From: Candidatus Lindowbacteria bacterium RIFCSPLOWO2_12_FULL_62_27
Lineage (GTDB): Bacteria > Lindowbacteria > 2-12-FULL-62-27
Length of the DNA: 64,000 nucleotides
Reading direction: 5' to 3'
NCBI GenBank assembly: GCA_001784175.1
Contig: MFPR01000006.1
Location: forward strand, 1 to 64,000
A model generated the notes under the pieces. That model did not search any database. It was not told where the DNA came from and saw only the letters and a list, made by a program, of their open reading frames with translations. Position numbers and translations under genes: made by a program. Of the stretch, positions 1 through 64,000 are shown in pieces (the first letter of the stretch is position 1; each line of letters begins with the position of its first letter).

Positions 1-2
1 CC

Positions 3-3000
3 ACAAATTTCTGGAGGTACTCCATCTCCGGCAATACGTGGGAGACGAAGGCGGCCACGCCCGCCGGCGTGTCGTACGGGGGCGCGCTGGTCTATCCCGC
101 CACGGGCGACACCCTCTATGCCCTCGGCGGCAACGGCGGCAACTTCTGGGCGTATACGCTTCCCGCCGCGTATGCCGGCCCGATCTGGTACGTGAACGAC
201 ACGTCCACGTCGGGCGACTCATTCACATCCGCCGTCGGCAGTGACACCAATGAAGGGAGCGCATCCGCGCCGTTCCGCACCATCATCGCCGCGATGGCCG
301 CCGCATCCGAGGGCGATACCATCTACATCGACGCCGGCATCTACGATTCATACACGTGGGTCAGCGCGACCGAGACGGCGGGCGTGAACATCGACAAGGA
401 CTCCATCACGCTGGTCGGCAAGGACTCGGGTTCCACCATCATCGACCCGCCGGGCGCAAGCTCCATCTCGACGATGTACGGCATCTACGCCGACACGCAG
501 GTCAATCTCGTCATCCGAGGTATCGGCGTCACCGGCGCGTATCACGGAATCCGGTTCGACAACGTGGACCTATCGACCATCTCGTCGGACAGCGTCGTCT
601 CCTGCGGCGGATACGGGATGTATCTCACGTCCGGGTCTGACACCTGCACGCTGACGAACAACCGGACGGGCGGCATGTCGTACGGGATGTATATTTCGGC
701 GAGTCATTTCGCGAACATAGACAGCAACGACGTTCGAGGGAATACCCGCGGCATCTACCTCTATCAGTCGTATGTCGACACGGTGAACAACAACAACGCC
801 TCTTCGTGCAACGAGGGCATCTACTTGGACGGCGCGCGCAACTGCGTCATCTCGGGCAACACCGCAAGCGCGACGACATCGTCCGGCCTCAATCTGACGG
901 GGTCGGACACCAACACGGTGACGGGCAACAACATCTCGTCGAACACGTCCGTCGGCATCTATCTGGGGGGCGGCAGGAACAACACATTGTCGAATAACAC
1001 AGCAAATTCGAATTCAGGCGAGGGCATATATCTCTCGGGCGCCCAGCGAACCACTATGACGGGCAACACGGCCAACCAAAACGGTGGCGCGGGCGGGTTT
1101 CGAATAACCGGAAGCAGCCACTTCTGCACGATGACGGCCAACATCGCCAACTCGAACAATGTCCGGGGGGTCTATGTCGCCAGTTCGAACTCCATCGTCT
1201 TTACGGGCAACACCACCAATTCGAACGCGAACACCGGTTTCGCCATGGATGTGGTCACCGACGTCCGGGCGGCCAACAACGTCGCCAAATCGAATCTGAA
1301 CGACGGTTTCGGCATATCCTCGGTCGCCAACGGCGTGTTCGAGCAGAACACGCTGGACTCCAACGCCAAGTACCAGATCTATCTGGCCGGCGATGTCACC
1401 TCCGACACGCTGCAGAAGAACAACGTCCGGACGTCCCCGACCAATCCGGACAGCGGCGTATATGTCACGATGAACAACACGACGCAGAAGTTCACCCTCA
1501 CCCGCAACTGGTGGAACTCGACCGACACCGTCCAACTCAAGCGGATGATGTTCCACCCCGGCGGCGGCGATTCGATCATCTGGCAGCCTTTCCGTCTCGG
1601 CATCGTGGACACAACCGCGGGCGCGGACACGACGGCGCCGAAAGCGCCGGATACGGTGGCGGTGACGCCGAGCGACACGTCCCTGATCGTGTCGTGGGCG
1701 GCGGTGACGGCGCTGGAGGAGCCAAACGGTGGCGCGGTGGGGCTGGCGGGGTATCGCGTGTATCGAAGTCCGGCCATTTCCGACACGTCGCTTTGGACAC
1801 AGATCGCGCAGGTGGGGTCGACCGCGGACGGCTGGCAGGACACGAGCCCCTTTGTCGGCAAAATCTACTACTACCGCGTGACCGCCTTCGACGGCGCCTC
1901 TCCATATATAAATGAGAGCTTCTACAGCGACTCCATCCCGGGCGGCAGTGCGCCCTACACGTCGACGACCGACTGGTACGTCAACGACGGCTCGACCGCC
2001 GGCGACTCGTACACGTACGCGACGGGTTCGGACATCAGCGGCAACGGGTCGAAACAGACGCCGTTCGCGAGCATCCCGAAGGCGATGTCGGTCGCGACGG
2101 CGGGGGACACCGTCTGGATCGACGCCGGGTTGTACGACTCGTACGTCACCGTCAATGGCACGGAGACGGCGGGGGTCAACATCGACAAGGACTCGATCAC
2201 TCTCATCGGCGCCGACTCCAACGCCACCGTGATCGACCCCCCGGGGGCGAAGACACTGGCCGGACTCTACGGCATCCACGCCGACACGCAGGTCAATCTC
2301 ACGATCAAAAACATCGGCGTGACGGGGGCGCGTGAAGGCATATACCTCGTCAACGTCGACTGGTCGACCGTCACGTCGGACAGCGCCGGCGCCTGCGGCG
2401 GCGCCGGCATTTATCTGCGGGCCGGCTCCGACACCAACACGGTGACGAACAACACGACCAGTTCGAACAGTCAATACGGCATCTATCTGCGATCGAGTTC
2501 GAACAACAACACGCTGACGAACAACACGGCCCGTTCGAATTCTTTGTACGGCATCTATCTGAATACGACGTCGAACAACAACACGGTGACGAACAACATG
2601 GCCAGTTCGAATGCCGGATACGGCATCATTCTGCAATTCGGTTCGAACAACACGGTGACGAACAACACGGCCAATTCGAATTCTTTGAGCGGCATCCTTC
2701 TGACTTCGAGTTCGAACAACATGGTCATTCAAAACTCGCTGGATTCAAATCTTCAATACCAAATCCGGATAGACGTTTCATCGTCGTCCGACACCGTTCA
2801 GAAGAACAACATCCGCACGTCGCCGACCAATCCCGACAGCGGCGTGTACAACGCCACGGGCAACACGTTCGATTTCACGCGCAACTGGTGGAACACGACC
2901 GACTCCGGCCGCATCGCGCAGATGCTGTACGACACGGGCGGCGTCAATCGCATCATCTACCAGCCCTTCCGCCTCGGCGAGGTCGACACGACTGCGGGCG

Positions 3001-6000
3001 CCGACACGACCGCGCCGGACGCGCCGGATACGGTGGCCATCGTCGGAACGCCTGACACGTCGGTCATCATCGAGTGGGCGGCGGTGGGCGCGCTCGAAGA
3101 GGCCAACGGCGGCGCGGTGGGGCTGTCGGGATACCGCGTCTACAGAAGCGAGACGAAAGACACGTCGTCGTGGGTCAAGGTGGCGCAGGCGGGGTCGGGA
3201 ACGATCCGGTATCAGGACACGGATGTGATTCCCGGCCGGATTTATTACTACCGCGTGACGGCCTTTGACGCCGCCACTCCATATATGAATGAGAGCTTCT
3301 ACAGCGACTCCCAGCCCTCCGACAGCGCGAGTTTCTCCAGCGCCGTCAACTGGTACGTGAACGACACGTCCGTCACGGGCGACATCTACACGAGCGCGGC
3401 CGGTTCGGACACATCGTGGGGGCTCGGTACGGCGGCACGGCCGTTCGCATCGATCCCGCGCGCGATGCAGTTCGCGACGGACGGCGACACCATCTTCATC
3501 GACGCCGGATTGTACGACTCGTACGTGTGGGTCAGCGGGACCGAGACCGCGGGCGTCAACATCACCAAGGACTCCATCACGCTGGTCGGCAAGGACTCCG
3601 CATCAACTGTCATCGACCCGCCGGGGGCCAAGACCATCTCGACGATGTACGGCATCTACGCCGACGCGCAGATCAATCTGTTCATCCGCAACATCGGCGT
3701 GACGGGTGCGTATGACGGCATTCATTTCTACAACGTGGACTACTCGACCATCGACGGCGACAGCGCGAGTTCCTGCGGCAATTATGGCTTCCACCTGCGT
3801 ATCGGATCCGACACAAACACGGTCAGAAACAGCATGGCGGTGGCGAATACAAGCTACGGCATCAATCTGTCTTCGAGTTCGAACAACACGGTGACGAACA
3901 ACATGGCCAATTCGAATGCCTACGGCATCAATCTGTCTTCGAGTTCGAACAACACGGTGACGAACAACACGGTCAATTCGAGTACGAACTACGGCATCTA
4001 TCTGACTTCGAGTTCGAATGCCAACACGCTGACGAACAACACGGCCAGTTCGAATCCCAACACCGGCATCTATCTGGTTTCGAGTTCGAACAACACGCTG
4101 ACGAACAACACGGCGAATTCGACCGGCGGCTCCGGCATCCGTCTGCAATCGAGTTCGAACAACACGCTGACGAACAACACGACCAAGTCGAATTCGAGCC
4201 ACGGCATCCATCTGTCTTCGAGTTCGGACGCCAACACGCTGACGAACAACACGGCCAGTTCGAGTGGCTTGTACGGCATCTATCTGTCTTCCAGTTCGAA
4301 CAACACGGTCGTTCAGAACGATGTCAGAAATAATGCCAGATATCAGGTCTATATTGACGGCACGTCCTCCTCCGATACCGTCCAGAAGAACAACCTCGTG
4401 ATGTCAGGGACGAATCCGGACAGCGGCGTCTACAACAGCACCACCAACACGTTCGATTTCGCGCGCAACTGGTGGAACACGGTGGACACGGTGGCCATCG
4501 GGCGCAAGATGTTCGATACGGGCTACGTCAACCGCATCGGATACACGCCGTTTCGCCTTGGCGAGGTCGACACGACGGCAGGCGCGGACACGACCGCGCC
4601 GAAAGCGCCGGACACGGTGGCGGTGACGCCGAGCGACACGAGCCTGATTGTGTCATGGTCGGCGGTGACGGCGCTGGAGGAGGCCAACGGCGGGGCGGTG
4701 GGTCTGGCGGGGTATCGCGTTTATCGAAGTCCGGCCATTACCGACACGTCTCTTTGGACGAAGGCGGCAGAGGTCGGCTCGGGCGTCACGCAGTGGCAGG
4801 ACACGAGCCCCTTTGTCGGCAAAGTCTATTACTACCGCGTGACGGCATTTGACGCCGCCTCTCCATATATTAATGAGAGCTTCTACAGCGACTCCATCCC
4901 GGGCGACAGCGCGCCGTACACGTCGACGACCGACTGGTACGTCAACGACGGTTCGACCGCCGGCGATTCGTACACGTACGCGACGGGTTCGGACATCAGC
5001 GGCAACGGCTCGAAACAGACGCCGTTTGCGAGCATCCCGAAGGCGATGTCGGTTGCCACCGCCGGGGACACGATCTTCATCGACGCGGGCCTGTACGATT
5101 CGTTTGTCACTGTGAACGGCACGGAGACCGTCGGTGTGAACATCGACAAGGACTCGATCACTCTCCTCGGCGCGGACTCAAACGCGACGGTGATCGACCC
5201 GCCGGGTTCTGCGTCGACGAACGGACTGTACGGAATATACGCTGACACACAGACGAATCTGCGAATACAGAACCTCGGCGTGACGGGGGCGTATGACGGG
5301 GTCAGATTCGTTAACGTCGATCTTTCAACCGTATCCGGCGACAGCATCTGTGACAACGGCAGAAACGGCATATATCTTCTGAACGGTTCCGACAACGACG
5401 CGATTACGAACAACACCATCGTTTCGAATTCAACCAACGGCATCTACCTGTTATCGAGCCTTGGCAGTACGGTCAGCGGCAACACGGCAAATTCGAACGG
5501 TGGAGGCCGCGGCATCCTACTGCAGACCAGTTCGATGAGCACGGTGAGCAACAATACGTTCAGTTCGAATGGGCAGGACGGCATATCCCTGCAGACCAAC
5601 GCCGAAACCAATACGGTGAGCAATAATACGATCAGTTTAAATGCGGTCTACGGCATCTACGTGCTCGGATGCACCGGCAACACGGTGATCGGCAACACGG
5701 TCACTTCAAATGGGAACAAAGGCATATATCTACTAAACGCAAGCGTCAACACGCTGGCCGGCAACATGGTCTCCCTCCATGGCTCCCCCGGCATCGATCT
5801 GTCGTCATCCTCCAATCAGAACGTGATACGCAACAACAGGGTCGTTTCAAACCAATATGGCATCAGGTTCTGGCGAAGTTCGTACAACAGGGTAATTGAG
5901 AACACGATCGATTCCAACACGACGTATCAGGTCCACATCGACCATGGAAGCGGATCTGACACCACGATGAAGAACAACATCATCCCGTCTCCGGCCAACC

Positions 6001-9000
6001 CTGACAGCGGTGTACTCAACACCACGGGTAGCTCGATCGACATGACGCGCAACTGGTGGGGCACGACGGACACGGGCCGCATCGGGCAGATGATGTACGA
6101 CACAGGCGGCGTGAACCGAATCCTGTATACGCCGTTCCGCCTCGGCGCGGTCGACACGGCCGCGGGCGCGGACACGACCGCGCCTGACGCGCCGGATACG
6201 GTGGCGGTGGCGCCAAGCGACACGAGCCTGATTGTGTCATGGTCGGCGGTGACGGCGCTGGAGGAAGCCAATGGCGGGGCGGTGGGTCTGGCGGGGTATC
6301 GCGTTTATCGAAGTCCGGCCATTTCCGACACGTCTCTTTGGACGAAGGCGGCAGAGGTCGGCTCGGGCGTCACGCAGTGGCAGGACACGAGCCCCTTTGT
6401 GGGCAAAGTCTACTATTACCGCGTGACCGCCTTCGACGCCGCCTCTCCGTATATGGATGAGAGCTTCTACAGCGACTCCATCCCGGGCGACAGCGCGCCC
6501 TACACGTCGCAGACCGACTGGTACGTCAATGACGGCTCGACCGCCGGCGACTCGTACACGTACGCGACAGGTTCGGACGTGAGCGGCAACGGGTCGAAAC
6601 AGACGCCGTTCGCGAGCATCCCGAAGGCGATGTCGGTTGCCACGTCCGGCGACACCATCTGGATAGACGCGGGATTCTACAACAGTATCGACACCTTCAG
6701 TGCCGGCTCGGAAACGTCTGTCGTCACCGTAACCCGGGACACGATCGCATTGATCGGCAAAGACTCGAATGCGACGGTACTGGATCCTCCGGGGCCGAAG
6801 ACGCAATCGGGGCTGTACGGCGTGATTGTCAGCGGGCGTACGGGCGCAACCATCCGGAACCTCGGCGTCACGGGCGCGTACATGGGAATCCGTATCCAGA
6901 GTTCGGCCCTGTGCGCCGTGGACGCTGACAGCGCCTGCGCCAACGGCAGTGTCGGAATTTATCTGTTGAACGCCGCCGCCCGGCAGAATACCGTCACAAA
7001 CTGCGTGGTGGACGGAAACACCACATCGGGCATCGAAGTATCCTCCAGTGCGAGCGCCAACACCATCCAGAACAACATCTGCAATTCAAATTCGGTCAGC
7101 GGCATCCGGCTGACGTCGAGCGTGACCAATACGGTGGTGGCGGGGAACACGGTCAATTCCAATACATACCAGGGCATTTACATCCAATCGTCGGACAGCA
7201 ATACGATCCGGCACAACACGGTCGTGTCAAATCCGAGTATCGGGATCCGGTTAAGCAGCGGGTCGAACTACAACGTCATCTACCAGAATCAGATCACCGG
7301 CAACGACACCGGGATCAAAATCTCTGACACGTCGTCTCTCAACCTCATCGCCAGGAACAACCTCCACGGGAACACGACGTCCAACCTCGAGAATGCGGGT
7401 GGGCAATCCCAGACGACCGCAAGGAACTGGTGGGGTTCCACCGACTCCGTCGCGATTGCGGCGAAGATCAGCGACACGGCCAGCGCGTGGCAGCCCTACC
7501 GCCTCGGCGTCGTGGACACGGCCGCGGGCGCGGACACGGTGGCGCCGCTCGCGCCGGACACGGTGGCGGCGAGCGCGACGGCGGGCGCAGGGACGGTGCT
7601 CGTCACGTGGAGCGCGGTGACTGCGAACGAGGACGGCATTGCTGGCGCGGCTGGGGTGGCGCAGTATCGCGTGTATCGCGCGGGCGTGGCGGACACGTCG
7701 AGCTGGACGCTCGTCGGCACACCCACGGGCACGTCGTTCACGGATTCGGGGATGGCGTTTGGGACGACGTACTACTACCGCGTGACCGCGCGGGACGGCG
7801 CGGCGTTTCCGAACGAGTCGTACTACTCCGACTCCGTCGCCGGCGCCACGCCGTCCGGATTTACAAAGGCGGCGGAGCCGATGGGCGCCAACGAGGGGGT
7901 CGGTGACTATTCATCCATCCAGTGGGGCGATTACGACAACGACGGCGACCTCGACCTTGCCGTTTCGGGTAGGAACAACAATGTTGGCGGGAACTACTAT
8001 GAGTTGGACATCTATCGGAACAACGGGGGCAACAGTTTCACGGACGTGGCGGAACCGCTGGGCGCCAACTATGGGCTGTATATGCGTTCTTCCGTCCAGT
8101 GGGGCGATTACGATAACGACGGCGACCTCGATCTTGCCGTGTCGGGATATACTACGCAACCCGCCACAGCCGTTCGATTGATCGTCTATCGGAACGACGG
8201 GGGCGGCAGTTTTACGAACGTGGCCGAGCCGCTTGGCGCCGGCGCCGGTCTACGGGAGAGCTCCATCCAGTGGGCCGATCACGATAATGACGGCGACCTC
8301 GACCTTGCCGTGTCGGGATGGGATGGAACCTTCAGGCGATTGATCATCTATCGAAACAACGGGGCAGGCAGTTTCACGAACATGGTCGAGCCGCTGGGCG
8401 CCAACGCGGGGGTGGATCAGGGTTCCATCCAGTGGGGCGATTACGACAATGACGGCGACCTCGACCTTGCCGTGTCGGGATGGGATGGCGCAAACCATAG
8501 ATTCATCATCTATCGAAACAACGGGGGCGGAAGTTTCACGAACGCGGCGGAGCCGCTGGGCGCCAACTCGGGGGTATACTTGAGTTCCATCCAGTGGGGC
8601 GATTACGACAACGACGGCGATCTTGATCTTGCGGTTTCAGGCGCCGGCACTGCCAATCGATTGGTCATCTATCGGAACGATGGCGGAGGCAGTTTCACGA
8701 ACGCGGCGGAGCCGAGGGGCGTCAACGCGGGGTTCATTAGAAGTTCCATCCAGTGGGGCGATTACGACAATGACGGCGACCTCGACCTTGCCGTGTCGGG
8801 AGATGATGGCTCAAACTATCGACTCATCGTCTATCGGAACGACGGCGGGAACATTTTCACGAACGCGGCGGAACCCATGGGCGCCAACAAGGGGGTGGAG
8901 CAGGGTTCCATCCATTGGGGCGATTATGACAACGACGGCGACCTCGACCTTGCCGTGTCGGGAAATGATCTCACAAGGAAGCGATTGATCATCTACCGCA

Positions 9001-12000
9001 ACGACGGCATCGCATCGCCCAATCAGCGGCCTTCCGCGCCGACGACGAACTACCCCAAAGGCGCATCATTCGCGCAAGGCGACACCGTGGCGTTCCGCTG
9101 GACGAAAGTCTCAACCGACACGACGCCCGACACCGGCATGACGTACAACCTGCGCGTGGGGACGGCGAGCGGCAAATGCGACATCGTCGCCGCCGATACG
9201 AACAGCGCCGATTCGGTCGGCCACGCCCCACTCGGCAACGTCCAGAACGACACGTCGGCGGTTCTCGTGAAAACGTTGACCGTCGGGCAAACCTATTACT
9301 GGTCGGTTCAGGCTGTGGACGGCGCGATGATGCGTTCGCCGTGGGCGAGCGAGGAGACCTTCGCGGTGACGCTCGCGCCCAACACGAGCGGCGAGTGGTA
9401 CGTGAACGACGCGTCCACCGCCGGCGATTCGTTCAGCACAGCCGCCGGCTCCGACACGTCCAACAACGGCACGCCGACCTATCCGTACCGCACGATCACG
9501 TACGCGCTCTCGCAGGCCAAATCGGGCGACACGATCTACATCGACGCCGGGACGTACGCCGAAACCGTCGTCATCGATACGGACAACGTCGCGCTCATAG
9601 GCAAGGATTCCGGCGCTGCGGTCATTGATCCGCCCGGGGCGGCGGGGACGGCGGGGCTGTACGGCATCTACGCCGACACGCAGATCGGGCTCACGATCAA
9701 GAACCTCGGCGTGACGGGAGCTTACAACGGCATCCGGTTCGACAACGTCGATCTGTCGACGCTGGATCAGGACAGCGTGTCGTCCTGCGGCGCCAGCGGG
9801 ATTTATCTTCTGAACGGCTCCGACACGAACACGGTCAGCGCCTGCATGGCCAACGCCAATGCGGACAACGGGATTTATCTGCAGGCGAGCTGCGGCAACA
9901 GTTTCGGCGGCAACACCGCCAATTCGAACGGGACCGACGGCTTTGAAATCGCCGACAACTCGAACAACAACACTTTCACGGACAACATCGCCGGTTACAA
10001 CCCCGAAGTCGGCATTTTCATCAACCTGTCGTCGAACAACATCATCAAGCGGAATACGACGATCTCGAACAGCCAGAGCGGGATCTGGATCGACACCGGT
10101 TCCGGCAACCTCGTCTCTCGCAATCTGGTCCTGGCGAATGGATGGTCCGGCATCGGGCTGGACAATTCCGGTGCGAATGTGGTGCGCGGAAACGAAATCA
10201 GAGGCAGTGACACCGGCCTGTATATCGCGGGGTCGTCGAGTTCCAATTACATTTCAAGAAACAACATTTTCTCGAACAACGCCAGCAATATTTTGAACCT
10301 CGCCGGTCTCGCGCAGTCGACCCTGACCCGCAACTGGTTCGGGACGGCCGATTCGGCGGCGATCGCGGCCAAAATCAGCGACACGGCGAACGCGTGGCAG
10401 CCCTACCGCCTCGGCATCGTCGACACGGCCGCGGGCGCGGACACGGTGGCGCCGAACGACCCGGAGACGGTGGCGGCGAGCGCGGCGTCGGGCGCCGGGA
10501 CGGTGCTCGTCACGTGGAGCGCGGTGACGGCGAACGAGGACGGCATTGCTGGCGCGGCGGGCGTGGCGCAGTATCGCGTGTATCGCGCGGCGGTGGCCGA
10601 CACGTCGAGCTGGACGCTCGTCGGCATACCCACGGGCACGGCGTTCACGGACTCGGGAATGACGCTCGGCACGACATACTACTACCGCGTGACCGCGTGG
10701 GACGGCGCGACATTCCCGAACGAGTCGTACTACTCCGACTCGGTCGTCAGCGCCACGCCGACGGGGTGGACAAAGGCGGCCGAGCCGATGGGCGCGAACG
10801 CGGGGGTTTATTACAGTTCCATCCAGTGGGGCGATTACGACAACGACGGGGACCTGGACCTTGCGGTGTCGGGAGATGACGGCACAAACAAACGATTGAT
10901 CATCTATCGGAACAATGGAGGAGGAAGTTTCACGAACGTGTCGGAGCCGATGGGCGCGAACGCGGGGGTGTATTATGGTTCGATCGAGTGGGGCGATTAC
11001 GACAACGACGGGGACCTGGACCTTGCGGTGTCGGGAACAATTGATAACGGCACAAACAAACGATTGATCATCTATCGGAACAACGGCGGGGGAAGTTTCA
11101 CGAATGTGTCGGAGCCGATGGGCGCGAACGCGGGGGTGTATTATAGTTCGATCGAGTGGGGCGATTACGACAACGACGGGGACCTGGACCTAGCGGTGTC
11201 GGGATACGATAACAGCACAAACTACCGATTGATCCTCTACCGCAACGACGGCATCGCCACGCCGAACGTCCGGCCCAACGCGCCGGCGCTGAATTATCCC
11301 AAAGGCGACACGGTCGCTGGGGGCGACACCGTGACGTTCCGGTGGACGAAAGTTTCAAGCGACACGACGCCGGATACCGGCATGACGTACAACCTGCGGG
11401 TGGGGACGGCGAGCGGCAAGGCCGACATCTTCGCCGCCGACACGAACAGCGCCGATTCCGTCGGCCACGCCCCACTCGGCAACGTCCAGAACGACACGTA
11501 CGCGTATCTTGTCGGGGCGAATAATAATTCGCCCCTACCGTTTGGAACATATTACTGGTCGGTGCAGGCCGTGGACGGCGCGATGATGCGGAGCGCGTGG
11601 GCGACGGAGGAAACCTTTGCGGTGACTCCGGGACCGAACACGGGCGGCAAGTGGTACGTGAACGATGCGTCCACGACCGGCGACTCATTCACCACCGCCG
11701 CCGGTTCGGACAATTCGCTGACGAACAACGGCAGCGCCTCGCTTCCCTACAGCACGATCACGAAAGCTCTCTCGCAGGCCAAGTCTGGCGACACGATCTT
11801 CATCGACGCCGGCCTCTACTCCGAAACCGTCGTCATCGACAGCGACTTCGTCGCCCTGATCGGTAAAGATTCGAACGCGACCGTCATCGATCCGCCGGGG
11901 GCGAAGACGACGAGCGGCCTCTACGGCATCTACGCGGACACGCAGACGGGGCTTCTCATCAAAAACCTCGGCGTGACGGGGGCGTATTACGGAATCTATT

Positions 12001-15000
12001 TCAGCAACGTGGACATATCCACGATCACCGGCGACAGCTTATGCTCCAACGGGCAATCCGGCATCAATCTACTCACCGGCTCGGACACCAACACGATCTT
12101 GGGCAACATCGCGGACTTCAACTCCGGCCGGGCCATCCGGCTGGACGCAAGCTCCTTCAACACCATCAGCGGCAACACGGCCGACAGCAACACGCAGGAG
12201 GGCATCGGGATATACCAGGGGTCGAAGAACAACACGATCAGCGGCAACACAACCAACAACAACATCGGCGGCATCAGTCTCTCTGCGAGTTCGTACAACG
12301 CCATCAGCGGCAATACCGCCGCCTACAATACAGGGAACGGGATTTCTCTGTCCTCCAGCTCGAACAACACGTTGAGCAATAATACCTGCACGTCGAACCT
12401 CTCCCACGGACTCGGAGTGCAAGGCGGGTCGGATACAAACACGGCGGCCGACAACACGATCCTTTCAAACTCCCAGAACGGGATATTCCTGTCTTCCAAC
12501 GCCAACGGAAATGTTTTCAGCGGCAACTCCATCCGTTTAAACGGACAGGACGGCATCGCCGCCCAATCCTCTTCGAACGGAAACTTTTTCCGCAATAATC
12601 TGATCCAGTCCAATACGCGCTCGGGAATCCGGATCGAGGCGAACGGCAACGAAGTCCATCAAAACGACATCTCCGGAAACGACACCGGCATCCGGATCGA
12701 ACTGTCTTCGTCGGGAAATGTCATCACCAAAAACAATCTGGCCGCAAACAACGTCAACCATGTTTACAATCCGTCCGGCAATTCCCAGACGCTGACCCGC
12801 AACTGGTTCGGGTCGACGGACGAGTCTGCCGTGAGCGCAAAGATCACCGATGCGGCTTCGACGTGGCGGCCCTACCGCCTCGGTGTTGTGGACACGGCTA
12901 CAGGCGCCGACACAACCGCCCCCGCGCCGCCGGCCGGGGTGACGCTGAACGCTTCCACGCCTGGGCAGATCACGGTGACGTGGACGAATCCTGCGACGAA
13001 TGAGGAGACGAACGGCGGCGCGGTGGGGTTTGCGGGCGTTCGGATTTACCGCCTGCGAAACGCCGTCGACACGACGCATTGGGCAAGCGCCCTCGCGTTC
13101 ACGACGACCGGCGCGAAATCGGACTGGGACGACACGGGCGCCAACGATGGTGCGACGTACTATTATCGCCTGACCTCGCGCGACGCGGCGGCGTTTCCGA
13201 ACGAGTCATGGTTCACCGACACGGTGTGGGCGGCGTCCGTCGCCCTCGCGCCGGAGACGATCTCGCTGGTTTCGGGCAATCACCAACTGGCGGCCGCGGG
13301 CGAGTCGTGCGGGGCGCCTTTGAAGGTGCGCGTGGTCGATCAAAACGGCAATCCCATCGCGTCGGAAACCGTCGTGTTATCCATTTCGTATCCGTCGGGT
13401 GGAGCGCTCACGTCGAGCGGGGCGCATCTGGGGACGATCAGCGGTCAGACCAGCACGACCGTGCTCACCGACACGGACGGCTATGTTGGCGATGGACTCG
13501 TCGTCGGCACGACCGGCGACGTCTACCGCGTGGAGGCGGAACTTGGCCGCGCGCCGGCGAAGGCCGTCACGTTCACCGCCTACGCGGACGGCCGGGACGC
13601 GCCCGATTCAAGCTGGCGGATGATGGGCGTGAACAAGCGGCTGTTCGACACTGTCACGGCGCCCTCGACTCTGCTTCACGCCGACCTCGGCGCGGGCACG
13701 CTGATCTATGAATGGCTGGCGAACGCGAACACGAACAGCTCCCTCAACAACTCGCGGTACTACGCGCCGTCCGAGATCGAGCGCGGCGACGCGTACTGGA
13801 TCAAACCCGGCGACGCGGGCGCGCAGAGGTGGGTGATCGACGAGGGGACGCAGGGCGAGGCCGGGTTCGACACGGTGGCCATCGCGCTCGACGCAGACAA
13901 CGGCGGCTGGAACCAGATCGCGTCGGGGCAGTATTTCTATGTGGACTGGCAAAAATCCGTGATGGTCGACACGGGGTTGCCGGCGTCCGGCCCGCAGGAC
14001 GACGCGTGGGTGAGCAATTATCTCTGCCACATGATCAGCGTCGACTCCGCGCATGCGGCCGGCGTCCTGAGCAAGATTCTGTATTGGTACGACGGCACGC
14101 AGTATCTGTGGGGCCCGAACACGCTGGCGTCCCCGAGCGGCGCGATCGTGGACGACACGTCGACCGTGCCGGGCGTTCAGATGAAACCGATGGTGGGGTT
14201 CTGGGTCAAGGCCAGTCAGGCCTGCACGCTATGGGTGCTACCGAACCCGGCGGAGGTTGCGGATACTGCCACCGTCATTTTGCAGCAAGCCCCGCGGCTT
14301 CTTTCCGCCGTGTACGGCAAGGTGGCCGCCTCCGAGAATGACTGGGCGATTCAGCTCATGGCGTCGGGCGGCGGGAAAACCGACGCGCAGAATTACGTGG
14401 GGGTGAAGCCAGGAGCAGCAGCAGCGCGGCTGGCGAGCGTGTACGAGCCGCCGCCGGCGGCGGGGGGATACGTGGCGGTGGCGGTGAGGCCCTCACCCCA
14501 ACCCTCTCCCGCAAGCGGGAGAGGGGGTGAGGACGCATGGATGGCCGCGGCGTTTACGGAACCCGTGGCGGCTGCGGACGCGAAAACCGCCGGCCGGTCC
14601 TGGGACGTTCTCGTGGCCTCCGACTTCGGCGGGCCTGTCACTCTCGCCTGGGACAACGTCCCAAACCTTCCGCACACCTACGAGGCGTATCTCGTTGGCG
14701 CCCCGGCCGGCCCCGTGAATCTGCGCCAATCGTCATCTCTGGTTTTAAAATCCGAAATCCAAAATCCAAAATCCAAAATCTCATTGACCTTGGCCGTGGG
14801 CCTGCCCGAATACCTCGCGCCCTTTTTAGCCCCGCCGTTCTCGAAGGAAAACGCCTTCGTCTATCCCAATCCCGGCCCGGACGGCGCAACGCAAACGATG
14901 ACGTTCAAGTGGGGTCCGACGGCGACGGGCGAGGTCAAGCTGAAAATCTTCGACGTGGGCGGGCGGCTGGTAAAGGAGTTCTCGGCCGACGCCGCGGCGC

Positions 15001-15119
15001 AAAAAATCGAGTGGGACTGCGCCAACAAGAGCGGCCAGAACGTCGGATCGGGCGTGTACATCTACATCCTGGAGTCCGGCGGAGACAAACTCGTGGATAA
15101 GCTGGCGATTGTGCGGTAG
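3..15119 (+). CDS. Giant secreted/surface modular protein, 5'-truncated by the window: 7 parallel beta-helix (NosD/CASH-like) + FN3 modules, FG-GAP/VCBS repeats, Ig-like domain, C-terminal FlgD/T9SS type A-like domain
   Basis: Frame is open from nt 3. Seven WYVND-initiated modules with GIYL..S.NNT..NN repeats, 7+3 WGDYDNDGDLDLAVSG repeats, YYYRVTA FN3 motifs, and C-terminal VYPNP...IFDVGGRLVK...SGVYIY. Confidence 0.85.
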   Translation, partial: TNFWRYSISGNTWETKAATPAGVSYGGALVYPATGDTLYALGGNGGNFWAYTLPAAYAGPIWYVNDTSTSGDSFTSAVGSDTNEGSASAPFRTIIAAMAAASEGDTIYIDAGIYDSYTWVSATETAGVNIDKDSITLVGKDSGSTIIDPPGASSISTMYGIYADTQVNLVIRGIGVTGAYHGIRFDNVDLSTISSDSVVSCGGYGMYLTSGSDTCTLTNNRTGGMSYGMYISASHFANIDSNDVRGNTRGIYLYQSYVDTVNNNNASSCNEGIYLDGARNCVISGNTASATTSSGLNLTGSDTNTVTGNNISSNTSVGIYLGGGRNNTLSNNTANSNSGEGIYLSGAQRTTMTGNTANQNGGAGGFRITGSSHFCTMTANIANSNNVRGVYVASSNSIVFTGNTTNSNANTGFAMDVVTDVRAANNVAKSNLNDGFGISSVANGVFEQNTLDSNAKYQIYLAGDVTSDTLQKNNVRTSPTNPDSGVYVTMNNTTQKFTLTRNWWNSTDTVQLKRMMFHPGGGDSIIWQPFRLGIVDTTAGADTTAPKAPDTVAVTPSDTSLIVSWAAVTALEEPNGGAVGLAGYRVYRSPAISDTSLWTQIAQVGSTADGWQDTSPFVGKIYYYRVTAFDGASPYINESFYSDSIPGGSAPYTSTTDWYVNDGSTAGDSYTYATGSDISGNGSKQTPFASIPKAMSVATAGDTVWIDAGLYDSYVTVNGTETAGVNIDKDSITLIGADSNATVIDPPGAKTLAGLYGIHADTQVNLTIKNIGVTGAREGIYLVNVDWSTVTSDSAGACGGAGIYLRAGSDTNTVTNNTTSSNSQYGIYLRSSSNNNTLTNNTARSNSLYGIYLNTTSNNNTVTNNMASSNAGYGIILQFGSNNTVTNNTANSNSLSGILLTSSSNNMVIQNSLDSNLQYQIRIDVSSSSDTVQKNNIRTSPTNPDSGVYNATGNTFDFTRNWWNTTDSGRIAQMLYDTGGVNRIIYQPFRLGEVDTTAGADTTAPDAPDTVAIVGTPDTSVIIEWAAVGALEEANGGAVGLSGYRVYRSETKDTSSWVKVAQAGSGTIRYQDTDVIPGRIYYYRVTAFDAATPYMNESFYSDSQPSDSASFSSAVNWYVNDTSVTGDIYTSAAGSDTSWGLGTAARPFASIPRAMQFATDGDTIFIDAGLYDSYVWVSGTETAGVNITKDSITLVGKDSASTVIDPPGAKTISTMYGIYADAQINLFIRNIGVTGAYDGIHFYNVDYSTIDGDSASSCGNYGFHLRIGSDTNTVRNSMAVANTSYGINLSSSSNNTVTNNMANSNAYGINLSSSSNNTVTNNTVNSSTNYGIYLTSSSNANTLTNNTASSNPNTGIYLVSSSNNTLTNNTANSTGGSGIRLQSSSNNTLTNNTTKSNSSHGIHLSSSSDANTLTNNTASSSGLYGIYLSSSSNNTVVQNDVRNNARYQVYIDGTSSSDTVQKNNLVMSGTNPDSGVYNSTTNTFDFARNWWNTVDTVAIGRKMFDTGYVNRIGYTPFRLGEVDTTAGADTTAPKAPDTVAVTPSDTSLIVSWSAVTALEEANGGAVGLAGYRVYRSPAITDTSLWTKAAEVGSGVTQWQDTSPFVGKVYYYRVTAFDAASPYINESFYSDSIPGDSAPYTSTTDWYVNDGSTAGDSYTYATGSDISGNGSKQTPFASIPKAMSVATAGDTIFIDAGLYDSFVTVNGTETVGVNIDKDSITLLGADSNATVIDPPGSASTNGLYGIYADTQTNLRIQNLGVTGAYDGVRFVNVDLSTVSGDSICDNGRNGIYLLNGSDNDAITNNTIVSNSTNGIYLLSSLGSTVSGNTANSNGGGRGILLQTSSMSTVSNNTFSSNGQDGISLQTNAETNTVSNNTISLNAVYGIYVLGCTGNTVIGNTVTSNGNKGIYLLNASVNTLAGNMVSLHGSPGIDLSSSSNQNVIRNNRVVSNQYGIRFWRSSYNRVIENTIDSNTTYQVHIDHGSGSDTTMKNNIIPSPANPDSGVLNTTGSSIDMTRNWWGTTDTGRIGQMMYDTGGVNRILYTPFRLGAVDTAAGADTTAPDAPDTVAVAPSDTSLIVSWSAVTALEEANGGAVGLAGYRVYRSPAISDTSLWTKAAEVGSGVTQWQDTSPFVGKVYYYRVTAFDAASPYMDESFYSDSIPGDSAPYTSQTDWYVNDGSTAGDSYTYATGSDVSGNGSKQTPFASIPKAMSVATSGDTIWIDAGFYNSIDTFSAGSETSVVTVTRDTIALIGKDSNATVLDPPGPKTQSGLYGVIVSGRTGATIRNLGVTGAYMGIRIQSSALCAVDADSACANGSVGIYLLNAAARQNTVTNCVVDGNTTSGIEVSSSASANTIQNNICNSNSVSGIRLTSSVTNTVVAGNTVNSNTYQGIYIQSSDSNTIRHNTVVSNPSIGIRLSSGSNYNVIYQNQITGNDTGIKISDTSSLNLIARNNLHGNTTSNLENAGGQSQTTARNWWGSTDSVAIAAKISDTASAWQPYRLGVVDTAAGADTVAPLAPDTVAASATAGAGTVLVTWSAVTANEDGIAGAAGVAQYRVYRAGVADTSSWTLVGTPTGTSFTDSGMAFGTTYYYRVTARDGAAFPNESYYSDSVAGATPSGFTKAAEPMGANEGVGDYSSIQWGDYDNDGDLDLAVSGRNNNVGGNYYELDIYRNNGGNSFTDVAEPLGANYGLYMRSSVQWGDYDNDGDLDLAVSGYTTQPATAVRLIVYRNDGGGSFTNVAEPLGAGAGLRESSIQWADHDNDGDLDLAVSGWDGTFRRLIIYRNNGAGSFTNMVEPLGANAGVDQGSIQWGDYDNDGDLDLAVSGWDGANHRFIIYRNNGGGSFTNAAEPLGANSGVYLSSIQWGDYDNDGDLDLAVSGAGTANRLVIYRNDGGGSFTNAAEPRGVNAGFIRSSIQWGDYDNDGDLDLAVSGDDGSNYRLIVYRNDGGNIFTNAAEPMGANKGVEQGSIHWGDYDNDGDLDLAVSGNDLTRKRLIIYRNDGIASPNQRPSAPTTNYPKGASFAQGDTVAFRWTKVSTDTTPDTGMTYNLRVGTASGKCDIVAADTNSADSVGHAPLGNVQNDTSAVLVKTLTVGQTYYWSVQAVDGAMMRSPWASEETFAVTLAPNTSGEWYVNDASTAGDSFSTAAGSDTSNNGTPTYPYRTITYALSQAKSGDTIYIDAGTYAETVVIDTDNVALIGKDSGAAVIDPPGAAGTAGLYGIYADTQIGLTIKNLGVTGAYNGIRFDNVDLSTLDQDSVSSCGASGIYLLNGSDTNTVSACMANANADNGIYLQASCGNSFGGNTANSNGTDGFEIADNSNNNTFTDNIAGYNPEVGIFINLSSNNIIKRNTTISNSQSGIWIDTGSGNLVSRNLVLANGWSGIGLDNSGANVVRGNEIRGSDTGLYIAGSSSSNYISRNNIFSNNASNILNLAGLAQSTLTRNWFGTADSAAIAAKISDTANAWQPYRLGIVDTAAGADTVAPNDPETVAASAASGAGTVLVTWSAVTANEDGIAGAAGVAQYRVYRAAVADTSSWTLVGIPTGTAFTDSGMTLGTTYYYRVTAWDGATFPNESYYSDSVVSATPTGWTKAAEPMGANAGVYYSSIQWGDYDNDGDLDLAVSGDDGTNKRLIIYRNNGGGSFTNVSEPMGANAGVYYGSIEWGDYDNDGDLDLAVSGTIDNGTNKRLIIYRNNGGGSFTNVSEPMGANAGVYYSSIEWGDYDNDGDLDLAVSGYDNSTNYRLILYRNDGIATPNVRPNAPALNYPKGDTVAGGDTVTFRWTKVSSDTTPDTGMTYNLRVGTASGKADIFAADTNSADSVGHAPLGNVQNDTYAYLVGANNNSPLPFGTYYWSVQAVDGAMMRSAWATEETFAVTPGPNTGGKWYVNDASTTGDSFTTAAGSDNSLTNNGSASLPYSTITKALSQAKSGDTIFIDAGLYSETVVIDSDFVALIGKDSNATVIDPPGAKTTSGLYGIYADTQTGLLIKNLGVTGAYYGIYFSNVDISTITGDSLCSNGQSGINLLTGSDTNTILGNIADFNSGRAIRLDASSFNTISGNTADSNTQEGIGIYQGSKNNTISGNTTNNNIGGISLSASSYNAISGNTAAYNTGNGISLSSSSNNTLSNNTCTSNLSHGLGVQGGSDTNTAADNTILSNSQNGIFLSSNANGNVFSGNSIRLNGQDGIAAQSSSNGNFFRNNLIQSNTRSGIRIEANGNEVHQNDISGNDTGIRIELSSSGNVITKNNLAANNVNHVYNPSGNSQTLTRNWFGSTDESAVSAKITDAASTWRPYRLGVVDTATGADTTAPAPPAGVTLNASTPGQITVTWTNPATNEETNGGAVGFAGVRIYRLRNAVDTTHWASALAFTTTGAKSDWDDTGANDGATYYYRLTSRDAAAFPNESWFTDTVWAASVALAPETISLVSGNHQLAAAGESCGAPLKVRVVDQNGNPIASETVVLSISYPSGGALTSSGAHLGTISGQTSTTVLTDTDGYVGDGLVVGTTGDVYRVEAELGRAPAKAVTFTAYADGRDAPDSSWRMMGVNKRLFDTVTAPSTLLHADLGAGTLIYEWLANANTNSSLNNSRYYAPSEIERGDAYWIKPGDAGAQRWVIDEGTQGEAGFDTVAIALDADNGGWNQIASGQYFYVDWQKSVMVDTGLPASGPQDDAWVSNYLCHMISVDSAHAAGVLSKILYWYDGTQYLWGPNTLASPSGAIVDDTSTVPGVQMKPMVGFWVKASQACTLWVLPNPAEVADTATVILQQAPRLLSAVYGKVAASENDWAIQLMASGGGKTDAQNYVGVKPGAAAARLASVYEPPPAAGGYVAVAVRPSPQPSPASGRGGEDAWMAAAFTEPVAAADAKTAGRSWDVLVASDFGGPVTLAWDNVPNLPHTYEAYLVGAPAGPVNLRQSSSLVLKSEIQNPKSKISLTLAVGLPEYLAPFLAPPFSKENAFVYPNPGPDGATQTMTFKWGPTATGEVKLKIFDVGGRLVKEFSADAAAQKIEWDCANKSGQNVGSGVYIYILESGGDKLVDKLAIVR
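14490..14532. repeat. REP-like palindromic element lying in frame within the giant CDS
   Basis: CCCTCTCCCGC-AA-GCGGGAGAGGG hairpin flanked by CCTCACC/GGTGAGG; same family as the hairpins at 21066-21179. Confidence 0.8.
14748..14782 (+). repeat. Heptamer tandem repeat (AAATCCA-like x5) within CDS
   Basis: AAATCCG AAATCCA AAATCCA AAATCCA AAATCTC, read as KSEIQNPKSKIS. Confidence 0.85.
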
Positions 15120-15128
15120 GCGGTTGGT

Positions 15129-15548
15129 TTATGTGGAGGATGTATGTTCCAGAACTTGTTTGAGGTAATTCGGAATGTCTTTGACGGCGTCGCGGGCGGC
15201 CTCCAGCAGTTTGGCGGGATCGATCTCGTCGTATTCATGGGCGATGCGGTTGCGCAGGCCGGCCGACACGGAGATGTGTTTGGCGAAGGTGGGTTCCAGA
15301 ATCGACATTCGCCCGAGTTCCACGAACGATTCGTGGTAATCCTTCGGCGCCGGCCGGCCGCTCTCGGTAATGAGGTGGAAATTGATGTCGATCATGCGTC
15401 CGATCATGCGTTCCAACAGGCGTTCGAACAGCGCCTGTGCGGGGGCGTCGAGCTGGGGCGTCGCCTGTTTCTTCAGCGCCTCGCCCAGAACGATCAGGTC
15501 CTTCTCGATCAATCCGGCTTTCCGAGCGACCAGTTCCGGGTCGATCAT
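15129..15548 (-). CDS. HEPN/DUF86 (HepT-like) RNase toxin
   Basis: 139 aa with RNRIAHEY (RxxxxH) motif; overlaps the MNT gene stop. Confidence 0.85.
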   Translation of the reverse strand: MIDPELVARKAGLIEKDLIVLGEALKKQATPQLDAPAQALFERLLERMIGRMIDINFHLITESGRPAPKDYHESFVELGRMSILEPTFAKHISVSAGLRNRIAHEYDEIDPAKLLEAARDAVKDIPNYLKQVLEHTSST

Positions 15549-15967
15549 GAGGCCATCCGGTCCGCCACCCGGAGGGCCGCGGCGCGTTCGATTTTCAAGT
15601 ATGGCCGGAAATCTTCGTATGCGTGAAACGCCTTCAGCCTCCAGGCGGCAAATTGCGCCGGCGGGCCGTGCAGCAAGACTGCCGTTTCAAATATTTTTTT
15701 CAGAAACAGCGGATCAGCCCGGTCCAGATACCCAATATCAAACTCGCGCCCAAATCCCGGGCCGGCCGCTTCGGACAGGTCGCCCGCCAGCCCCAGCCGC
15801 TCGCGGAAATCGACGGCCGGGTCGAAATCCACGGCAACGTCCACATCGCTGTCAGGCCGCAATTTTCCGGCGGCCGCCGAACCGAACAACAACGCCAAAC
15901 GCACTTTGCGGGTTTCAAAAACGCCCTGCAACCGTGTGCGCAATTCATCCATATCCAATGTTTCCAT
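15545..15967 (-). CDS. Minimal nucleotidyltransferase (MntA-like) antitoxin
   Basis: LFGSAAAG...SDVDVAV (GS-x10-DxD); paired with HEPN. Start placed at ATG 15967 (uncertain). Confidence 0.85.
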   Translation of the reverse strand: METLDMDELRTRLQGVFETRKVRLALLFGSAAAGKLRPDSDVDVAVDFDPAVDFRERLGLAGDLSEAAGPGFGREFDIGYLDRADPLFLKKIFETAVLLHGPPAQFAAWRLKAFHAYEDFRPYLKIERAAALRVADRMAS

Positions 15968-16039
15968 TGGGGGTATTGTCTCAATTTGGAGGGTACCTGG
16001 CAAGTCGGCCGGGCAACGCGATCGTGCGCTGAGCGCCGG

Positions 16040-16861
16040 TTACGCCCCGGCCGAGGCGAAGGACTGGAGTTGTTCGAAATACGATTTGGTGCCCACCATG
16101 TAGCAGTCGTTGTGGCCGCCGCGGTCGACGGCGAAGAAGGATTTCGGGGGATCGGCCAGTTCGAAGAGTTTCTGGCCCATGTGGAAGGGGATGACCTCGT
16201 CGTGGGTCCCATGGATCACGAGGAGCGGGCACCGCCTCAGTTTCAGATGGGAGACGGTGTCCAGCCGGACGCTGATCAGAAAGCCCGGGACCCGCATCGG
16301 CGCGAACATCTGTTCGGCCATGACCCCGGCCGACGGAAACGTCCCTTCCAGAATCAGCCGGCGGATGGGCCGGCCCCGCGCCGCGTGCGCCGCGATGACG
16401 CCGCCGAGCGACCGGCCGAAAAACACGATGTCTTCCGGCTTCACGCCGATCTGGTGCGTCAGCTCCTCGTAGGCGGCGTCGCCGTCCATCAGGATTCCCT
16501 CCTCGGTCGGCCGGCCTTCGCTTTCACCGTAGCCGCGGTAATCGAAAACAAATACGGAGAACCCGGCCTCGTGGAGATACTGCAGGAACTGGATCCGGTC
16601 GCCGATGTTGCCGGCGTTGCCGTGAAAAAAAAGGACGGTGGCCAGGGGCTTGGGATGCGGGATCCACCACCCGCTCAGAAGATGCCCGTCGTAGGACAGG
16701 AACCGCCGCCACTCGAAGTCGAGCCCCAGTTCCCTCGGTGTCTGGTTGACCTGCCGGACCGGAAAGAAGACGAGGCGGCGTTCGTAGTAGACGATATAGA
16801 GCTTCGCCATCGCCGCCATCGCGGCGAGGAGGAGGAGGACTTTGAAAAGGAAGGTGAGCAC
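16040..16861 (-). CDS. Alpha/beta hydrolase with N-terminal membrane anchor
   Basis: FFHGNAGN, DYRGYG, GRSLGG nucleophile motif, HGTHDEV and GGHND. Confidence 0.9.
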   Translation of the reverse strand: MLTFLFKVLLLLAAMAAMAKLYIVYYERRLVFFPVRQVNQTPRELGLDFEWRRFLSYDGHLLSGWWIPHPKPLATVLFFHGNAGNIGDRIQFLQYLHEAGFSVFVFDYRGYGESEGRPTEEGILMDGDAAYEELTHQIGVKPEDIVFFGRSLGGVIAAHAARGRPIRRLILEGTFPSAGVMAEQMFAPMRVPGFLISVRLDTVSHLKLRRCPLLVIHGTHDEVIPFHMGQKLFELADPPKSFFAVDRGGHNDCYMVGTKSYFEQLQSFASAGA

Positions 16862-16880
16862 GCCGCCGGCCCTGCCCGCC

Positions 16881-18008
16881 TCAGCCCATTCCGGACGTTC
16901 CGGAATAAATGCCCTTCAGGTTGAGCTTGAGCTCGTCGGGCTTGGAGGAGGCGGCGATCGCGTCCTCCTCGGAAATCGCGCCGGCCTGGACGAGCTTGAC
17001 CAGCGCCTGGTTGAAGGTCTGCATGCCTTCGGAGGTCGCCGCCTGCACGGCCGCCGGCAGTTTGGACGTGACGCCCTCGAGCAGCAATTTCCGCACAAGC
17101 GGCGTGGCGATGAGAATCTCGATCGCCGCCGCGCGGCCCTTGCCGTCGGCTTTCGCGACCAGCCGCTGGCAGAGGATCGCCTGCAGGCCCAGGGAAAGCT
17201 GCATGCGGACCTGCTGGATTTTGTCGGCCGGGTAGAGGTTGAGAATGCGCTCGACCGACTGCGCGCAGTCCTGCGTGTGGAGCGTGCCGAACACGAGGTG
17301 CCCGGTCTCGGCCGCCGTCAGCGCGACGCTGACGGTTTCGATGTCGCGCATCTCGCCGATCAGGATGACGTCCGGGTCCTGGCGCAGCACGTATTTCAAG
17401 GCAGACGCAAAACTCGGCGTGTCGGCGCCGACCTCGCGCTGGTTGATGAGGCACATCTTGTTTTGATGGACGAATTCGACCGGATCCTCGATCGTCATGA
17501 TGTGTTCGGGCCGCGTGGCGTTGATGTAATCGATCATCGCCGCCAGCGTCGTCGACTTGCCGCTGCCCGTCGCGCCCGTCACGAGCACCAGTCCCTGCCC
17601 GGCCTCGCAGATTTTTTTCAGCACCGGCGGCAGGTTCAGATCGTCAATCGACGCGATCTTCGTCGGGATCTGCCGCAGGACCATCCCGATCCGGCCCCGC
17701 TGGAAGAAGAGGTTGGCGCGAAACCGCCCGACGCCCTCGATCGCGACGGCCGAATCGAACTCGTGCGCCTTCTCGAACTGCGCGTACCGGTCCGAATCGT
17801 TGAGCGCCTCCTTCGCGAGCCGCACCACCTCCTCGGGGGGCAGCGGCTCGACCGGAAACGCGACGAGCTCGCCCCGGATCCGGCCGCGCGGCGGATCGCC
17901 GGCCTGGATGTGGAGGTCCGAGCCCTTGTTCTCGACGAGGATCTGGAGGAGATACGCCATCGTCACGTCTTTGGCGGCAATCGTGTCAGCCATGTCGATG
18001 CCATTCAT
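16881..18008 (-). CDS. Type IV pilus retraction ATPase, PilT/PilU family
   Basis: SDLHI, GATGSGKSTT, TIEDPVE, RQDPDVILIGEMRD, AETGHLVFGTLHT. Confidence 0.9.
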   Translation of the reverse strand: MNGIDMADTIAAKDVTMAYLLQILVENKGSDLHIQAGDPPRGRIRGELVAFPVEPLPPEEVVRLAKEALNDSDRYAQFEKAHEFDSAVAIEGVGRFRANLFFQRGRIGMVLRQIPTKIASIDDLNLPPVLKKICEAGQGLVLVTGATGSGKSTTLAAMIDYINATRPEHIMTIEDPVEFVHQNKMCLINQREVGADTPSFASALKYVLRQDPDVILIGEMRDIETVSVALTAAETGHLVFGTLHTQDCAQSVERILNLYPADKIQQVRMQLSLGLQAILCQRLVAKADGKGRAAAIEILIATPLVRKLLLEGVTSKLPAAVQAATSEGMQTFNQALVKLVQAGAISEEDAIAASSKPDELKLNLKGIYSGTSGMG

Positions 18009-18031
18009 ATCACGGGGGCGGGCTAAGGTTC

Positions 18032-18066
18032 AACCTTGAACCTTGAACCTTGAGCCCCGAACATCT
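18032..18066. repeat. Heptamer tandem repeat (AACCTTG x3 plus 2 degenerate units) in a divergent intergenic region
   Basis: Read directly; overlaps the palindrome AAGGTT-C-AACCTT at 18025-18037. Confidence 0.75.
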
Positions 18067-18080
18067 AATATGCCCCTCTT

Positions 18081-19138
<1,058 letters not shown>

Positions 19139-19139
<1 letters not shown>

Positions 19140-20095
19140 TGGACGCCGGAAAGCTGAAGACGATCCCCGTCTTTTCGACAATCGAGCCCGCCATTTTGGC
19201 GGATCTCGCGTCCATCGTCGAGGAAAAATCGTTCGAGGCCGGCGGGACCGTGTTCAAGGAGGGCGAAGAGGGCGATGCGATGTATGCGATCCTCGAGGGC
19301 GCGGTCAAGATCGTGAAGATGATCGATCCGGCGAAGGGGCTCTCCAAGGACCTTGCGATCCTGGGCGCGGGCGATTTTTTCGGCGAAATGTCGCTGATCG
19401 ACCGAAGCCCGCGGTCGGCGTCGGTCGTGGCCGCCGGGCCGGCGACCCTCGTGCGGGTGTCGCGACAGGCGTTTCAGGACCTGCTGGAAAAAAGCGCGAT
19501 CACCGCCGCCAACCTCCTCTTCGGCATCATCCAGACCGTCAGCGGCCGGCTCCGCCAGACGAACGCCGAGCTTGTGACGCTCTACGAGACCGGCAAGACC
19601 ATCGGCGAGGCCCAGCAGCTTCAGGACATCGTGTCGGTCGTGTTCCGCCGGCTGGTATCGTCGACCGGCGCGCAGTGCGGCCTGTTCGTCCTGCGCAACG
19701 AGCTGGCGGGCGGTTTGGAAATCCGGGATTCCGAGGGATTCCCGGCTGGCCAGTCGGCGTTGCTCAAGATCGTGGAGGATCGCGGGCTGGTTGGCCGGGC
19801 GCTTCGGGACGGCGCCGCCGTGCTGATCGCCGACGTGGAACACGACGATCGGATCTCAAAAGAGGATATGGAGGGCTACGAAACCCCCTCGATGATGCTC
19901 GTGCCGCTCCACGCGCAGGACCGCATCCTCGGCGTGATCGTGTTCGGCCACCGCGAAAAATCCCGGTTCACGCCCAACCACCTCAACCTCTGCCTCGGCG
20001 TCGCCTCCCAGACCGCCCAGGCCATCCTCAACGCCCGCCACCGGGAGGAGGAATCGGCGCGGTCGAAGCTGCACCGGCATTATGTGAAGTTCTGA
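19139..20095 (+). CDS. Cyclic-nucleotide-binding domain + GAF domain protein
   Basis: FFGEMSL..SPRSASV cNMP motif followed by a GAF-like region (SMMLVPL...ILGVI...F); ATG overlaps the pilT TGA. Confidence 0.85.
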
Positions 20096-20661
20096 CCGCG
20101 CGATTTCCAGGCCCAAAAGGTCAGGGTAGCCAAAGAAAGCACAAACGTCACGGAGCCGATGGCGCCGTGGAGGTGCGATTCGAGGACTCCGGCGCCGCGC
20201 GCATGCACGACCCATGCGAGGATGGCGATGCGCACGCCGTTGCTGAGGAGCGCCAGCGACGCGGCGGCCGCGACGAAGAGGATGCGGGTTTTGGCGGCGA
20301 GTTCGAAAACGCCGGCCATGAAGAGGCAGAGCGTGACGAGAAAATACAGCGTGTAAAACCCGTCGCAGACCGGCGTGATGTCGAGGTAGTTGCGGGGCAG
20401 ATGGAGCGTCGCATCTTGCAACTGGACGGGCATGCCTGTCAGGGTGAGAATGAACCACGAAAGCCGCGCGGCCAGCCGCCGAAGGCCCATGCCCAGACCG
20501 GCGCCCAGCGCATATAAAGGAAGCACCCAGCCCACCATCAACGCAATCCATGCCCACATTTCCCGGCGTGGCCGCTCGGGATGCGTGTCGACGAAATGGT
20601 GGTAATAGAGGTTGGCGCAGAAAACCGAAAAACATAGAACCACCCAGACATCAACCGACAT
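20080..20661 (-). CDS. Exosortase/archaeosortase family membrane transpeptidase
   Basis: Multi-TM protein with the Cys (ITPVCDG), Arg (NGVRI) and His (HLHG) triad in the expected order. Confidence 0.85.
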   Translation of the reverse strand: MSVDVWVVLCFSVFCANLYYHHFVDTHPERPRREMWAWIALMVGWVLPLYALGAGLGMGLRRLAARLSWFILTLTGMPVQLQDATLHLPRNYLDITPVCDGFYTLYFLVTLCLFMAGVFELAAKTRILFVAAAASLALLSNGVRIAILAWVVHARGAGVLESHLHGAIGSVTFVLSLATLTFWAWKSRGQNFT

Positions 20662-20682
20662 AAGGCTTGAACGAAGAACGGT

Positions 20683-20901
20683 TCAGGACGAAATGGCCGG
20701 TTTCAGTCCGGTTGAAAGGATGTCTCCCTTGATCGTCAGTTTCCCCTTGAGCTTGCCGATCAAATTTACGGATTTCGAGCGTATCGGGACAACCTTGGCA
20801 ACCGGCTTTTTGTGCTTCGTAATGATCATGCCTTCTTCATCCAACCGTCCCAGAATGGCCAGACACTGCTCCTTGAATTTTGTGGCGCCGATCATTTTCA
20901 T
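20683..20901 (-). CDS. Phd/YefM family antitoxin with no adjacent toxin
   Basis: 72 aa: IGATKFKEQCL.IL......IITKHKKPVAKVVP. Confidence 0.8.
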   Translation of the reverse strand: MKMIGATKFKEQCLAILGRLDEEGMIITKHKKPVAKVVPIRSKSVNLIGKLKGKLTIKGDILSTGLKPAISS

Positions 20902-20990
20902 TTAAACGAAGTATATAACAGTCCATAAAAAAGTCCAGTCGTTTTTGTGCCCGTGTGTAATGCGTCGGAACGTGTGAAACGGCGACGGAG

Positions 20991-21034
20991 ACCCCCCTTC
21001 ATCCCCCCTTGCAAAGGGGGGAAAGAGGGGGGTT
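20991..21034. repeat. GC-rich palindromic (REP-like) hairpin
   Basis: CCCCCCTTCATCCCCCCTT-GCA-AAGGGGGGAAAGAGGGGGG. Confidence 0.6.
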
Positions 21035-21049
21035 ACCGCTGTTCACAGA

Positions 21050-21195
21050 CTTTCAATTACCCACATTCCCCCTCTCCCGCCTCTGGCGGGAGAGGGTCGG
21101 GGTGAGGGTGGCCGCACGGCGCGTCGAAACCCCCCTCACCCCTACCCTCTCCCCCCGCTTCGCGTGGGGAGAGGGGGTTTGTGGGTAATTGAAAG
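21050..21195. mobile_element. 146-bp MITE with 16-bp terminal inverted repeats and a 9-bp target-site duplication
   Basis: CTTTCAATTACCCACA (21050-21065) / TGTGGGTAATTGAAAG (21180-21195); GTTCACAGA at both 21041-21049 and 21196-21204. Confidence 0.85.
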
Positions 21196-21275
21196 GTTCA
21201 CAGATCGGTTACGCCCGTGTTTGTGGCCTCTTTGACGGGGCGCCGCCGATAAGATACACGGGCGACGTGCGAGGC

Positions 21276-22760
21276 ATGAATGTTTGCATGTTCGTGTCCG
21301 GGATGGCGGTGCTGGTTCTGGAGATTGTCGGCGCCGCCCTGATCCGGCCGTTCATCGGCGTGGGGCTTTTTGTCTGGTCGTCGATGATCGCCGTGACGCT
21401 GGCGGCGCTCGCGGCCGGATATCTCCTCGGCGGCCGGTGGACTCGCGACCTGACGGGGCCTGACGAACTGGAGCGGCGGTTCTTTCGTGCCGCGTTCCTG
21501 GCGGGCGCATCGATGATTGTGCTGCCATGGTTGACCGCGCCGGTTTTACGGGCCGTCGAATCGCTGGATCTGCGCGTCGCGTCCCTCGTTTCCGCTTTTC
21601 TCTTCACTCCCTCTCTGATTCTCCTCGGCAGCCTGACGCCGATGGCGGTCGCACTCTGTGTCCGCGCCGGTTCCTCCGCCGGACCGGCGGCCGCGCGTCT
21701 CTTTGCGATCTCGACGATGGGCGGTTTTGTTTCGGCGCTGGCGAGCGGCCTGTGGCTTCTGGCGGTGGCGTCCGCGCCGGCCGTTCTCCAGGGAACGGGA
21801 ATATTATTGATGGTGGCCGCGTTTGGGTCGCCCGGGGGCATTGGCCGGATGCGCGGCCCCCGGATGCTGGGACTGAGCTTGTCTTTGGCCGTTCTCGGCG
21901 CCAGCGCATACCCGGCGTTTCACCGCCGACCGGAACAGGTCGTGCATCAGCGCCAGACGGTGGGCGGCAAAGTCCAGGTGGTCGACCGCAACGCCGAGCG
22001 GTGGCTGCTGGTGGACGGCGCCATTCAGGGCCGGGAGCGCATCGCGGACGGCGCGCCGACGTTTGAGTACGTGACCCTGATCGGAGGCTTGCCGGCCCGT
22101 CTGGCCGCGTCTCCCGCCAACGCGCTCATGATCGGCCTCGGCGCCGGCACGCTCGCCGACCGGCTTGCGTCCGCAGGCGTTCGCGTGACCGCCGTCGACA
22201 TCCACGCCTTCATGCCCGAGATCGCGTCGCGCTATTTCAAGTTTGACGCCGTGCGCTCGCGCGTCGTGCTGATGGACGGCCGGGTCTACCTGCGCCGCGC
22301 CTCTGAAGACTTCGACTTGGTTGTCTTTGACGCGTACAACGCCTACGATCTGCCGGACCATCTCATGACGCTGGAAACATTCAGGCTGGTTCGCCGGCGG
22401 CTCCGGCCCGGCGGCGTTTTTGCGTTGAACGTGGTGACGCTCGCGGAACCGTACCGCCTGGCGCCGAAGGACGCGCGGGCGTCGGACGCGATCGGAACCA
22501 CGCTCAGGGCGGCCGGATTTGAGTCCGTCGAATCCCTCATGGTGGGAACGCCGGGCTGGGTGGGAAATCTCATTTTTCTCGCCTCGGACCGGCCGGTTGC
22601 GCCGTGCCTCACGGACAGGATTCAGGCCATCCATTCAAATCCGGGCGAGATTTTGCGGGACGGTTCCAGAAAGATGACGTACTGGGAGATCGACAGCGCC
22701 ACCGCATGGCGGAACGAAGCCTATGCGGTCTTCGGGATCAAAATCCTGCTGGGGATATAA
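21276..22760 (+). CDS. Fused membrane domain / spermidine synthase-like SAM-dependent protein
   Basis: N-terminal TM bundle (SGMAVLVLEI...), then IGLGAG, VDI, DGR.YL, DLVVFDAY. Start moved to ATG 21276. Confidence 0.85.
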   Translation: MNVCMFVSGMAVLVLEIVGAALIRPFIGVGLFVWSSMIAVTLAALAAGYLLGGRWTRDLTGPDELERRFFRAAFLAGASMIVLPWLTAPVLRAVESLDLRVASLVSAFLFTPSLILLGSLTPMAVALCVRAGSSAGPAAARLFAISTMGGFVSALASGLWLLAVASAPAVLQGTGILLMVAAFGSPGGIGRMRGPRMLGLSLSLAVLGASAYPAFHRRPEQVVHQRQTVGGKVQVVDRNAERWLLVDGAIQGRERIADGAPTFEYVTLIGGLPARLAASPANALMIGLGAGTLADRLASAGVRVTAVDIHAFMPEIASRYFKFDAVRSRVVLMDGRVYLRRASEDFDLVVFDAYNAYDLPDHLMTLETFRLVRRRLRPGGVFALNVVTLAEPYRLAPKDARASDAIGTTLRAAGFESVESLMVGTPGWVGNLIFLASDRPVAPCLTDRIQAIHSNPGEILRDGSRKMTYWEIDSATAWRNEAYAVFGIKILLGI

Positions 22761-22768
22761 GCGCTCTC

Positions 22769-23014
22769 TTATTCCTGTTTCTTCTTTCCCTTTCGCAACT
22801 TCCATGCCGTGCCCGCGCCGACGGCCGAGAGGATCGCGAGCAGGATCGACCCCGGCTCCGCGCCGCCGCCTCCGCCCGAGGTCGAAGTCGAACTCGTGGT
22901 GGTGCTTGACGTGGTGGTGGTGCCGCCTCCGGCGAATCCCTGCTCAGGCGTCATCCAAAGGAGAACGGCCAGCGCCATGCACGGCAGGCTTCGAAACAAC
23001 ATCGATCTTTTCAT
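22769..23014 (-). CDS. 81-aa secreted Ser/Thr-rich mini-protein with PEP-CTERM-like sorting signal
   Basis: Signal-peptide-like N-terminus, then GGGTTTTSSTTTSSTSTSGGGGG, AEPGS, a TM helix and a KLRKGKKK tail. Confidence 0.75.
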   Translation of the reverse strand: MKRSMLFRSLPCMALAVLLWMTPEQGFAGGGTTTTSSTTTSSTSTSGGGGGAEPGSILLAILSAVGAGTAWKLRKGKKKQE

Positions 23015-23045
23015 AATTGAACTATACCCCCTTGCCGAATTCGAG

Positions 23046-24287
23046 TCAATAAAGTCCCGGAATAAACCTGTATCGCACCTGTTCGGCGTAGGCCCGGTAC
23101 TCGGGGTCCCGCTCCAAATGATCCTCCTCCGTGGTGGCGCGCAGGACATAAATGATGTTCCAGCCGATGAGCGAGACCAGATACACCGGATTGCCGAGGT
23201 ACGGAATCGTCTCGACCCACCAGGACAGGTTCTTGCCGGCGTAGGCCGGGTGCCGGAGGTACGCATACGGCCCGCGCGCGATCACGCCCCGGTGCGTGAG
23301 ATTGCTGAACCGGAACCCGAAGGCCATCGTGGCCCAGACGTAGAGGCCCATGAAAAAGAGGTCGAGCGCCATCAGCGCAAGGAGGACGGGTTCCGAATGG
23401 ATGATCTGGTATTCGGGATTCTGCTCGAACACCATGTATCGAAAAATCATTTCGTTGAAGGGCGGATAGCACGAGATCGCGGACAGCCAGCCGACGAAGG
23501 TAGGCTCGACCGACCGGATCTTGTTGTCGAGCCACCGGCTCGGCAGCGCATAGCCGGCGATGGCCAGCGCGACGTCCATCAAATAGAGGCTGTGAAAAAG
23601 AATCCGGTAGACCGTTTCCCAGTACGCGAACCCGCCCGGCGCGCCGCCCGCAAGCCTGCCGAGATGGATTGACAGTTGGGCGTACTGCATCGACAAAAAG
23701 ACCGTCATTAGCGGAAGGAAAAACGCCTCCACGAGGATCCCGCCCACCGCCGCCCAGACCCTCCGCCGGGGGCCCTCGCCTCCCGGCCGCGCGCCTCTCG
23801 TCCGCCACGCGGCCCGGCCCGCCGCCATCAGAATCAGCGCGGTGTCGCTCAGTTCCTCCTTGACGCTCCCCCGCCACCGCAGGGTCGCGACGATATATGG
23901 GTATCCGATCAACAGAAACCCAAGGTACAGGATGCGGACGAATGACCGAAAGGGATCAAAGTAGTCGGAGACGTAATAAGGAAACCGTTCATAGATCGCA
24001 TAGAAAACCGTCGCCACCGCCGCAAGGACCCCGTATCGCCAGGCAGCGGATACCAGAATTTTTTTCCACGACCGGTGATATCCCGGAAGCTCGGCCCACC
24101 GGCACAGCCGCAACGGCCGGGACGAGAACTCGATCCACAGCATCGCGGCGCACATCGGGATCAGCAGGAGATAGAACCGGTGCCCCCCCGCCAGAAACGC
24201 CGGCGGATTCACTGCCAGAACCGCGGCCATCGCCAGGACCGCCGCTCCGCCGACGCCGCCCGTCCACGGGTTCTGGCAGCCTCTCAT
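23046..24287 (-). CDS. Isoprenylcysteine carboxyl methyltransferase / PEMT family membrane protein
   Basis: Polytopic; C-terminal GPYAYLRHPAY...RATTEEDHL...Y..Y...V.YRFIP motif. Confidence 0.8.
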   Translation of the reverse strand: MRGCQNPWTGGVGGAAVLAMAAVLAVNPPAFLAGGHRFYLLLIPMCAAMLWIEFSSRPLRLCRWAELPGYHRSWKKILVSAAWRYGVLAAVATVFYAIYERFPYYVSDYFDPFRSFVRILYLGFLLIGYPYIVATLRWRGSVKEELSDTALILMAAGRAAWRTRGARPGGEGPRRRVWAAVGGILVEAFFLPLMTVFLSMQYAQLSIHLGRLAGGAPGGFAYWETVYRILFHSLYLMDVALAIAGYALPSRWLDNKIRSVEPTFVGWLSAISCYPPFNEMIFRYMVFEQNPEYQIIHSEPVLLALMALDLFFMGLYVWATMAFGFRFSNLTHRGVIARGPYAYLRHPAYAGKNLSWWVETIPYLGNPVYLVSLIGWNIIYVLRATTEEDHLERDPEYRAYAEQVRYRFIPGLY

Positions 24288-24299
24288 GCCGTCAGCGGA

Positions 24300-26357
24300 T
24301 TACTGCGGCGTCCGGTGTTCGGCGCAGTAGAGTTTGGGTTCGGTGCCGACCTGGAACGCGACTGATCGGGGTTTGGGGCAGAATTCTGTTGCGAGTTCCC
24401 CGGTTTTGCTGCAGATGGACGTGAATCCGACGCCGGATGGCACCAAAAAATCGCGGGGCGCAATGCCGGCCAGCGCGATCTGCATGAAATCCGTCCAGAT
24501 CGGCGCGACGACCACGCCGCCGCTCATCCGGCCGCCCAGACTCAGGGTGTGGTCGTCATATCCGACCCATATCCCGCAGGCCATGTCGGGCGTGTACCCG
24601 ACAAACCACGCGTCCTTGAATTCGTTGGTCGTCCCGGTCTTGCCGGCGGCCGGCCGGCCCAGATTTTTTCCGACATGCCAGCCGGTCCCCTCCTGCACGG
24701 CGGCGCGGAGCATGTTGGTGATGAGGTACGCGACGACCGGCGTCGTCACGTCGCTTTCGACCGGCACGCCCTCCTCGATGAGCGCGCCCTCGCGGTCGAG
24801 CACCTGCAGGACCGTCATCGGCTCGCGGCGCACGCCGCCGTTGGCGAGCGTCGCATAGGCGCCGGTGAGTTCGAGAAGATTGACGTCGTAGGAACCGAGC
24901 GCGAGGGACCAGAACGGTTCGAGCTTGGAGGTGATCCCGAACCGGCGCGCGGTTTCCATGACCTTGGGCGCGCCGACCCTTTCCATGAGTTTGACGGTGG
25001 CGACGTTGATGGAGAGCATCAGGGACGTGCGCAGGGTCACTTCCCCATGATATTCCTTTTCATAATTTTCCGGCGTCCAGTACAACCCCGGCCGCGTGTG
25101 CTGGTAGACGGCCGGCGCGTCCAGCAGTTTGTCCGACTGGGTCCAGCCGTTCTCGAGTGCGGTGATGTACACGAACGGCTTGAAGGACGATCCGGGCTGG
25201 CGGATCGCCTGGGTCGCGCGGTTGAACTGGTTCCCCACGCCCCACTCGTTCCCGCCGACCAGGGCCCGCACTTCTCCGGTGCGGGCGTCGATCGCGACGA
25301 GCGCGCCCTGGAGCGGCGGCTTGGAGAGCTTGCCGGCGGCGATCCGCTCCTTGTTCTTGACCTCGTCCCAGTGCGCCAGATGTTTTTTCAGAATCTCCTC
25401 CGCCGCCTCCTGCATGCGCAGATCCAGCGTCGTCTTGACCTCCAACCCGCCCTTGTACACCGCATCGAATCCGTATTTCTCCGCAAGGTCCTGCCGGAGG
25501 ACCTCCGCGAAAAACGGCGCGCGGACCGCGCGCATCTGGCCGCGGCGCGTCTGGATCGTCAGCTCGTAGGTTTTGAACCGCAGCCAGTAGTCGTCCAGAA
25601 TCGGAGGCGCCTCGGTGTCGGCGAGAAATCCCTCCCGGACCATCGCCCGAAGCACATATTCCTGCCGCTGCCGGGCCGCGTCGGGATAGCGATAGGGATT
25701 GTTGTAGACCGGCGCGCGCGGCAGCGCGGCCAGCATCGCGGCTTCGCCGACGGTGAGCTCCGTCGCCCGTTTTTGAAAATAGATGTTGGCTGCCGCCTGC
25801 ACGCCGTAGGCGCCCTCGCCGAGATAGATGGTGTTGAGATACCGCTCCAGAATCTCCTGCTTGGAAAACCGCCGTTCGATCCGCACGGCCAGGATCGCTT
25901 CGCGGATTTTCCGCTGGACCGTTTTTTCCCGCGTCAGAAAGAGGACCTTGGCGAGCTGCTGCGTGATGGTGCTGCCGCCCTCGACCACGCGGCCCGACCG
26001 GACGTTCTTGACCATCGCGCGCGCGATGCCCAGAAAGTCGATCCCGCGGTGCAGGTAGAAGCGGTGGTCCTCGGCGGCGAGAAAGGCGTTGGCGACGTGC
26101 GCGGGAATCGCGTCGAGATGGACGATCTCGCGTTTTTCCTGGAAAAACTCCGCGAAGAGCGTCCCGTGGATGTCGTACAATTTGGTCGGCAGTTCCCACT
26201 TGGGGTCGGTGTAATCCTCGAGGGGCGTAATGTCGGGCAGATCGTAGACCATGGCGCCGAACACTCCGAGGGCGACGCCGATCGCGGCGAAAAAAACGAT
26301 CCCGATCCCCTGCCGGTACCGCCAGAGACGGTCGCGAAACCCGCTGTAAATTCTCAC
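24300..26357 (-). CDS. Class A penicillin-binding protein (PBP1A family)
   Basis: Transglycosylase motifs EDHRFY.H.G, GSTITQQ, RKIRE; transpeptidase motifs GSSFK, SIN, KTG. Confidence 0.95.
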   Translation of the reverse strand: MRIYSGFRDRLWRYRQGIGIVFFAAIGVALGVFGAMVYDLPDITPLEDYTDPKWELPTKLYDIHGTLFAEFFQEKREIVHLDAIPAHVANAFLAAEDHRFYLHRGIDFLGIARAMVKNVRSGRVVEGGSTITQQLAKVLFLTREKTVQRKIREAILAVRIERRFSKQEILERYLNTIYLGEGAYGVQAAANIYFQKRATELTVGEAAMLAALPRAPVYNNPYRYPDAARQRQEYVLRAMVREGFLADTEAPPILDDYWLRFKTYELTIQTRRGQMRAVRAPFFAEVLRQDLAEKYGFDAVYKGGLEVKTTLDLRMQEAAEEILKKHLAHWDEVKNKERIAAGKLSKPPLQGALVAIDARTGEVRALVGGNEWGVGNQFNRATQAIRQPGSSFKPFVYITALENGWTQSDKLLDAPAVYQHTRPGLYWTPENYEKEYHGEVTLRTSLMLSINVATVKLMERVGAPKVMETARRFGITSKLEPFWSLALGSYDVNLLELTGAYATLANGGVRREPMTVLQVLDREGALIEEGVPVESDVTTPVVAYLITNMLRAAVQEGTGWHVGKNLGRPAAGKTGTTNEFKDAWFVGYTPDMACGIWVGYDDHTLSLGGRMSGGVVVAPIWTDFMQIALAGIAPRDFLVPSGVGFTSICSKTGELATEFCPKPRSVAFQVGTEPKLYCAEHRTPQ

Positions 26358-26845
26358 CGATAGTTCACAAACTGCAGCGCGCGGCCGAAATCCTGCGTCC
26401 GGAGGTCCGCCATCACCGCCTGCAGGTCGTCCTTGTTCCGGCCGCTCACGCGGACGAGCCCTCCCTGGATCTGCGGATTCACCTTGAGTTTGCGGTCCCG
26501 GATGAATTTCGCGATCGTCTTGGCCGTGTCGTCCGGCAGGCCCATGCCGATCTCGATCTCCTGCCGGGCGGACCCGCCGGGCGTTTCGACAACCTCGCCG
26601 AACGTCAGGTTCTGGATCGGGACATTGCGGCGGATGAGTTTTTGTTTGATAATCTCCTCCAGCGCCGCCAGCCGGTTCTTGTCCTGCGCCGTCAGCACGA
26701 GTTTCTCTTTCTCCCGCACAACGTCCGCCTGCACGCCCTTGAAATCAAACCGGTTCGCCACCTCGCGCCGCACCTGATCCACGGCGTTGTCGACCTCCTG
26801 CAGCTCGACCGTCGACACCACGTCGAACGAAAAGTCTTTGGCCAT
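26354..26845 (-). CDS. yajQ: YajQ family nucleotide/c-di-GMP-binding protein
   Basis: SFDVVS...EVDNAV...NRFDFKG...QIQG..VRVSG..DDLQ...QFVNYR. Confidence 0.95.
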   Translation of the reverse strand: MAKDFSFDVVSTVELQEVDNAVDQVRREVANRFDFKGVQADVVREKEKLVLTAQDKNRLAALEEIIKQKLIRRNVPIQNLTFGEVVETPGGSARQEIEIGMGLPDDTAKTIAKFIRDRKLKVNPQIQGGLVRVSGRNKDDLQAVMADLRTQDFGRALQFVNYR

Positions 26846-26926
26846 GCCAAGTATCTAACACAAACGGCCGCCGGAGGACAACAGGCGCGGTTGCACGCGC
26901 CGCGGGCCAAAGATAGGTTCGAGCGC

Positions 26927-27841
26927 ATGGCTGCATTTCTGTCTGTCACGGATCTGCGCAAATCCTACGACGGCGTCCCGGCGGTTCGGGGCGTGTCGTT
27001 TGACGTTCGTGCCGGGGAGACCTACGGGCTCCTGGGGCCGAACGGCGCAGGCAAAACGACGACCATTCATTGCCTGTACGGGCTGGTCCGGCCTGACGGA
27101 GGTGGTGCGGTCGTTCAGGGTCTGGACGTGGCGCATCGCCTGCGCGAGATCAAGGCGATCGCCGGGATTGTTCCGCAGGACGATTGTCTCGATCCGGACC
27201 TGAGTGTCGAGGAGAACCTGTGGGTCTACGGCCGGTATTTTGGCATCGCGGCGCCGGTGGTGCGCCGGCGCACGGACGAGATTCTGCAGTTCGTGGAGCT
27301 GACGGAGCACCGTCGCAAAAAGGTCCCGGAACTTTCCGGCGGCATGCGCCGGCGCCTCCTCATTGCGCGCGCCCTCATCAACGAGCCAAAACTCCTGATC
27401 CTCGACGAGCCGACCACCGGCCTCGACCCGCAGGCGCGGCATCTCGTGTGGAGCCGGCTCCGCGAGCTGAAGCGGCGCGGGATATCGATGCTGCTCACGA
27501 CCCACTACATGGAGGAGGCGCAGATGCTGTGCGACCGGCTGGCGATCATGGACCACGGCGCGTTCTGCGTCGAATCGACGCCGCCCGAACTGATCGAGCG
27601 GTTTGTCGGGCCGGGCGTGGTGGAAATCCGGGAACCGTTTGATCGCCTGTCCCCTGTCGTGCGCCAGGCGCTGGAAGGCGTGGAGCGGCGGGATTTCGAG
27701 GACACCGTGTTTCTCTTTCCGCGATCGCGCACGCCGGAGGTCCTCAAGACGCTCTCCGAATCCGGCCTCGCCTTCACGCACCGGCCGGCGAACCTGGAAG
27801 ACGTGTTTTTGAAAATTGTGGGGCACGGCCTCCGTGATTGA
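26927..27841 (+). CDS. ABC-2 exporter ATP-binding subunit (NodI-like)
   Basis: GPNGAGKTT, LSGGM, LDEPTTGLDPQAR, TTHYMEEA. Confidence 0.9.
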   Translation: MAAFLSVTDLRKSYDGVPAVRGVSFDVRAGETYGLLGPNGAGKTTTIHCLYGLVRPDGGGAVVQGLDVAHRLREIKAIAGIVPQDDCLDPDLSVEENLWVYGRYFGIAAPVVRRRTDEILQFVELTEHRRKKVPELSGGMRRRLLIARALINEPKLLILDEPTTGLDPQARHLVWSRLRELKRRGISMLLTTHYMEEAQMLCDRLAIMDHGAFCVESTPPELIERFVGPGVVEIREPFDRLSPVVRQALEGVERRDFEDTVFLFPRSRTPEVLKTLSESGLAFTHRPANLEDVFLKIVGHGLRD

Positions 27842-28595
27842 TCCGCGGTACGTCCTGCGCGTCTGGCGCCGCAACGCGATCGTCTGGTCGAAATACTGGT
27901 TGGGATCGTTTGTCGGCACGGCCGGCGAGCCCCTGCTGTATCTGTTCCTCCTCGGCTACGGCATGGAGCGTCTGATCAAGGAAGTCGGCGGCATGCCGTA
28001 CAGCCGGTACATCGCGCCCGGCCTGATTCTCACCGCCACGATGTATGACGCAACGTTTGAATGCACCTACGCAAGTTTCACCCGCATGACCAAGCAGAAC
28101 ACGTACCGGTCGATCATCTCAACGCCGGTCAATCTTGCGGAGGTCGTGGCCGGCGACATCCTGTGGGCGACGACGCGCGGGGTGTTGTCGGCGGCGCTGG
28201 TGAGCGCGCTCCTGGCGGGGCTCGGCATCCTGACGGCGCCGACCCTCGTGCTGATGCCGGTCCTGGCGATTCTGTGCGGCCTCCTCTTCGGCTCCATGGC
28301 GATGGTGGCGACGGGTCTCGCGCGGGACTATGATTTTTTCACGTATTTCTTCACGTTGATCGTCAGCCCCATGTTTCTGATGTCCGGAATTTTTTTCCCT
28401 CTGGAAGGCCTGTCGGGCTGGGCAGGCGCGATCGCCGAGAGCCTGCCGATGACCTGGCTCGTGCGCCTGTCGCGCGCGCTGTCGTACGGCCAGACCGACC
28501 CGCAGATGTTCTCCGACCTGGCGAAATGCGTGGCAGTGACGGCGGTTTTATTTGTGATCTCGATCCGCCTGGTCCGGCGCCGGCTGATCCGGTAG
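27834..28595 (+). CDS. ABC-2 exporter permease (NodJ-like)
   Basis: About 6 TM segments, EP.LYL, Y..IAPG, PMF..SG.FFP; overlaps the ATPase stop. Confidence 0.88.
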   Translation: MIDPRYVLRVWRRNAIVWSKYWLGSFVGTAGEPLLYLFLLGYGMERLIKEVGGMPYSRYIAPGLILTATMYDATFECTYASFTRMTKQNTYRSIISTPVNLAEVVAGDILWATTRGVLSAALVSALLAGLGILTAPTLVLMPVLAILCGLLFGSMAMVATGLARDYDFFTYFFTLIVSPMFLMSGIFFPLEGLSGWAGAIAESLPMTWLVRLSRALSYGQTDPQMFSDLAKCVAVTAVLFVISIRLVRRRLIR

Positions 28596-28614
28596 ACGGG
28601 CCTGGCAATCAATT

Positions 28615-28662
28615 TTGCAAAATACATGAAAATATGGTATTAATTTGCATTATGATGCAAAT
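28615..28662 (+). promoter_or_regulatory. Putative sigma70 promoter with a palindromic operator
   Basis: TTGCAA-N17-TATTAA; ATTTGCAT-TATG-ATGCAAAT at 28643-28662. Confidence 0.55.
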
Positions 28663-28685
28663 AATGATTTCGAGCGGGGCCGGCC

Positions 28686-29936
28686 ATGGTGCGTGACGTC
28701 CTGCTCGTTCAGAAACGTGAACTGGAAGACCGGCTTCGGGAGGGCTATGTCGAAAGGGCCGCCAAGGCCGGCGCGTTCAAATCCCCGCTGATCCACGTCG
28801 TCCTCGGGCCGCGCCGGGCCGGCAAATCTTTTTTTGCGATGCATGGGCTCAAGAAAATGGGGGGGTTTGGCTACGTCAATTTCGATGACGAGCGATTGGC
28901 GGAGATCCGCGATTACGACGAAGTCGTCGCGGCCGTGGACGCGCTGTACGGCAAACCGAAACGCCTTCTGCTCGACGAAATTCAAAACCTGCCGAAGTGG
29001 GAGCTGTTCGTCAACCGGCTCCAGCGGCAGGGATACCGGCTCGTCGTGACGGGCAGCAATGCGCACCTGCTCAGTTCCGAACTGGCGACTCACCTGACCG
29101 GCCGGCACATGCCGGTGGTTCTGTTTCCTTTTTCCTTTTCCGAATATCTGCGGACGATTCCCGGGGAGATGACCGGGCGGGAGAAGGCGGAGGCGTTTCG
29201 CCTATATGCGGAGGAAGGCGGGTATCCTGAACCGATCATCAAAAAAGTGGACCGGCGGGAATATCTATCCACGCTTCTGAACGCCATCCTGTACAAGGAC
29301 ATCGTCAAACGCTTTCAGGTGCGGGCCGTTCAGGGACTGGAGAACCTCGTGACGTATCTCATGTCAAACGTCGCGAATGAATATTCCCTGAACTCCCTGG
29401 CCAACGTCACCCGCTGCCGCAGTCCCCACACCGTCGAGAAATACCTGCGGTATCTGGAGCAGGCCTTTTTGTTTTTCTCACTTAAACGCTTTTCCTTCAA
29501 AGTCAAAGAACAGATCCGCGCCAATCGCAAAATCTATTGCATGGACAACGGATGGATCACGTCCACCGCGTTCAGATTCAGCCCGGACCGGGGCCGGCTC
29601 TATGAAAATCTCGTCGCCATCGCCTTGCGCCGGCGCGAATTGGCCGGCGAATGCGGCGTTTTCTACTGGAAAAATCCCGAGCACGAGGAGGTCGACTTCG
29701 TCGTCAAGGAGGGATTGAAAGTCACCCGGCTGATTCAGGTCTGCGCGCGCGCGGACGACCCGAAAGTCCTCGACCGCGAAACGCGGGCTCTGCTCAAGGC
29801 CGGCAAGGAGCTCAAATGCGGCGGCCTCTACGTGCTCACCGAAGGCATGGAAAAGGAGAAGGAAATGAAATGGTTCGGCCTGCGGGGCAAAATCCGATTC
29901 CTGCCGATGTGGAAATGGCTGATGGACTGCGGTTGA
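28686..29936 (+). CDS. AAA+ ATPase (AAA_14 / DUF4143 type)
   Basis: GPRRAGKS, LLDEIQ, TGSN, LTGR, GGYP, C-terminal YEN...EVDFV. Confidence 0.9.
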   Translation: MVRDVLLVQKRELEDRLREGYVERAAKAGAFKSPLIHVVLGPRRAGKSFFAMHGLKKMGGFGYVNFDDERLAEIRDYDEVVAAVDALYGKPKRLLLDEIQNLPKWELFVNRLQRQGYRLVVTGSNAHLLSSELATHLTGRHMPVVLFPFSFSEYLRTIPGEMTGREKAEAFRLYAEEGGYPEPIIKKVDRREYLSTLLNAILYKDIVKRFQVRAVQGLENLVTYLMSNVANEYSLNSLANVTRCRSPHTVEKYLRYLEQAFLFFSLKRFSFKVKEQIRANRKIYCMDNGWITSTAFRFSPDRGRLYENLVAIALRRRELAGECGVFYWKNPEHEEVDFVVKEGLKVTRLIQVCARADDPKVLDRETRALLKAGKELKCGGLYVLTEGMEKEKEMKWFGLRGKIRFLPMWKWLMDCG

Positions 29937-30022
29937 AGTCCAACATCACGCGTCATTCCCCGGCTCAAACCTCCGTCCCCGGCTCGTCCCCGGCTCAAAT
30001 TCGTTAGATTTCGCCCCGCGCG

Positions 30023-32803
30023 TCACTTCACCGTGAGAAAGTCTCTCATCATGTCCGTCCGTTGCTTCCCGCGGTGGTCCTTGTCCATGATGTTCAAGAG
30101 ATCGTTCATAGACCGCAGCCGCCGATTTTTCCGCAGTGCCAAGAGCGCCTCTTTCTCGTCCCTTCTCAGAAACGGGATCGCGTTGATCCGTTCGTCCGAG
30201 GCCGATGTGAGGTTCAGAGGCGTTCCCCAGTCCCTCAGATACCCCGGGTCGACCGTGACCGTCCGGTCGCCGGTGACGTACAGAACCTGGCGGAACTGAT
30301 CCGGGAGCTTCTCCGAGTACTTGGTTTCAGTTGTCTCGTAGTACCGTTTCACGTCCTCCAGGAACGCATCGACCGACTCGAACGCTCCGACCTTGTGCCG
30401 GCGCATCATGATATAGAAAACCCACCATGGCGCCTTCACCCGGGCGATCAAGTCGTACTGAGACGCGTGGTTGAGGTCGAGCCGGTCCGGCACGGAAACA
30501 GCGGCCGCCAACTGCGCGGCGTAATACTCATGAACGGCCGTTTGAAAAGTCCTGTCGAGCGCGGGATTTCCGAGGGAGATGAAGTCCAGCCATGTGACGA
30601 CCCCGGACTTGCTTTGCGAGTTCAGGACGTCCTCCAGCGTCCGAAACGGTCCGCTCGTTTTCCGTCTTGCCAGAAGCACCTCCGCGTCCCGTTGCCGGAT
30701 CAGCGATATGGGCAAGAGAGCTGGCAGGTCGGCCGCATTGATGTTGACGCGGCTGTATATTCCGGCATCCTGCGGGTCCGGCGGCGCAACTTCCCGGGAT
30801 TCGACTTTCAGTTGCGGCAAAATTTCCTCGGAAAGCTTGCCCGTCCAGCTGAGGACGGCCCGAACATCCCTCGTGTCTCTGAATGCCCCGTGATTCGTGC
30901 GGAACGAGATGAGGTAATGGGCGCGTTCAGCATTCATTTTCCGAATCTTGACCAAGTCCGAAAACCCGGCGGAATTGGCGTCCAGGACGATGTCCGCCGA
31001 TTTCTCGTAACGAACCCAGCGCGCCCTGTGGATGAGCTGGTCCGCATAATATCGATCGACCGCTTTCCGGTACTCGCGGTCAAGGCCGGTGTCTCCGAGG
31101 GATACAAAATCCATCCATGGTGTCGACCCTGTTTGAACCAAGGCGGCCGGCATCGCCTCCATAATGTCCTGCAGGGTGCGGAAGGCGCCGGCGGCCATGC
31201 GTTGCCTGATGATTTTTGGCACAGATTTCTCCGAAATGAACGGCGTGGACATCAGTTCCCCCTCGCCGGCCCGGTTGATGTCGACGCGGCGGTATCGCTT
31301 GAGAAACTCCGCATCCGGCGGCGCTGCGTCGGGCGTTTCGACTTTCAGGCGCGACAGAACGCCGGAGAGCGTCGCGGACAGGCTGGTCATCATGGAGAGA
31401 ACGACTTCAACCTGCCGGACATCTTTGAACGCCCCCCGGTTATGCCGCCATGCGAGCAGAAAGAGCGCGCGTTTCTCACCCATGCCCGGGATTTTTACCA
31501 GATCCTGAAATCCGGCCGCATTCGCGTCGATCAACACGTCGCCTTCTTGAGGCGGCCTCAGTCCAACCCACCCCCAATACACCAGCGCGGCCACGCCGAC
31601 GACGGCTGCAAACTTGCCGGCCATCCGGACGGCTTGACGGCGAAAGCGGCGTCTTAGTGCGATGGACTCCCGCGACACGATCAACTTGCAGTGCGGCAGA
31701 GCTTCCGCCGAAACAAGCCCGCAGGCCCGGCAATATCCCCCGGCCGTGACGGATCCCGAGCATTCCGCGCAGACGGCGTCTCCGACGCCGGCCGCCGCCC
31801 TCCCCACCCCGCAGGCCCGCCGGCTCGATGCGCCGCCCTGATGGACCAGGCCGAGATAGCGCGTTTTCTTCAACACGCCCTGCTCATCCACCACCGCCCA
31901 TCTTTTGACAAACGGCAAATACACAATGCCGTCCAGCGCGTACCGGCGCGACGGATCGAACGCTTCGGCCGGAAGTGTCTCCCGGTCAGAAACGGCTTGC
32001 GCGAGGTCCCCCGCCGTCTGATACCGGTGCGCCGGGTTGCGCTGCAGCAGCCGGTCCACCACGCGCGCCAGGCCGTCGGGCGCGTCCGGATGGACGTCCA
32101 GCACGGAGGGCGGCTGTGACGTGGGGTCGATGATCTGCCGGATGAGACTGACCTGATTCTCGCCCTCGTAAGGAAGCCGGCCGGTCAGCATCTGAAATCC
32201 GAGAATGCCCAATGACCAAAGATCGGCCCGCGCGTCCACGGCCTTGCTGCCCGCCGCGCCGAACTGCTCGGGCGCCATGTAGGCCGGCGTCCCCATGTGC
32301 TGGCCGGTCATGGTCAGCGTGATTTCGTCCACGAGCTTGGCGATGCCGAAATCGATCATCTTGACCTCGCCCTGTTTCGTCAGGATGATGTTCCTGGGCG
32401 AAACGTCCCGGTGAATCACGCCCTGCCGGTGGGCGTAGGCGAGGATGTCCGCGGTGTCGCGCAGAATGCGCGCCGCAAGTTCCGGCGGCAGGGGCCCCGC
32501 GTGCCGGGACATCAGACTGTCCAGTCCTTCGGCGTCAATGAACTCCATCGCAAGGTATCGGTGTCCTTCTGATTCCCCCTCGTCGTAGAGCTGCGGGATG
32601 CCGGGATGGGAGAGCCGGCGGAGGGACGCGCACTCGCGGGAGAAGCGTTCCCGGAACCGTTCGTTGCGGCTGAGATGTTCGGGCAGGATCTTCAGCGCGA
32701 CCGTCCGGCCGCCGGCATCCTCGGCGAGATGGACAACACCCATGCCGCCGTGGCCGAGTTCTCTCAGAAGCTTATAGGGTCCAAACGCGCCGGCGGCTGT
32801 CAT
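30023..32803 (-). CDS. Hanks-type Ser/Thr kinase with Cys-rich segment, TM helix and six ComEA-like helix-hairpin-helix domains
   Basis: GHGGMG, VALK, HRDVSPRN, DFG, YMAPE; CAEC..CRAC; TM; six (I/V/L)(D/N)xNxA...L...R...G.F units. Confidence 0.85.
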   Translation of the reverse strand: MTAAGAFGPYKLLRELGHGGMGVVHLAEDAGGRTVALKILPEHLSRNERFRERFSRECASLRRLSHPGIPQLYDEGESEGHRYLAMEFIDAEGLDSLMSRHAGPLPPELAARILRDTADILAYAHRQGVIHRDVSPRNIILTKQGEVKMIDFGIAKLVDEITLTMTGQHMGTPAYMAPEQFGAAGSKAVDARADLWSLGILGFQMLTGRLPYEGENQVSLIRQIIDPTSQPPSVLDVHPDAPDGLARVVDRLLQRNPAHRYQTAGDLAQAVSDRETLPAEAFDPSRRYALDGIVYLPFVKRWAVVDEQGVLKKTRYLGLVHQGGASSRRACGVGRAAAGVGDAVCAECSGSVTAGGYCRACGLVSAEALPHCKLIVSRESIALRRRFRRQAVRMAGKFAAVVGVAALVYWGWVGLRPPQEGDVLIDANAAGFQDLVKIPGMGEKRALFLLAWRHNRGAFKDVRQVEVVLSMMTSLSATLSGVLSRLKVETPDAAPPDAEFLKRYRRVDINRAGEGELMSTPFISEKSVPKIIRQRMAAGAFRTLQDIMEAMPAALVQTGSTPWMDFVSLGDTGLDREYRKAVDRYYADQLIHRARWVRYEKSADIVLDANSAGFSDLVKIRKMNAERAHYLISFRTNHGAFRDTRDVRAVLSWTGKLSEEILPQLKVESREVAPPDPQDAGIYSRVNINAADLPALLPISLIRQRDAEVLLARRKTSGPFRTLEDVLNSQSKSGVVTWLDFISLGNPALDRTFQTAVHEYYAAQLAAAVSVPDRLDLNHASQYDLIARVKAPWWVFYIMMRRHKVGAFESVDAFLEDVKRYYETTETKYSEKLPDQFRQVLYVTGDRTVTVDPGYLRDWGTPLNLTSASDERINAIPFLRRDEKEALLALRKNRRLRSMNDLLNIMDKDHRGKQRTDMMRDFLTVK

Positions 32804-32810
32804 TATGAAA

Positions 32811-33872
32811 TTAAAGCTGAATTTCCCCCTGGTCGCCCAGCATGAGCCGGTAGCTGCCTTCGCGGCTTCCGTCCCGCACGATCCGCACGCCCCGGCCGAG
32901 TAGGCTGTCAGTGAGGGGGCGCGGGAGATTGAACAGCTCGACGTCCTCCATCAGGATGCTGTGATGGATTTCGCTGCGGATGATCCGCGCGTTCGAAGAG
33001 ATGGACGTGAACGGCCCGAGCGTGGCGTCCTCGAGGAAACAGTTCTCCCCGACGACACAGGGACCCGTGACGCGGCACCGCACGAGCCGGGTGCCGGCGC
33101 CAATCCGTACCGGCCCCCGGATTTCACACTGGTCGGTCGACCCGCGGATATCGTCGTCGCTCATTTCTTTCAGGACAAACCGGTTGGCCTCGAGAAGGTC
33201 CTCCTTCTTGCCGGTGTCTTTCCACCACTGCTCGATTTTCCGGTAGACGACTTTTTGCCCGGACTCGAGCAGGACCTGGATCGCCTCCGTGATTTCGAGT
33301 TCCCCGCGCCCCGACGGCTTCAGTTTCGGGATCGCTTCGAAAATCGCGGCGCTGAACAGATACACGCCCACCAGCGCCAAATTCGACGGCGGATATTTCG
33401 GTTTCTCAATCAGCCGCACGATCCGGTCTCCCGCAAGCTCCACCACGCCGAAGGCCGAAGGGTTGGGCACCGGCGCAAGGAGCAGGAGCGCGCCCGGCCG
33501 GTCCCGCTCAAATTGCGCGACCAGCGGCCCGAGCGGGTCCTTGATGAGATTGTCGCCGAGAAACATGAGAAAGGGTTCGCCGCCGAGATACGCTTTCGCG
33601 GTCCAGACCGCATGGGCCAAGCCCAGCGGCGCCTCCTGCGGGAGATACGTGACCTCGAGCCCGAACGCCGACCCGTCGCCCACGGCGGCTCGAATGTCCG
33701 CCGCCGTGTCGCCGACGATCATGCCGACCTGCCGGATTCCCGCTTGCGCGAGGGCTTCGAGCCCGTACGCGAGGATCGGTTTGTTGGCGATGGGAATGAG
33801 TTGTTTTGCCGACGTGTGAGTGATGGGCCGAAGCCGCGTCCCTTTCCCGCCGGCCAGCACGAGCCCTTTCAT
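32811..33872 (-). CDS. rfbA: Glucose-1-phosphate thymidylyltransferase, long form
   Basis: LAGGKGTRLRP.T...AKQL, LGDN, EKP, S.RGELEIT, WKDTG, beta-helix tail. Confidence 0.9.
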   Translation of the reverse strand: MKGLVLAGGKGTRLRPITHTSAKQLIPIANKPILAYGLEALAQAGIRQVGMIVGDTAADIRAAVGDGSAFGLEVTYLPQEAPLGLAHAVWTAKAYLGGEPFLMFLGDNLIKDPLGPLVAQFERDRPGALLLLAPVPNPSAFGVVELAGDRIVRLIEKPKYPPSNLALVGVYLFSAAIFEAIPKLKPSGRGELEITEAIQVLLESGQKVVYRKIEQWWKDTGKKEDLLEANRFVLKEMSDDDIRGSTDQCEIRGPVRIGAGTRLVRCRVTGPCVVGENCFLEDATLGPFTSISSNARIIRSEIHHSILMEDVELFNLPRPLTDSLLGRGVRIVRDGSREGSYRLMLGDQGEIQL

Positions 33873-33964
33873 CGAGGCGATCTAAAATGCTTTTCACCGG
33901 AAATTCAAGGGAAACGGCGCAAATCGGTCACCCCCTCTTGGGGGGTCTCTTTTCGTCCCGCGTC

Positions 33965-33993
33965 TTGACATACAGGCCAAGTCGGATCATAAT
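33965..33993 (+). promoter_or_regulatory. Sigma70 promoter for the S1-DUF501-upp-atp run
   Basis: TTGACA-N17-CATAAT. Confidence 0.75.
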
Positions 33994-34035
33994 TCATGAT
34001 TTTAACCTATCGAAATCGCAAAGGAGTGAGGTCGA

Positions 34036-34443
34036 GTGGGCAGCGGTACAGTGATGGTCGGGGACGTGGTGGAGGCGGAAGTGGTGAAAGTCGCCGAAAT
34101 CGGGTTCTTCGTGAAACTCCCCACCGGGCAGGAAGGCCTGGTGCATGTTTCGCAGATCGCCAACGAATTCGTCAAGAACGTCGGGGACTACGCGAAGCTT
34201 GGAGACAAGTTTCAGGTCAAGGTCGTCCAGACCCGCGGCGGCCGGCTGGAGTTGTCGGCCAAGGTCGTGGAGCCGTTGAAGAAGAAATTCGGGTCCGCGA
34301 GCGCCGAGCAGAATGCGCAGGATGCGTTTGAGGACAAGCTGAAAAAATTCATGATCATGTCGGAGCGCGCCCAGGCGGACTTGCGCCGCAACCGGGAGGC
34401 GCGGCGGACGGGCAAGAAGATCAGCCGGTTTCGCCGAGGGTGA
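34036..34443 (+). CDS. S1 RNA-binding domain protein (YabR/YugI-like)
   Basis: GFFVKL...EGLVHVSQIA..FV; FEDKLKKF tail; AAGGAG RBS. Confidence 0.9.
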   Translation: MGSGTVMVGDVVEAEVVKVAEIGFFVKLPTGQEGLVHVSQIANEFVKNVGDYAKLGDKFQVKVVQTRGGRLELSAKVVEPLKKKFGSASAEQNAQDAFEDKLKKFMIMSERAQADLRRNREARRTGKKISRFRRG

Positions 34444-35003
34444 TCCTGGAGAAGGTCGTCGCGGCTCAGCTCGCGCGATCGCGCGTGCAGCCCTTTCAGG
34501 TCGCGCGCCGGTGTCCGGCCGGATATCCGATGGTGATCGAATGCGATCCCCTCCCGACCCCCTCCGAAGGCCGCGACCCGGGCCGCGTATTCACGACCCT
34601 GTACTGGCTCACCTGCCCGGAACTCATCCGGCATGTGGGCGGGCATGAATCTACGGGCGCGATCGGGCGCATGGAAAATTGGGTCGCGCAAAATCCAGCC
34701 GCCCGACAGGCGCTGGAGGCGCAGCACCTCCGATATTCGGAAGAGCGCCGCCGGCGCATCGGCGCGGCCCGGCTTCGGGCGCTGGCCGATGATCACCCGA
34801 AACTTGCCGCGTCGCTGGCGCAGACAGGGATTGGCGGCGTGTCGGGGGGAACACACTTGAAGTGCCTGCACGCGCATGCGGCGTATCATCTGGTGCAGGA
34901 GGACCATCCGGTGTTTCTCACGCATCCGGAGCTGTTGACAGACATTTCCGAATGCCGCCGGTGCGACCGGCTCGTCGCCGAAGGAGCGTCCCATGGCGTT
35001 TAA
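34440..35003 (+). CDS. DUF501 family protein
   Basis: RCP.G.P.VI, F.T.YWLTCP, GIGG...KCLHAH.A. Confidence 0.85.
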   Translation: MILEKVVAAQLARSRVQPFQVARRCPAGYPMVIECDPLPTPSEGRDPGRVFTTLYWLTCPELIRHVGGHESTGAIGRMENWVAQNPAARQALEAQHLRYSEERRRRIGAARLRALADDHPKLAASLAQTGIGGVSGGTHLKCLHAHAAYHLVQEDHPVFLTHPELLTDISECRRCDRLVAEGASHGV

Positions 35004-35628
35004 GGGCCTTCACACCATTTCGCATCCTCTCATTCATGAAAAACTCACCACCCTGCGGGACCGCCGGACGCCCAACCGGGAGTTCCGCCAGCTCATCGCG
35101 GAAATCTCGGCCCTCATGGTTTTCGAAATGACCCAGCGATTCCCCACGCGGTCCGTCCGGGTCGAGACGCCGCTGCGCACGGCCACGGGATGCCGGCTCG
35201 CGCGGCCCATTGCGCTCGTGCCGATCTGGCGCGCCGGGCTTGGCATGCTCGAGGGCGTCCACCGGTTGATCCCGTCCGCCGGCGTCGGGCATATCGGAAT
35301 TTACAGGGATGAAGTCTCCCTTCAGCCGGTCGAATATTTCTGCAAGCTCCCGCCCAACCTCGACGAGGCCGAGACGATCGTGATGGATCCGATGCTCGCC
35401 ACGGGCGGATCGGCCGCGCACGCGGTCAGCCTCTGCAAACGCGCCGGCGCAAAACATATATCCTTCTTGTGCCTGCTGGCCGCGCCGGAAGGCTGCCGTA
35501 AATTTTTTTCGGATCATCCCGCCACGCCGGTCTTCACGGCCAGCCTCGATCAGCGCCTCAACTCCCGCGGATACATTCTGCCCGGTCTCGGCGACGCGGG
35601 CGACCGGCTCTACGGGACGGAGAAATAA
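34993..35628 (+). CDS. upp: Uracil phosphoribosyltransferase
   Basis: HPLI.KLT.LRD, RAGLGM, DPMLATGGS, YILPGLGDAGDR. Confidence 0.97.
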   Translation: MAFKGLHTISHPLIHEKLTTLRDRRTPNREFRQLIAEISALMVFEMTQRFPTRSVRVETPLRTATGCRLARPIALVPIWRAGLGMLEGVHRLIPSAGVGHIGIYRDEVSLQPVEYFCKLPPNLDEAETIVMDPMLATGGSAAHAVSLCKRAGAKHISFLCLLAAPEGCRKFFSDHPATPVFTASLDQRLNSRGYILPGLGDAGDRLYGTEK

Positions 35629-35630
35629 CC

Positions 35631-36179
35631 GTGGGGGCCGCCGGCGGAGTCCTCGCGCTCGCCCGCCGGTACGCGCGCGGGCTGGCCGAGGCGGCGCCCA
35701 AGGATCTCGGGCGGGCCGCCGCCGCGCTCGACGGCTGGCGTGAAACCTTGCGGTACTCTCCGGATCTGTCCTCGATCCTCTCCGATCCGCGCCTGCCCAA
35801 ACCCGCGCGGGCGGCCATCGCGCGCGATCTGTTCGGCCGGCTGGACGCGCCCGTCCCGCTGTTGAATCTGGTCGGCCTTCTGATTGAGGAAAATCGCTTT
35901 GAACTTCTTTCGCCGCTCCACGAGGCTTTTGTCCGCGAGCGGGAGAAGCGGGAGGGTATCCTCCATATTATCGTGGAGACCGCCGCGTCCCTGGCGGACC
36001 AGGGCCGCGAGCGAATCCGGAGCCGGCTGGCCGAGAGCCTCCGGCGGCACATCCGGATCGAGGAGCGCGTCCGGCCGGAGCTTTTGGCCGGCGTCAATCT
36101 CCGGATCGGCAGCCGTGTATGGTACGGCAGCGCCAAACACCAGATCGACCAGCTATTCAGATTTCACATATCGGAATGA
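35631..36179 (+). CDS. atpH: ATP synthase F1 subunit delta
   Basis: ARRYA..L N-terminus, GS tail, position directly before atpA. Confidence 0.88.
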   Translation: MGAAGGVLALARRYARGLAEAAPKDLGRAAAALDGWRETLRYSPDLSSILSDPRLPKPARAAIARDLFGRLDAPVPLLNLVGLLIEENRFELLSPLHEAFVREREKREGILHIIVETAASLADQGRERIRSRLAESLRRHIRIEERVRPELLAGVNLRIGSRVWYGSAKHQIDQLFRFHISE

Positions 36180-36191
36180 GGTGAACTGAGC

Positions 36192-37706
<1,515 letters not shown>

Positions 37707-37711
37707 TACCG

Positions 37712-40001
<2,290 letters not shown>

Positions 40002-40009
40002 GTCGCGCC

Positions 40010-40414
40010 TTGAAGCCCTACACCCTCCGGATCGTGACGCCGACCCGGGAAGTCTTCAACGCCGACGTCGAACACGTCCGGCTGCCGGGGCTGCAGGGAT
40101 ATTTCGGCGTGTGGGCGAGCCACGCGCCCTTCCTGGCGATCCTCGACGTCGGCGCGGCGGAATTTCGCGCCGGAACGGGCACACGATATCTGAGTCTTTC
40201 CGGCGGCTACGCCGAGGTGCTCGGCAACCGCGTCACGGTGATCGCACGAAGCGCCGAGTACGTGGAGGAGATCGACGCCAAGCGCGCCGAATCCGCCCGA
40301 AAGCGCGCCGCCGACCGGTTGATGGCGCACGACCCCGGGACCGATCTTGCGCGCGCGCAGGCGGCGCTGCGCCGGTCGATCCTGCGGCTGAATCTGTCGA
40401 GGACCGCGCGATGA
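40010..40414 (+). CDS. atpC: ATP synthase F1 subunit epsilon
   Basis: LRIVTP, G.FGV...HAP, GG.AEV, EEID..RA; TTG start inferred. Confidence 0.93.
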   Translation: MKPYTLRIVTPTREVFNADVEHVRLPGLQGYFGVWASHAPFLAILDVGAAEFRAGTGTRYLSLSGGYAEVLGNRVTVIARSAEYVEEIDAKRAESARKRAADRLMAHDPGTDLARAQAALRRSILRLNLSRTAR

Positions 40415-41103
40415 TCGCGGGCCGGATGGCGCCGGCGGGTGTTTTCCTACTCGTCCTGGTTCTTGCGCTCCCCGTCGATGCGGATGACACGAAGGCCGAT
40501 GCGCCGCAGGGGGCCACCACGCCGACGCCGGGAGAATCGAAGGAGGATTACGAATTCCGGATGATGCGTTTGAAAATGATGAACGACGACCTCGGACCTC
40601 GCTTCGACTCGGCCGCCCATCCGACCCCGCCTCGCCGGGGCGGCTACAAGGTCGGCCAGCGGGTCGTCTACACCGTCTGGGTCGACAACGACGATCCGAG
40701 CGACGGCATGCGCGATGTCGTCATCGGCATGTTTCCCCTCCCGCCCCACCTGAAACTCGATCTTTCGCCGGACCAGCCGGCCTACGGCAGCATTTTCACG
40801 GACAGCCGGTTGCCCTTCTATCCGGATCTGCCGGGCCGGTGCGTCGTGTACTATATCTCCCAGTCAGGGGAAACCCTGCCGCTCGTTCGGGGCACTCCGC
40901 CTGAGACGGTCCGGCATGTGATCTGGGTCGTGACCCGTGGAAACGGCGAGCAGGTGGTCGGGCCGCACAACGGGAACGACAACGTTTACGCCTGTGACAA
41001 GCCCGACACCGGCTACGGAGCGGCGGTGGACGGCGATCAGATGTACATGCGATACGCGGCCATCGTGGTCGGCAAGCCGGCCGCGCGCCGGACGAAAAAA
41101 TGA
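40411..41103 (+). CDS. Hypothetical secreted protein (possible DUF11-like beta domain)
   Basis: Signal-peptide-like N-terminus; ATGA overlaps the atpC stop; G.RVVYTVWVDN segment. Confidence 0.6.
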   Translation: MIAGRMAPAGVFLLVLVLALPVDADDTKADAPQGATTPTPGESKEDYEFRMMRLKMMNDDLGPRFDSAAHPTPPRRGGYKVGQRVVYTVWVDNDDPSDGMRDVVIGMFPLPPHLKLDLSPDQPAYGSIFTDSRLPFYPDLPGRCVVYYISQSGETLPLVRGTPPETVRHVIWVVTRGNGEQVVGPHNGNDNVYACDKPDTGYGAAVDGDQMYMRYAAIVVGKPAARRTKK

Positions 41104-42725
41104 AAATCGCGCCTCTGTTGGTGGTCGCACTCACACTTGCGGCCTGCACGGCGGCGCCGCCCAGACGGTCGGCGGGTCCCGCGCCGAAGGACCGAATCTC
41201 CGCCGCCGTTGATCCCCTCACCAAAAAATCCGCCGCGCCGACCGCGGAAGCGCGCATGGCCTGGAGCCGGGCGGTCTACGCCTTCGAACTCGGCGATTAT
41301 GGACCGGCCTCCGAACACGCCGCCGCCGCCATCGAGGGCGGCCTCGACAGCCTTGAGACCCGCCTGCTCCATGCCGAGTCCCTCGCCTACGCCGGCCAAC
41401 TGTCGCAGGCGGAGTCGGCGCTCCGGCATCTCGTCCGGCAGTATCCCGCGCCTCCCTCGGCCTTTTTTCTGCTCGGAAAAATCTATCTCATCTGGGGCGA
41501 TCACGAAAAAGCCGAGCACGCGATGACCCGGGCCTTTAACGCCGGCGGGTCCGACGACGAAGCCCTCTACCAGCTCGGTTCCCTCCAGCTTCGGCAGGGA
41601 TCGATCCCGCGCGCCATCGAATCCTTCCGCCAGTATGTAGACCGCCATCCGGAGGACGCCGAGGGCCTCACGCGGTACGCGGTCGCGCTTCTGGACGCGG
41701 GACATACCGCCGATGCGGAGGCTGTGTTGCGGCAGCTTCTCATGGCCGACCCCCGGAACCGGCTGGGCCTTTTTACGCTCGCCCTCATTTCCGAACAGCG
41801 CGGAGAGGCGGACCGGGCCTCGGAATTCTATGACCGGTTTCTCGAACTGGATCCCGACAACACGGAAGTCCTGAGCCAGCGTGCAACGCTGGCGGAGTCG
41901 CGCAAGGAGCTCGACACCGCCATCCGCCTGCGTGAGCGCCTCGCCCGGCAGACGCCCGCGGGCCTGCAGAACCGCTACCGGCTCGGCCAGCTTCTGGTCG
42001 ACGTCGGCCGTGACGACGATGCGGCGAATATTTTTCAGGCGCTGGCCGCGGATTTCCCCGAGCTGGGCCAGCCGTACGTCCAGCTCGGATACATTGAAAT
42101 TCGGCGGCATCACCACGCCGAGGCCATCCGGATGCTGCAGGAAGCGGCGAAACGCTTGAAAGACAACGCGGAGATTTTCAGCCTCATCGGGTTCACGCGC
42201 CTCGCCATGAAAGACGACACCGCCGCCGTCGCGGCCTTCAAGGAGGCGCGCCGGATCGATCCCAGGAACGTGAATATCCTGTTCACGCTGGGCGAAGTCC
42301 AGCAGAAGATCGGAGACTTTGACGGCGCCGTCCGGACCTTCCATGCGCTCCTGACGATCGAGCCGACCCACACGGAGGCCCTGAATTTTCTTGGCTACAT
42401 GTACGCCGAGCGCGGGGTGCGCCTGGTCGAGGCCGAGCGGCTGGTCAAGAAGGCCCTCGAGCGCGAGCCGGCCAACGCCTACTATCTCGACAGCCTCGGC
42501 TGGATCTATTTCAAAAAGGGCAAACTCAAACTCGCGCTCGAGTATATCGACCGCGCGTCCAGGATCCTGACCGATCCCGTCATCTTCGAGCATCTCGCGG
42601 ATGTCCTCGTGGCGCTGGGGTCGATCGACGAGGCCCGCGGATATTATGAGCGTTCGCTCGAAAAAAGCATGAGCGACGCCGTCCGGAACAAACTGCTGCA
42701 GCTCCCTGCTTCGGCCAATCGTTAA
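41100..42725 (+). CDS. TPR-repeat lipoprotein
   Basis: LAAC lipobox; tandem TPRs; ALNFLGY..A...DSLGW...HL.D C-terminal motif. Confidence 0.9.
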   Translation: MKIAPLLVVALTLAACTAAPPRRSAGPAPKDRISAAVDPLTKKSAAPTAEARMAWSRAVYAFELGDYGPASEHAAAAIEGGLDSLETRLLHAESLAYAGQLSQAESALRHLVRQYPAPPSAFFLLGKIYLIWGDHEKAEHAMTRAFNAGGSDDEALYQLGSLQLRQGSIPRAIESFRQYVDRHPEDAEGLTRYAVALLDAGHTADAEAVLRQLLMADPRNRLGLFTLALISEQRGEADRASEFYDRFLELDPDNTEVLSQRATLAESRKELDTAIRLRERLARQTPAGLQNRYRLGQLLVDVGRDDDAANIFQALAADFPELGQPYVQLGYIEIRRHHHAEAIRMLQEAAKRLKDNAEIFSLIGFTRLAMKDDTAAVAAFKEARRIDPRNVNILFTLGEVQQKIGDFDGAVRTFHALLTIEPTHTEALNFLGYMYAERGVRLVEAERLVKKALEREPANAYYLDSLGWIYFKKGKLKLALEYIDRASRILTDPVIFEHLADVLVALGSIDEARGYYERSLEKSMSDAVRNKLLQLPASANR

Positions 42726-43665
42726 CGCCCTCCGGCTTCGCGCGTTCGCCAAACTCAACCTCTGGCTCCGCGTCGGGCCGCGCCGCGCCGACGGGTATCA
42801 CGACCTGCTCACGCTGTTTCAATCGGTGGCGCTTTCGGACGAAGTGCGCATCCGGTTGGTTCGGTCGCCTCGGTCGTCCGGGCGCCTGAACCTGTGGATG
42901 TCCGATCCGGGCATCCCGGCCGGCGCGGGCAATACCGTCCACCGGGCGCACCGGTTTCTCTGCGAGCGCGTGCCCGCGGCGCGTTCCGTCGGATTCGACG
43001 TTCGCGTGGTCAAACATATCCCGGCCGGCGCCGGGCTCGGCGGCGGCAGCGCGGACGCGGCGGCGTTTCTGACGGGCGCGTGCCAACTTATGGGCGCCGG
43101 CCCGCTCACGTCGCGGGCTGATCTCATCGCTGTCGCCGGCGCGGTCGGCGCCGATGTGCCGTTTTGTCTTTTGGGCGGCACCGCCATCGGTCGAGGTCGC
43201 GGTGAGCGCTTGACGCGCCTGCCGCCTCTGCCGCCCCGGCGGGTCATCATCGCGGTCCCGCGCGCGCGGGTCTCGACCAAGCTCGCCTACGATCTCCTCG
43301 ATCGGTCCCGCGGCCGGAAAAACTTGACAAAGGCCCTTTCTGTCCGTAGCCTATATTCGGTGGTGCGATCCATTCGCAGGGGGCATGGCGTCAGGGTGCG
43401 GAGTGGGTTGATCAACGATTTTGAGCCGTACCTCTGTCAGCTTCACGCTGAGCTGGCGGAGGTGCGCGAAGGGTTGGGCCGATTCGGTCCGGCGGCGATG
43501 ACGGGCAGCGGTTCGGCCTTTTTTGTTTTGCCGGACCGCGGCGTCCGTCTGCCCCGCATTCGCGCCGCGGCGCCGGGTGCGGCGCTGTCGGAAGCGCGGT
43601 TCGTCCACAGAGGGGTTGAGTTGATCTCGGGCTCGTCGGGGGGTGTCGGTCGTGGAAGTCACTGA
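42718..43665 (+). CDS. ispE: 4-diphosphocytidyl-2-C-methyl-D-erythritol kinase (start codon non-canonical or uncertain)
   Basis: AFAKLNL...DGYH.L.T.FQ lies upstream of the ORF-track GTG; KHIP.GAGLGGGS.DAA, GADVPF, MTGSGS. Confidence 0.92.
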   Translation: MVNALRLRAFAKLNLWLRVGPRRADGYHDLLTLFQSVALSDEVRIRLVRSPRSSGRLNLWMSDPGIPAGAGNTVHRAHRFLCERVPAARSVGFDVRVVKHIPAGAGLGGGSADAAAFLTGACQLMGAGPLTSRADLIAVAGAVGADVPFCLLGGTAIGRGRGERLTRLPPLPPRRVIIAVPRARVSTKLAYDLLDRSRGRKNLTKALSVRSLYSVVRSIRRGHGVRVRSGLINDFEPYLCQLHAELAEVREGLGRFGPAAMTGSGSAFFVLPDRGVRLPRIRAAAPGAALSEARFVHRGVELISGSSGGVGRGSH

Positions 43666-43984
43666 AGTTCGCATCAAGAAGACCGTTCGCGAATATGATC
43701 CGAACGCGAAGGAGAATCTGCTCGCCTGGGCGTCCATCACGTTCGACAGTTCTTTCGTCATCCACAATGTCCGCATCGTCGAGTCCCCCAAAGGCATGTC
43801 GGTCCTCATGCCGTCCCGCCGCATGAAGGACGGCGAGATCAAGGACATCGCGCATCCGCTCAACATCGCCACACGCCGCAAAATCGAGCAGGCGACCATC
43901 GCCGAATACAAAAAACACGTCGCCGCCGGCGCCCCCTCCAGGCCTCCATCCCGGACAGAGGAGCCCGTCCCGCCCGCCGTGTAG
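43652..43984 (+). CDS. spoVG: SpoVG family nucleic-acid-binding protein
   Basis: EVTEVRI...ASITFD..FVIH.V....G..V.MPSR....DIAHP. Confidence 0.92.
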   Translation: MEVTEVRIKKTVREYDPNAKENLLAWASITFDSSFVIHNVRIVESPKGMSVLMPSRRMKDGEIKDIAHPLNIATRRKIEQATIAEYKKHVAAGAPSRPPSRTEEPVPPAV

Positions 43985-44041
43985 GGGTTCAGTTGTTTTT
44001 TACTTGCATTACGGCCTTCAGGATGGGTACACTTGCCTATT

Positions 44042-44725
44042 ATGAGTACGACGACCATGCCTTCGGTTTTGCTGCAGCCTTCGCTGGTGCTCAACAGCGC
44101 CTTCCTGCCCGTGTCGATCGTCCGGGCCTTCGAGGCGCTGTGCCTGGTGGTGACGGAGAAGGCCGACATCCTGTCGGGAGATGACCGCGAACCGATCCGG
44201 TCACAGTTTCTGAGCTTTCCGCTGCCCCGCGTCATTCGACTGCTCAGCTTTTCCGGCATGCCGACCAACCCGTCCTGGTCCCGGCTGAAAGTGCTCTACC
44301 GGGACGACCAGACCTGCGCATGGTGCGGGGTCCGCCGGAAGATCGACCAGCTCGACTGCGACCACATCGTGCCGCGGTCGCGGTGGAAGGAGTGCCCGCG
44401 GGACGTCCGGAGAAAATACGAAGCCCTGCCCGGCAAACTCCAGAACGTCCACGCCCCCTGGAACTCCTGGGAAAACACCGTCGCCTCGTGCCGCCCCTGC
44501 AACGCCAAAAAAGGCAACCGGTTCCACTGGGAAATCGGCTTGAAACTCCTCTGGGAACCCCACGAACCGGAGTACGTGCCGTCGGTGGTCGTCTCCTTCG
44601 AGCGCGCGAGACAAATGGGCTGGCTGGAATATCTCCTGAACACGCGGGGCAAACCCATCTTCCCCTCGGCCGTCAAAATCCTCGCGCTCCCCCCGATCTC
44701 CCGCGCCGTTCATCCGCAACCTTAG
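44042..44725 (+). CDS. HNH endonuclease (McrA-like)
   Basis: LVLN..F.P; RD..CAWCG; DHIVPRSR; WEN.VASC..CN.KK. Confidence 0.9.
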   Translation: MSTTTMPSVLLQPSLVLNSAFLPVSIVRAFEALCLVVTEKADILSGDDREPIRSQFLSFPLPRVIRLLSFSGMPTNPSWSRLKVLYRDDQTCAWCGVRRKIDQLDCDHIVPRSRWKECPRDVRRKYEALPGKLQNVHAPWNSWENTVASCRPCNAKKGNRFHWEIGLKLLWEPHEPEYVPSVVVSFERARQMGWLEYLLNTRGKPIFPSAVKILALPPISRAVHPQP

Positions 44726-44739
44726 TCCGCACCCGGTAT

Positions 44740-44811
44740 TGGGGCGTCGCCAAGCGGTAAGGCAGCGGCCTTTGGAGCCGTTATTCGCAGGTTCGAATCC
44801 TGCCGCCCCAG
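44740..44811 (+). tRNA. tRNA-Gln (anticodon TTG); CCA not encoded
   Basis: TGGGGCG/CGCCCCA acceptor stem, GCGGC-CTTTGGA-GCCGT anticodon arm, GGTTCGAATCC T-arm. Confidence 0.96.
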
Positions 44812-44918
44812 GTTGTTGACACGTCAAGCAGTCATAGAAATTTGAAGAACTTACGAAACAAGACGGACTTCGAAACATTTTTACCCATCTCACGGAATCT
44901 CACCCGATCTCACGCTAT

Positions 44919-44942
44919 AGTTGGCACTTATTTGGCACCAAA
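44919..44942 (+). repeat. Left-end copy of the 24-bp motif AGTTGGCACTWATTTGGCACCAAA (putative integrase arm-type sites)
   Basis: Second copy at 63751-63774 with 1 mismatch; contains tandem TTGGCAC. Confidence 0.7.
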
Positions 44943-45067
44943 ATTCTTTCGTAAGCGCCCCTCGGGGTTTTCCATTCTCATGTCAGCTTGGCGATGTATT
45001 CTGGCTGACAACAACAAGAAAAATAGCTGGACGTAAAATATTTCAGGTTCATAAGTCGACGTTACTG

Positions 45068-46483
45068 ATGTATGATCCTGAATCTATGTCACGATCAAAA
45101 CATATCAAATCGCTACGGCGTATCCCGCAGAATAGTGTTGTCGATGACATAACATCAGTACACAGGGCTGCATCCCTGAATGTGGCCGATATCGAATCAG
45201 CGCATCGGTTCCACGTTTATTGCGCCCGATTCCCATCTGAAATCCCTCTGCAAGCCATCAAGGAATATTCAAAAGTCGGACAGATCGTCTTCGATCCGTT
45301 TTGTGGAAGCGGCACCACGTTGGTCGCCGGGTTGCTGATGGGCCGCCAAGTTTGGGGTTCCGACATCGATGAATTGGCGTCGCTCCTCTCATGGGCCAAA
45401 ACCCATCCCGACACTGAGAAAGCCTACGATGCTTTTTCGAATCAATATCAGAAAACTTTGTTTGAGACATTTGAATCTATTTCCGACCACATCGACCATG
45501 TGACATCGAATGTGACCAGCGCAGGGGAAATCCGCGTAAACGGATATTGTCTCGCTTTGCCTGAATTTCTTCCTTTAACCTACTGGTTTCCTCCCAAGGC
45601 CGTCGTGGGATTGGCGGCGATCTCGCAGTATGCGGCTTGCCGCCGCAAAAAAACTTTTCGAGTGGCGGCCGAACTGGCCCTTTCTGCGTCTATCATTTCC
45701 AAGTGGCCAAATACGGTGAGCTACGCCATGGACATCGATCACACGCGTCCGCACCGGAGGATTCGGCGAATTGGGCTTTCCAAAGTCTTTTCCATGTACT
45801 GCGGGCGTCTGGACCGCGTTCTTTCCGCGCTATCGGCATTGCGCCGCCGATACGAAGGAATGGGCATATCAAATAATCTGGATCAGTTGGCCAAAGTCTT
45901 TCCAAACATGGATGCCAGAAATTTGCATCAAGTATCCGATGAAAGTGTTGACCTGATCGTGACGTCGCCACCCTATTTTGACGCCGTTGACTACCCACGG
46001 TCCCATCGGTTTTCCCTTTGCTGGTTGAACAAGCCGGCGCCGCGCTACAATCGCTATATCGGGCTTTATAGAAATTCAAAGTTGAAACTTGATGAATGGT
46101 TGGCAGGCCGGGCGGAATTTATAAAAATATTGCCGGGGAAAGTGAGATCGGACGTTGCTAAAGGAAGCAAATGGGTAACGTTTTTTGAGGATTTGCGGCT
46201 GTCTCTTGGTGAAATGTATCGAGTTCTGGTCAGCGGGGGTACGGCGGTTTGCGTCATCGCGGACAATCAGGTCGGAGGAGTACGAATCGCCGCGCATCAG
46301 GCGATGGTCCATCTAAGCCGGGAGTGTGGATTCGAAGTCGTTCACGTGTCGAAACGGAAGATCGAACCGAGTAAGCGGCGTTTCCCATCCGGTACATTCG
46401 GGTTTGACGGGCCGATGCGGCACGAACACGTCATCGTTATTCGCCGCCCGCCGAAGTCGCGTATCAAAAAAGGCCAAGGCTGA
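45068..46483 (+). CDS. Amino-DNA methyltransferase (N4-C/N6-A type)
   Basis: H.YCARFP, DPFCGSGTT (motif I), VDLIVTSPPY (motif IV). Start is 45068 or 45086. Confidence 0.88.
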   Translation: MYDPESMSRSKHIKSLRRIPQNSVVDDITSVHRAASLNVADIESAHRFHVYCARFPSEIPLQAIKEYSKVGQIVFDPFCGSGTTLVAGLLMGRQVWGSDIDELASLLSWAKTHPDTEKAYDAFSNQYQKTLFETFESISDHIDHVTSNVTSAGEIRVNGYCLALPEFLPLTYWFPPKAVVGLAAISQYAACRRKKTFRVAAELALSASIISKWPNTVSYAMDIDHTRPHRRIRRIGLSKVFSMYCGRLDRVLSALSALRRRYEGMGISNNLDQLAKVFPNMDARNLHQVSDESVDLIVTSPPYFDAVDYPRSHRFSLCWLNKPAPRYNRYIGLYRNSKLKLDEWLAGRAEFIKILPGKVRSDVAKGSKWVTFFEDLRLSLGEMYRVLVSGGTAVCVIADNQVGGVRIAAHQAMVHLSRECGFEVVHVSKRKIEPSKRRFPSGTFGFDGPMRHEHVIVIRRPPKSRIKKGQG

Positions 46484-46489
46484 GAGTTC

Positions 46490-47107
46490 GTGTCAAAGCT
46501 GGCGCAAGATGCCCTGCTTCAATTACACGCTCATCTATTAAAAAGGGATCGCGAAGACGCGCCTGACGAAATGGCCGGCGTTCTTTTACCCTGGCTCATC
46601 GAACAACTCACAAGGGCGTATCCGGGTGTTTCCGATTCCCATCTGATCACCGAGTCTGGGGTGGATGCCCTTTGGGAATATCTGCGCCGCCCCGAACGAT
46701 ATCAGCCGGATCGCGCATCCCTGACGACCTATTTGATGGTGGCGGCCCGGGGAGACTTGTTGAACAAACTCCAAAAACAAAAGCGCATCGCGGTGCACGA
46801 AAAAAATTATGAGGAAGGTGTCGAACTTGAGGTGGCGGACGGGAATATGAATATGGGAGATGACTTGGAAGTCGTCGAAACCGTGGCGCAGGTGTCGCAT
46901 GCTGTGAATCAAAAAATACCAGACGGCGCGGACAGAAAGGTGCTTGAATTGATGATGAGCGGGGAAAGAAGGACTTCTGAATATGCCAAAGTCCTTGGTA
47001 TCGAGTTGCTGCCGGCGGACCGACAGGCGTGTGAGGTCAAGCGGGTGAAAGACCGCCTCAAAAAAGTTCTCATTCGTCTGAAAGGGGGTGATCTTCGTGT
47101 CGATTGA
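46490..47107 (+). CDS. Sigma-70/ECF-like RNA polymerase sigma factor
   Basis: Region-2-like DAL..YL.RP.RY.P.R.SL.TYL..AAR.DL.N; region-4-like HTH (EYAKVLGI...VKR.K.RL). Confidence 0.7.
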   Translation: MSKLAQDALLQLHAHLLKRDREDAPDEMAGVLLPWLIEQLTRAYPGVSDSHLITESGVDALWEYLRRPERYQPDRASLTTYLMVAARGDLLNKLQKQKRIAVHEKNYEEGVELEVADGNMNMGDDLEVVETVAQVSHAVNQKIPDGADRKVLELMMSGERRTSEYAKVLGIELLPADRQACEVKRVKDRLKKVLIRLKGGDLRVD

Positions 47108-47489
47108 ACAGGCCATGCCTCTTTTGGCGCGGAGGGCGGAATCCGACCCGCGTTTTATGGGCTGGATTTTGGCCCGATATTGCCAGATGGAAAAATTATC
47201 CATGAATGATCTGACACGCATTCTTGCTTGCACTAAAGAGACGGTCGATAGGCTTTGTATTTGTTTTCGCCCCCGGGCGGAGAATTTTTCAAGTGGGATC
47301 CGGCTTTTGGCCGAAAAATTTATTCTGTCCCCGATCGCGCTCGCTCAAATCGTGCGTCACGTGGATGCCACTGCGGCCATATCTGAAAAAGGGCCGTCAA
47401 AACAATCCATGGACGGTCTTCTCATGGCGGCGCGACCAAAAAAACATTTGCACAAGAAACCGCGCGACAAGGGCGGGAAATCCACATGA
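47097..47489 (+). CDS. Small hypothetical protein, possible HTH / anti-sigma partner
   Basis: Overlaps both neighbours; helical, HTH-like LTRILACTKETVDRL; basic tail. Confidence 0.6.
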   Translation: MSIEQAMPLLARRAESDPRFMGWILARYCQMEKLSMNDLTRILACTKETVDRLCICFRPRAENFSSGIRLLAEKFILSPIALAQIVRHVDATAAISEKGPSKQSMDGLLMAARPKKHLHKKPRDKGGKST

Positions 47490-48268
47490 ATATGAATCTG
47501 ATTGTCCGGTTGGCCGGAGAATTTTGGAGTCGGACGGGCGATCCGGACTCATTTCCAAGGGACATTGAATCGGCCGTATCTCTTTCGATTCCGATGGCCA
47601 TTGTTAAACTTCCGAGGCTTGAAGTGTCCGCGATTGCCCAGTGGTTTGATCAACGCGGCATCCAGCGTCCTTTTCCTCCCGATGGCCGACCTCTCGCGGG
47701 TTGTCTCATCGCCTTTCGAGGGCAGGCCATCGCCTTTCTGGACGGAGCGGAGCCGGCCGACGAACGAAGATTTAACCTCGCCCATGAGGTTGCGCATTTT
47801 TTGCTCGATTATCTGGATCCGCGCCTGCGCGCTTTGGACCATTTTGGCCCGAGTATACTGGATGTTCTCGATGGACTCCGGCGTCCCAGCGTAACGGAAC
47901 GGGTTGATGCTCTTTTGAGCCGTGTGGCCTTGGGTGTCCATGTCCATTTGATGGAAAGAGGACGCAGGCGTGAGGTCGATCCAGAATCTGTAGCTGTTTC
48001 GGAACACTGGGCGGATGTCCTGGCCTTCGAACTGCTGGCGCCGCGAAGGCGTGTGACATCGATAATTGGGCGCGCCGAATCGTCGTCGCTGGATAGCGTT
48101 TCTGATACCGGTGTCGAAAAGGCGGCGGGGTTATTGGCCAAAGAATTTGGATTGCCGCCTGGTGAGGCTGAAATATTGGCGAAACTGATTTTGAAACCGA
48201 AACACAAACCGCATTCCTTGCTTCACGAACTCGGATTCTCACCTGTAAAGAAAGGGGTGGATAGATAA
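47486..48268 (+). CDS. ImmA/IrrE family Zn metallo-endopeptidase
   Basis: RRFNLAHEVAH (HExxH) and E..AD.LA.ELLAP. Confidence 0.88.
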   Translation: MNMNLIVRLAGEFWSRTGDPDSFPRDIESAVSLSIPMAIVKLPRLEVSAIAQWFDQRGIQRPFPPDGRPLAGCLIAFRGQAIAFLDGAEPADERRFNLAHEVAHFLLDYLDPRLRALDHFGPSILDVLDGLRRPSVTERVDALLSRVALGVHVHLMERGRRREVDPESVAVSEHWADVLAFELLAPRRRVTSIIGRAESSSLDSVSDTGVEKAAGLLAKEFGLPPGEAEILAKLILKPKHKPHSLLHELGFSPVKKGVDR

Positions 48269-49492
48269 ATGGAAGAAGAATCAATTGCGGAAGTTCCGGC
48301 CCTGCCGGTTCTGGATGAAGATGCGGTGATCAGCGGTGCGGAGTGGGAACGCGCCTATGGCGAAAAAATTGAGCACATGCTGAATCTGGACACATGGAAA
48401 AGCGGTGACGATCTGCCCGGCCTATTGGAGCGATTGGACCGGGAGATCGGAGAGGCACTTTCACAAGAGGATAATCTTCAGAGACAGATTCGGGACTTGT
48501 TGTTCCCCAGAATCGGCAAACAAAAGGGCGCCCCGAAAAATGCGGGCGTTTACCAGGCCACGGCCGATCAGTTGGATCGTGTCTATCGCAAAATTCTGTT
48601 TAATGGCGGAGTCGAAGCCTGTGATGGAACAAGCCTCGTCCATGACACTCTGCCCATGACCATCATCCAGATCGGGGTGTGCCTTGTGTCCTATCATGGA
48701 GAGCAGGGATCGTGGATCCAGCGTTTTTACAGGCGTGATTTGCGCGTCCGCGGGACTGATATCGTGGATGAAGCCCTTAAGATTCTTGGGCAACGAGAGC
48801 GCAAAGATTCGCGCGGCAAACCTCTTCGCATGAAAATGACAGAACTCAGCAAGAGAGGAATCATGGCCTACGCGGAGCGGGCCGCGCTCCTGCAAAAATG
48901 CACGGCGCCTTGGAGAATGGGGCAAGGAAACCCGGCGCCTTATGAGCTTTTGACCGGCTCTGGCAGTCCGGAACTGATTGAGCAGAGTCTGCCGATTCTT
49001 GAAGAGTTGATCGGACACATCAAAAGATTTGTGTTTATTCCAAGCTCGACGACCAATGTTTTGATTCAAACGATTGGCCAGGCTCTGCGTCCCCTTGAAT
49101 TCGCTATTGTGGATACCGAAGCCCATCGGATAGGCGCGCTGGTAGACAGAGGCCACTACAGAGGCGATCAGTATCGAGCGCAGAAGGAGCGTTTGGATGC
49201 ATTCGTACAGGATTTGGGTCCGCAGATCGTGGTGGGCGTCTACCGAGCTACCCATGAGGCGCCTGCGCAAGTGTTCTACGCGCATGAGGAGCACGCGCAG
49301 GAAGCGGCGCTCATTGCGATGGCGGACAGCGCCCTGCAGGCGCATCGCGGATTTCCGATGCTGATCGACATTGCGGATTCCATTTGTAGCGGGGCCTTCG
49401 GGCTGGACGGATTCAATTCCAGTATCCAGAGCGCCTATGCGAAGCACGGCCAGCCCCTGCGTTATCTGGGCGAGAGGGAAACCCGTCGGTAA
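48269..49492 (+). CDS. NurA-like (RNase H fold) nuclease
   Basis: ACDGT, AYAER, C-terminal GFPMLIDIAD (compare the NurA GYP..L..A motif); directly before HerA. Confidence 0.65.
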   Translation: MEEESIAEVPALPVLDEDAVISGAEWERAYGEKIEHMLNLDTWKSGDDLPGLLERLDREIGEALSQEDNLQRQIRDLLFPRIGKQKGAPKNAGVYQATADQLDRVYRKILFNGGVEACDGTSLVHDTLPMTIIQIGVCLVSYHGEQGSWIQRFYRRDLRVRGTDIVDEALKILGQRERKDSRGKPLRMKMTELSKRGIMAYAERAALLQKCTAPWRMGQGNPAPYELLTGSGSPELIEQSLPILEELIGHIKRFVFIPSSTTNVLIQTIGQALRPLEFAIVDTEAHRIGALVDRGHYRGDQYRAQKERLDAFVQDLGPQIVVGVYRATHEAPAQVFYAHEEHAQEAALIAMADSALQAHRGFPMLIDIADSICSGAFGLDGFNSSIQSAYAKHGQPLRYLGERETRR

Positions 49493-49563
49493 ATTTTTCG
49501 GATGTTGTCGAACTTTCCGTGGCCGGCGGGAATAAAGAGAGGACAACAAAAAAGGAGGCTGAC

Positions 49564-51456
49564 ATGGAAACTGAAACAAGCGGTTCGTCAACATTGGCGG
49601 ATAAGAAAGATTGGAAACCAGGCACCGTCTCATCCGAAACCATGGAAGGAATAGACGCTGTCGCGGAAGAGGTGGGAGCGGAATATACATCCCTGCCCGA
49701 ACACGAGGGCGCGATTGCGTTCACCCATTTTGATACGCCGAGCAGCGAGGACCACCGCATCACGGTCCTCCTGACAAAGGAAAATATGGCATCCATGCCT
49801 CTTCAGTCCCTTGTTCGGATAAAAAGCCTGGAGGACAGCAGATCTTACATCGGGAGCGTGACCGCCGGGCCGTTTGCCGAACCCGATGGCCTCCGGGCGG
49901 ATTCGCCCATTGTTGTGACAACGACCGTCAAGGGCAAAATATTTCTGCCGCGCTATCACGGGCGTGCTTACGTATCGATTCTTGGGGAAGAATCAAACAA
50001 TCAGATGTTGCCGCCCCGTTTCCGGCCTCGGCCGAACAGTCCGGTATTCCCTCTCACGACCGAGGAAACCATGAAGGCGCTGAAAATCGGGGGAGATATT
50101 CGGATTGGGAACATGGTGGGTGTCGACAATCTGGTGGTTTCGATCCCGTCGAAACGTAAAGATGTCCTTCCGCGTCACACAGGGATTTTTGGAACGACCG
50201 GCGGCGGTAAATCGACGACCAACTCCGGCCTCATCAGCAAACTTCACCGCGCGGGCGTGGCCACGATCGTGATTGATGTGGAGGGTGAATATGTGGAGAG
50301 CGACCAGCCCACGGCCGATCCCCAAATGAAGGAAGGGCTGGCCAAACTCAATCTTCCGAGAGACGTCGTGGCCGATCTTCGGGTTTATCACTTGGAAGGC
50401 CGGGAGACGAACCGGGAAATCCCGGGGAAACTCCATCCTTTTTGTTTGAAATTTTCAGACATCTCCCCGTATGCGGTCAAGGAGATTTTGGAACTGACCG
50501 AGCCACAGGAACAACGTTTTTTCAAAACCTATGACACGCTCAAAATCATTCTGGAACGTCTCAAGATTTATCCGCGGACGTCGGATGAAAAGACCGAGGC
50601 GCTGGAGATTGACGAATTTGATACGGGTTATCCACATGTGACGATTAGCCAGATGATTGATTTGGCCGGCGTGTTTCTTGCCCAGTTGGACGAGGATAAG
50701 AATTCTAAAAAAACAAAAACGTCGGATTCGGGCGAACAGAGGGTGTACCCCACGTGGACATCGGAGTTTCGAGGACATGAGGATGTTTTGAAATCCTGCG
50801 CCGCGCAGGCGCAGGCCCTTGGCATTCCCATCAGCTGGCGCGCCCTACTGGTTCATTTGTGGAAGGTGGCGCGATTGAAAGTGTTCGACAATCCCAAAGC
50901 GCCGGCGCTCAATTACGAGGATCTGATTCACCCGGGTCGGGTATCGGTGTTCGATCTTTCGGATACCGGATCGCCGCGAGTCAACAATCTGGTCATTTCG
51001 GATATTTTGCGCGGCGTACAGGCGGCGCAGGAGGCTAGCTACAAGGAGGCCGTTAAACGTGGCGTCGCGCCGAGTCCCGTCGTCATCATCATCGAGGAGG
51101 CGCACGAATTTTTGTCCGACCAGCGCATCAAGCAGATGCCCATCCTGTTTCAGCAGGTTGCCCGGATCGCCCGGCGTGGCCGCAAGCGCTGGCTGGGGCT
51201 TGTCTTTTCGACACAGATGCCCCAGCACCTGCCGGACGAGGTTCTGGGTCTGCTCAATAATCACGTCATTCACAAGATATCGGATTCTCACGTGATCGAC
51301 CACCTGCGAAAATCGCTGGGCGGATTCGACGCCGGCATATGGAAAATGGTTCCGAGCCTGGCTCCCGGTCAGGCCGTCGTATCCATGGCTCACATGGCGC
51401 GGCCGATCATGGTCAGCGTTGATCCGACTCCCTGCAGGCTCAAACTGTCCAACTGA
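49564..51456 (+). CDS. HerA/FtsK-superfamily ATPase with N-terminal HAS-barrel-like region
   Basis: H.GIFGTTGGGKS, IDVEGEY, IIEEAHEF, ARRGRK..LGL...TQ; AAGGAGG RBS. Confidence 0.9.
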   Translation: METETSGSSTLADKKDWKPGTVSSETMEGIDAVAEEVGAEYTSLPEHEGAIAFTHFDTPSSEDHRITVLLTKENMASMPLQSLVRIKSLEDSRSYIGSVTAGPFAEPDGLRADSPIVVTTTVKGKIFLPRYHGRAYVSILGEESNNQMLPPRFRPRPNSPVFPLTTEETMKALKIGGDIRIGNMVGVDNLVVSIPSKRKDVLPRHTGIFGTTGGGKSTTNSGLISKLHRAGVATIVIDVEGEYVESDQPTADPQMKEGLAKLNLPRDVVADLRVYHLEGRETNREIPGKLHPFCLKFSDISPYAVKEILELTEPQEQRFFKTYDTLKIILERLKIYPRTSDEKTEALEIDEFDTGYPHVTISQMIDLAGVFLAQLDEDKNSKKTKTSDSGEQRVYPTWTSEFRGHEDVLKSCAAQAQALGIPISWRALLVHLWKVARLKVFDNPKAPALNYEDLIHPGRVSVFDLSDTGSPRVNNLVISDILRGVQAAQEASYKEAVKRGVAPSPVVIIIEEAHEFLSDQRIKQMPILFQQVARIARRGRKRWLGLVFSTQMPQHLPDEVLGLLNNHVIHKISDSHVIDHLRKSLGGFDAGIWKMVPSLAPGQAVVSMAHMARPIMVSVDPTPCRLKLSN

Positions 51457-51458
51457 TC

Positions 51459-53168
51459 ATGCTGCCGGCCAATTCGTCAGATCCGCTGATTCCAGTTCGT
51501 GCATTGAATCAAATCAATTTTTGCGAACGGCTGTTTTACTTGCAATATGTCGAAGGTCTGATGGCAGTGAACGCCTACGTGGAGGACGGCAGCGTCAAAC
51601 ATCGCCGGATGGCGGAAATATCGGCTCCCTGCCAGCCGCGCATGGAGGATGGAGTGATACACACCCGAAGCGTCAGCCTCTCATCCGAGAGACTTGGGAT
51701 TACGGCCAAGCTCGACCTCGTCGAGGAAACAGACAACAAGATATTTCCTGTCGAATACAAGCGGTCAGCCGCGCCCGCCGGCGGAAACCCATGGTGGGAA
51801 AATGACGCGATCCAGCTGTGCGCCCAGGTTTTTCTTCTGGAAGAACATCTGGGAAAGGCGATCCATGAGGGCGTACTCTATTACATTGGATCGAAATCCA
51901 GGAGCGTCGTTCCGATGGACGCATCCCTTCGGGAGAAAACACTGCATGCCATTCGCCGCGCCCGGGAACTGTTCGCGTCTGACAAGACGCCGCCTCCTTT
52001 GCCGGTCGAAAAGGCTCACCGGTGTGAGGGGTGCTCGCTGGTGGCGATCTGTCAGCCGGAAGAGACAAGAATGTTGACCGGAATGAAGACGCTCCGGAGA
52101 AATGCGGCCTCCGGAGTGACACGAGTGATGCCGACGCGGAACGATGGCGCCGTGCTTTACCTCCAGGAGCAGGGATCGCGGGTTTCAAAGCAAAGCGAGC
52201 ACCTGATCGTGCGATGCGAGGGGAAAGAAATGCAAAAGGTTCCAATGGCGGCTGTCCGGCAGGTGCTGCTTTTTGGCAACGTCCAAATTTCGACGCAGAC
52301 CCTGGGATTGTTGCTTCAGCAGGAAGTGGACGTCACGATTTTGAGCGCACGGGGCCGGTTTATCGGCGCTGTGGTCCCGGCGCCCACGAAAAATGTCACG
52401 TTACGGGCGGAGCAATATCGACTGTTTTCAAATCCGGCGGCCACGTTGCGACTGTCACAAGCCTGCATTCGGGCGAAAATTTCAAATCAACGAACGCTGC
52501 TCATGCGGTCCCTGCGATCCAGGGGCGGGGATGTCAGCGTGCCGCGCGGAGGCGATTCCCCGGCGGCGGAGGAGATGGCGCGATTGGCAAATTCAGTTGA
52601 ACGCGTGGAAGACGCGGAAACACTGCTGGGAGTCGAAGGGCAGGCCGCTCACGTTTACTTTTCAAATTTTCAGCAGATGATCAAATCCGTCGGCGGCGGA
52701 TTTGATTTCCAGTTCCGCAACCGCCGTCCGCCCCGGGATCCCGTCAACGCCCTTCTCTCGCTCGCCTATTCGCTTTTGGCGAAAGACGCCTTCGCGGCCG
52801 TCCTGACGGTCGGATTCGATCCCTATCTTGGTTTTTACCATGGCTCAAAATTCGGCCGGCCATCTCTCGCCCTGGACATGATGGAAGAATTTCGGGCTGT
52901 GATCGCCGATTCAGTTGTCCTCACCGTGATCAACACCGGTGTTGTTCAGGAAGCCGATTTTCTTCGCTGGGGAAATGCCTGTCAGTTGACCGACCCCGCT
53001 CGAAAACGTTTTTTTGAGGCGTATGAACAGCGGAAGGCCGTTGAAATTACGCACCCTGTCTTCGGATACAAAATGACCTGCGGCCGGATGCTCGAAGTTC
53101 AGGCCCGCCTGCTTGCGGCGTTCGTGCGTGGAGACATTTCCGAATACAAGGGATTCACCGTTCGCTGA
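51459..53168 (+). CDS. cas1: Cas4-Cas1 fusion
   Basis: Cas4 part: C + D...PVEYKR + QLCAQ + CxxCxxxxxC. Cas1 part: GVEG.AA..YF, RRPPRDPVNA.LS, GF.H, LALD.MEEFR. Confidence 0.95.
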   Translation: MLPANSSDPLIPVRALNQINFCERLFYLQYVEGLMAVNAYVEDGSVKHRRMAEISAPCQPRMEDGVIHTRSVSLSSERLGITAKLDLVEETDNKIFPVEYKRSAAPAGGNPWWENDAIQLCAQVFLLEEHLGKAIHEGVLYYIGSKSRSVVPMDASLREKTLHAIRRARELFASDKTPPPLPVEKAHRCEGCSLVAICQPEETRMLTGMKTLRRNAASGVTRVMPTRNDGAVLYLQEQGSRVSKQSEHLIVRCEGKEMQKVPMAAVRQVLLFGNVQISTQTLGLLLQQEVDVTILSARGRFIGAVVPAPTKNVTLRAEQYRLFSNPAATLRLSQACIRAKISNQRTLLMRSLRSRGGDVSVPRGGDSPAAEEMARLANSVERVEDAETLLGVEGQAAHVYFSNFQQMIKSVGGGFDFQFRNRRPPRDPVNALLSLAYSLLAKDAFAAVLTVGFDPYLGFYHGSKFGRPSLALDMMEEFRAVIADSVVLTVINTGVVQEADFLRWGNACQLTDPARKRFFEAYEQRKAVEITHPVFGYKMTCGRMLEVQARLLAAFVRGDISEYKGFTVR

Positions 53169-53175
53169 CCGCTCC

Positions 53176-53463
53176 ATGCCGGAAACCCACATCGTTTCGT
53201 ATGATATTCGGCATCCCAAGCGTCTGCGCCGCGTCGCCAAGACATGCCAGGACTTTGGCTGCCGGCGCCAGCTCTCCGTGTTTTTGTGTAGAATCTCTCC
53301 GGTCGACCTGATACGGTTAAAAGATCGATTGAATGAGATCATTGATCGCAAGAACGACCAGATTCTGTTCATCCGGCTGTGCCAAAGTTGCGGCGATGGC
53401 ATCGAATCGCTCGGTCAGCCGACCTTGCGTCACGATGTCACGGATGTCTGTCTGGTGATCTGA
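53176..53463 (+). CDS. cas2: CRISPR-associated endoribonuclease Cas2
   Basis: IVSYDI..PKRLRRV.K....G.R.Q.SVF. Confidence 0.95.
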   Translation: MPETHIVSYDIRHPKRLRRVAKTCQDFGCRRQLSVFLCRISPVDLIRLKDRLNEIIDRKNDQILFIRLCQSCGDGIESLGQPTLRHDVTDVCLVI

Positions 53464-53471
53464 GGGTGCCT

Positions 53472-56400
53472 ATGGCCGTTAAAACCTATAAAGCTCGAAT
53501 CCATTTTGAATCCCTTCTGAAAGAACCCGCACAGGATCCCGCTCGCTTTCCGAACCGGGCAGCCGAGCTTCGCCAGTTGCTCTGGGATACGCACCGGGCT
53601 TTCAATCAGGGCGTCCGATATTTGATGCAGGAGCTGGTCTTGATGCGTCGTGGCGCCGGCGTCTGGAGAGAAAATTCATATGGAGTATGGAGGGAATGGG
53701 ACAAAATAAAAACATACGATCAGATTGTGGATATTCGCCGACGCATGTCCGCAACCCCGTCGTCAGTCCGTCTTTTGGAAAATCGGGAGCTTCTCGACCG
53801 ATTCCGTCAGGTTGTAAAATCTGAGTCGGAGGCGGTTGAATTGGCGAATGCGTGTTCCGTGATTTTTGATGCGATTTGCCAGCCGGCGGAAGATGGAGAA
53901 CTGGTTCAAATGCCGCGTGATGATCTGGATTTGCTGACCAACCTAAATTCAACTGCAAAGGGAATCCGGGAACGGGGTAAAACCAAAGAAGGGACGGACA
54001 AGAAAAAATCAGGACGAAAATCGTCATGGCCGATGGACAAGGCTGCATGGGAAACGGCGAAAACCTCCGATAGTTCGGCGCATTTTTTAGAGAAGTTGAA
54101 ACAGCACCCGGATTTAAAGGATGCGTTCGGAAACCTCAGTAGTGGTGGCTCGAAAAAACTGGAATATTATAAAAAACTTGCCGGCTCCGCGCCGTGGAAG
54201 GAGTCTCAATCCGTCATTTTGGAGAAAGCCGCGCGATGGAAAGAGGCGAAACAGGAGCGTGAAGAAAAGGAGCAAGATTCTTCCGAGCATGGTTCCAAGG
54301 CCGCTTATCGGCGGTTGTTTGACGCCGGCTGTCTGCCGATGCCTGAGTTTGCGAAATATATCGATGAGAACCAAATTGAATTTGGCGACCTGAAACTTAG
54401 TGATTGCGGGGCGGAATGGAAGCGCGGCATGTGGAATCAGGCGGGCCAGCGGGTGCGAAGTCACATGGGATGGCAGCGCCGGCGCGAAAAAGAAAATGCC
54501 GTCTATTCTTTAAGAAAGGAACTATTCGAAAAGGGCGGCGCCATTCGACGCAAGAAATCCGAAGAACTGACGCCGGAGGACATTTTACCCGGTAAGGCGG
54601 CTCCAGACCAGAATGATTGGCAGGAGCGGCCTGCCTATGGAAATCAGATGTGGTTCATCGGTCTGCGTTCCTATGAAGAAAATGAAATGGCCAAATATGC
54701 GGAAGAGGCCGGGATGGGTTCGCGGTCTGCTCCGCGAATTCGAAGGGGCACGATCAAAGGCTGGTCGAAGCTCCGCGAACGCTGGCTGCAGATTTTGAAA
54801 AGGAATCCGCAAGCGACTCGTGACGATCTGATCGGCGAGCTAAATGCCCTGCGCTCTCAAGACCCGCGGGCGTATGGCGACGCGCGGTTGTTTGATTGGT
54901 TGTCCAAGACGGATCAGAGATTTTTATGGGACGGTTTCGATGCGGATGGAAAAATTTTATGCGGGAGGGACGATCGTGACTGCGTCTCGGCATTTGTGGC
55001 GTATAACGAAGAATTCGCGGATGAGCCTTCGTCGATCACCTTGACGGAAACGGATGAACGTCTTCATCCCGTGTGGCCGTTTTTCGGCGAATCCTCGGCA
55101 GTGCCATACGAGATCGAATATGATTTGGAAACCGCTTGTCCGACGGCTATTCGATTACCCCTGCTGGTTGGCAAGGAGAACGGCGGATATGCGGAGAGAC
55201 AGGGGACTCGGTTGCCGCTTGCAGAATATGCGGATTTGGCCAGCAGTTTTCAATTGCCCACGCCTGTGCGGCTTGACGTCCTTGTAGAAATTCGAGAAGT
55301 CACAAGAGCCGGCAGGAAAGTGACATGCCCCTTTTCGTATTTTAAGCAGAATGGTGTTTGGTATGTCCGAGAGGGGGAGATTCCATCCGGAGAATCAATC
55401 CAGATCAAACAGACGGACCGCAAAATTGAAAATGGAAAAATATTCATTTCCTCCAAACTGCGAATGGCGTACCGGGACGATCTCATGGTGTCGCCTGCAA
55501 CCGGAGATTTTGGGAGCATCAAAATTCTTTGGGAGAGAATCGAACTGGCGTCGCATGTCGATCAGAAAAAACTGCCGGAAACAGCTCCCGCGCGTTCACG
55601 CGTTTTTGTCTCGTTCAGTTGCAATGTCGTGGAGCGGGCGCCGCGCAAACAACTGACCCGAAAGCCAGACGCCGTTGTGGTGACCATTCCAAGCGGTGTG
55701 GATCAGGGACTGGTTGTCGTCTCGACTGATGTCAGGACAGGGAAATCCAAATCTTCTTCCGCGCCGCCACTGCCGCCGGGATCGCGCTTATGGCCTGCCG
55801 ATGCCGTTCATGGTGATCCGCCTCTTCGTATTTTGAGTGTGGATTTAGGGCATCGTCATTCAGCCTATGCGGTGTGGGAGCTGGGTCTTCAGCAAAAGTC
55901 ATGGCGGGCCGGAGTCTTGAAGGGATCTACTCAAACTCCTGTTTATGCGGATTGTACGGGAACGGGACTGCTTTGCCTGCCGGGTGATGGAGAAGATACG
56001 CCGGCGGAGGAAGAATCCTTGCGTTTACGATCGCGGCAGATTCGCAGGCGGTTGAACCTGCAAAACTCCATCTTGCGCGTGTCGCGTCTTTTGTCGTTGG
56101 ATAAATTTGAAAAAACGATTTTTGAGCAGAGCGATGTCAGGGACAGGCCCAATAAAAAGGGATTGCGGATTCGCAGGCGTTGTCGCACAGAAAAAACTCC
56201 GCTCAGCGAGGCGGAAGTTCGGAAGAATTGTGACAAGGCCGCCGAGATATTGATCCGATGGGCTGATACGGACGCCATGGCCAAGTCGTTGGCGGCGACA
56301 GGGAACGCAGATATTTCATTCTGGAAATATATGGCAGTGAAAAATCCGCCGCTGTCGGCCGTTGTTGATGTGGCGCCATCGACGATTGTCCCTGACGATG

Positions 56401-58004
56401 GCCCGGATCGAGAAACGCTGAAAAAGAAACGGCAGGAGGAGGAAGAGAAATTCGCCTCCAGCATTTATGAGAATCGGGTGAAACTGGCCGGGGCTTTATG
56501 TTCCGGCTATGATGCCGATCATCGGCGGCCGGCGACAGGAGGATTATGGCATGATCTCGACCGAACATTGATTCGTGAAATCAGTTACGGGGACAGGGGC
56601 CAAAAAGGCAATCCGAGGAAGTTGAACAATGAAGGGATCCTTCGGCTTTTGCGCCGCCCACCCCGTGCCAGGCCTGATTGGCGTGAGTTTCATAGAACGT
56701 TAAATGACGCCAATCGGATTCCCAAGGGCCGGACTCTGCGAGGCGGACTGTCGATGGGCCGGTTAAACTTTCTGAAAGAAGTTGGTGATTTTGTCAAAAA
56801 GTGGTCATGCCGGCCGCGTTGGCCTGGTGATCGCCGCCATATTCCGCCCGGCCAACTATTTGATCGACAGGATGCCGAGCATCTGGAGCATCTCCGGGAC
56901 GACCGGATCAAACGTCTGGCGCATTTGATCGTCGCGCAGGCGCTTGGATTTGAACCGGACATCCGGCGTGGGTTGTGGAAATATGTGGACGGGTCGACCG
57001 GGGAAATATTGTGGCAGCATCCTGAAACGAGGCGCTTTTTCGCAGAAGGCGCCGCGGGTGAATTGCGGGAAGTCTCGCGGCCGGCTGAAATAGATGACGA
57101 TGCCGCGGCAAGACCCCACACGGTTTCAGCGCCGGCTCATATTGTAGTCTTCGAAAATCTCATCCGGTATCGATTCCAGTCGGACAGGCCGAAGACCGAG
57201 AACGCCGGCCTCATGCAGTGGGCGCACCGGCAGATCGTGCATTTCACCAAACAAGTGGCGTCTCTTTATGGCCTGAAAGTGGCCATGGTCTATGCGGCGT
57301 TCTCATCCAAATTTTGTTCACGTTGCGGTTCGCCGGGCGCCCGCGTCAGCCGTTTTGATCCTGCATGGAGAAATCAAGAATGGTTTAAACGTCGAACTTC
57401 GAATCCGCGAAGCAAGGTCGACCATTCGTTAAAGCGGGCATCGGAAGATCCAACGGCAGATGAAACCCGGCCGTGGGTTCTGATCGAAGGAGGCAAAGAA
57501 TTTGTATGCGCCAATGCCAAATGTTCTGCGCATGATGAACCATTAAATGCCGATGAAAATGCGGCGGCGAATATCGGACTGCGTTTTCTTCGGGGTGTCG
57601 AAGACTTCCGTACAAAGGTTAATCCGGCGGGAGCTCTCAAAGGGAAACTCAGATTCGAAACGGGAATCCATTCATTTCGACCGCCTGTGTCGGGATCGCC
57701 GTTCTGGAGCCCGATGGCAGAGCCGGCGCAAAAAAAGAAAATCGGAGCGGCGGCGCCCGGAGCGGATGTTGACGAAGCCGGGGATGCGGATGAAAGTGGC
57801 GTTGTGGTTTTGTTCCGTGATCCAAGCGGCGCCTTTCGGAACAAGCAATACTGGTATGAAGGCAAGATATTCTGGTCAAATGTCATGATGGCGGTCGAGG
57901 CCAAAATTGCGGGGGCAAGTGTTGGCGCAAAGCCTGTGGCGGCATCCTGGGGCCAAGCTCAACCGCAAAGCGGACCCGGACTCGCCAAACCAGGAGGTGA
58001 CTGA
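53472..58004 (+). CDS. cas12b: Type V-B effector Cas12b (C2c1), 1510 aa
   Basis: MAVK..K...LW.TH..FN.GVRY N-terminus; HPVW; RuvC SVDLG (D791), VFENL (E1228), NADENAA (D1361); GGLS..RL; next to cas4/1, cas2 and the array. Confidence 0.92.
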   Translation: MAVKTYKARIHFESLLKEPAQDPARFPNRAAELRQLLWDTHRAFNQGVRYLMQELVLMRRGAGVWRENSYGVWREWDKIKTYDQIVDIRRRMSATPSSVRLLENRELLDRFRQVVKSESEAVELANACSVIFDAICQPAEDGELVQMPRDDLDLLTNLNSTAKGIRERGKTKEGTDKKKSGRKSSWPMDKAAWETAKTSDSSAHFLEKLKQHPDLKDAFGNLSSGGSKKLEYYKKLAGSAPWKESQSVILEKAARWKEAKQEREEKEQDSSEHGSKAAYRRLFDAGCLPMPEFAKYIDENQIEFGDLKLSDCGAEWKRGMWNQAGQRVRSHMGWQRRREKENAVYSLRKELFEKGGAIRRKKSEELTPEDILPGKAAPDQNDWQERPAYGNQMWFIGLRSYEENEMAKYAEEAGMGSRSAPRIRRGTIKGWSKLRERWLQILKRNPQATRDDLIGELNALRSQDPRAYGDARLFDWLSKTDQRFLWDGFDADGKILCGRDDRDCVSAFVAYNEEFADEPSSITLTETDERLHPVWPFFGESSAVPYEIEYDLETACPTAIRLPLLVGKENGGYAERQGTRLPLAEYADLASSFQLPTPVRLDVLVEIREVTRAGRKVTCPFSYFKQNGVWYVREGEIPSGESIQIKQTDRKIENGKIFISSKLRMAYRDDLMVSPATGDFGSIKILWERIELASHVDQKKLPETAPARSRVFVSFSCNVVERAPRKQLTRKPDAVVVTIPSGVDQGLVVVSTDVRTGKSKSSSAPPLPPGSRLWPADAVHGDPPLRILSVDLGHRHSAYAVWELGLQQKSWRAGVLKGSTQTPVYADCTGTGLLCLPGDGEDTPAEEESLRLRSRQIRRRLNLQNSILRVSRLLSLDKFEKTIFEQSDVRDRPNKKGLRIRRRCRTEKTPLSEAEVRKNCDKAAEILIRWADTDAMAKSLAATGNADISFWKYMAVKNPPLSAVVDVAPSTIVPDDGPDRETLKKKRQEEEEKFASSIYENRVKLAGALCSGYDADHRRPATGGLWHDLDRTLIREISYGDRGQKGNPRKLNNEGILRLLRRPPRARPDWREFHRTLNDANRIPKGRTLRGGLSMGRLNFLKEVGDFVKKWSCRPRWPGDRRHIPPGQLFDRQDAEHLEHLRDDRIKRLAHLIVAQALGFEPDIRRGLWKYVDGSTGEILWQHPETRRFFAEGAAGELREVSRPAEIDDDAAARPHTVSAPAHIVVFENLIRYRFQSDRPKTENAGLMQWAHRQIVHFTKQVASLYGLKVAMVYAAFSSKFCSRCGSPGARVSRFDPAWRNQEWFKRRTSNPRSKVDHSLKRASEDPTADETRPWVLIEGGKEFVCANAKCSAHDEPLNADENAAANIGLRFLRGVEDFRTKVNPAGALKGKLRFETGIHSFRPPVSGSPFWSPMAEPAQKKKIGAAAPGADVDEAGDADESGVVVLFRDPSGAFRNKQYWYEGKIFWSNVMMAVEAKIAGASVGAKPVAASWGQAQPQSGPGLAKPGGD

Positions 58005-58021
58005 TAGAATGACGGCGTCAT

Positions 58022-58306
58022 ATGAGAATTAAAGGCCTGATCTGGCTGGAAGAATATATCGATAAACTCGAGCACAAGCACCAATTGACGCAGGAGGAAG
58101 TCAGAGAGATTTTCAAAAACCAGCCTCGTTTCCGATATGTTGAAAAAGGCGCCCAAGAGGGGGAGAATGTGTATGTGGCGAAGGGGCAGACGGAGGCGGG
58201 TCGGTATGTGAGTGTGTTTTTTATTTATAAAAAAACGGGCTGGGCATTGGTTATCTCAGCGCGAGAGATGAAACCGAAGGAGAAAAAGAGATATGAAAAA
58301 AGGTAG
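58022..58306 (+). CDS. BrnT family toxin
   Basis: W......KL..KH.L..EE..E.F...G.T..GR......VISAR.M..KE...Y. Confidence 0.85.
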   Translation: MRIKGLIWLEEYIDKLEHKHQLTQEEVREIFKNQPRFRYVEKGAQEGENVYVAKGQTEAGRYVSVFFIYKKTGWALVISAREMKPKEKKRYEKR

Positions 58307-58568
58307 AGGTTCGATTTCTGGAGGTAAAACGTACAAGCAGATCGGCGAGTTTTGGGACACGCACGATCTTGGCGACTATTGGGCCCGGACACGACCCGCA
58401 TCCTTCGAAGTCGATCTCCAAGCCGAAATGACGTATTGTCCCCTGGAAAGGGATTTGTCGAAGAAAATCCGTTCCATCGCCCAGCGGCAGGGCGTTACGC
58501 CCGATACGCTGGTGAATCTGTGGTTGCAAGAAAAAGTGCAGACGCAAGTTCAGGAGAAGATGGCATAG
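58293..58568 (+). CDS. BrnA/CopG-type antitoxin
   Basis: EFWDTHD..DY followed by RHH-like IA...GV....LVN.WL.E; overlaps the toxin gene. Confidence 0.85.
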   Translation: MKKGRGSISGGKTYKQIGEFWDTHDLGDYWARTRPASFEVDLQAEMTYCPLERDLSKKIRSIAQRQGVTPDTLVNLWLQEKVQTQVQEKMA

Positions 58569-58689
58569 GACAAGCCAAAAATTCCGCTTGACGGTTGCCG
58601 GGCCATATCGATTTTTGCGCGGATGCGCTCAGACTCGAAGGGACACCCGTTGCGGCATAGGGCCGATGATGAAAAGATGAGAAAGAGTT

Positions 58690-58860
58690 ATTTGTTTTCA
58701 CTCAAAGTGTGTCTTCGGCCTCCCAGGCATGGCACAGCCTAGCCGAATTCGGGGGTGTTAGGTTCACGGTCTATTGGCCGTGAACTTAATCCCGCCTAAC
58801 CGCGGGACGACTGAGTGGAGTCAGCTGTTATGAGGAGGATTTTCAAAGCAGGTGTCCAGA
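58690..58860 (+). ncRNA. Putative Cas12b tracrRNA (ends approximate)
   Basis: Anti-repeat GCTGTTATGAGGAGGA (58824-58839) pairs 15/16 with the repeat; GTGTC (58709-58713) is complementary to the repeat 3' end; closing stem TTCACTCA/TGAGTGGA; three internal hairpins. Confidence 0.75.
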
Positions 58861-59056
58861 GGACCGGGCGAGGGGCAAGGTGATAGTTGTTTGTTGCCGA
58901 TCCCTCGCATGTTCGATAAGTGGCTCATCACCTGTTGGATGCCGTGGTCTTTCACATTTTGTGCGGACGGAGATAGCGCTTCGTGACCCGATCGCAAGGG
59001 CCATTCTCGCAGTCCCGAACGCATCTTATTGAGTATGTGTGAGACACGACGAGGCT

Positions 59057-59677
59057 GAGGAAATTTCCTCCTCACAACAGCGGGCTTGGACACTACGGAG
59101 ATAGTCACGGATTGTCTCCTGTGTTGTGAGGAAATTTCCTCCTCACAACAGCGGGCTTGGACACGGATCATCCTCTGGTCAACGGGTCTTTGGATCGTCG
59201 TGAGGAAATTTCCTCCTCACAACAGCGGGCTTGGACACAATTCCTTTACGATCTGGCCACAGCATCAGGCCACGGAGGAAATTTCCTCCTCACAACAGCG
59301 GGCTTGGACACAGCCCGCCGCCGACCTCGGCCAGCACCGGCGCGGTGAGAGGAAATTTCCTCCTCACAACAGCGGGCTTGGACACTTTCTTTTCCATGCT
59401 CGATACTCCTTCATCGACATGAGGAAATTTCCTCCTCACAACAGCGGGCTTGGACACTTATGACATAACCCGGACTAGCATTGTCTGTTAGTTGAGGAAA
59501 TTTCCTCCTCACAACAGCGGGCTTGGACACGCGTTGCAGTAACTGCGATATGCAGTTGCCCGATATGAGGAAATTTCCTCCTCACAACAGCGGGCTTGGA
59601 CACTCTAAACCTACATCTTCTCTACCTAATCATCCACGAGGAGGAAATTTCCTCCTCACAACAGCGGGCTTGGACAC
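59057..59677 (+). CRISPR. CRISPR array: 9 identical 37-bp repeats GAGGAAATTTCCTCCTCACAACAGCGGGCTTGGACAC and 8 spacers of 34-37 bp
   Basis: Repeats start at 59057, 59128, 59202, 59275, 59349, 59421, 59494, 59567 and 59641. Orientation inferred from the Cas12b-like ..GGACAC 3' end and the anti-repeat. Confidence 0.98.
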
Positions 59678-59796
59678 AGAAATTTTTCGTGCCAGTATTT
59701 CCCGGCTGGCAGGCCGTGCGGCGAGGGGCCGCCTGAGATCGCGGGTGGTGGACTCGCTCTCGCGTGTCCTTGACCGCCTATCATGTGGTTGATTTT

Positions 59797-61454
59797 ATGC
59801 TGGGGATGAATCAGGAATTGGAGCAAGCCCGGCTTGAAATCGAGAGACTGAAAAATGAAAACGCGGAACTTCGAAAAACGCTGGGATTGCTGCCTGCCGA
59901 ACCACAGCCCCACCTCGAAATGGGCATTCGCGAAGTTGTGATCGATTCCATGCCATTGCCCTCAATGACAAAAGATTCGCCTACAAAAGAAAAAGTCGCG
60001 TTGTTCCGAATGCTTTTCAGAGGCAGGGACGATGTATATGCGCTCCGTTGGGAGAATGAACGAACAGGCAAGAGAGGTTATTCCCCGGTGCGCGAGGGAG
60101 GGGCGGTCGGGAAAGCGGCCAGGTCAAAAAAATGTTTGCCGCTGACGGATCGGGCCGTCCAGGATCATTTGTCCGGCGAGAAGATCATCGGCGCCTATCC
60201 GCTGCTCTTGGACAATACTTGCTGGTTTCTTGCATGCGATTTTGACAAGGAGGGGTGGACGCTGGATTCGCCGGCATATCTGAATGTCTGCAATCGATAT
60301 GGAGTGCCGGCCTGTCTGGAGCGATCGCGGTCGGGTAATGGCGGCCATGTGTGGATTTTTTTTTTTCGTCACCCATTTCGGCGACTTCGGCCAGACAGTT
60401 GGGGATGCGATTGCTTCGAGAAACAATGGTTGTGCGCGGCGAGATGGATCTCGCCAGTTACGACCGATTTTTTCCGAATCAGGACTTTGTCCCCAAAGGC
60501 GGATTTGGAAATCTCATCGCCCTGCCGCTCCAGAAGAAATGCCGGCAGCTTGGAAACACGGAATTCGTAAACCCGCAGGATTCGGTTCTTCGGCCATGGT
60601 CGGACCAGTGGGCTTTTCTAAGCCAGGTCAAACGGATTTCCCCTATCCATGTAGATGCCTTGCTTGAAACAATCCCGCCTATCGCCGTGGGGTTGGGATC
60701 TGCGGCCAGGGGTTCCGCCGAATTGCGCCGCATCCTCGGCCTCACGGCAACACCATACCGCCGTGACGGATTGCAAGGGATAATCGAGATGCAGTGTGGT
60801 CCGATCCGATACCGGATGCCGTCGGCGAAAAGCGGCATGACGGTCCATTTGATCGAGAGGCCGACAAATTTTTCATACCACTCGTTCGATCTCGCGAGTC
60901 CGGCCATACAGGATATTTTTGGCGCTCTGGTCAAAGACAATTCCCGAAATGCGCTGATCCTGGAGGATGTGCGGCAGGCGCTGTCACAGAAGGGGCATTG
61001 CCTGATGCTGACCCACAGAAAAGAGCATTGCCAATTGCTCGCTGAAGGGCTGGCCAGATCCGGCGTAAATCCATTTATACTGACCGGCGATCTAGGCAAA
61101 AAAGAACGGACAGCCATCATCAAGGAGATTCAGAATATGTCTTCCGACAAAGAATTCCTCATCATCGCCACAGGCCAGTACCTCGGCGAGGGATTCGACT
61201 GTCCGCAGGTCGACACACTTTTCCTGGCATTCCCCATTTCGTTCAAGGGCAATCTGGTTCAATACGTCGGGAGGACTCTGCGAACTCGCGAGGGCAAAGA
61301 GCGCGTTCGGATTTATGACTATGTGGACGCGGAAGTGCCCGTGCTCAAGAGAATGTTCGGCAAGCGCGTCAAGGCGTATAAATCTCTTGGTATCAGCGTG
61401 GATGACGAAGAGGAAGCATCGCAGAAATACACTTTACCGAATCTCGAATCTTAA
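59797..61454 (+). pseudogene. Frameshifted and internally deleted AEP-primase-like / SF2 helicase fusion
   Basis: CDFD...ERSRSGNGGHVWIFF, then a frameshift at a T11 run (60356-60366). Helicase motifs III-VI are present (GLTATP, EGFD.P, QYVGR) but Walker A and DEAH are missing. Confidence 0.8.
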
Positions 61455-61497
61455 ATTTGCTTTTAGGGTGATTCTGGCATATCAAACGAAATGTTGA

Positions 61498-62556
61498 TTA
61501 CCTCGGCCGATCGAGGTCGGTTCGCATTTGTCCGATTTTTCCGGCGTTGAATTTTTCCTCGACCGCTGCCAGGTGCGTCATCATCGCAGCGAAAGGCGGC
61601 GGCGTGGACATGAACATGTCCGTCATATCCCGGTAGTCTCGCTCGATCTGCTGACGCCGATCGGGTGCAGGCGCCAGATGGAAACTGCCGGGCATGGCCG
61701 TATCATAGTGCGCCCATGCCGAGCGGAAAAAAGACTGTTTGTGTTTGCGCACTCGGGTCAACAGGTCAATGTCCGCCAGGGCGCGTTCTCCGGCGGGATT
61801 TCGGCTCAAGCAATACATATCGTAATAGTGCCGCGAAATGCCGATGGCCGGCGGCTTGTCCGCGGGACGATGATACTCGGCATGCAGGATCGTCGCCTTC
61901 TCCCAGAAAGTTCGTTCGGCTTCGAGAGCGACAACCGGACACGATGCCGCGCGAAACAAGTCGGAGAAGACATCCGCCACGATCGGTGTAATCGTGTGAG
62001 CGGCCACCGGCCGCTGGTCGTAGAGCGCGCCAAATTCCAGTTTCACCTGTGGTCGCAGAGATCCCGTTATCTTGCCGGATCGAGGGTAAGCGAATAGGAT
62101 GACCGGTGAGTGCGTCGCGGCGTCCACTTCGAACTCAAGCGCTGACGCCTGCGTGCCGGGCAACTTGGCAGTAATGTGGCGGGCCAGGACAGGCATGAAG
62201 CGGTCGCGAACCACCGTAATGCAGGCCTCCTCAAGAACCTTGGTACGCTTGTCGTGCTGTGAACGACTGGATGCGGCGTCCGGCCGCATGTCCCCGCCGA
62301 AGCCAAGCCAATCAGGGTCGACGGCAAGGTCAATGTCTTCGGAAAAGCGCTGGATGATGCCAAATACTTTCGAGAGCGATGTGCCGCCTTTGAAAATCAG
62401 GCGACCTCCCAATTCGGGATCGGAAAAAATCACTCCGAGAAGCCAGCACACCCAGAAATCCTTTTCGACGATATGGCTGCCAATGCTCCGGCGGGCACCG
62501 GCTTCCTCAAACACTGCAGACTGCTCCGGGGTCGGTGTTCGCGCAAACTCAAGCAT
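61498..62556 (-). CDS. abiEii: AbiEii-family nucleotidyltransferase toxin (type IV TA)
   Basis: EKDFW, FKGGTSLSK, RFSEDIDL, RTFWEK..ILH, RHYYD. Confidence 0.92.
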   Translation of the reverse strand: MLEFARTPTPEQSAVFEEAGARRSIGSHIVEKDFWVCWLLGVIFSDPELGGRLIFKGGTSLSKVFGIIQRFSEDIDLAVDPDWLGFGGDMRPDAASSRSQHDKRTKVLEEACITVVRDRFMPVLARHITAKLPGTQASALEFEVDAATHSPVILFAYPRSGKITGSLRPQVKLEFGALYDQRPVAAHTITPIVADVFSDLFRAASCPVVALEAERTFWEKATILHAEYHRPADKPPAIGISRHYYDMYCLSRNPAGERALADIDLLTRVRKHKQSFFRSAWAHYDTAMPGSFHLAPAPDRRQQIERDYRDMTDMFMSTPPPFAAMMTHLAAVEEKFNAGKIGQMRTDLDRPR

Positions 62557-63163
62557 TCGGTGGTGTCCTCCGGCATATTTCCAATAGATATGGGCGCATC
62601 CACGCCGGCGCGCGGATACGGTCCTTCGTCAGACATTGCTTGTCTTTCGTGTCCAATTTTTTCCGGAGTATTCCAACATGCCGGCTGGTCAACCGATCTT
62701 TGCCGACAAACCTCAATGCCTGAATCACGATTCCGCTTGTGCGGCCGGCGGTCGCCATAGTTCGGGGTGTGGCGCGTTTCAAAATGATCTCCCGCCCGCC
62801 AATCTTCACGCGCCGGGATATCCCGTCCGTCAGATACACGATCCGGGCCGGGACCTGTTCGGACAAGCCAAGCAGGTTTGCGGCGAAAGCGCCGGATGGC
62901 TGCATTCGGATGGCCCGGCTTCTGGACAGGGCGCGGGCTATCGCATCCGGATCGGGCGCCATCTGACCGAGTCGGGGATGGATGCGAGGAAAGTCGTAAA
63001 GTCCCTGCGCCAAACGGCGGATGGCCTTGCGCCGGGCTTGGCGATGCAATGCCGTCCAAACCGCGCCGTCTCCGCCCAAGTCGGCAAAGTCGGCTGGTGT
63101 AAAGCACCAACCTCTGCCTCTACCTCGGATACGCGCGGCCATCATTTTTTCGATATGTTTCAT
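62549..63163 (-). CDS. abiEi: AbiEi-family antitoxin / transcriptional repressor (DUF6088-like)
   Basis: FTP.DF.DLG...AL.R....IRR..QGLY, AAN.LGLS.QVP, YLTDG; overlaps the toxin gene. Alternative start at 63178. Confidence 0.88.
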   Translation of the reverse strand: MKHIEKMMAARIRGRGRGWCFTPADFADLGGDGAVWTALHRQARRKAIRRLAQGLYDFPRIHPRLGQMAPDPDAIARALSRSRAIRMQPSGAFAANLLGLSEQVPARIVYLTDGISRRVKIGGREIILKRATPRTMATAGRTSGIVIQALRFVGKDRLTSRHVGILRKKLDTKDKQCLTKDRIRAPAWMRPYLLEICRRTPPNA

Positions 63164-63181
63164 GGATTTCGGCTCCATTTC

Positions 63182-63218
63182 TGTAAGGAATTATAATCAA
63201 TTTTCCTTACAAATGCAA
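63182..63218 (-). promoter_or_regulatory. abiE promoter with inverted-repeat operator
   Basis: Minus strand TTGCAT (63218-63213)-N17-TATAAT (63195-63190); inverted repeat TGTAAGGAA (63182-63190) / TTCCTTACA (63203-63211). Confidence 0.8.
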
Positions 63219-63219
63219 A

Positions 63220-63256
63220 GAGGAAATTCTCTCCGCACAACGGTAGGCTTGGACAC
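63220..63256 (+). CRISPR. Solitary degenerate CRISPR repeat, 31/37 identical to the array repeat
   Basis: GAGGAAATTCTCTCCGCACAACGGTAGGCTTGGACAC; same length and orientation as the array repeats. Confidence 0.9.
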
Positions 63257-63316
63257 CCTGTAATTTCGTGTGACGTAGGTTGACTCATATATGGATTCCA
63301 TTCTAATAATCGCTCT

Positions 63317-63658
63317 GTGAAAAAGATCAAACTTCGAGACAATGAAACGGTGCTTGAGGATGAGGCGGCACGACTATATCGCGTGGATGTACCCGCGCTC
63401 CGGCGTTCCCTGGGACGAAACAAAAAGCGATTTCCGGGCGGCGCTGTGTTTCAATTGACCAAATCAGAGATGACAGCACTCGGCTTGAAATTTGTCCGAT
63501 CCAGATCGGCGCCGTATGCGTTCACTCGATTCGGATACATCATGCTCGCCAACATCCTCAACAGCCCTACGGCCATCAAGGCGCACATCCGAAGAATCAG
63601 GAGTGTTTGCCGGCACCTGTCTTTTGAGGCGATTATCAGGATGATTGCCGGTCAATAG
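63317..63658 (+). CDS. ORF6N-domain DNA-binding protein, divergent or short
   Basis: R...VL...A.LY.V....L....RN..RFP...FQLT..E...PYAFT..G..MLA..L.S..A. Confidence 0.8.
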   Translation: MKKIKLRDNETVLEDEAARLYRVDVPALRRSLGRNKKRFPGGAVFQLTKSEMTALGLKFVRSRSAPYAFTRFGYIMLANILNSPTAIKAHIRRIRSVCRHLSFEAIIRMIAGQ

Positions 63659-63750
63659 CGGAGGGTCGCACAATTCATTTTTAGAAAATCTCATTCCCAA
63701 GCGGCCTTCAAAAAACTTACGAAAAACTTACAAAAACTTTGGATGCAAAA

Positions 63751-63774
63751 AGTTGGCACTAATTTGGCACCAAA
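63751..63774 (+). repeat. Right-end copy of the 24-bp motif AGTTGGCACTAATTTGGCACCAAA
   Basis: Matches 44919-44942 at 23/24 positions. Confidence 0.7.
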
Positions 63775-63825
63775 TCGAAAATGGACTTTTGTAACCCATT
63801 CATTTATGAGCGACTAACAAAAATC

Positions 63826-63877
63826 AGGCAGCGGCCTTTGGAGCCGTTATCCGCAGGTTCGAATCCTGCCGCCCCAG
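63826..63877 (+). repeat. attR: 52-bp duplicate of the tRNA-Gln 3' portion
   Basis: 51/52 identical to 44760-44811; lacks the tRNA 5' end. Confidence 0.95.
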
Positions 63878-63906
63878 AATTTTTCCATCTTCCATTTCCT
63901 TCAGAT

Positions 63907-63941
63907 TTGACGAATGTATTGATCATACGTATAATATACGT
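63907..63941 (+). promoter_or_regulatory. Sigma70 promoter with a palindrome over the -10 element
   Basis: TTGACG-N17-TATAAT; ACGTAT-AAT-ATACGT. Confidence 0.75.
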
Positions 63942-63964
63942 GTAAACTTAGGAGGTGGTCCACC

Positions 63965-64000
63965 ATGCCCAAGACGGCATTGAAAAAGGAAAAATGGACG
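63965..64000 (+). CDS. Start of an unknown CDS, truncated by the window end
   Basis: AGGAGGT RBS, then ATG MPKTALKKEKWT...; consensus promoter upstream. Confidence 0.6.
   Translation, partial: MPKTALKKEKWT

Follow-up and report, generated by a model that had tools for sequence, protein, structure and literature searches.

We analyzed a 64,000-nt window of DNA from Candidatus Lindowbacteria bacterium RIFCSPLOWO2_12_FULL_62_27 (GCA_001784175.1, contig MFPR01000006.1), an uncultured bacterium of groundwater or soil. On the minus strand, an ORF at 30023..32803 begins with ATG, contains no internal stops and encodes 926 aa. Its parts are, in order, a kinase, a zinc-ribbon-like segment, one transmembrane (TM) helix and an HhH-type ectodomain. 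A first-pass annotation had placed a kinase, a Cys-rich segment, a TM helix and six repeats in this interval, and all of these elements were found there. As far as architecture and topology go, the product is very probably a receptor-type Hanks kinase. The features are as follows.

30023..32803, minus strand: whole gene, 926 aa plus stop, probable Hanks kinase of receptor type, its ectodomain made of HhH repeats (ORF list and translation; Pfam Pkinase and HHH_3)
32811..33872, minus strand: gene for an RmlA-long glucose-1-phosphate thymidylyltransferase, upstream of the kinase gene across an 8-bp gap (TIGR01208, 427.4 bits versus a cut-off of 320)
32018..32776, minus strand: kinase domain, residues 10–262 (Pfam, 160.7 bits; invariant columns in the family alignment)
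31679..31957, minus strand: juxtamembrane domain, residues about 283–375, cytoplasmic, a small beta domain followed by a CxxC...CxxC Zn-ribbon-like hairpin (21 invariant columns)
31559..31615, minus strand: single TM helix, residues 397–415, with RRRFRRQAVR just before it (Kyte–Doolittle score, KD, 1.60; position conserved among paralogues)
31010..31558, minus strand: module A1, residues 416–598 (HHH_3, 29.1 and 33.0 bits)
31346-31540, minus strand: repeat 1, residues 422–486, hairpin PGMGEKRA (HHH_3, 29.1 bits)
31100-31294, minus strand: repeat 2, residues 504–568 (HHH_3, 33.0 bits)
30494..31009, minus strand: module A2, residues 599–770, a duplicate of A1 (40.8% identity to A1)
30800-30994, minus strand: repeat 3, residues 604–668 (HHH_3, 26.7 bits; Z 8.5 versus ComEA 8dss_B)
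30563-30757, minus strand: repeat 4, residues 683–747 (HHH_3, 27.0 bits; Z 5.2 versus TEFM 5ol9)
30026..30493, minus strand: module C, residues 771–926 (structure matches; pLDDT 75–93)
30296-30490, minus strand: repeat 5, residues 772–836 (XcpX 5vtm Z 5.7, GspK 3ci0 Z 5.3)
30032-30226, minus strand: repeat 6, residues 860–924 (Z 7.6 versus ComEA-related 2duy)

Hanks kinases are recognized by a set of motifs: a Gly-rich loop, the VAIK Lys, the alpha-C Glu, the HRD Asp, the catalytic Asn, DFG and APE. Pfam Pkinase (PF00069) matched residues 10–262 at 160.7 bits versus a cut-off of 31.7 (E 5.8e-47), identifying the domain as Hanks-type, and the motifs found were a GHGGMG loop, K38, E57, HRD (131–133), N138, DFG (151–153) and APE (177–179). 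All of these are invariant across the aligned family, as are the activation-loop threonines T162, T164 and T166. The catalytic loop reads HRDVSPRN, with S135 at +2 and R137 at +4, and the lysine of HRDxKxxN is gone. The domain had been annotated as an intact kinase, which stands for the other motifs and the Pfam score but not for this lysine. Loss of a residue that is kept in 118 of the 120 kinases nearest paralogue K421 could mean that catalysis is weak or dead and that the protein is a scaffold or decoy within a paralogous receptor family. We regard this as improbable given the invariance of K38, E57, D133, N138, D151 and the threonines; moreover, S or T occupies +2 in 15 of 17 kinases from the two genomes examined, and the subfamily of the 926-aa protein has R or K at +4. 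Family-wide retention of the HRDVSPRN-type pattern suggests a working variant rather than decay. Tyrosine kinases use the +4 position of the catalytic loop for a basic residue, and R137 may, by analogy, stand in for the missing lysine. Separately, PADLOC matches to PD-T4-6, mad6 and MkoA were considered as signs of a defence system and rejected because they span the kinase domain only (for PD-T4-6, 278 bits over residues 7–276, from a library without cut-off).

The juxtamembrane domain comprises beta strands at residues 293–331 and a Cys-rich segment, CAEC (345–348) and CRAC (358–361). The four cysteines, C345, C348, C358 and C361 (window positions 31721-31771), belong to 21 columns that are invariant in 8 of 8 aligned family sequences. 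AF2 modeled this domain with a pLDDT of 82. No Pfam family matched it (DZR_2, E 0.12), structural matches of the model to SH3-like barrels were weak, and coiled-coil matches to a long helix of that model (116–159) dominated the VIA-align list. Foldseek against the PDB returned no match at E ≤ 0.001 for the juxtamembrane or the ectodomain model, in the latter case probably because the query was a multi-domain one of 511 residues.

The TM helix is preceded by six K/R in 15 residues and followed by one. A TM helix occupies the equivalent site in P0002–P0004 and the matching site in 15 of 16 paralogue kinases checked, K798 falling below the KD threshold of 1.5. The positive-inside rule and the conservation of the helix in the family members checked support a predicted extracytoplasmic location for the repeats. 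The annotated CAEC/CRAC segment, the one helix after a basic stretch and the placement of the repeats outside the cytoplasm were thus all borne out. Because the genome encodes secretins, the host has an outer membrane, and the compartment of the ectodomain is then the periplasm. A second, weaker hydrophobic stretch at 465–483 (VEVVLSMMTSLSATLSGVL) has a KD of 1.53, little below that of the accepted helix (1.60); were it a second membrane span, repeats 2–6 would touch cytoplasmic DNA. Such a topology is highly improbable, judging from the sequence. The stretch is Ser/Thr-rich and falls within repeat 1, where the HhH fold has its second hairpin and helix; its equivalent in the paralogues is not hydrophobic (polar in P0002, P0003, P0004 and also in the protein's own A2 copy), and the paralogues checked show one TM helix between kinase and sensor.

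The ectodomain (416–926) contains 511 aa in three modules of two repeats each (A1, A2 and C), with repeats starting at residues 422, 504, 604, 683, 772 and 860. Identity of A2 to A1 extends over 179 columns (E 2.6e-33). Module A1 also holds a WMDFVSLG...YY helix, and in module C a LYVTGDRTVTVD segment lies between repeats 5 and 6. In the whole protein, HHH_3 (PF12836) matched four stretches, with 101 bits versus a cut-off of 27 (E 3.9e-29). Scored singly, repeats 1–4 matched mostly profile positions 4–48 of 65; repeats 1, 2 and 4 reached the cut-off and repeat 3 scored just 26.7. Repeats 5 and 6 scored singly gave no Pfam match at E ≤ 1. For comparison, canonical HHH_3 domains of the same genome scored 73.5 bits (K421) and 90.4 bits (one ComEA-like protein). 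The whole protein was barely above the cut-off for TIGR00426 (53.6 versus 53.1 bits) and below it for TIGR01259 (70.5 versus 152.35 bits). T2SSK (PF03934) matched residues 686–735 with 33.4 bits (cut-off 24.2), in a stretch overlapping the one that HHH_3 matched in repeat 4, and T2SSK_1st was absent from the Pfam matches of the protein; we read the T2SSK match as probable cross-matching inside the HhH clan.

Only one of the 12 hairpin positions has a canonical GhG, in PGMGEKRA of repeat 1, which also retains a basic K-R pair; both hairpins are present in the control domains K421 and C26_161 of the same genome. Even the repeat 1 hairpin is not kept in the family, where KNMGADRA, KGLSDNCA and KHMSDARA are found instead. 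The repeat positions that the family does conserve belong to the core (N, A, L, R-H, G-A-F), not to the hairpins. Repeat 6 ends in DFLTVK, resembling the ComEA C-termini KPYLEVK and KPHITVK. The ectodomain is basic (pI 9.3; 9.7–10.2 for repeats 2, 3, 4 and 6), with a net charge of only +8 across its 511 residues.

Structure models allowed a second view of the repeats. Repeats 3–6 are well modeled, and each aligns to HhH-fold structures: repeat 3 to ComEA 8dss_B (rmsd 2.1, 64 residues aligned), repeat 6 to 2duy (rmsd 2.2, 62 of 65 aligned) and repeat 5 best to the GspK/XcpX type, with other matches to Tex (Z 8.6) and PsbU (Z 6.5), in a range (Z 5–8.6, small helical domains) that the tool warns may reflect merely a shared arrangement. 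The model of module A1 (repeats 1 and 2) is unreliable (pLDDT < 50), since the rows of the alignment fell on A2 rather than on A1. For repeats 3–6, the models show a predicted (HhH)2 fold. In sequence searches of the PDB, the best matches were EEPD1, through its tandem HhH region (E 3e-4), and B. subtilis ComEA (E 0.009). The nearest relatives of the ectodomain outside kinases are tandem HHH_3 arrays combined with SLBB, giant secretins, metallo-beta-lactamase, and GmrSD_C or PLD nuclease. The data show that all six repeats descend from a ComEA-type (HhH)2 DNA-binding domain. The annotated HhH fold was therefore upheld by the structure matches. Of the claim of six ComEA-like repeats, the part on repeats 1–4 is backed by HHH_3 scores of 26.7–33 bits and that on repeats 5 and 6 by no Pfam match; the remark that several repeats lack the GhG hairpin was true but understated, as 11 of 12 positions are non-canonical.

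A close organizational parallel is with the PASTA kinases PknB/Stk1, in which an N-terminal cytoplasmic Hanks kinase with activation-loop threonines is likewise joined, through a juxtamembrane linker and a single TM helix, to small sensor repeats arrayed outside the cytoplasm. The best NCBIfam match of the kinase part was NF033483, the PknB/Stk1 family (260.3 bits over residues 10–273, below the cut-off of 450), and PASTA (PF03793) had no match in the 926-aa protein. It differs from PknB/Stk1 in its HhH-fold repeats, its beta domain with CxxC...CxxC hairpin and its HRDVSPRN loop. ComEA is a periplasmic or surface DNA receptor in natural transformation. With the ComEA reference set (PF12836, TIGR00426/TIGR01259; structures 8dss, 8dfk and 2duy) the protein shares the repeat fold, the HHH_3 profile (and, barely, TIGR00426), a location outside the cytoplasm and, in repeat 6, the C-terminal motif; unlike ComEA, it is fused to a kinase, has six repeats rather than one domain, lacks SLBB, keeps GhG in 1 of 12 hairpins and falls below the TIGR01259 cut-off. 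Non-kinase proteins with tandem HHH_3 domains (periplasmic ComEA-like arrays; secretin, metallo-beta-lactamase and PLD fusions) resemble module A in their two-domain HhH units of ∼125 residues (23–43% identity), yet have strong HHH/GhG signals and nuclease, secretin or SLBB partners rather than a kinase. The EEPD1 match (9yi2) runs across repeat 2, the linker and repeat 3. PsbU, a photosystem II subunit, and GspK/XcpX, a pseudopilus tip protein, also have an extracytoplasmic HhH-like domain of degenerate fold, but in unrelated contexts and without a kinase or a tandem array. A literature search, with most subscription journals outside its coverage, turned up no description of a kinase that has ComEA or HHH_3 as its sensor, in keeping with the annotator's remark that no characterized protein of this architecture was known. 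Among the best 150 matches plus P0002, from 1.84 billion representatives searched, a kinase was present in 5 of 151 proteins; an ESM Atlas search returned only HHH_3 clusters without a kinase, every score being below 0.9 and a lead only. The kinase plus HhH-ectodomain architecture is rare, and the 926-aa protein is a novel version of a receptor Ser/Thr kinase.

The protein is no singleton; it is a member of an expanded, lineage-specific family of paralogous receptor kinases. At least eight kinases with HHH_3 ectodomains are encoded in the host genome, one of which bears a canonical ComEA domain. Elsewhere, the multi-repeat family was found in one related MAG only (contig CAZHRJ010000061.1), and the short single-domain form in one further metagenomic protein. 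The paralogues (C33 cluster, C20) and the MAG proteins fall in the same kinase clade as the 926-aa protein and, like it, have a TM helix and a juxtamembrane domain bearing the Zn ribbon; their ectodomains are built from type A and C modules. Identity to the 926-aa protein was 45% (772 aa), 43% (798 aa), 38% (941 aa) and 48% (769 aa). Duplication of the A module, giving six repeats, is unique to it within the family; the 941-aa paralogue has duplicated module C instead, and a 1028-aa MAG protein has added TPR repeats. Across the paralogues, sensors vary from 1, 2, 4 or 6 repeats to TPR and DUF1802. Short members have one or two HHH_3 domains, which are better preserved. In paralogue K421 (421 aa, C33:63533-64798) the (HhH)2 domain is canonical (LPGVG...IPGIGEKKFEKL) and shares up to 63% identity with proteins named ComEA in their source records; this short member would, by sequence, be a better DNA-sensor candidate than the six-repeat protein.

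The gene encoding the six-repeat protein lies outside the C33 kinase cluster, behind rmlA. These two genes are probably co-transcribed; the only promoter-like site on the minus strand is upstream of rmlA (34013-33986, a consensus match only). Because this neighbor is absent beside the paralogues examined, we draw no functional link to it. No competence or defence operon surrounds the kinase gene, and the initial proposal that it signals competence or phage DNA entry is speculation. Elsewhere, the genome encodes a DNA-uptake set with four ComEC-like ORFs, DprA and ComEA-like proteins beside ComEC, so transit of DNA is expected in the host periplasm. It also encodes a 2201-aa secretin with three HHH_3 domains at its C-terminus. 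The paralogue cluster encodes PP2C phosphatases and an FHA protein. The 10 public runs listed, none of them RNA, are all DNA, from groundwater and soil metagenomes.

What does the array bind? We propose that its ligand is a long periplasmic polymer; our leading single candidate is DNA, to which we assign a probability of roughly 0.4. Three things keep DNA sensing plausible: a descent of ComEA type, a basic ectodomain and a genome rich in DNA-uptake genes. Against it stands the retention of GhG at only 1 of 12 hairpin positions. With GhG lost in 11 of 12 hairpins, the mode of binding must differ in some respect from that of ComEA. In V. cholerae, the ComEA substitutions G60V/E, K63A and K62/63A reduced transformation, K62/63A abolished DNA binding in vitro, and ComEA minus either HhH motif no longer behaved like wild type in an E. 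coli localization assay (PMC3879209). The Lys pair needed there (PMC3879209) is lost in the repeats studied here, repeat 1 excepted. In the mechanism we propose, the kinase, small beta domain and zinc-ribbon-like hairpin would sit on the cytoplasmic side of the inner membrane, spanned by the single helix, with the basic 511-residue ectodomain in the periplasm. Each degenerate repeat would bind weakly, the six together providing avidity. Binding of the polymer would gather several receptor molecules, which would phosphorylate one another on T162/T164/T166 and, once activated, phosphorylate cytoplasmic targets. The PP2C phosphatases and FHA protein of the paralogue cluster are candidate partners.

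The same evidence can be read as re-use of the fold, in which HhH is kept as a protein-binding or other-ligand scaffold. The ectodomain might then bind an envelope polymer or attach to a periplasmic partner such as a ComEA-like protein or the HHH_3 domains at the end of the secretin, and the state of what is bound would be relayed by the kinase. We take this to be a serious contender, though short of an even chance. The hairpins and Lys pair have eroded while core positions are conserved, Pfam scores are marginal or nil, and T2SSK is matched by the whole protein and by repeat 4. PsbU (Z 6.5) and GspK/XcpX (Z 5.3–5.7) are among the structures matched, and we know of no DNA binding by either. 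Strong sensor diversification among the paralogues would fit ligand divergence, and the operon neighbor is an envelope sugar-nucleotide gene. On the other side, the ectodomain is basic with a canonical K-R hairpin in repeat 1, and every identifiable relative of the repeats comes from a DNA-handling context.

A broader version of DNA sensing extends it to the whole family, as a periplasmic receptor-kinase system in which ComEA-derived sensors are coupled straight to Hanks kinases. Across the paralogues, binding would be graded from tight and single-domain (K421-type) to multi-repeat and avidity-based, and the six-repeat protein would report the amount or length of periplasmic DNA as a phospho-signal. 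The lineage that would have built this system is isolated and uncultured and has a very large repertoire of DNA-uptake genes. We find this extension rather unlikely.

Little is understood of how bacteria detect DNA that has not entered the cytoplasm. To our knowledge, competence regulation responds to quorum signals, chitin and starvation, not to DNA itself. If DNA is the ligand, the protein would rank as the first receptor kinase in bacteria that senses DNA outside the cell or on its way in, and a ComEA-descended sensor on a receptor kinase makes the question of DNA sensing directly testable. A single genome offers the series, from the canonical one-domain paralogue through two-domain forms to the degenerate six-repeat protein. 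Even with a different ligand, a DNA-binding fold has been duplicated, worn down and turned into a periplasmic sensor. The family also exemplifies a conserved kinase variant without the catalytic-loop lysine.

The gene under study (window 30023..32803, minus strand) is an ATG-started, uninterrupted ORF of 926 codons. Pfam recognized a protein kinase domain at residues 10–262 (E 5.8e-47, 160.7 bits) and, in the whole protein, four stretches of HHH_3 (E 3.9e-29, 101 bits), along with weaker matches of the same clan, HHH_6 and T2SSK (residues 686–735). The ComEA HhH-repeat model TIGR00426 scored 53.6 bits (cut-off 53.1), TIGR01259 reached 70.5 bits versus a cut-off of 152, and a PknB-type match (NCBIfam; 260 bits versus 450) was confined to the kinase part. 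Six of the 15 residues preceding the sole strongly hydrophobic 19-mer (residues 397–415) are K/R, against one after it, and an equivalent helix is present in all three database relatives and in 15 of 16 paralogue kinases checked. The positive-inside rule predicts a cytoplasmic kinase with the C-terminal 511 residues outside; 'outside' is taken as the periplasm because the genome encodes a 2201-aa secretin. A weaker hydrophobic stretch within repeat 1 (465–483, KD 1.53) might be read as a second membrane span, but this is highly improbable, since the corresponding residues are polar in paralogues as well as in the second copy within this protein.

The ectodomain contains six repeats, organized as three modules of two repeats each.

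Ectodomain layout (residues of the 926-aa protein)
416–598: module A1, duplicate of A2
599–770: module A2, duplicate of A1
771–926: module C, the best-conserved part across the family
422, 504, 604, 683, 772, 860: starts of repeats 1–6

A1 and A2 share 40.8% identity over 179 columns (E 2.6e-33). Scanned alone, repeats 1–4 scored 29.1, 33.0, 26.7 and 27.0 bits with HHH_3 (cut-off 27), mostly over profile positions 4–48 of 65, and repeats 5 and 6 gave no Pfam match at E ≤ 1. For comparison, the single domain of one paralogue in the same genome scored 73.5 bits and a ComEA-like protein 90.4 bits. When the six repeats were aligned with canonical domains of this genome (signature PG(I/V)G-x-KK-A ... 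G-I-G-E-KK), repeat 1 alone was seen to keep hairpin 1 (PGMGEKRA); the remaining 11 of 12 hairpin positions read FIS, KMN, LIR etc. The repeat 1 hairpin is itself variable in the family alignment (KNMGADRA, KGLSDNCA, KHMSDARA), and no variation is seen at the core positions (N, A, L, R-H, G-A-F).

The ectodomain was modelled with AlphaFold2 from an alignment of nine family sequences; the model is confident over A2 and C (block pLDDT mostly 75–93). A1 was poorly modelled (pLDDT below 50) because alignment rows were placed on A2. The model was compared with 48,161 PDB representatives.

Structural matches of the ectodomain model (VIA-align; for small helical domains, Z below about 8 can mean a common arrangement only)
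Model residues 215–342: Tex 3bzc, Z 8.6, rmsd 2.4, 77 aligned
Repeat 3: G. stearothermophilus ComEA 8dss_B (28% identity), Z 8.5, rmsd 2.1, 64 aligned
Repeat 6: ComEA-related 2duy, Z 7.6, rmsd 2.2, 62 of 65 aligned
Repeat 3 region: PsbU 6j3y_U, Z 6.5, rmsd 4.0, 75 aligned
Repeat 5: XcpX 5vtm, Z 5.7, rmsd 2.8, 67 aligned
Repeat 5: GspK 3ci0, Z 5.3, rmsd 2.3, 64 aligned
Repeat 4: TEFM 5ol9, Z 5.2, rmsd 2.3, 59 aligned
Ectodomain model: Pol III alpha HhH region, Z 5.4–6.2

Foldseek gave weak matches to the same three families (XcpX, ComEA and PsbU; E 0.2–2). By PDB sequence search, the best matches were to the EEPD1 tandem HhH region (E 3e-4), which extended from repeat 2 through repeat 3, and to B. 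subtilis ComEA (E 0.009). Despite the modest Z values, we consider the predicted HhH fold sound because it is consistent over four repeats and joined by sequence evidence. The first-pass annotation had proposed a kinase, one TM helix and six extracytoplasmic ComEA-like HhH domains. That architecture and topology stand; as to the individual repeats, 1–4 lie near or above the HHH_3 cut-off and all those well modelled (3–6) match HhH-fold domains, although 5 and 6 are missed by Pfam. The protein, a Hanks kinase of the receptor type, carries in the periplasm an array of six HhH-fold repeats derived from ComEA.

What might such an array bind? That the protein senses DNA, as the first-pass annotation suggested, is a hypothesis. 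A ligand would cluster receptor molecules and so promote trans-autophosphorylation, and DNA is the leading single candidate (probability roughly 0.4), on grounds of descent, charge, array geometry and DNA-uptake context. The ectodomain is basic (pI 9.3; 76 K+R versus 68 D+E), with repeats 2, 3, 4 and 6 at pI 9.7–10.2. The 4.4-Mb genome encodes four separate ComEC-like (PF03772) ORFs of 701–1099 aa (contigs C2, C33, C26 and C28), two of them adjoining ComEA-like HHH_3 genes, as well as DprA and the secretin, so DNA traffic through the periplasm is expected. Giant secretin–HHH_3 fusions (1519–3242 aa) also occur among database matches to the ectodomain. On the other hand, re-use of the repeats for a non-DNA role is about equally likely, given that 11 of 12 hairpins have lost their signature. 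In V. cholerae ComEA, substitutions G60V/E, K63A and K62/63A impaired transformation, K62/63A abolished DNA binding in vitro, and variants missing one or the other HhH motif were non-wild-type when localisation was assayed in E. coli (PMC3879209).

A short paralogue, K421, is the clearest candidate for a receptor kinase that binds DNA.

Features elsewhere in the genome (G000)
C33:63533–64798 (locus L035:5533–6798), minus strand: K421, 421 aa, kinase, one TM helix, one ComEA-type (HhH)2 domain
C26:95228–101833 (locus L040:3228–9833), minus strand: secretin, 2201 aa, three C-terminal HHH_3

The (HhH)2 domain of K421 is canonical (LPGVG...IPGIGEKKFEKL). A search with this region alone matched 48 proteins, including one kinase, from the related metagenome genome (the MAG), in which K421 is conserved at 79% identity. 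Most other matches are SLBB + HHH_3 proteins; several, with identities of up to 63%, are named ComEA at source. HHH_3 was found in 2 of the 120 kinases nearest K421, one belonging to the MAG (P0152) and the other to a third metagenomic bacterium (P0154).

Receptor kinases of this kind are rare, as the first-pass annotation had supposed. Residues 400–926 retrieved four proteins including the query, all Pkinase + HHH_3 (word-indexed search, 5.8 billion proteins). When 1.84 billion cluster representatives were searched exhaustively by HMMER with the ectodomain, there were 323 matches at E ≤ 1e-3 (four at E ≤ 1e-30), and a kinase domain was present in 5 of 151 (the best 150 of 323 plus P0002). The kinase-free matches are tandem HHH_3 proteins (Pfam scan of 56, P0005–P0060, among the 150 listed), some fused to SLBB, giant secretins, metallo-beta-lactamase, GmrSD_C or PLD. 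Two of the database relatives, P0002 and P0003, are paralogues from G000 itself, where Blast found five.

Paralogues in G000
C20: 941 aa (P0003), 38% identity to the 926-aa protein
C33: 772 aa (P0002)
C33: 798 aa
C33: 610 aa and 619 aa, with the same juxtamembrane domain

Counting 522-aa and 421-aa kinases, G000 has at least eight kinases with HHH_3 ectodomains. It also encodes three DUF1802-ectodomain kinases, a kinase-less TM-plus-two-HhH protein, a PP2C, an FHA-GAF-cyclase protein and a PLD-HHH_3 protein. Outside G000, full-length relatives were limited to one record among 185,579 species representatives, CAZHRJ010000061.1 of the MAG, which carries a similar kinase cluster. Among 41 genomes (G000 and 40 relatives), the ectodomain was found only in G000 and G002, which belongs to the same family and a different genus; the two other genomes of that family are 88% and 81% complete. 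All further 'relatives' are related at domain level only, so the lineage is very isolated. The protein thus belongs to an expanded, lineage-restricted family. DUF1802 sister receptor kinases lie at L035:14490–16331, L036:764–3412, L038:4024–5646 and L002:3221–5038; their DUF1802 follows the TM helix and is predicted to be extracytoplasmic. In the MAG, a BRCT domain comes after DUF1802 on the same predicted side; an extracytoplasmic BRCT would be unusual.

The classical catalytic residues are all present and invariant in the family, save one catalytic-loop position. The loop reads HRDVSPRN (window 32390–32413, minus strand). Lys occupies HRD+2 in 118 of the 120 database kinases closest to K421; within the present group (two genomes; the window and loci L035, L036, L038, L001 and L002), 15 of 17 have Ser or Thr there (HRDxS/TxxN). 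HRD+4, the position used by tyrosine kinases, is Arg or Lys in the protein's subfamily, and the P+1 loop (GTPAYMAPE) is Ser/Thr-kinase-like. We read the loop as a conserved working variant rather than decay; that the protein is a pseudokinase seems unlikely. Between kinase and membrane, a domain at residues about 283–375 (window 31679–31957, minus strand) is conserved in 8/8 aligned members, with the motif Y..L..VYLP...RWAVV.E.G followed by an invariant C.EC...C..CG (CxxC...CxxC hairpin). Its model (pLDDT 82) shows a small beta domain, a zinc-ribbon-like hairpin and a long basic/TM helix. Pfam recognized no family here, fold search gave only weak SH3-like barrel matches (PWWP, eIF5A, Tudor; E > 0.7), and the other fold comparison was dominated by matches to the long helix. 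A full-text literature search, with most subscription journals outside its coverage, returned no published description of such a kinase. Bitopic receptor Ser/Thr kinases are already known; here the sensor type is new and the catalytic loop unusual.

Upstream on the same strand, after an 8-bp gap, lies an RmlA-long glucose-1-phosphate thymidylyltransferase (427 bits, cut-off 320). The strand's sole promoter-like site precedes rmlA, so co-transcription is likely; an rmlA neighbour was not seen beside the paralogues. Downstream and convergent is an AAA_14/DUF4143 ATPase (window 28686–29936, plus strand) that matches PADLOC candidate defence family PDC-S01 full-length (346 bits).

Elsewhere in the window, a giant ORF (3–15119, plus strand; > 5,038 aa, open at the contig start) consists of NosD/right-handed beta-helix repeats together with FG-GAP repeats and Ig-like domains; its product is probably an adhesin-like protein of the cell surface. 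Positions 44000–64000 form a low-GC island (0.52–0.55 versus about 0.63 elsewhere), which resembles a type V CRISPR-Cas locus whose effector is unusually large.

Features of the low-GC island (window positions)
44921–46483: N6/N4 DNA methylase
49519–51456: HerA-like ATPase
51459–53168: Cas4-Cas1 fusion
53379–58004: 1541-aa protein with C2c1/Cas12b-type RuvC domain
59202–59604: short array, 73-bp period, about 5 units

Follow-up and report, generated by a model that had tools for sequence, protein, structure and literature searches.

A conserved HerA/NurA-fold gene cassette with its own promoter-like motif directly precedes a type V-B CRISPR-Cas locus

We identified a block of genes for a DNA methyltransferase (MTase), a sigma-like protein, a small protein (orf3), an IrrE-type M78 protease, a NurA-fold protein, and a HerA ATPase that, on the sequence comparisons made here, is a conserved, mobile, stand-alone cassette of five to six genes present in many phyla. 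As a described gene set, the cassette is apparently new to the literature. In the window (i.e., the whole 64,000-nt stretch of DNA analyzed, from Candidatus Lindowbacteria bacterium RIFCSPLOWO2_12_FULL_62_27), it directly precedes a type V-B CRISPR-Cas locus. The explanation that we favor, and hold to be somewhat probable, is that the cassette is a restriction-modification-like HerA-NurA defense module controlled by a sigma/protease switch, with the V-B CRISPR-Cas genes sitting in a regulated cargo slot. If this is true, the cassette's own promoter signal brings the Cas12b CRISPR set under sigma/protease control.

The cassette and cas genes belong to a string of eleven plus-strand genes (45068 to 58568), and the ORF coordinates reproduced every gene and gap reported in an earlier interpretation made without database searches (the sequence-only reading). 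The MTase gene (45068 to 46483) is followed after 6 bp by the ECF-sigma-like gene (46490 to 47107), which overlaps orf3 (47088 to 47489) by 20 bp; orf3 shares an ATGA overlap with the IrrE-like gene (47486 to 48268), and the NurA-like gene (48269 to 49492) follows with a gap of 0 bp. After a further 71 bp, herA (49564 to 51456) begins at an ATG with a Shine-Dalgarno sequence (AAGGAGG) just 5' of it; an alternative GTG start at 49519 falls within the second copy of the promoter-like motif described below. The TGA of herA and the ATG of cas4/1 (51459 to 53168) are separated by 2 bp (TC; junction read directly), and gaps of 7, 8, and 17 bp lead to cas2 (53176 to 53463), cas12b (53472 to 58004), and brnT (58022 to 58306), respectively. 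The string ends with a BrnA/CopG gene (58293 to 58568) overlapped by brnT. These last two genes, which had previously been left unnamed, encode the toxin BrnT (Pfam BrnT_toxin, 40.6 bits against a cutoff of 34.5) and its antitoxin BrnA (CopG_antitoxin, 32.4 bits against 28).

The first product of the cassette matches Pfam N6_N4_Mtase (67.8 bits; cutoff, 26.7) and PADLOC MTase_II (8.5e-30), and its translation carries motif I (FxGxG) followed by SPPY. We propose that it is the self-marking component, by which host DNA would be marked. The gene is present in 66 of 81 cassettes and absent from 15, and methylation-based self-marking, which the sequence-only reading had proposed for the MTase, therefore cannot be universal. 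The second product is termed sigma-like, since its matches to regions 2 and 4 of ECF-type factors are sub-threshold (Pfam Sigma70_r2, 20.2 bits against a cutoff of 24; TIGR02937, 1.4e-5, 24.7 against 42.9) and none reached the curated sigma-70 region 2/4 cutoffs; ECF sigma factors are the best matches of its family profile in the PDB (E, 0.016 to 0.5), with ECF SigK at the top (E = 0.016). The small orf3 product had no family match in Pfam, PADLOC, NCBIfam, or further profile searches and gave weak HTH_3 leads and nothing stronger; tblastn detected it in 46/80 and 41/80 loci of two sets. It is a candidate anti-sigma factor or protease substrate. The product of 47486 to 48268 is assigned from its sequence as an ImmA/IrrE-type (M78) zinc metallopeptidase (Pfam Peptidase_M78, 23.7 bits against 22; PADLOC capP, 3.7e-6; family profile against the PDB, IrrE at 0.009 and CapP at 0.02), and H100, E101, and H104 of its HExxH motif show no or almost no variation among 62 sequences.

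The 407-aa product of 48269 to 49492 had no sequence match in four libraries; none of 82 family members matched NurA or any relevant Pfam family (Pfam, E ≤ 1), and the family profile found nothing below E = 0.26 in the PDB. Its AF2 model (pLDDT, 89.7; 82-row alignment) bears out the NurA fold suggested earlier: the top six Foldseek matches in the PDB were all NurA or HerA-NurA (E, 1.3e-6 to 4.3e-5; probability, 1.00), led by NurA structures such as 2ygk (E = 1.3e-6), 3tal, and 9x1n, yet with TM-scores of only 0.31 to 0.49. D119, which lies in the first strand of the core, does not vary across the 82 sequences, nor do E203, H339, and D353; these acidic and His residues are candidate catalytic positions. 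On its fold, this protein is a candidate RNase H-like NurA-fold nuclease. The product of 49564 to 51456 is predicted with confidence to be a HerA-type hexameric ATPase/translocase: it matches Pfam DUF87 (62.3 bits against 23.2; 9e-17), HerA_C (40.3 against 22; 2.1e-10), and PADLOC HerA (5.6e-25), its best sequence match in the PDB is Sulfolobus solfataricus HerA (4d2i; 3.7e-21), and its translation contains the Walker A motif GTTGGGKST.

The same gene order was found in 80/80 genome loci and in 78 further metagenome loci, and the arrangement is not due to chance. These loci were the 80 best scoring against the window query in each collection, and the frequencies may be biased accordingly. Among them, HerA comes after the NurA-like gene in 79/80 genome and 70/80 metagenome loci; IrrE is present in 74 and 70, the sigma-like gene in 72 and 59, and the MTase in 51 and 48, respectively (80 each), the missing genes lying mostly at contig ends. 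The cassette proteins were also compared with PADLOC v2.0.0, in which the block corresponds to no named system, as the sequence-only reading had supposed, and in which the sigma-like, orf3, and NurA-like proteins have no match. The cassette is spread over many phyla at approximately 50% identity and is rare, occurring in 1 of 401 genomes of one phylum, in none of three genomes of the same family, and in none of 37 other genomes.

A bipartite, strand-specific motif with sigma-70-like geometry (TGTCGAACTT-N12-15-GGAAT, also written TGTCGA-17 bp-GGAATA) accompanies the cassette. Copy 1 (46819 to 46846, plus strand) lies within the sigma-like gene, upstream of orf3-IrrE-nurA, and copy 2 (TGTCGAACTT-N13-GGAAT; 49506 to 49533, plus strand) ends 30 bp short of the herA start codon, ahead of the AAGGAGG. 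The window holds these two matches, against 0 in 100 shuffles, and the whole 4.39-Mb genome contains the motif exactly twice, both times inside the cassette. Among relatives, TGTCG-N18-GGAA occurs in 56/124 IrrE-nurA spacers (maximum in shuffles, 6), and when 144 loci (1.87 Mb) were scanned with a position weight matrix (PWM), 149 matches fell on the cassette strand and 1 on the opposite strand, against 0 in shuffled DNA. Most of the 149 fall at four sites: the last 300 bp before nurA (77), the interior of the sigma gene (43), the interval between nurA and herA (14), and the first 1 kb behind herA (11). In 46/128 loci, neither nurA nor herA is preceded by a motif that passes the PWM threshold applied. 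The site of copy 1, inside the sigma gene, thus holds the motif in 43 loci. In the sigma genes that encode VEL....GN there, the codons are fixed (GTC, 19/19; GAA, 19/19; CTT, 15/19; GGG, 19/19; AAT, 18/19), against background usage in the same genes of 35, 47, 18, 25, and 57%, respectively. Clade-specific variants of the motif are visible among the loci. We regard the motif as promoter-like, i.e., as the probable promoter signal of the cassette itself, and the sigma-like protein as its putative reader, a pairing that is predicted from the association of the motif with the cassette. The earlier proposal that a sigma/peptidase unit controls expression gains support from a cassette-specific motif of which the genome's only two copies lie in the cassette, one of them directly ahead of herA.

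The locus behind herA is assigned to type V-B on its gene content, as Cas12b, Cas4/1, Cas2, and an array are all present. The Cas4-Cas1 fusion (Pfam Cas_Cas1, 3.1e-93; Cas_Cas4, 2.2e-16; PADLOC Cas1g, 2.7e-157), Cas2 (Pfam CRISPR_Cas2, 7.8e-21), and Cas12b (NCBIfam, 960.5 bits against a cutoff of 150; PADLOC, 3.1e-292; Pfam C2c1 RuvC-like) are followed by an array of nine identical 37-nt repeats and eight spacers of 34 to 37 nt (59057 to 59677, plus strand). A 21-nt anti-repeat (58819 to 58839, plus strand), 86% complementary to the repeat, is a candidate tracrRNA segment. All the parts of a canonical V-B locus (cas12b, cas4/1, cas2, tracrRNA, and array) are therefore found in the window, the tracrRNA as the anti-repeat candidate. 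Unlike canonical loci, however, the order is cas4/1-cas2-cas12b, the cas set starts 2 bp behind herA without room for a promoter of its own, Cas12b is 1,510 aa long, an unusual length, and the BrnTA pair stands between cas12b and the array. Because copy 2 of the motif precedes herA and the following genes are closely packed (gaps of 2, 7, 8, and 17 bp, then an overlap), herA-cas4/1-cas2-cas12b-brnT-brnA is predicted to form one transcription unit, in which the V-B genes would be cotranscribed with herA under the cassette switch.

The linkage to CRISPR-Cas is recurrent but facultative. Genes for Cas proteins were found within 10 kb of 22 of 95 nonredundant cassettes. In 20 of these 22 loci the cas genes are downstream and co-oriented, and in 18 they are directly adjacent. 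The linked subtypes are V-B, I-G, I-C, I-E, and I-B-like (subtype genes confirmed by PADLOC), with type I accounting for most loci. On a tree of 94 loci, the 22 linked loci require 17 changes and the 18 adjacent ones at least 15 gains or losses. A co-oriented cas1 starts within 1 kb after herA in 14/104 cassettes, and unbiased clustering of the ORFs downstream of herA returned Cas1 as the largest family (13/95 loci), together with Cas3-like (11/95) and Cas2 (11/95) families. The remaining 73 of 95 cassettes have no nearby cas genes, and the cassette did not appear in the DNA examined around four other Cas12b loci, which came from 401 sampled genomes of a single phylum; any coupling is therefore facultative. 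The sequence-only reading had envisaged a composite V-B-specific system and, as a second option, a six-gene block that may stand alone. The predominance of type I among linked loci, the 73 cassettes without cas genes, and the four Cas12b loci without a cassette speak against the former; the latter is supported by the conserved gene order. Of the overall reading, the cassette, its recurrent linkage, the NurA fold, and the idea of a switch stand, and the V-B-specific composite and the universal MTase do not. CRISPR-Cas appears instead to be one of several alternative cargo modules after herA: motif copies behind herA precede Cas3 (L059), cas4/1 (L079), Mre11/SbcD-like Metallophos genes, alone or accompanied by an SMC-type ATPase (L002, L115, and L117), RmuC (L017 and L111), and a SAVED protein (L014).

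In the favored explanation, the sigma-like protein, orf3, and the IrrE/ImmA-type metalloprotease would form the switch, and the NurA-fold nuclease and HerA ATPase would act as a DNA-end-loading translocase-nuclease against unmarked foreign DNA. At rest, the sigma-like factor would be held off by orf3. Infection or DNA damage would activate the protease, which would remove orf3; the sigma-like factor could then fire the motif promoters, and NurA-HerA and the downstream CRISPR-Cas genes would be induced together. DNA ends or degradation products made by NurA-HerA may in addition favor spacer capture by Cas4/1-Cas2, by analogy with RecBCD/AddAB. An immune role would fit the cassette, and the Mre11/Rad50-like and RmuC cargo would also suit DNA repair.

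A possible but rather unlikely alternative is that the cassette is a dedicated CRISPR-ancillary module, in which NurA-HerA supplies prespacers to Cas4/1-Cas2 or shreds Cas-cut DNA and the adjacency reflects biochemical partnership, not regulation alone. Of the 20 loci whose cas genes lie downstream, 14 have cas1 or cas4/1 next to herA (G295 and G120, which are canonical V-B loci, are ordered cas12b-cas4/1-cas2), the herA-cas gap shrinks to 2 to 4 bp in the window and L126, and CRISPR linkage is seen for 7 of the 15 cassettes that lack the MTase. NurA and HerA are moreover named among putative CRISPR auxiliary genes in a figure legend of Altae-Tran et al. 2023 (Science, PMC10910872), and archaeal Csa3a coactivates adaptation cas genes and DNA repair genes, according to PMC5587795. 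Most cassettes, however, lack nearby cas genes, cas3, cas6, or cas7 rather than cas1 abuts herA in six linked loci, and unrelated cargo occupies the same slot elsewhere.

We consider it quite improbable that the cassette is a nonimmune, inducible module for double-strand-break repair or damage response, with an IrrE-type protease switching on resection by HerA-NurA (sometimes with Mre11/Rad50-like proteins) and incidental neighbors. Deinococcus stress biology provides known examples of both IrrE-type proteases and bacterial NurA-HerA, and Mre11/SbcD-like, SMC-type ATPase, or RmuC genes lie behind the same motif in some loci. On the other hand, a DNA MTase is core in most loci (66/81), the commonest neighbors are cas genes, the patchy occurrence (1/401 in one phylum and 0/40 relatives, yet many phyla at ~50% identity) is typical of mobile defense genes, and the window copy shares its tRNA-borne island with CRISPR-Cas, BrnTA, and AbiE. 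Plain juxtaposition of independent systems, with an unrecognized cas promoter inside herA, is very improbable: defense systems do cluster in islands (this one also has AbiE, BrnTA, and a TOTE-type remnant), linkage was often gained and lost, and a consensus sigma-70 scan gave matches at background level and leaves room for internal promoters, but the cas genes are downstream on the same strand in nearly all linked loci, many herA-cas gaps are <120 bp, Cas1 tops the unbiased tally, and the motif stands directly before cas3 in L059 and before cas4/1 in L079 and, for L126, L143, and the window itself, ahead of herA-cas.

The switch-controlled HerA-NurA defense module that we favor resembles several known systems in part. 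Like the HerA-NurA resection complexes of S. solfataricus, P. furiosus, T. kodakarensis, and D. radiodurans, it combines in one predicted operon a HerA ATPase, closest in sequence to S. solfataricus HerA, and an RNase H-like NurA-fold protein whose best structural matches are NurA, with Mre11/SbcD-like and SMC-type genes joining the pair in some relatives; unlike them, its nuclease has no detectable Pfam NurA sequence similarity, the pair is set among MTase, sigma-like, orf3, and M78 protease genes with their own promoter motif, and the cassette is rare, mobile, and island borne. In the phosphorothioate-based TdpABC system, TdpA is HerA-like and TdpB NurA-like, and TdpAB spares modified DNA. 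The cassette likewise joins a modification gene to such an ATPase-nuclease pair, with a Foldseek match of the NurA-like protein to 8wfd_G of TdpAB (E = 2.5e-4) and a TdpA sequence match to HerA (5.8e-9), but its modification gene is an N6_N4 MTase rather than TdpC, and it has three extra regulatory genes and recurrent CRISPR linkage. Modification in TdpABC needs only tdpC, according to PMC12914056. MADS (mad1 to mad8; PMC13662399) is methylation based and works together with CRISPR-Cas, and it, too, contains ATPase-nuclease modules. The cassette HerA matches the mad8 model (1.2e-19), whereas no other cassette protein matches a mad model at E ≤ 0.01 (for the MTase, among the 25 top-scoring of its 58 matching models); the cassette lacks a kinase and OLD-like MAD3/4, and its sigma/protease unit is not described for MADS in the accessible part of that report. 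The likeness to the "NurA + HerA" auxiliary genes of Altae-Tran et al. rests on the legend's gene names, with no description of them in the main text as accessible. Known protease pairs, i.e., CapH/CapP (CBASS), IrrE/DdrO, and ImmR/ImmA, have an Xre-type repressor as the partner. The cassette shares with them an HExxH M78 protease beside a small partner upstream of defense genes, but its partners are ECF-sigma-like and orf3 proteins and its predicted output is a promoter motif of its own.

The cassette and CRISPR-Cas locus of the window lie within a 19-kb island at a tRNA-Gln (TTG) gene (44739 to 44812, plus strand; ARAGORN), where GC content drops from ~0.64 to 0.54. The 3' part of this gene forms an attL-like left junction, and a direct repeat of its 3' 52 nt with one mismatch (63826 to 63877, plus strand) forms an attR-like right junction. 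Beyond the array, the island carries an AEP (TOTE/PrimPol-type) primase-helicase (59764 to 61454, plus strand; Pfam AEP-TOTE halves at 1 to 134 and 132 to 229, Helicase_C, PADLOC PrimPol) that is split over overlapping frames (59764 to 60570 and 60351 to 61454), so that a frameshift is indicated; we term it a TOTE-type remnant. An AbiEii toxin gene (61498 to 62556; PADLOC, 1.5e-97) and an AbiEi antitoxin gene (62549 to 63178; 9.9e-63) follow on the minus strand.

An ORF map of the window reproduced the eleven + strand genes and every intergenic distance of the sequence-only reading, which had proposed that a methyltransferase (MTase)-sigma-IrrE-NurA-HerA block forms a composite system with a type V-B CRISPR-Cas locus. 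The six-gene block (45068-51456, + strand; here called the cassette) is followed by cas4/1, cas2, and cas12b (51459-58004, +) and, as the last two genes of the string, by a BrnT/BrnA toxin-antitoxin pair identified with Pfam (58022-58568, +). The herA gene, whose ATG at 49564 (+) follows an AAGGAGG ribosome-binding site, ends in a TGA (51454-51456) that, read directly, is followed by "TC" and the ATG of cas4/1 at 51459. Family searches upheld the proposed identities of the MTase (N6/N4 DNA methyltransferase), the IrrE-like protein (M78 [IrrE/ImmA] peptidase), HerA (DUF87 plus HerA_C), the Cas4-Cas1 fusion, Cas2, and Cas12b. The sigma assignment held in part: the protein resembles Sigma70_r2 (20.2 bits versus a cut-off of 24) and TIGR02937 (24.7 versus 42.9), but both matches are below threshold. 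No family was found for orf3, for which a PDB profile and the ESM Atlas gave weak HTH leads. In complex predictions of the sigma-like and IrrE-like proteins with orf3 as the partner, a control scored nearly as high.

The window Cas12b (53472-58004) is 1,510 aa long. Cas12b matches in a sample from one phylum (loci L018 [15212-19540] and L167 to L170) have open frames of 1,380 to 1,667 aa, and the Cas12b chains in the PDB are 1,108 to 1,137 aa long, except for a 1,496-aa entry (9kln). The window protein looks like a member of a long-form Cas12b lineage with large insertions. The brnTA pair lies 17 bp 3' of cas12b, within the same tight gene string and between cas12b and the CRISPR array. Downstream of the string are a 21-nt anti-repeat and the array itself (59057-59677), which has nine identical 37-nt repeats; two of its eight spacers (30 nt each) were searched against IMG/VR and had no exact match.

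The NurA-like protein (407 aa) had no family match in Pfam, NCBIfam, PADLOC, or PHROGs. Its family comprises at least 2,476 proteins (E ≤ 0.001 among 8,000 candidates scored), all of them unnamed. An AlphaFold2 model with an 82-row alignment reached a pLDDT of 89.7; a single-sequence fold (pLDDT 35.6) was unusable. The proposed NurA fold was borne out by Foldseek against the PDB, where the first ranks were NurA of S. solfataricus and P. furiosus and the T. kodakarensis HerA-NurA complex (E values from 1.3e-6 to 4.3e-5), followed by the TdpAB complex, endonuclease V, and Argonaute PIWI domains. Since the TM-scores were modest (0.31 to 0.49) and none of 82 family members matched Pfam NurA, the protein is a remote, fold-level relative of NurA. 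Residues D119, E203, H339, and D353 are invariant in the family. The closest solved relative of the window HerA by sequence is S. solfataricus HerA.

That the six genes form a conserved cassette is supported by the recurrence of the gene set across 80 genomic and 80 metagenomic loci. A scan of one genome per species identified 140 relatives, and a metagenome scan at least 376 confirmed relatives; the frequencies below refer to the best-scoring 80 loci of each collection (2 of the 80 metagenomic loci being the window itself), with neighboring genes called by tblastn with the window proteins and many misses at contig ends. Beside the NurA-like gene were found HerA (79 genomic and 70 metagenomic loci), the IrrE-like gene (74 and 70), the sigma-like gene (72 and 59), the MTase (51 and 48), and orf3 (46 and 41). 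The hosts include Chloroflexota, Planctomycetota, Actinomycetota, Acidobacteriota, Verrucomicrobiota, Nitrospirota, Thermodesulfobacteriota, Cyanobacteriota, Deinococcota, and others. The NurA-fold/HerA pair and the protease active site are conserved parts of the cassette. The MTase is present in 66 of the 81 non-redundant loci that extend 2.5 kb or more beyond the sigma-like gene on its upstream side; of these, 52 have it upstream in the same orientation and 9 have it after herA on the opposite strand. It is absent from the other 15 within the sequence examined. The cassette is rare: in a family-profile search of 401 genomes from the phylum of L018 (another V-B locus), only L018's own genome had it. 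The NurA-like protein had no matches in the plasmid and phage collections and only three loci in IMG/VR.

As had been anticipated, the cassette does not correspond to a named system of PADLOC v2.0.0, whose HMMs, applied protein by protein, gave only generic MTase_II, HerA (including mad8, 1.2e-19), and weak capP matches. A literature search that lay mostly outside subscription papers found no description of an MTase/sigma/IrrE/NurA/HerA cassette. In a figure legend of Altae-Tran et al. 2023 (PMC10910872), NurA and HerA appear as putative CRISPR auxiliary genes, and the main-text section adds nothing further on them. Archaeal herA/nurA genes are linked with cas genes in Shah et al. 2019 and in papers on Sulfolobus Csa3a (PMC5587795), and a 2026 review describes bacterial NurA-HerA as acting in defense. 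TdpABC (PMC12914056) and MADS (PMC13662399) provide analogies for the proposed modification-linked NurA-HerA defense.

To characterize the CRISPR linkage, near-identical loci were collapsed into 144 clusters. Of the 104 cassettes in which 300 bp or more follow herA, 14 have a cas1 or cas4/1 that starts in the same orientation within the next 1 kb, and 5 more have cas1 elsewhere within 10 kb. Clustering of ORFs in the 6 kb after herA (95 loci) yielded Cas1 as the largest family (13 loci), followed by the cassette MTase, here at its alternative location (12), Cas3-like helicases (11), and Cas2 (11). The proposed association therefore recurs (22 of 95 cassettes), but it is not specific to V-B, and 73 of the 95 are unlinked. 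The cas genes are downstream and co-oriented in 20 of the 22 linked cassettes, and directly downstream on the same strand in 18. PADLOC matches at the relatives' loci comprised Cas12b (L018); Cas3g/Cas8g or Cas7g/Cas5-6g (L043, L126, L026, L079, and L066); Cas8b (L080); Cas3c (L061); Cas3e (L064); Cas6 plus Cas3 (L055); and Cas3 (L059, L006, and L027). In two linked loci (L072 and L080), cas4/1 is broken into several frames, a sign of either cas gene decay or MAG errors.

Mapped onto a tree built from NurA+HerA of 94 loci, the linkage label needs 17 changes (15 for the adjacent class), and well-supported branches of an IQ-TREE phylogeny of the NurA-like protein alone force at least 7; linkage has therefore been gained or lost many times. 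Nor is it obligatory from the CRISPR side: among 401 genomes of one phylum, 5 encode Cas12b, and the cassette is at none of the four Cas12b loci other than L018 in the DNA examined, although one of these contigs is too short upstream for a call. Cassettes without the MTase are CRISPR-linked in 7 of 15 cases versus about 15 of 66 with it, counts that are not independent because the MTase-less loci fall mostly into two clades.

We identified a new promoter-like motif that is private to the cassette, oriented, and placed at fixed sites. The pattern TGTCG-N18-GGAA occurs in 56 of 124 IrrE-nurA spacers, versus a maximum of 6 in shuffled sequences. Aligned instances read TGTCGAACTT(T)-N12-13-(C/G)GGAAT(A) and lie 45 to 120 bp ahead of nurA, with a geometry of TGTCGA / 17 bp / GGAATA and a GAAC core, a feature of ECF -35 elements. 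Clade-specific -35 variants are TGTCGAAC, TGTCGCAC, and TGTCGTA. Scanned with a weight matrix, the 144 loci (1.87 Mb) had 149 hits in the cassette orientation and a single one in the opposite orientation, and shuffled DNA had none. Of the 149, 77 fell no more than 300 bp ahead of nurA; 43 shared a single position within the sigma-like gene; 14, from the window's clade, were between nurA and herA; 11 followed herA by at most 1 kb; and 4 were elsewhere. With the threshold applied, the region upstream of nurA or herA had no hit in 46 of 128 loci. For the intragenic site, sigma-like genes were picked solely by the peptide VEL....GN; their codons were GTC in 19/19, GAA in 19/19, CTT in 15/19, GGG in 19/19, and AAT in 18/19, versus background usage in the same genes of 35, 47, 18, 25, and 57%, respectively. 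The constraint therefore acts on the DNA.

The window contains exactly two matches (46819-46846, inside the sigma-like gene, and 49506-49533, before herA; 0 in 100 shuffles), which are also the only two in the whole 4.39-Mb genome. Searches upstream of the MTase, upstream of the sigma-like gene in MTase-less loci, and in the MTase-sigma gap gave no signal above shuffles, and scans for sigma-70 and terminator consensus sequences were at background (12 versus 9.8 and 19 versus 18.7, respectively). A Myxococcus type III-B locus is reportedly controlled by an ECF sigma/anti-sigma pair.

The cargo behind the motif is variable, with co-oriented cas genes recurring. Copies after herA (11 within 1 kb) precede + strand genes for Cas3 (L059), Cas4/1 (L079), Mre11/SbcD-like phosphoesterases (L002, L115, and L117; in L117, the gene for an 891-aa SMC-type ATPase comes next, ahead of cas4/1-cas2), RmuC (L017 and L111), a SAVED-domain protein behind a high-scoring copy (L014, 13345-14868), and proteins without an assigned family (L091, L120, and L133). 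The motif lies before herA and the cas genes after it in the window, L126, and L143, and herA is separated from cas4/1 by 2 bp in the window and by 4 bp in L126; in L018, the motif precedes nurA-herA, and cas4/1-cas2-cas12b follows about 84 bp later. SAVED is a CBASS-type sensor domain, and no cyclase was seen among the L014 ORFs examined. Mre11/SbcD-like plus SMC/Rad50-like genes stand behind herA in L002 (13928-15202), L117 (6521-10323), L115 (13108-15369), and L019 (13093-16853, assigned by ORF clustering only), and such cassettes recreate in bacteria the archaeal herA-nurA-mre11-rad50 set.

We propose that the sigma-like protein would read the motif and that orf3 would restrain it until the protease lifts this restraint upon infection or DNA damage, in analogy to IrrE/DdrO, ImmA/ImmR, and CapP/CapH. 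NurA-HerA would then degrade unmodified DNA while the MTase protects self, as the mechanisms of TdpABC and MADS suggest, making the cassette family a putative defense system. In the window, herA, cas4/1, cas2, cas12b, and brnTA may form one induced transcript. There is also a hint that NurA-HerA feeds prespacers to Cas4/1-Cas2, as the gene next to herA is cas1 or cas4/1 in 14 of 20 downstream-linked loci and 7 of 15 MTase-less cassettes are linked, the latter counts being phylogenetically non-independent. A bolder reading, which we consider rather unlikely, sees in the cassette a portable "alarm and feed" unit whose co-induced NurA-HerA turns unmethylated invader DNA into Cas4/1-Cas2 substrates; if so, a single transcription unit would combine innate restriction with cas induction and the acquisition of spacers.

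If these predictions hold, the cassette would be a widespread, unnamed defense system combining a methylase and an archaeal-type HerA-NurA shredder with its own sigma-like factor, protease switch, and promoter, and CRISPR-Cas systems of types V-B, I-G, I-C, and I-E would have plugged into the inducible promoter of another defense system. This would bear on how infection triggers cas expression and spacer acquisition. Together with the motif, the sigma-like protein, orf3, and the protease would then constitute a compact, seemingly orthogonal regulatory circuit, which is directly testable with reporters because the motif occurs only twice in the genome. The motif also offers a simple sequence handle for finding further co-controlled cargo genes.

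At tRNA-Gln (44739-44812), GC content drops from about 0.64 to 0.54, and the 3' 52 nt of this gene are repeated with one mismatch at 63826-63877; therefore, a 19-kb island integrated at tRNA-Gln carries the cassette together with the V-B locus and the toxin-antitoxin genes, and the 3' part of the tRNA gene forms its left junction. A 40-nt version of the same 3' end lies 0.8 kb further, just outside the window (G000:C6:64624-64663; L164), and the two successive copies indicate tandem islands. The second, 0.8-kb islet holds two small ORFs (88 and 125 aa) that by eye resemble a toxin-antitoxin pair. Within the 19-kb island no integrase was seen, and the NurA-like gene was found in none of 3 genomes of the same family and none of 37 more distant genomes. 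Directly 3' of the CRISPR array, an AEP (TOTE/PrimPol-type) primase-helicase is split into overlapping frames (59764-60570 and 60351-61454), either as a frameshifted pseudogene or through an assembly error, and PADLOC detected AbiEii/AbiEi downstream of the array on the opposite (-) strand. A 230-aa ORF just upstream of tRNA-Gln (44033-44725), outside the island, has weak HNH motifs below Pfam cut-offs. Outside the island, the window is ordinary chromosome, including genes for a class A PBP, a Ser/Thr kinase, an A/V-type ATPase subunit, and a giant beta-helix/FG-GAP protein. The ORF of the latter (3-15119; >5,000 aa) is open at the 5' end of the window and carries many NosD/beta-helix and FG-GAP repeats, and it probably encodes a surface or adhesin-like protein.

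Follow-up and report, generated by a model that had tools for sequence, protein, structure and literature searches.

Solitary repeats outside CRISPR arrays

Standalone sequences that resemble CRISPR repeats are significantly over-represented in the CRISPR-cas loci of types I, II, III and V, as reported by Shmakov et al. 2023 (PMC10120712), who describe many of them as partly degraded and as being dynamically generated and lost. The same paper interprets a degenerate repeat and a solitary unit as the remnants of a lost V-A locus, and it proposes the duplication of a terminal unit as a route to functional mini-arrays. In type I-C loci, solitary repeat units give rise to crRNA-like RNAs (crlRNAs) that repress the promoters of defence genes, as described in a preprint on CRISPR-supervised immune systems (CRISIS; 10.1101/2024.12.27.630466), and the CreTA/CreR mini-CRISPRs are conceived as freeing a toxin from repression once the effector is lost (10.1101/2023.03.10.532045; PMC10120712). 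Precedents for such regulatory RNAs are described in types I-B, I-C, I-E, I-F and V-A, and toxin-antitoxin cargo of CRISPR loci is among the predicted targets of mini-arrays (PMC10120712). RNA anti-CRISPRs (Racrs), for their part, take the form of solitary repeat units that viruses and plasmids encode (PMC10651486). Neither a solitary-repeat regulator nor a decoy for the tracrRNA-dependent type V-B systems is described in the literature searched.

Here, a degenerate type V-B repeat that stands alone beside the promoter of an abortive-infection module is described and compared with these systems. It is probably a decaying relic and not a working guide RNA gene.

The type V-B locus and its island

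The DNA analysed, referred to below as the window, is a stretch of 64 kb at the start of contig C6 in a genome of 4.39 Mb. Its + strand carries a complete type V-B CRISPR-Cas locus, comprising Cas12b, the adaptation genes, an array and a tracrRNA anti-repeat, with the following features:

51459-53168, + strand: cas4-cas1 fusion (NCBIfam NF049935, 670 bits)
53176-53463, + strand: cas2 (Pfam PF09827, E 4.5e-21)
53472-58004, + strand: cas12b, 1510 aa (NCBIfam NF033949 Cas12b, 960 bits; start codon read from the sequence)
58022-58568: BrnT/BrnA toxin-antitoxin pair (profile match)
58814-58845, + strand: putative tracrRNA anti-repeat in a non-coding stretch (duplex with the repeat, -35.4 kcal/mol)
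59057-59677, + strand: CRISPR array of nine identical 37-nt repeats and eight spacers of 34-37 nt (repeat search)

The array repeat, present in nine perfect copies of 37 nt, reads GAGGAAATTTCCTCCTCACAACAGCGGGCTTGGACAC. The anti-repeat at 58814-58845 is the only complement of this repeat outside the array with a local score of at least 15, a score that none of 20,000 background windows reaches. A search for an alternative anti-repeat by energy alone was rejected as unspecific, GC-rich windows reaching -35 to -40 kcal/mol by chance. The eight array spacers have no protospacers in their own genome, and the comparison of the array with the phage collection gave nothing meaningful (two matches, E 0.7). 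The Cas12b of the window is distant from the solved C2c1 structures. Used as a query, it recovered three metagenome loci, every one of them 100% identical to the window, and nothing among viral contigs; it is absent from the other three genomes of the phylum, which counts four genomes in the collection. The search of the genome collection for this repeat used an IUPAC pattern of its 3' 21 nt, which diverged arrays of the same family may escape, and it found no other array; the two single matches that it gave were both in apparent coding sequence and about as many as chance would give by our own estimate.

The whole CRISPR locus belongs to a cargo island, about 19 kb long, that occupies a tRNA integration site and also carries genes for a DNA methylase and a HerA-family ATPase, among others. 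The tRNA-Gln gene lies at 44739-44812, and the border on the other side is a partial copy of it:

63826-63877, + strand: 52-nt direct repeat of the 3' part of tRNA-Gln, right border of the ~19-kb island

A third copy of the tRNA-Gln 3' end is located at C6:64624-64669. A small second island, with a PIN-domain gene, follows the repeat at 63826-63877, and the only Rfam result was a sub-threshold tRNA match at 63809-63869. In G003, which belongs to another genus of the same family, the right-hand border is the same, with 90% identity over 167 nt, and the cargo at tRNA-Gln is quite unlike that of the window. No integrase, phage or plasmid genes were found among the island ORFs scanned. Judged by this arrangement, the region is reshuffled, horizontally acquired cargo.

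A solitary degenerate repeat

One further copy of the array repeat, on the same strand as the array, is found on its leader-distal side and is followed by a sequence of about spacer length:

63220-63256, + strand: solitary degenerate V-B CRISPR repeat (31/37 identical, last 11 nt intact; genome-wide scan)
63257-63292, + strand: spacer-like sequence of 36 nt after the solitary repeat (no target beyond chance)

A Hamming scan of the genome (44 contigs, 4,388,263 bases, both strands, at most 11 mismatches) returned ten matches, namely the nine array repeats and the copy at 63220-63256, which is the only extra copy of the V-B repeat in the 4.39-Mb genome at that threshold. By our own arithmetic, the chance of a 37-mer with six mismatches or fewer is ~1e-13 per position and ~8e-7 across the whole genome, and because so few such matches are expected in a genome of this size, the solitary repeat is not a chance match to the array repeat. 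It is separated from repeat 9 by 3,542 nt, in place of the 34-37 nt of one spacer, and it keeps the orientation of the array on the trailer side, with the leader and the tracrRNA at the cas12b side, as a terminal repeat does. No more relic repeats were detected at array spacing on either side of it (8-11/37 at the expected registers; best nearby match 15/37).

The six mismatches are located at repeat positions 10, 11, 16, 23, 25 and 26 and comprise five transitions and one transversion. The last 11 nt (GGCTTGGACAC) are identical to those of the array repeat, and the effector-binding handle at the spacer-proximal end is kept, as it is in regulatory crRNAs. This intact 3' end is not significant, because six changes would all fall within the first 26 of 37 positions with a probability of 0.10 (own arithmetic). 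A sequence-only reading of this DNA had described a 37-bp repeat copy (31/37) 3.5 kb from the array, with its last 11 nt intact and adjoining the -35 box of the abiE promoter; the genome scan and the confinement of the changes to positions 10-26 bear out the first two points, and the third is taken up below.

The abiE promoter beside the repeat

The solitary repeat is intergenic, between an abiE operon and a divergent gene:

61498-62556, - strand: abiEii nucleotidyltransferase toxin (Pfam PF08843, E 1e-36; PADLOC AbiEii, E 1.5e-97)
62549-63178, - strand: abiEi antitoxin/regulator, DUF6088 (Pfam PF19570, E 9e-39; PADLOC AbiEi, E 1e-62)
63182-63211, unstranded: inverted repeat TGTAAGGAA-N12-TTCCTTACA over the -10 box, likely AbiEi operator (read from the sequence)
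63190-63219, - strand: predicted abiEi-abiEii promoter (consensus scan 10/12; -35 TTTGCA/TTGCAT, -10 TATAAT)
63317-63658, + strand: ORF6N-domain gene, divergent from abiE (Pfam PF10543, E 7e-14)

Adjacent AbiEi and AbiEii genes with a predicted inverted-repeat operator over their promoter are the makeup of an AbiE type IV toxin-antitoxin module. Autoregulation by AbiEi is published, and by analogy the inverted repeat at 63182-63211 is likely the AbiEi operator; abiEi itself may start at the ATG at 63163, which comes after a GGAG. The consensus scan of the - strand found TTTGCA at 63219-63214, a spacer of 18 nt and TATAAT at 63195-63190 (score 10/12), and this is the only promoter-like site that it called in the intergenic region. 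Alignment with an abiEi paralog on contig C17 points to TTGCAT at 63218-63213 as an alternative -35 box. Whichever box is taken, the gap between it and the start of the solitary repeat is 0-1 nt, and the repeat does adjoin the abiE -35 box, by promoter scan and by C17 alignment alike.

In the C17 paralog the promoter is arranged in the same way, and TTGCATTTGTAA..AAAATTG is common to it and the window. Similarity between the two promoters stops at the -35 box, and there is none upstream, where the window has the solitary repeat. Because the similarity ends exactly at that box, the repeat is, on this comparison, no part of the AbiE module, and the two merely abut. The region from AbiE to the ORF6N gene had only distant abiEii coding matches among plasmids, and none for its intergenic part. 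ORF6N domains are common in mobile elements.

As for transcription of the repeat itself, a + strand TATAAT is present at 63192-63197, and the hexamers 17-18 nt upstream of it match TTGACA at just 2/6. The consensus scan called no + strand promoter near the repeat (63100-63260), and no terminator framing a small RNA at the repeat was found. The TTGACT hexamer at 63280-63285, read from the sequence, overlaps the spacer-like sequence and is a candidate -35 box for the ORF6N gene.

Pairing with the tracrRNA anti-repeat

With the anti-repeat, the array repeat is predicted to form a duplex of -35.4 kcal/mol and the solitary repeat one of -25.7 kcal/mol, a loss of 9.7 kcal/mol. When 3,000 random variants with six substitutions were compared, 65% paired at least as well as the solitary repeat, and 82% did so among variants with five transitions and one transversion; with the changes restricted to the first 26 positions, the same two comparisons gave 46% and 71%. 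The pairing of the solitary repeat with the anti-repeat is not specially preserved. At its positions 11 (C>U), 23 (A>G) and 25 (C>U), it faces G, U and G of the anti-repeat at 58814-58845. Three wobbles among the five changes in the duplex are what neutral decay would produce, because every C>U or A>G transition results in a wobble pair and five of the six changes are transitions. A different comparison, in which only the six changed positions were varied, placed the observed bases in the best 15% of the 729 possible combinations for pairing.

Targets of the spacer-like sequence

The 36-nt spacer-like sequence has no exact match of at least 14 nt elsewhere in the genome, and its two matches of 13 nt are about what chance would give. 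When it was compared with 44000-66000, nothing was found at thresholds from 12 nt with one mismatch through 24 nt with seven mismatches. Its best matches in the island were 9/12 and 12/16, or 8/12 when a TTN motif was included, and none of them stood above those of shuffled guides, whose mean best was 9.74 (/12) against 9/12 for the real sequence. TTN is the motif of other Cas12b enzymes and was assumed as the PAM of the 1510-aa Cas12b. With this assumed PAM, the island has no PAM-adjacent partial complementarity to the promoter of a cas, toxin or defence gene, the property by which regulatory crRNAs are defined. Its exact 23-mer occurs in none of the viral contigs, and the 36-mer had no match in the phage and plasmid collections.

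DNA between the array and the solitary repeat

The segment 59678-63219 (3,542 nt) contains 92 nt without a homolog, a broken PrimPol-helicase gene, abiEii and abiEi, and the abiE promoter. Two of its features have not been listed above:

59719-59755, + strand: possible tenth repeat, very degenerate (18/37) and 41 nt from repeat 9 (scores of at least 18/37 at only 0.16% of genome positions)
59764-61454, + strand: broken PrimPol (AEP)-helicase gene (frameshift near 60360 and 717-nt internal deletion)

The 92 nt after repeat 9 have no homologs elsewhere in the genome. The match at 59719-59755 is at most suggestive of a tenth repeat of the array; if it were real, the array would have a decayed end of its own, and the better-preserved solitary repeat would need a separate origin. 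The 717-nt deletion in the PrimPol-helicase gene takes out the ResIII/DEAD domain, as seen by reference to an intact paralog of 853 aa (C27:72556-75117), which has 87% nucleotide identity to the broken copy. Because this paralog matches the PADLOC model for cas-associated PrimPol (E 4e-85), the broken gene may once have been an accessory gene of the V-B locus. The differences between the PrimPol copies favour third codon positions (22/23/75 and 28/16/44), and the breakage is therefore recent relative to the divergence of the copies. Dating the solitary repeat against the divergence of the PrimPol paralogs (13% vs 16%) was rejected, since the same third-position bias indicates that the gene was still functional during most of that divergence.

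Apart from the repeat pair, 59678-63219 is flanked by neither terminal inverted repeats nor target duplications; composition shows no break at its borders, and its junction segments are without homologs elsewhere in the genome. The runs listed for this DNA were seven of DNA and none of RNA, and the population was checked in four of the seven, one from each of four studies. Metagenome contigs cover 60977-63867 with zero differences, in one piece in runs X1, X2 and X3 and in two overlapping pieces in X5, and in these four runs neither an insert-free allele nor a joint linking the array end to the solitary repeat was found. A joint 59056>59641, present in X2 and X3, was rejected as an allele and read as a repeat collapse during contig assembly.

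Origin of the solitary repeat

The solitary repeat is probably a relic in decay, left by the trailer end of the array or by a second or earlier one, rather than a working guide RNA gene. Rearrangements in the tRNA-Gln island would have left the PrimPol-helicase gene, now broken, and AbiE between the array and one repeat unit. This cut-off unit, with no detectable promoter of its own, would then have gathered its six substitutions, which would weaken the pairing with the tracrRNA about as random changes do, while the abiE promoter would simply abut it. We infer that the unit is untranscribed and functionless.

This origin is consistent with the strand, orientation and trailer-side position that the solitary repeat shares with the array, with its being the sole extra copy in the genome, and with the decay of the intervening DNA, where the PrimPol-helicase gene has suffered both a frameshift and a deletion. 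It is also in line with the region being horizontally acquired cargo throughout, with other cargo at the same site in G003, and with a spacer-like sequence that lacks a target, a repeat that lacks a + strand promoter or terminator, and tracrRNA pairing at the level of random variants. The repeat also fits the class of standalone, often degraded repeat-like sequences. Several observations point the other way. The 11 nt that remained perfect are the part that adjoins the guide in a V-B crRNA, the bases at the changed positions pair better than most combinations would, and the repeat is situated exactly at the edge of a defence-gene promoter, intergenic between two regulated genes. Moreover, degenerate terminal repeats usually decay at their trailer-proximal 3' end, and the mutated part of this repeat is its 5' part.

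The separation of such a relic from the array could have come about by an insertion into the last spacer, by duplication of the terminal unit, or through the replacement or collapse of an array of which it is the leftover. The first route had been offered in the sequence-only reading, in which the old trailer repeat was split off by insertion of 59678-63219 into the last spacer. The trailer-side relic is close to the origin favoured here, but the insertion is problematic because the AbiE promoter is conserved to 1 nt from the solitary repeat, with no room for a spacer remnant at the right; a tenth repeat at 59719-59755, if real, would also tell against it. Terminal-unit duplication is hinted at by a TTTCGTG common to the sequences after repeat 9 and after the solitary repeat, in the same register (P ~9e-4 for one comparison, with an overall identity of only 9/40).

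An unlikely account is that the repeat is the footprint of repeat-directed cargo capture, acting as DNA. The 3,542 bp would have entered by recombination at the repeat, for example from a circular element with a diverged repeat, or cassette exchange would have replaced an older, related array of which the solitary repeat was the last one, and its differences would then be divergence between arrays and not decay. Cargo capture overlaps with the relic and differs from it only in how the relic arose, the repeat being a footprint and not a gene either way. The geometry of the locus is as such an event would leave it: 59678-63219 is located exactly between two repeat copies, as a spacer would be, with its left bound at the end of repeat 9 (59677) and the abiE/C17 similarity ending 1 nt from the solitary repeat on the right; the six differences are confined to the 26 nt nearest the insert, with the distal 11 nt identical, which is the pattern that a crossover within the repeat would give; and both repeats are followed by the 7-nt identity in register. 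Repeat remnants are also discussed as recombination targets for the recapture of CRISPR loci in PMC10120712. On the other hand, the borders show no terminal inverted repeats, target duplications or composition break, an 11-nt identity is short for homologous recombination, the comparison with the C17 paralog cannot place the native end of the AbiE module, and no insert-free or alternative allele was seen in the four metagenome runs from four studies.

Quite improbable is a crRNA-like regulatory RNA of the crlRNA/CreR/CreA kind, that is, a + strand transcript of the solitary repeat that pairs with the tracrRNA, is loaded into Cas12b and is guided by partial complementarity to a promoter, coupling CRISPR status to AbiE or to another defence or cargo gene. 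The intact 3' 11 nt, the three wobble-compatible changes in the duplex, the favourable bases at the changed positions and the + strand TATAAT all agree with it, and so do the precedents in other types. Against it are the spacer-like sequence, which has no complementarity next to a promoter PAM (with TTN assumed from other Cas12b enzymes), the want of a called + strand promoter, with a -35 match of 2/6, and an anti-repeat pairing that is down to the level of random variants. A V-B case is not described in the text of 10.1101/2024.12.27.630466 or of PMC10120712, whose supplementary tables might include some. The proposal of a Cas12b-loaded RNA linking CRISPR status to AbiE, which was the main suggestion of the sequence-only reading, thus gains nothing from the target, promoter and pairing tests, and is not refuted by them. 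Of the observations behind it, the + strand TATAAT is present, but not as part of a promoter that could be called for the repeat; the G-U geometry at positions 11, 23 and 25 is correct, but preserved pairing does not follow from it, 65-82% of random variants being as good or better; and its failure to find a convincing guide target holds, as none beyond chance was found in the island, with or without the TTN motif, in the genome or in the viral, phage and plasmid collections. In its fullest form, to which we would give equally little credence, the solitary repeat would be the first tracrRNA-dependent (V-B, Cas12b) counterpart of the solitary-repeat regulators of class 1 and V-A, with a weak promoter embedded in the operator, tracrRNA pairing through the intact 3' end and the wobbles, and a Cas12b target missed by the scans for want of PAM and mismatch rules.

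Hardly credible is an RNA anti-CRISPR or decoy, a Racr-type solitary unit brought in with mobile DNA such as the AbiE/ORF6N cargo and soaking up tracrRNA or Cas12b, for although it is a solitary repeat mimic within a horizontally acquired island and adjoins an ORF6N-domain gene, it lies in the same island as the very CRISPR-Cas system to be inhibited and not on an attacking virus or plasmid, no integrase or phage genes were found in that island, no promoter was called for it and its tracrRNA pairing is weakened.

None of the arguments for a function that can be drawn from the sequence rises above what neutral decay leads one to expect. An intact 3' handle and wobble-compatible changes are persuasive by eye, yet transition-biased neutral decay would yield the same here, and this calls for caution. 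If the solitary repeat is a relic, it is of little consequence, being another ectopic, degraded repeat shed by a CRISPR locus and a record of the reshuffling of a defence island. If the regulator were real, an abortive-infection module would be switched under the guidance of Cas12b, and CRISPR supervision of other defences would then reach into class 2.

Comparison with known systems

The CRISPR-supervised systems (10.1101/2024.12.27.630466) resemble the present locus in that the repeat adjoins a non-cas defence module within a CRISPR-cas locus and has a conserved 3' end. Their spacer-like part, however, matches a PAM site that lies directly upstream of the genes under regulation (in Nezha, 16 bp with one mismatch; TTC in the I-C cases), whereas the solitary repeat is followed by no such match. 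They are also class 1 systems (I-C, with candidates in I-F and I-B), while the present one is V-B; the words AbiE, V-B and Cas12b have 0 occurrences each in the text of the preprint. The CreTA/CreR mini-CRISPRs (10.1101/2023.03.10.532045; PMC10120712) likewise have a degenerate repeat beside the promoter of a toxin-antitoxin or cas gene. In CreA and CreR, the spacer-like part is complementary to the toxin or cas promoter and is usually flanked by two repeat-like sequences, in contrast to the single repeat without complementarity described here, next to a protein toxin-antitoxin pair that has its own antitoxin-repressor. Racr units (PMC10651486) are, like the solitary repeat, repeat mimics in horizontally acquired DNA, but they are carried by the viruses and plasmids that attack the host system, whereas the solitary repeat is in the island of the cas genes themselves and has no detectable promoter. 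With the degenerate terminal repeat of an array, it has in common its orientation, its trailer-side position and its mutation relative to otherwise identical repeats; it differs in being 3,542 bp away instead of one spacer and in being mutated in the 5' part instead of the trailer-proximal 3' part.

The solitary repeat does not qualify as any of these. It does not count as a crlRNA/CreR/CreA regulator, because no promoter target was found for the spacer-like sequence, nor as a Racr, because it is not on an attacking element and no promoter was found for it, and its distance of 3.5 kb from the array sets it apart from an ordinary terminal repeat. The positive cases in PMC10120712 are of type I and V-A and were called by their conservation across related loci, whereas the present locus is a tracrRNA-dependent V-B system. 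The standalone repeats surveyed in the same paper are the closest match, since they are, like the solitary repeat, outside the array, intergenic within a CRISPR-cas locus and partly degraded.

The island at tRNA-Gln

A cargo island roughly 19 kb long (44739-63877 of the window) contains the entire V-B CRISPR-Cas locus; it is bordered by a tRNA-Gln gene on one side and by a 52-nt copy of the 3' end of this gene on the other. Next to it is a second, mini-island (positions 63878-64669 of the same contig, C6), which carries an 88-aa ORF and a PIN-domain gene and is closed by a third copy of the tRNA-Gln 3' end. No integrase was found among the scanned ORFs of these tRNA-Gln islands.

Near both ends of the large island lies a 24-nt direct repeat (44919-44942 and 63751-63774, 23/24 identical), with the motif AACTTACGAAA upstream of both copies. 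Each copy includes TGGCAC-N5-TGGCA, which, read by eye, resembles a sigma-54 promoter.

Genes of the island

Two features flank the cas genes:

48269-51456: HerA-family ATPase (645 aa) and a preceding 407-aa ORF, directly upstream of cas4/1
58022-58568: BrnT/BrnA-like toxin-antitoxin pair, between cas12b and the tracrRNA/array region

The 407-aa ORF had no match in Pfam, NCBIfam or PADLOC, and it may be the unrecognised partner of the ATPase in a defence pair of the HerA type. The BrnT/BrnA-like pair, AbiE downstream and the PIN gene past the island border bring the toxin-antitoxin modules lying no more than 7 kb from the array to three.

The PrimPol-helicase adjoining the array (59764-61454) is a pseudogene, with a frameshift and a 717-nt deletion. 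An intact paralog is found on another contig of the same genome (G000:C27:72556-75117), where its neighbours are a type I restriction-modification system, a SEC-C-motif protein and an integrase; this paralog matches the PADLOC cas-associated PrimPol model with E 4e-85.

The array end and the orphan repeat

A very degenerate candidate tenth repeat (18/37) was observed at 59719-59755, 41 nt past repeat 9, the last of the array; if real, it would be the array's own terminal repeat, decayed. Repeat 9 and the orphan repeat are both followed, at +8 to +14, by the 7-mer TTTCGTG (59685-59691 and 63264-63270), with P about 9e-4 for this single comparison, and the bases flanking the shared 7-mer do not match between the two sites.

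The first 14 nt of every array repeat (59057-59070 in the first) form the perfect palindrome GAGGAAATTTCCTC, which is disrupted in the orphan repeat by the changes at positions 10-11. Its core, AGGAA/TTCCT, is similar to the AAGGAA/TTCCTT arms of the AbiEi operator, a likeness that is probably coincidental.

Comparison with known systems

Cas12b (53472-58004) is unusually long, at 1510 aa, and shows only distant similarity to solved C2c1 structures (E about 1e-27 across the RuvC part); one solved C2c1-like protein, 9kln, of 1496 aa, also matches it. Its relatives in the collections were all 100% identical, and no diverged one was found among them. The right border of the island recurs in G003, a genome from a different genus, which carries other cargo there, namely an AAA ATPase, a two-component system, PAP2 and an EptA-like transferase.
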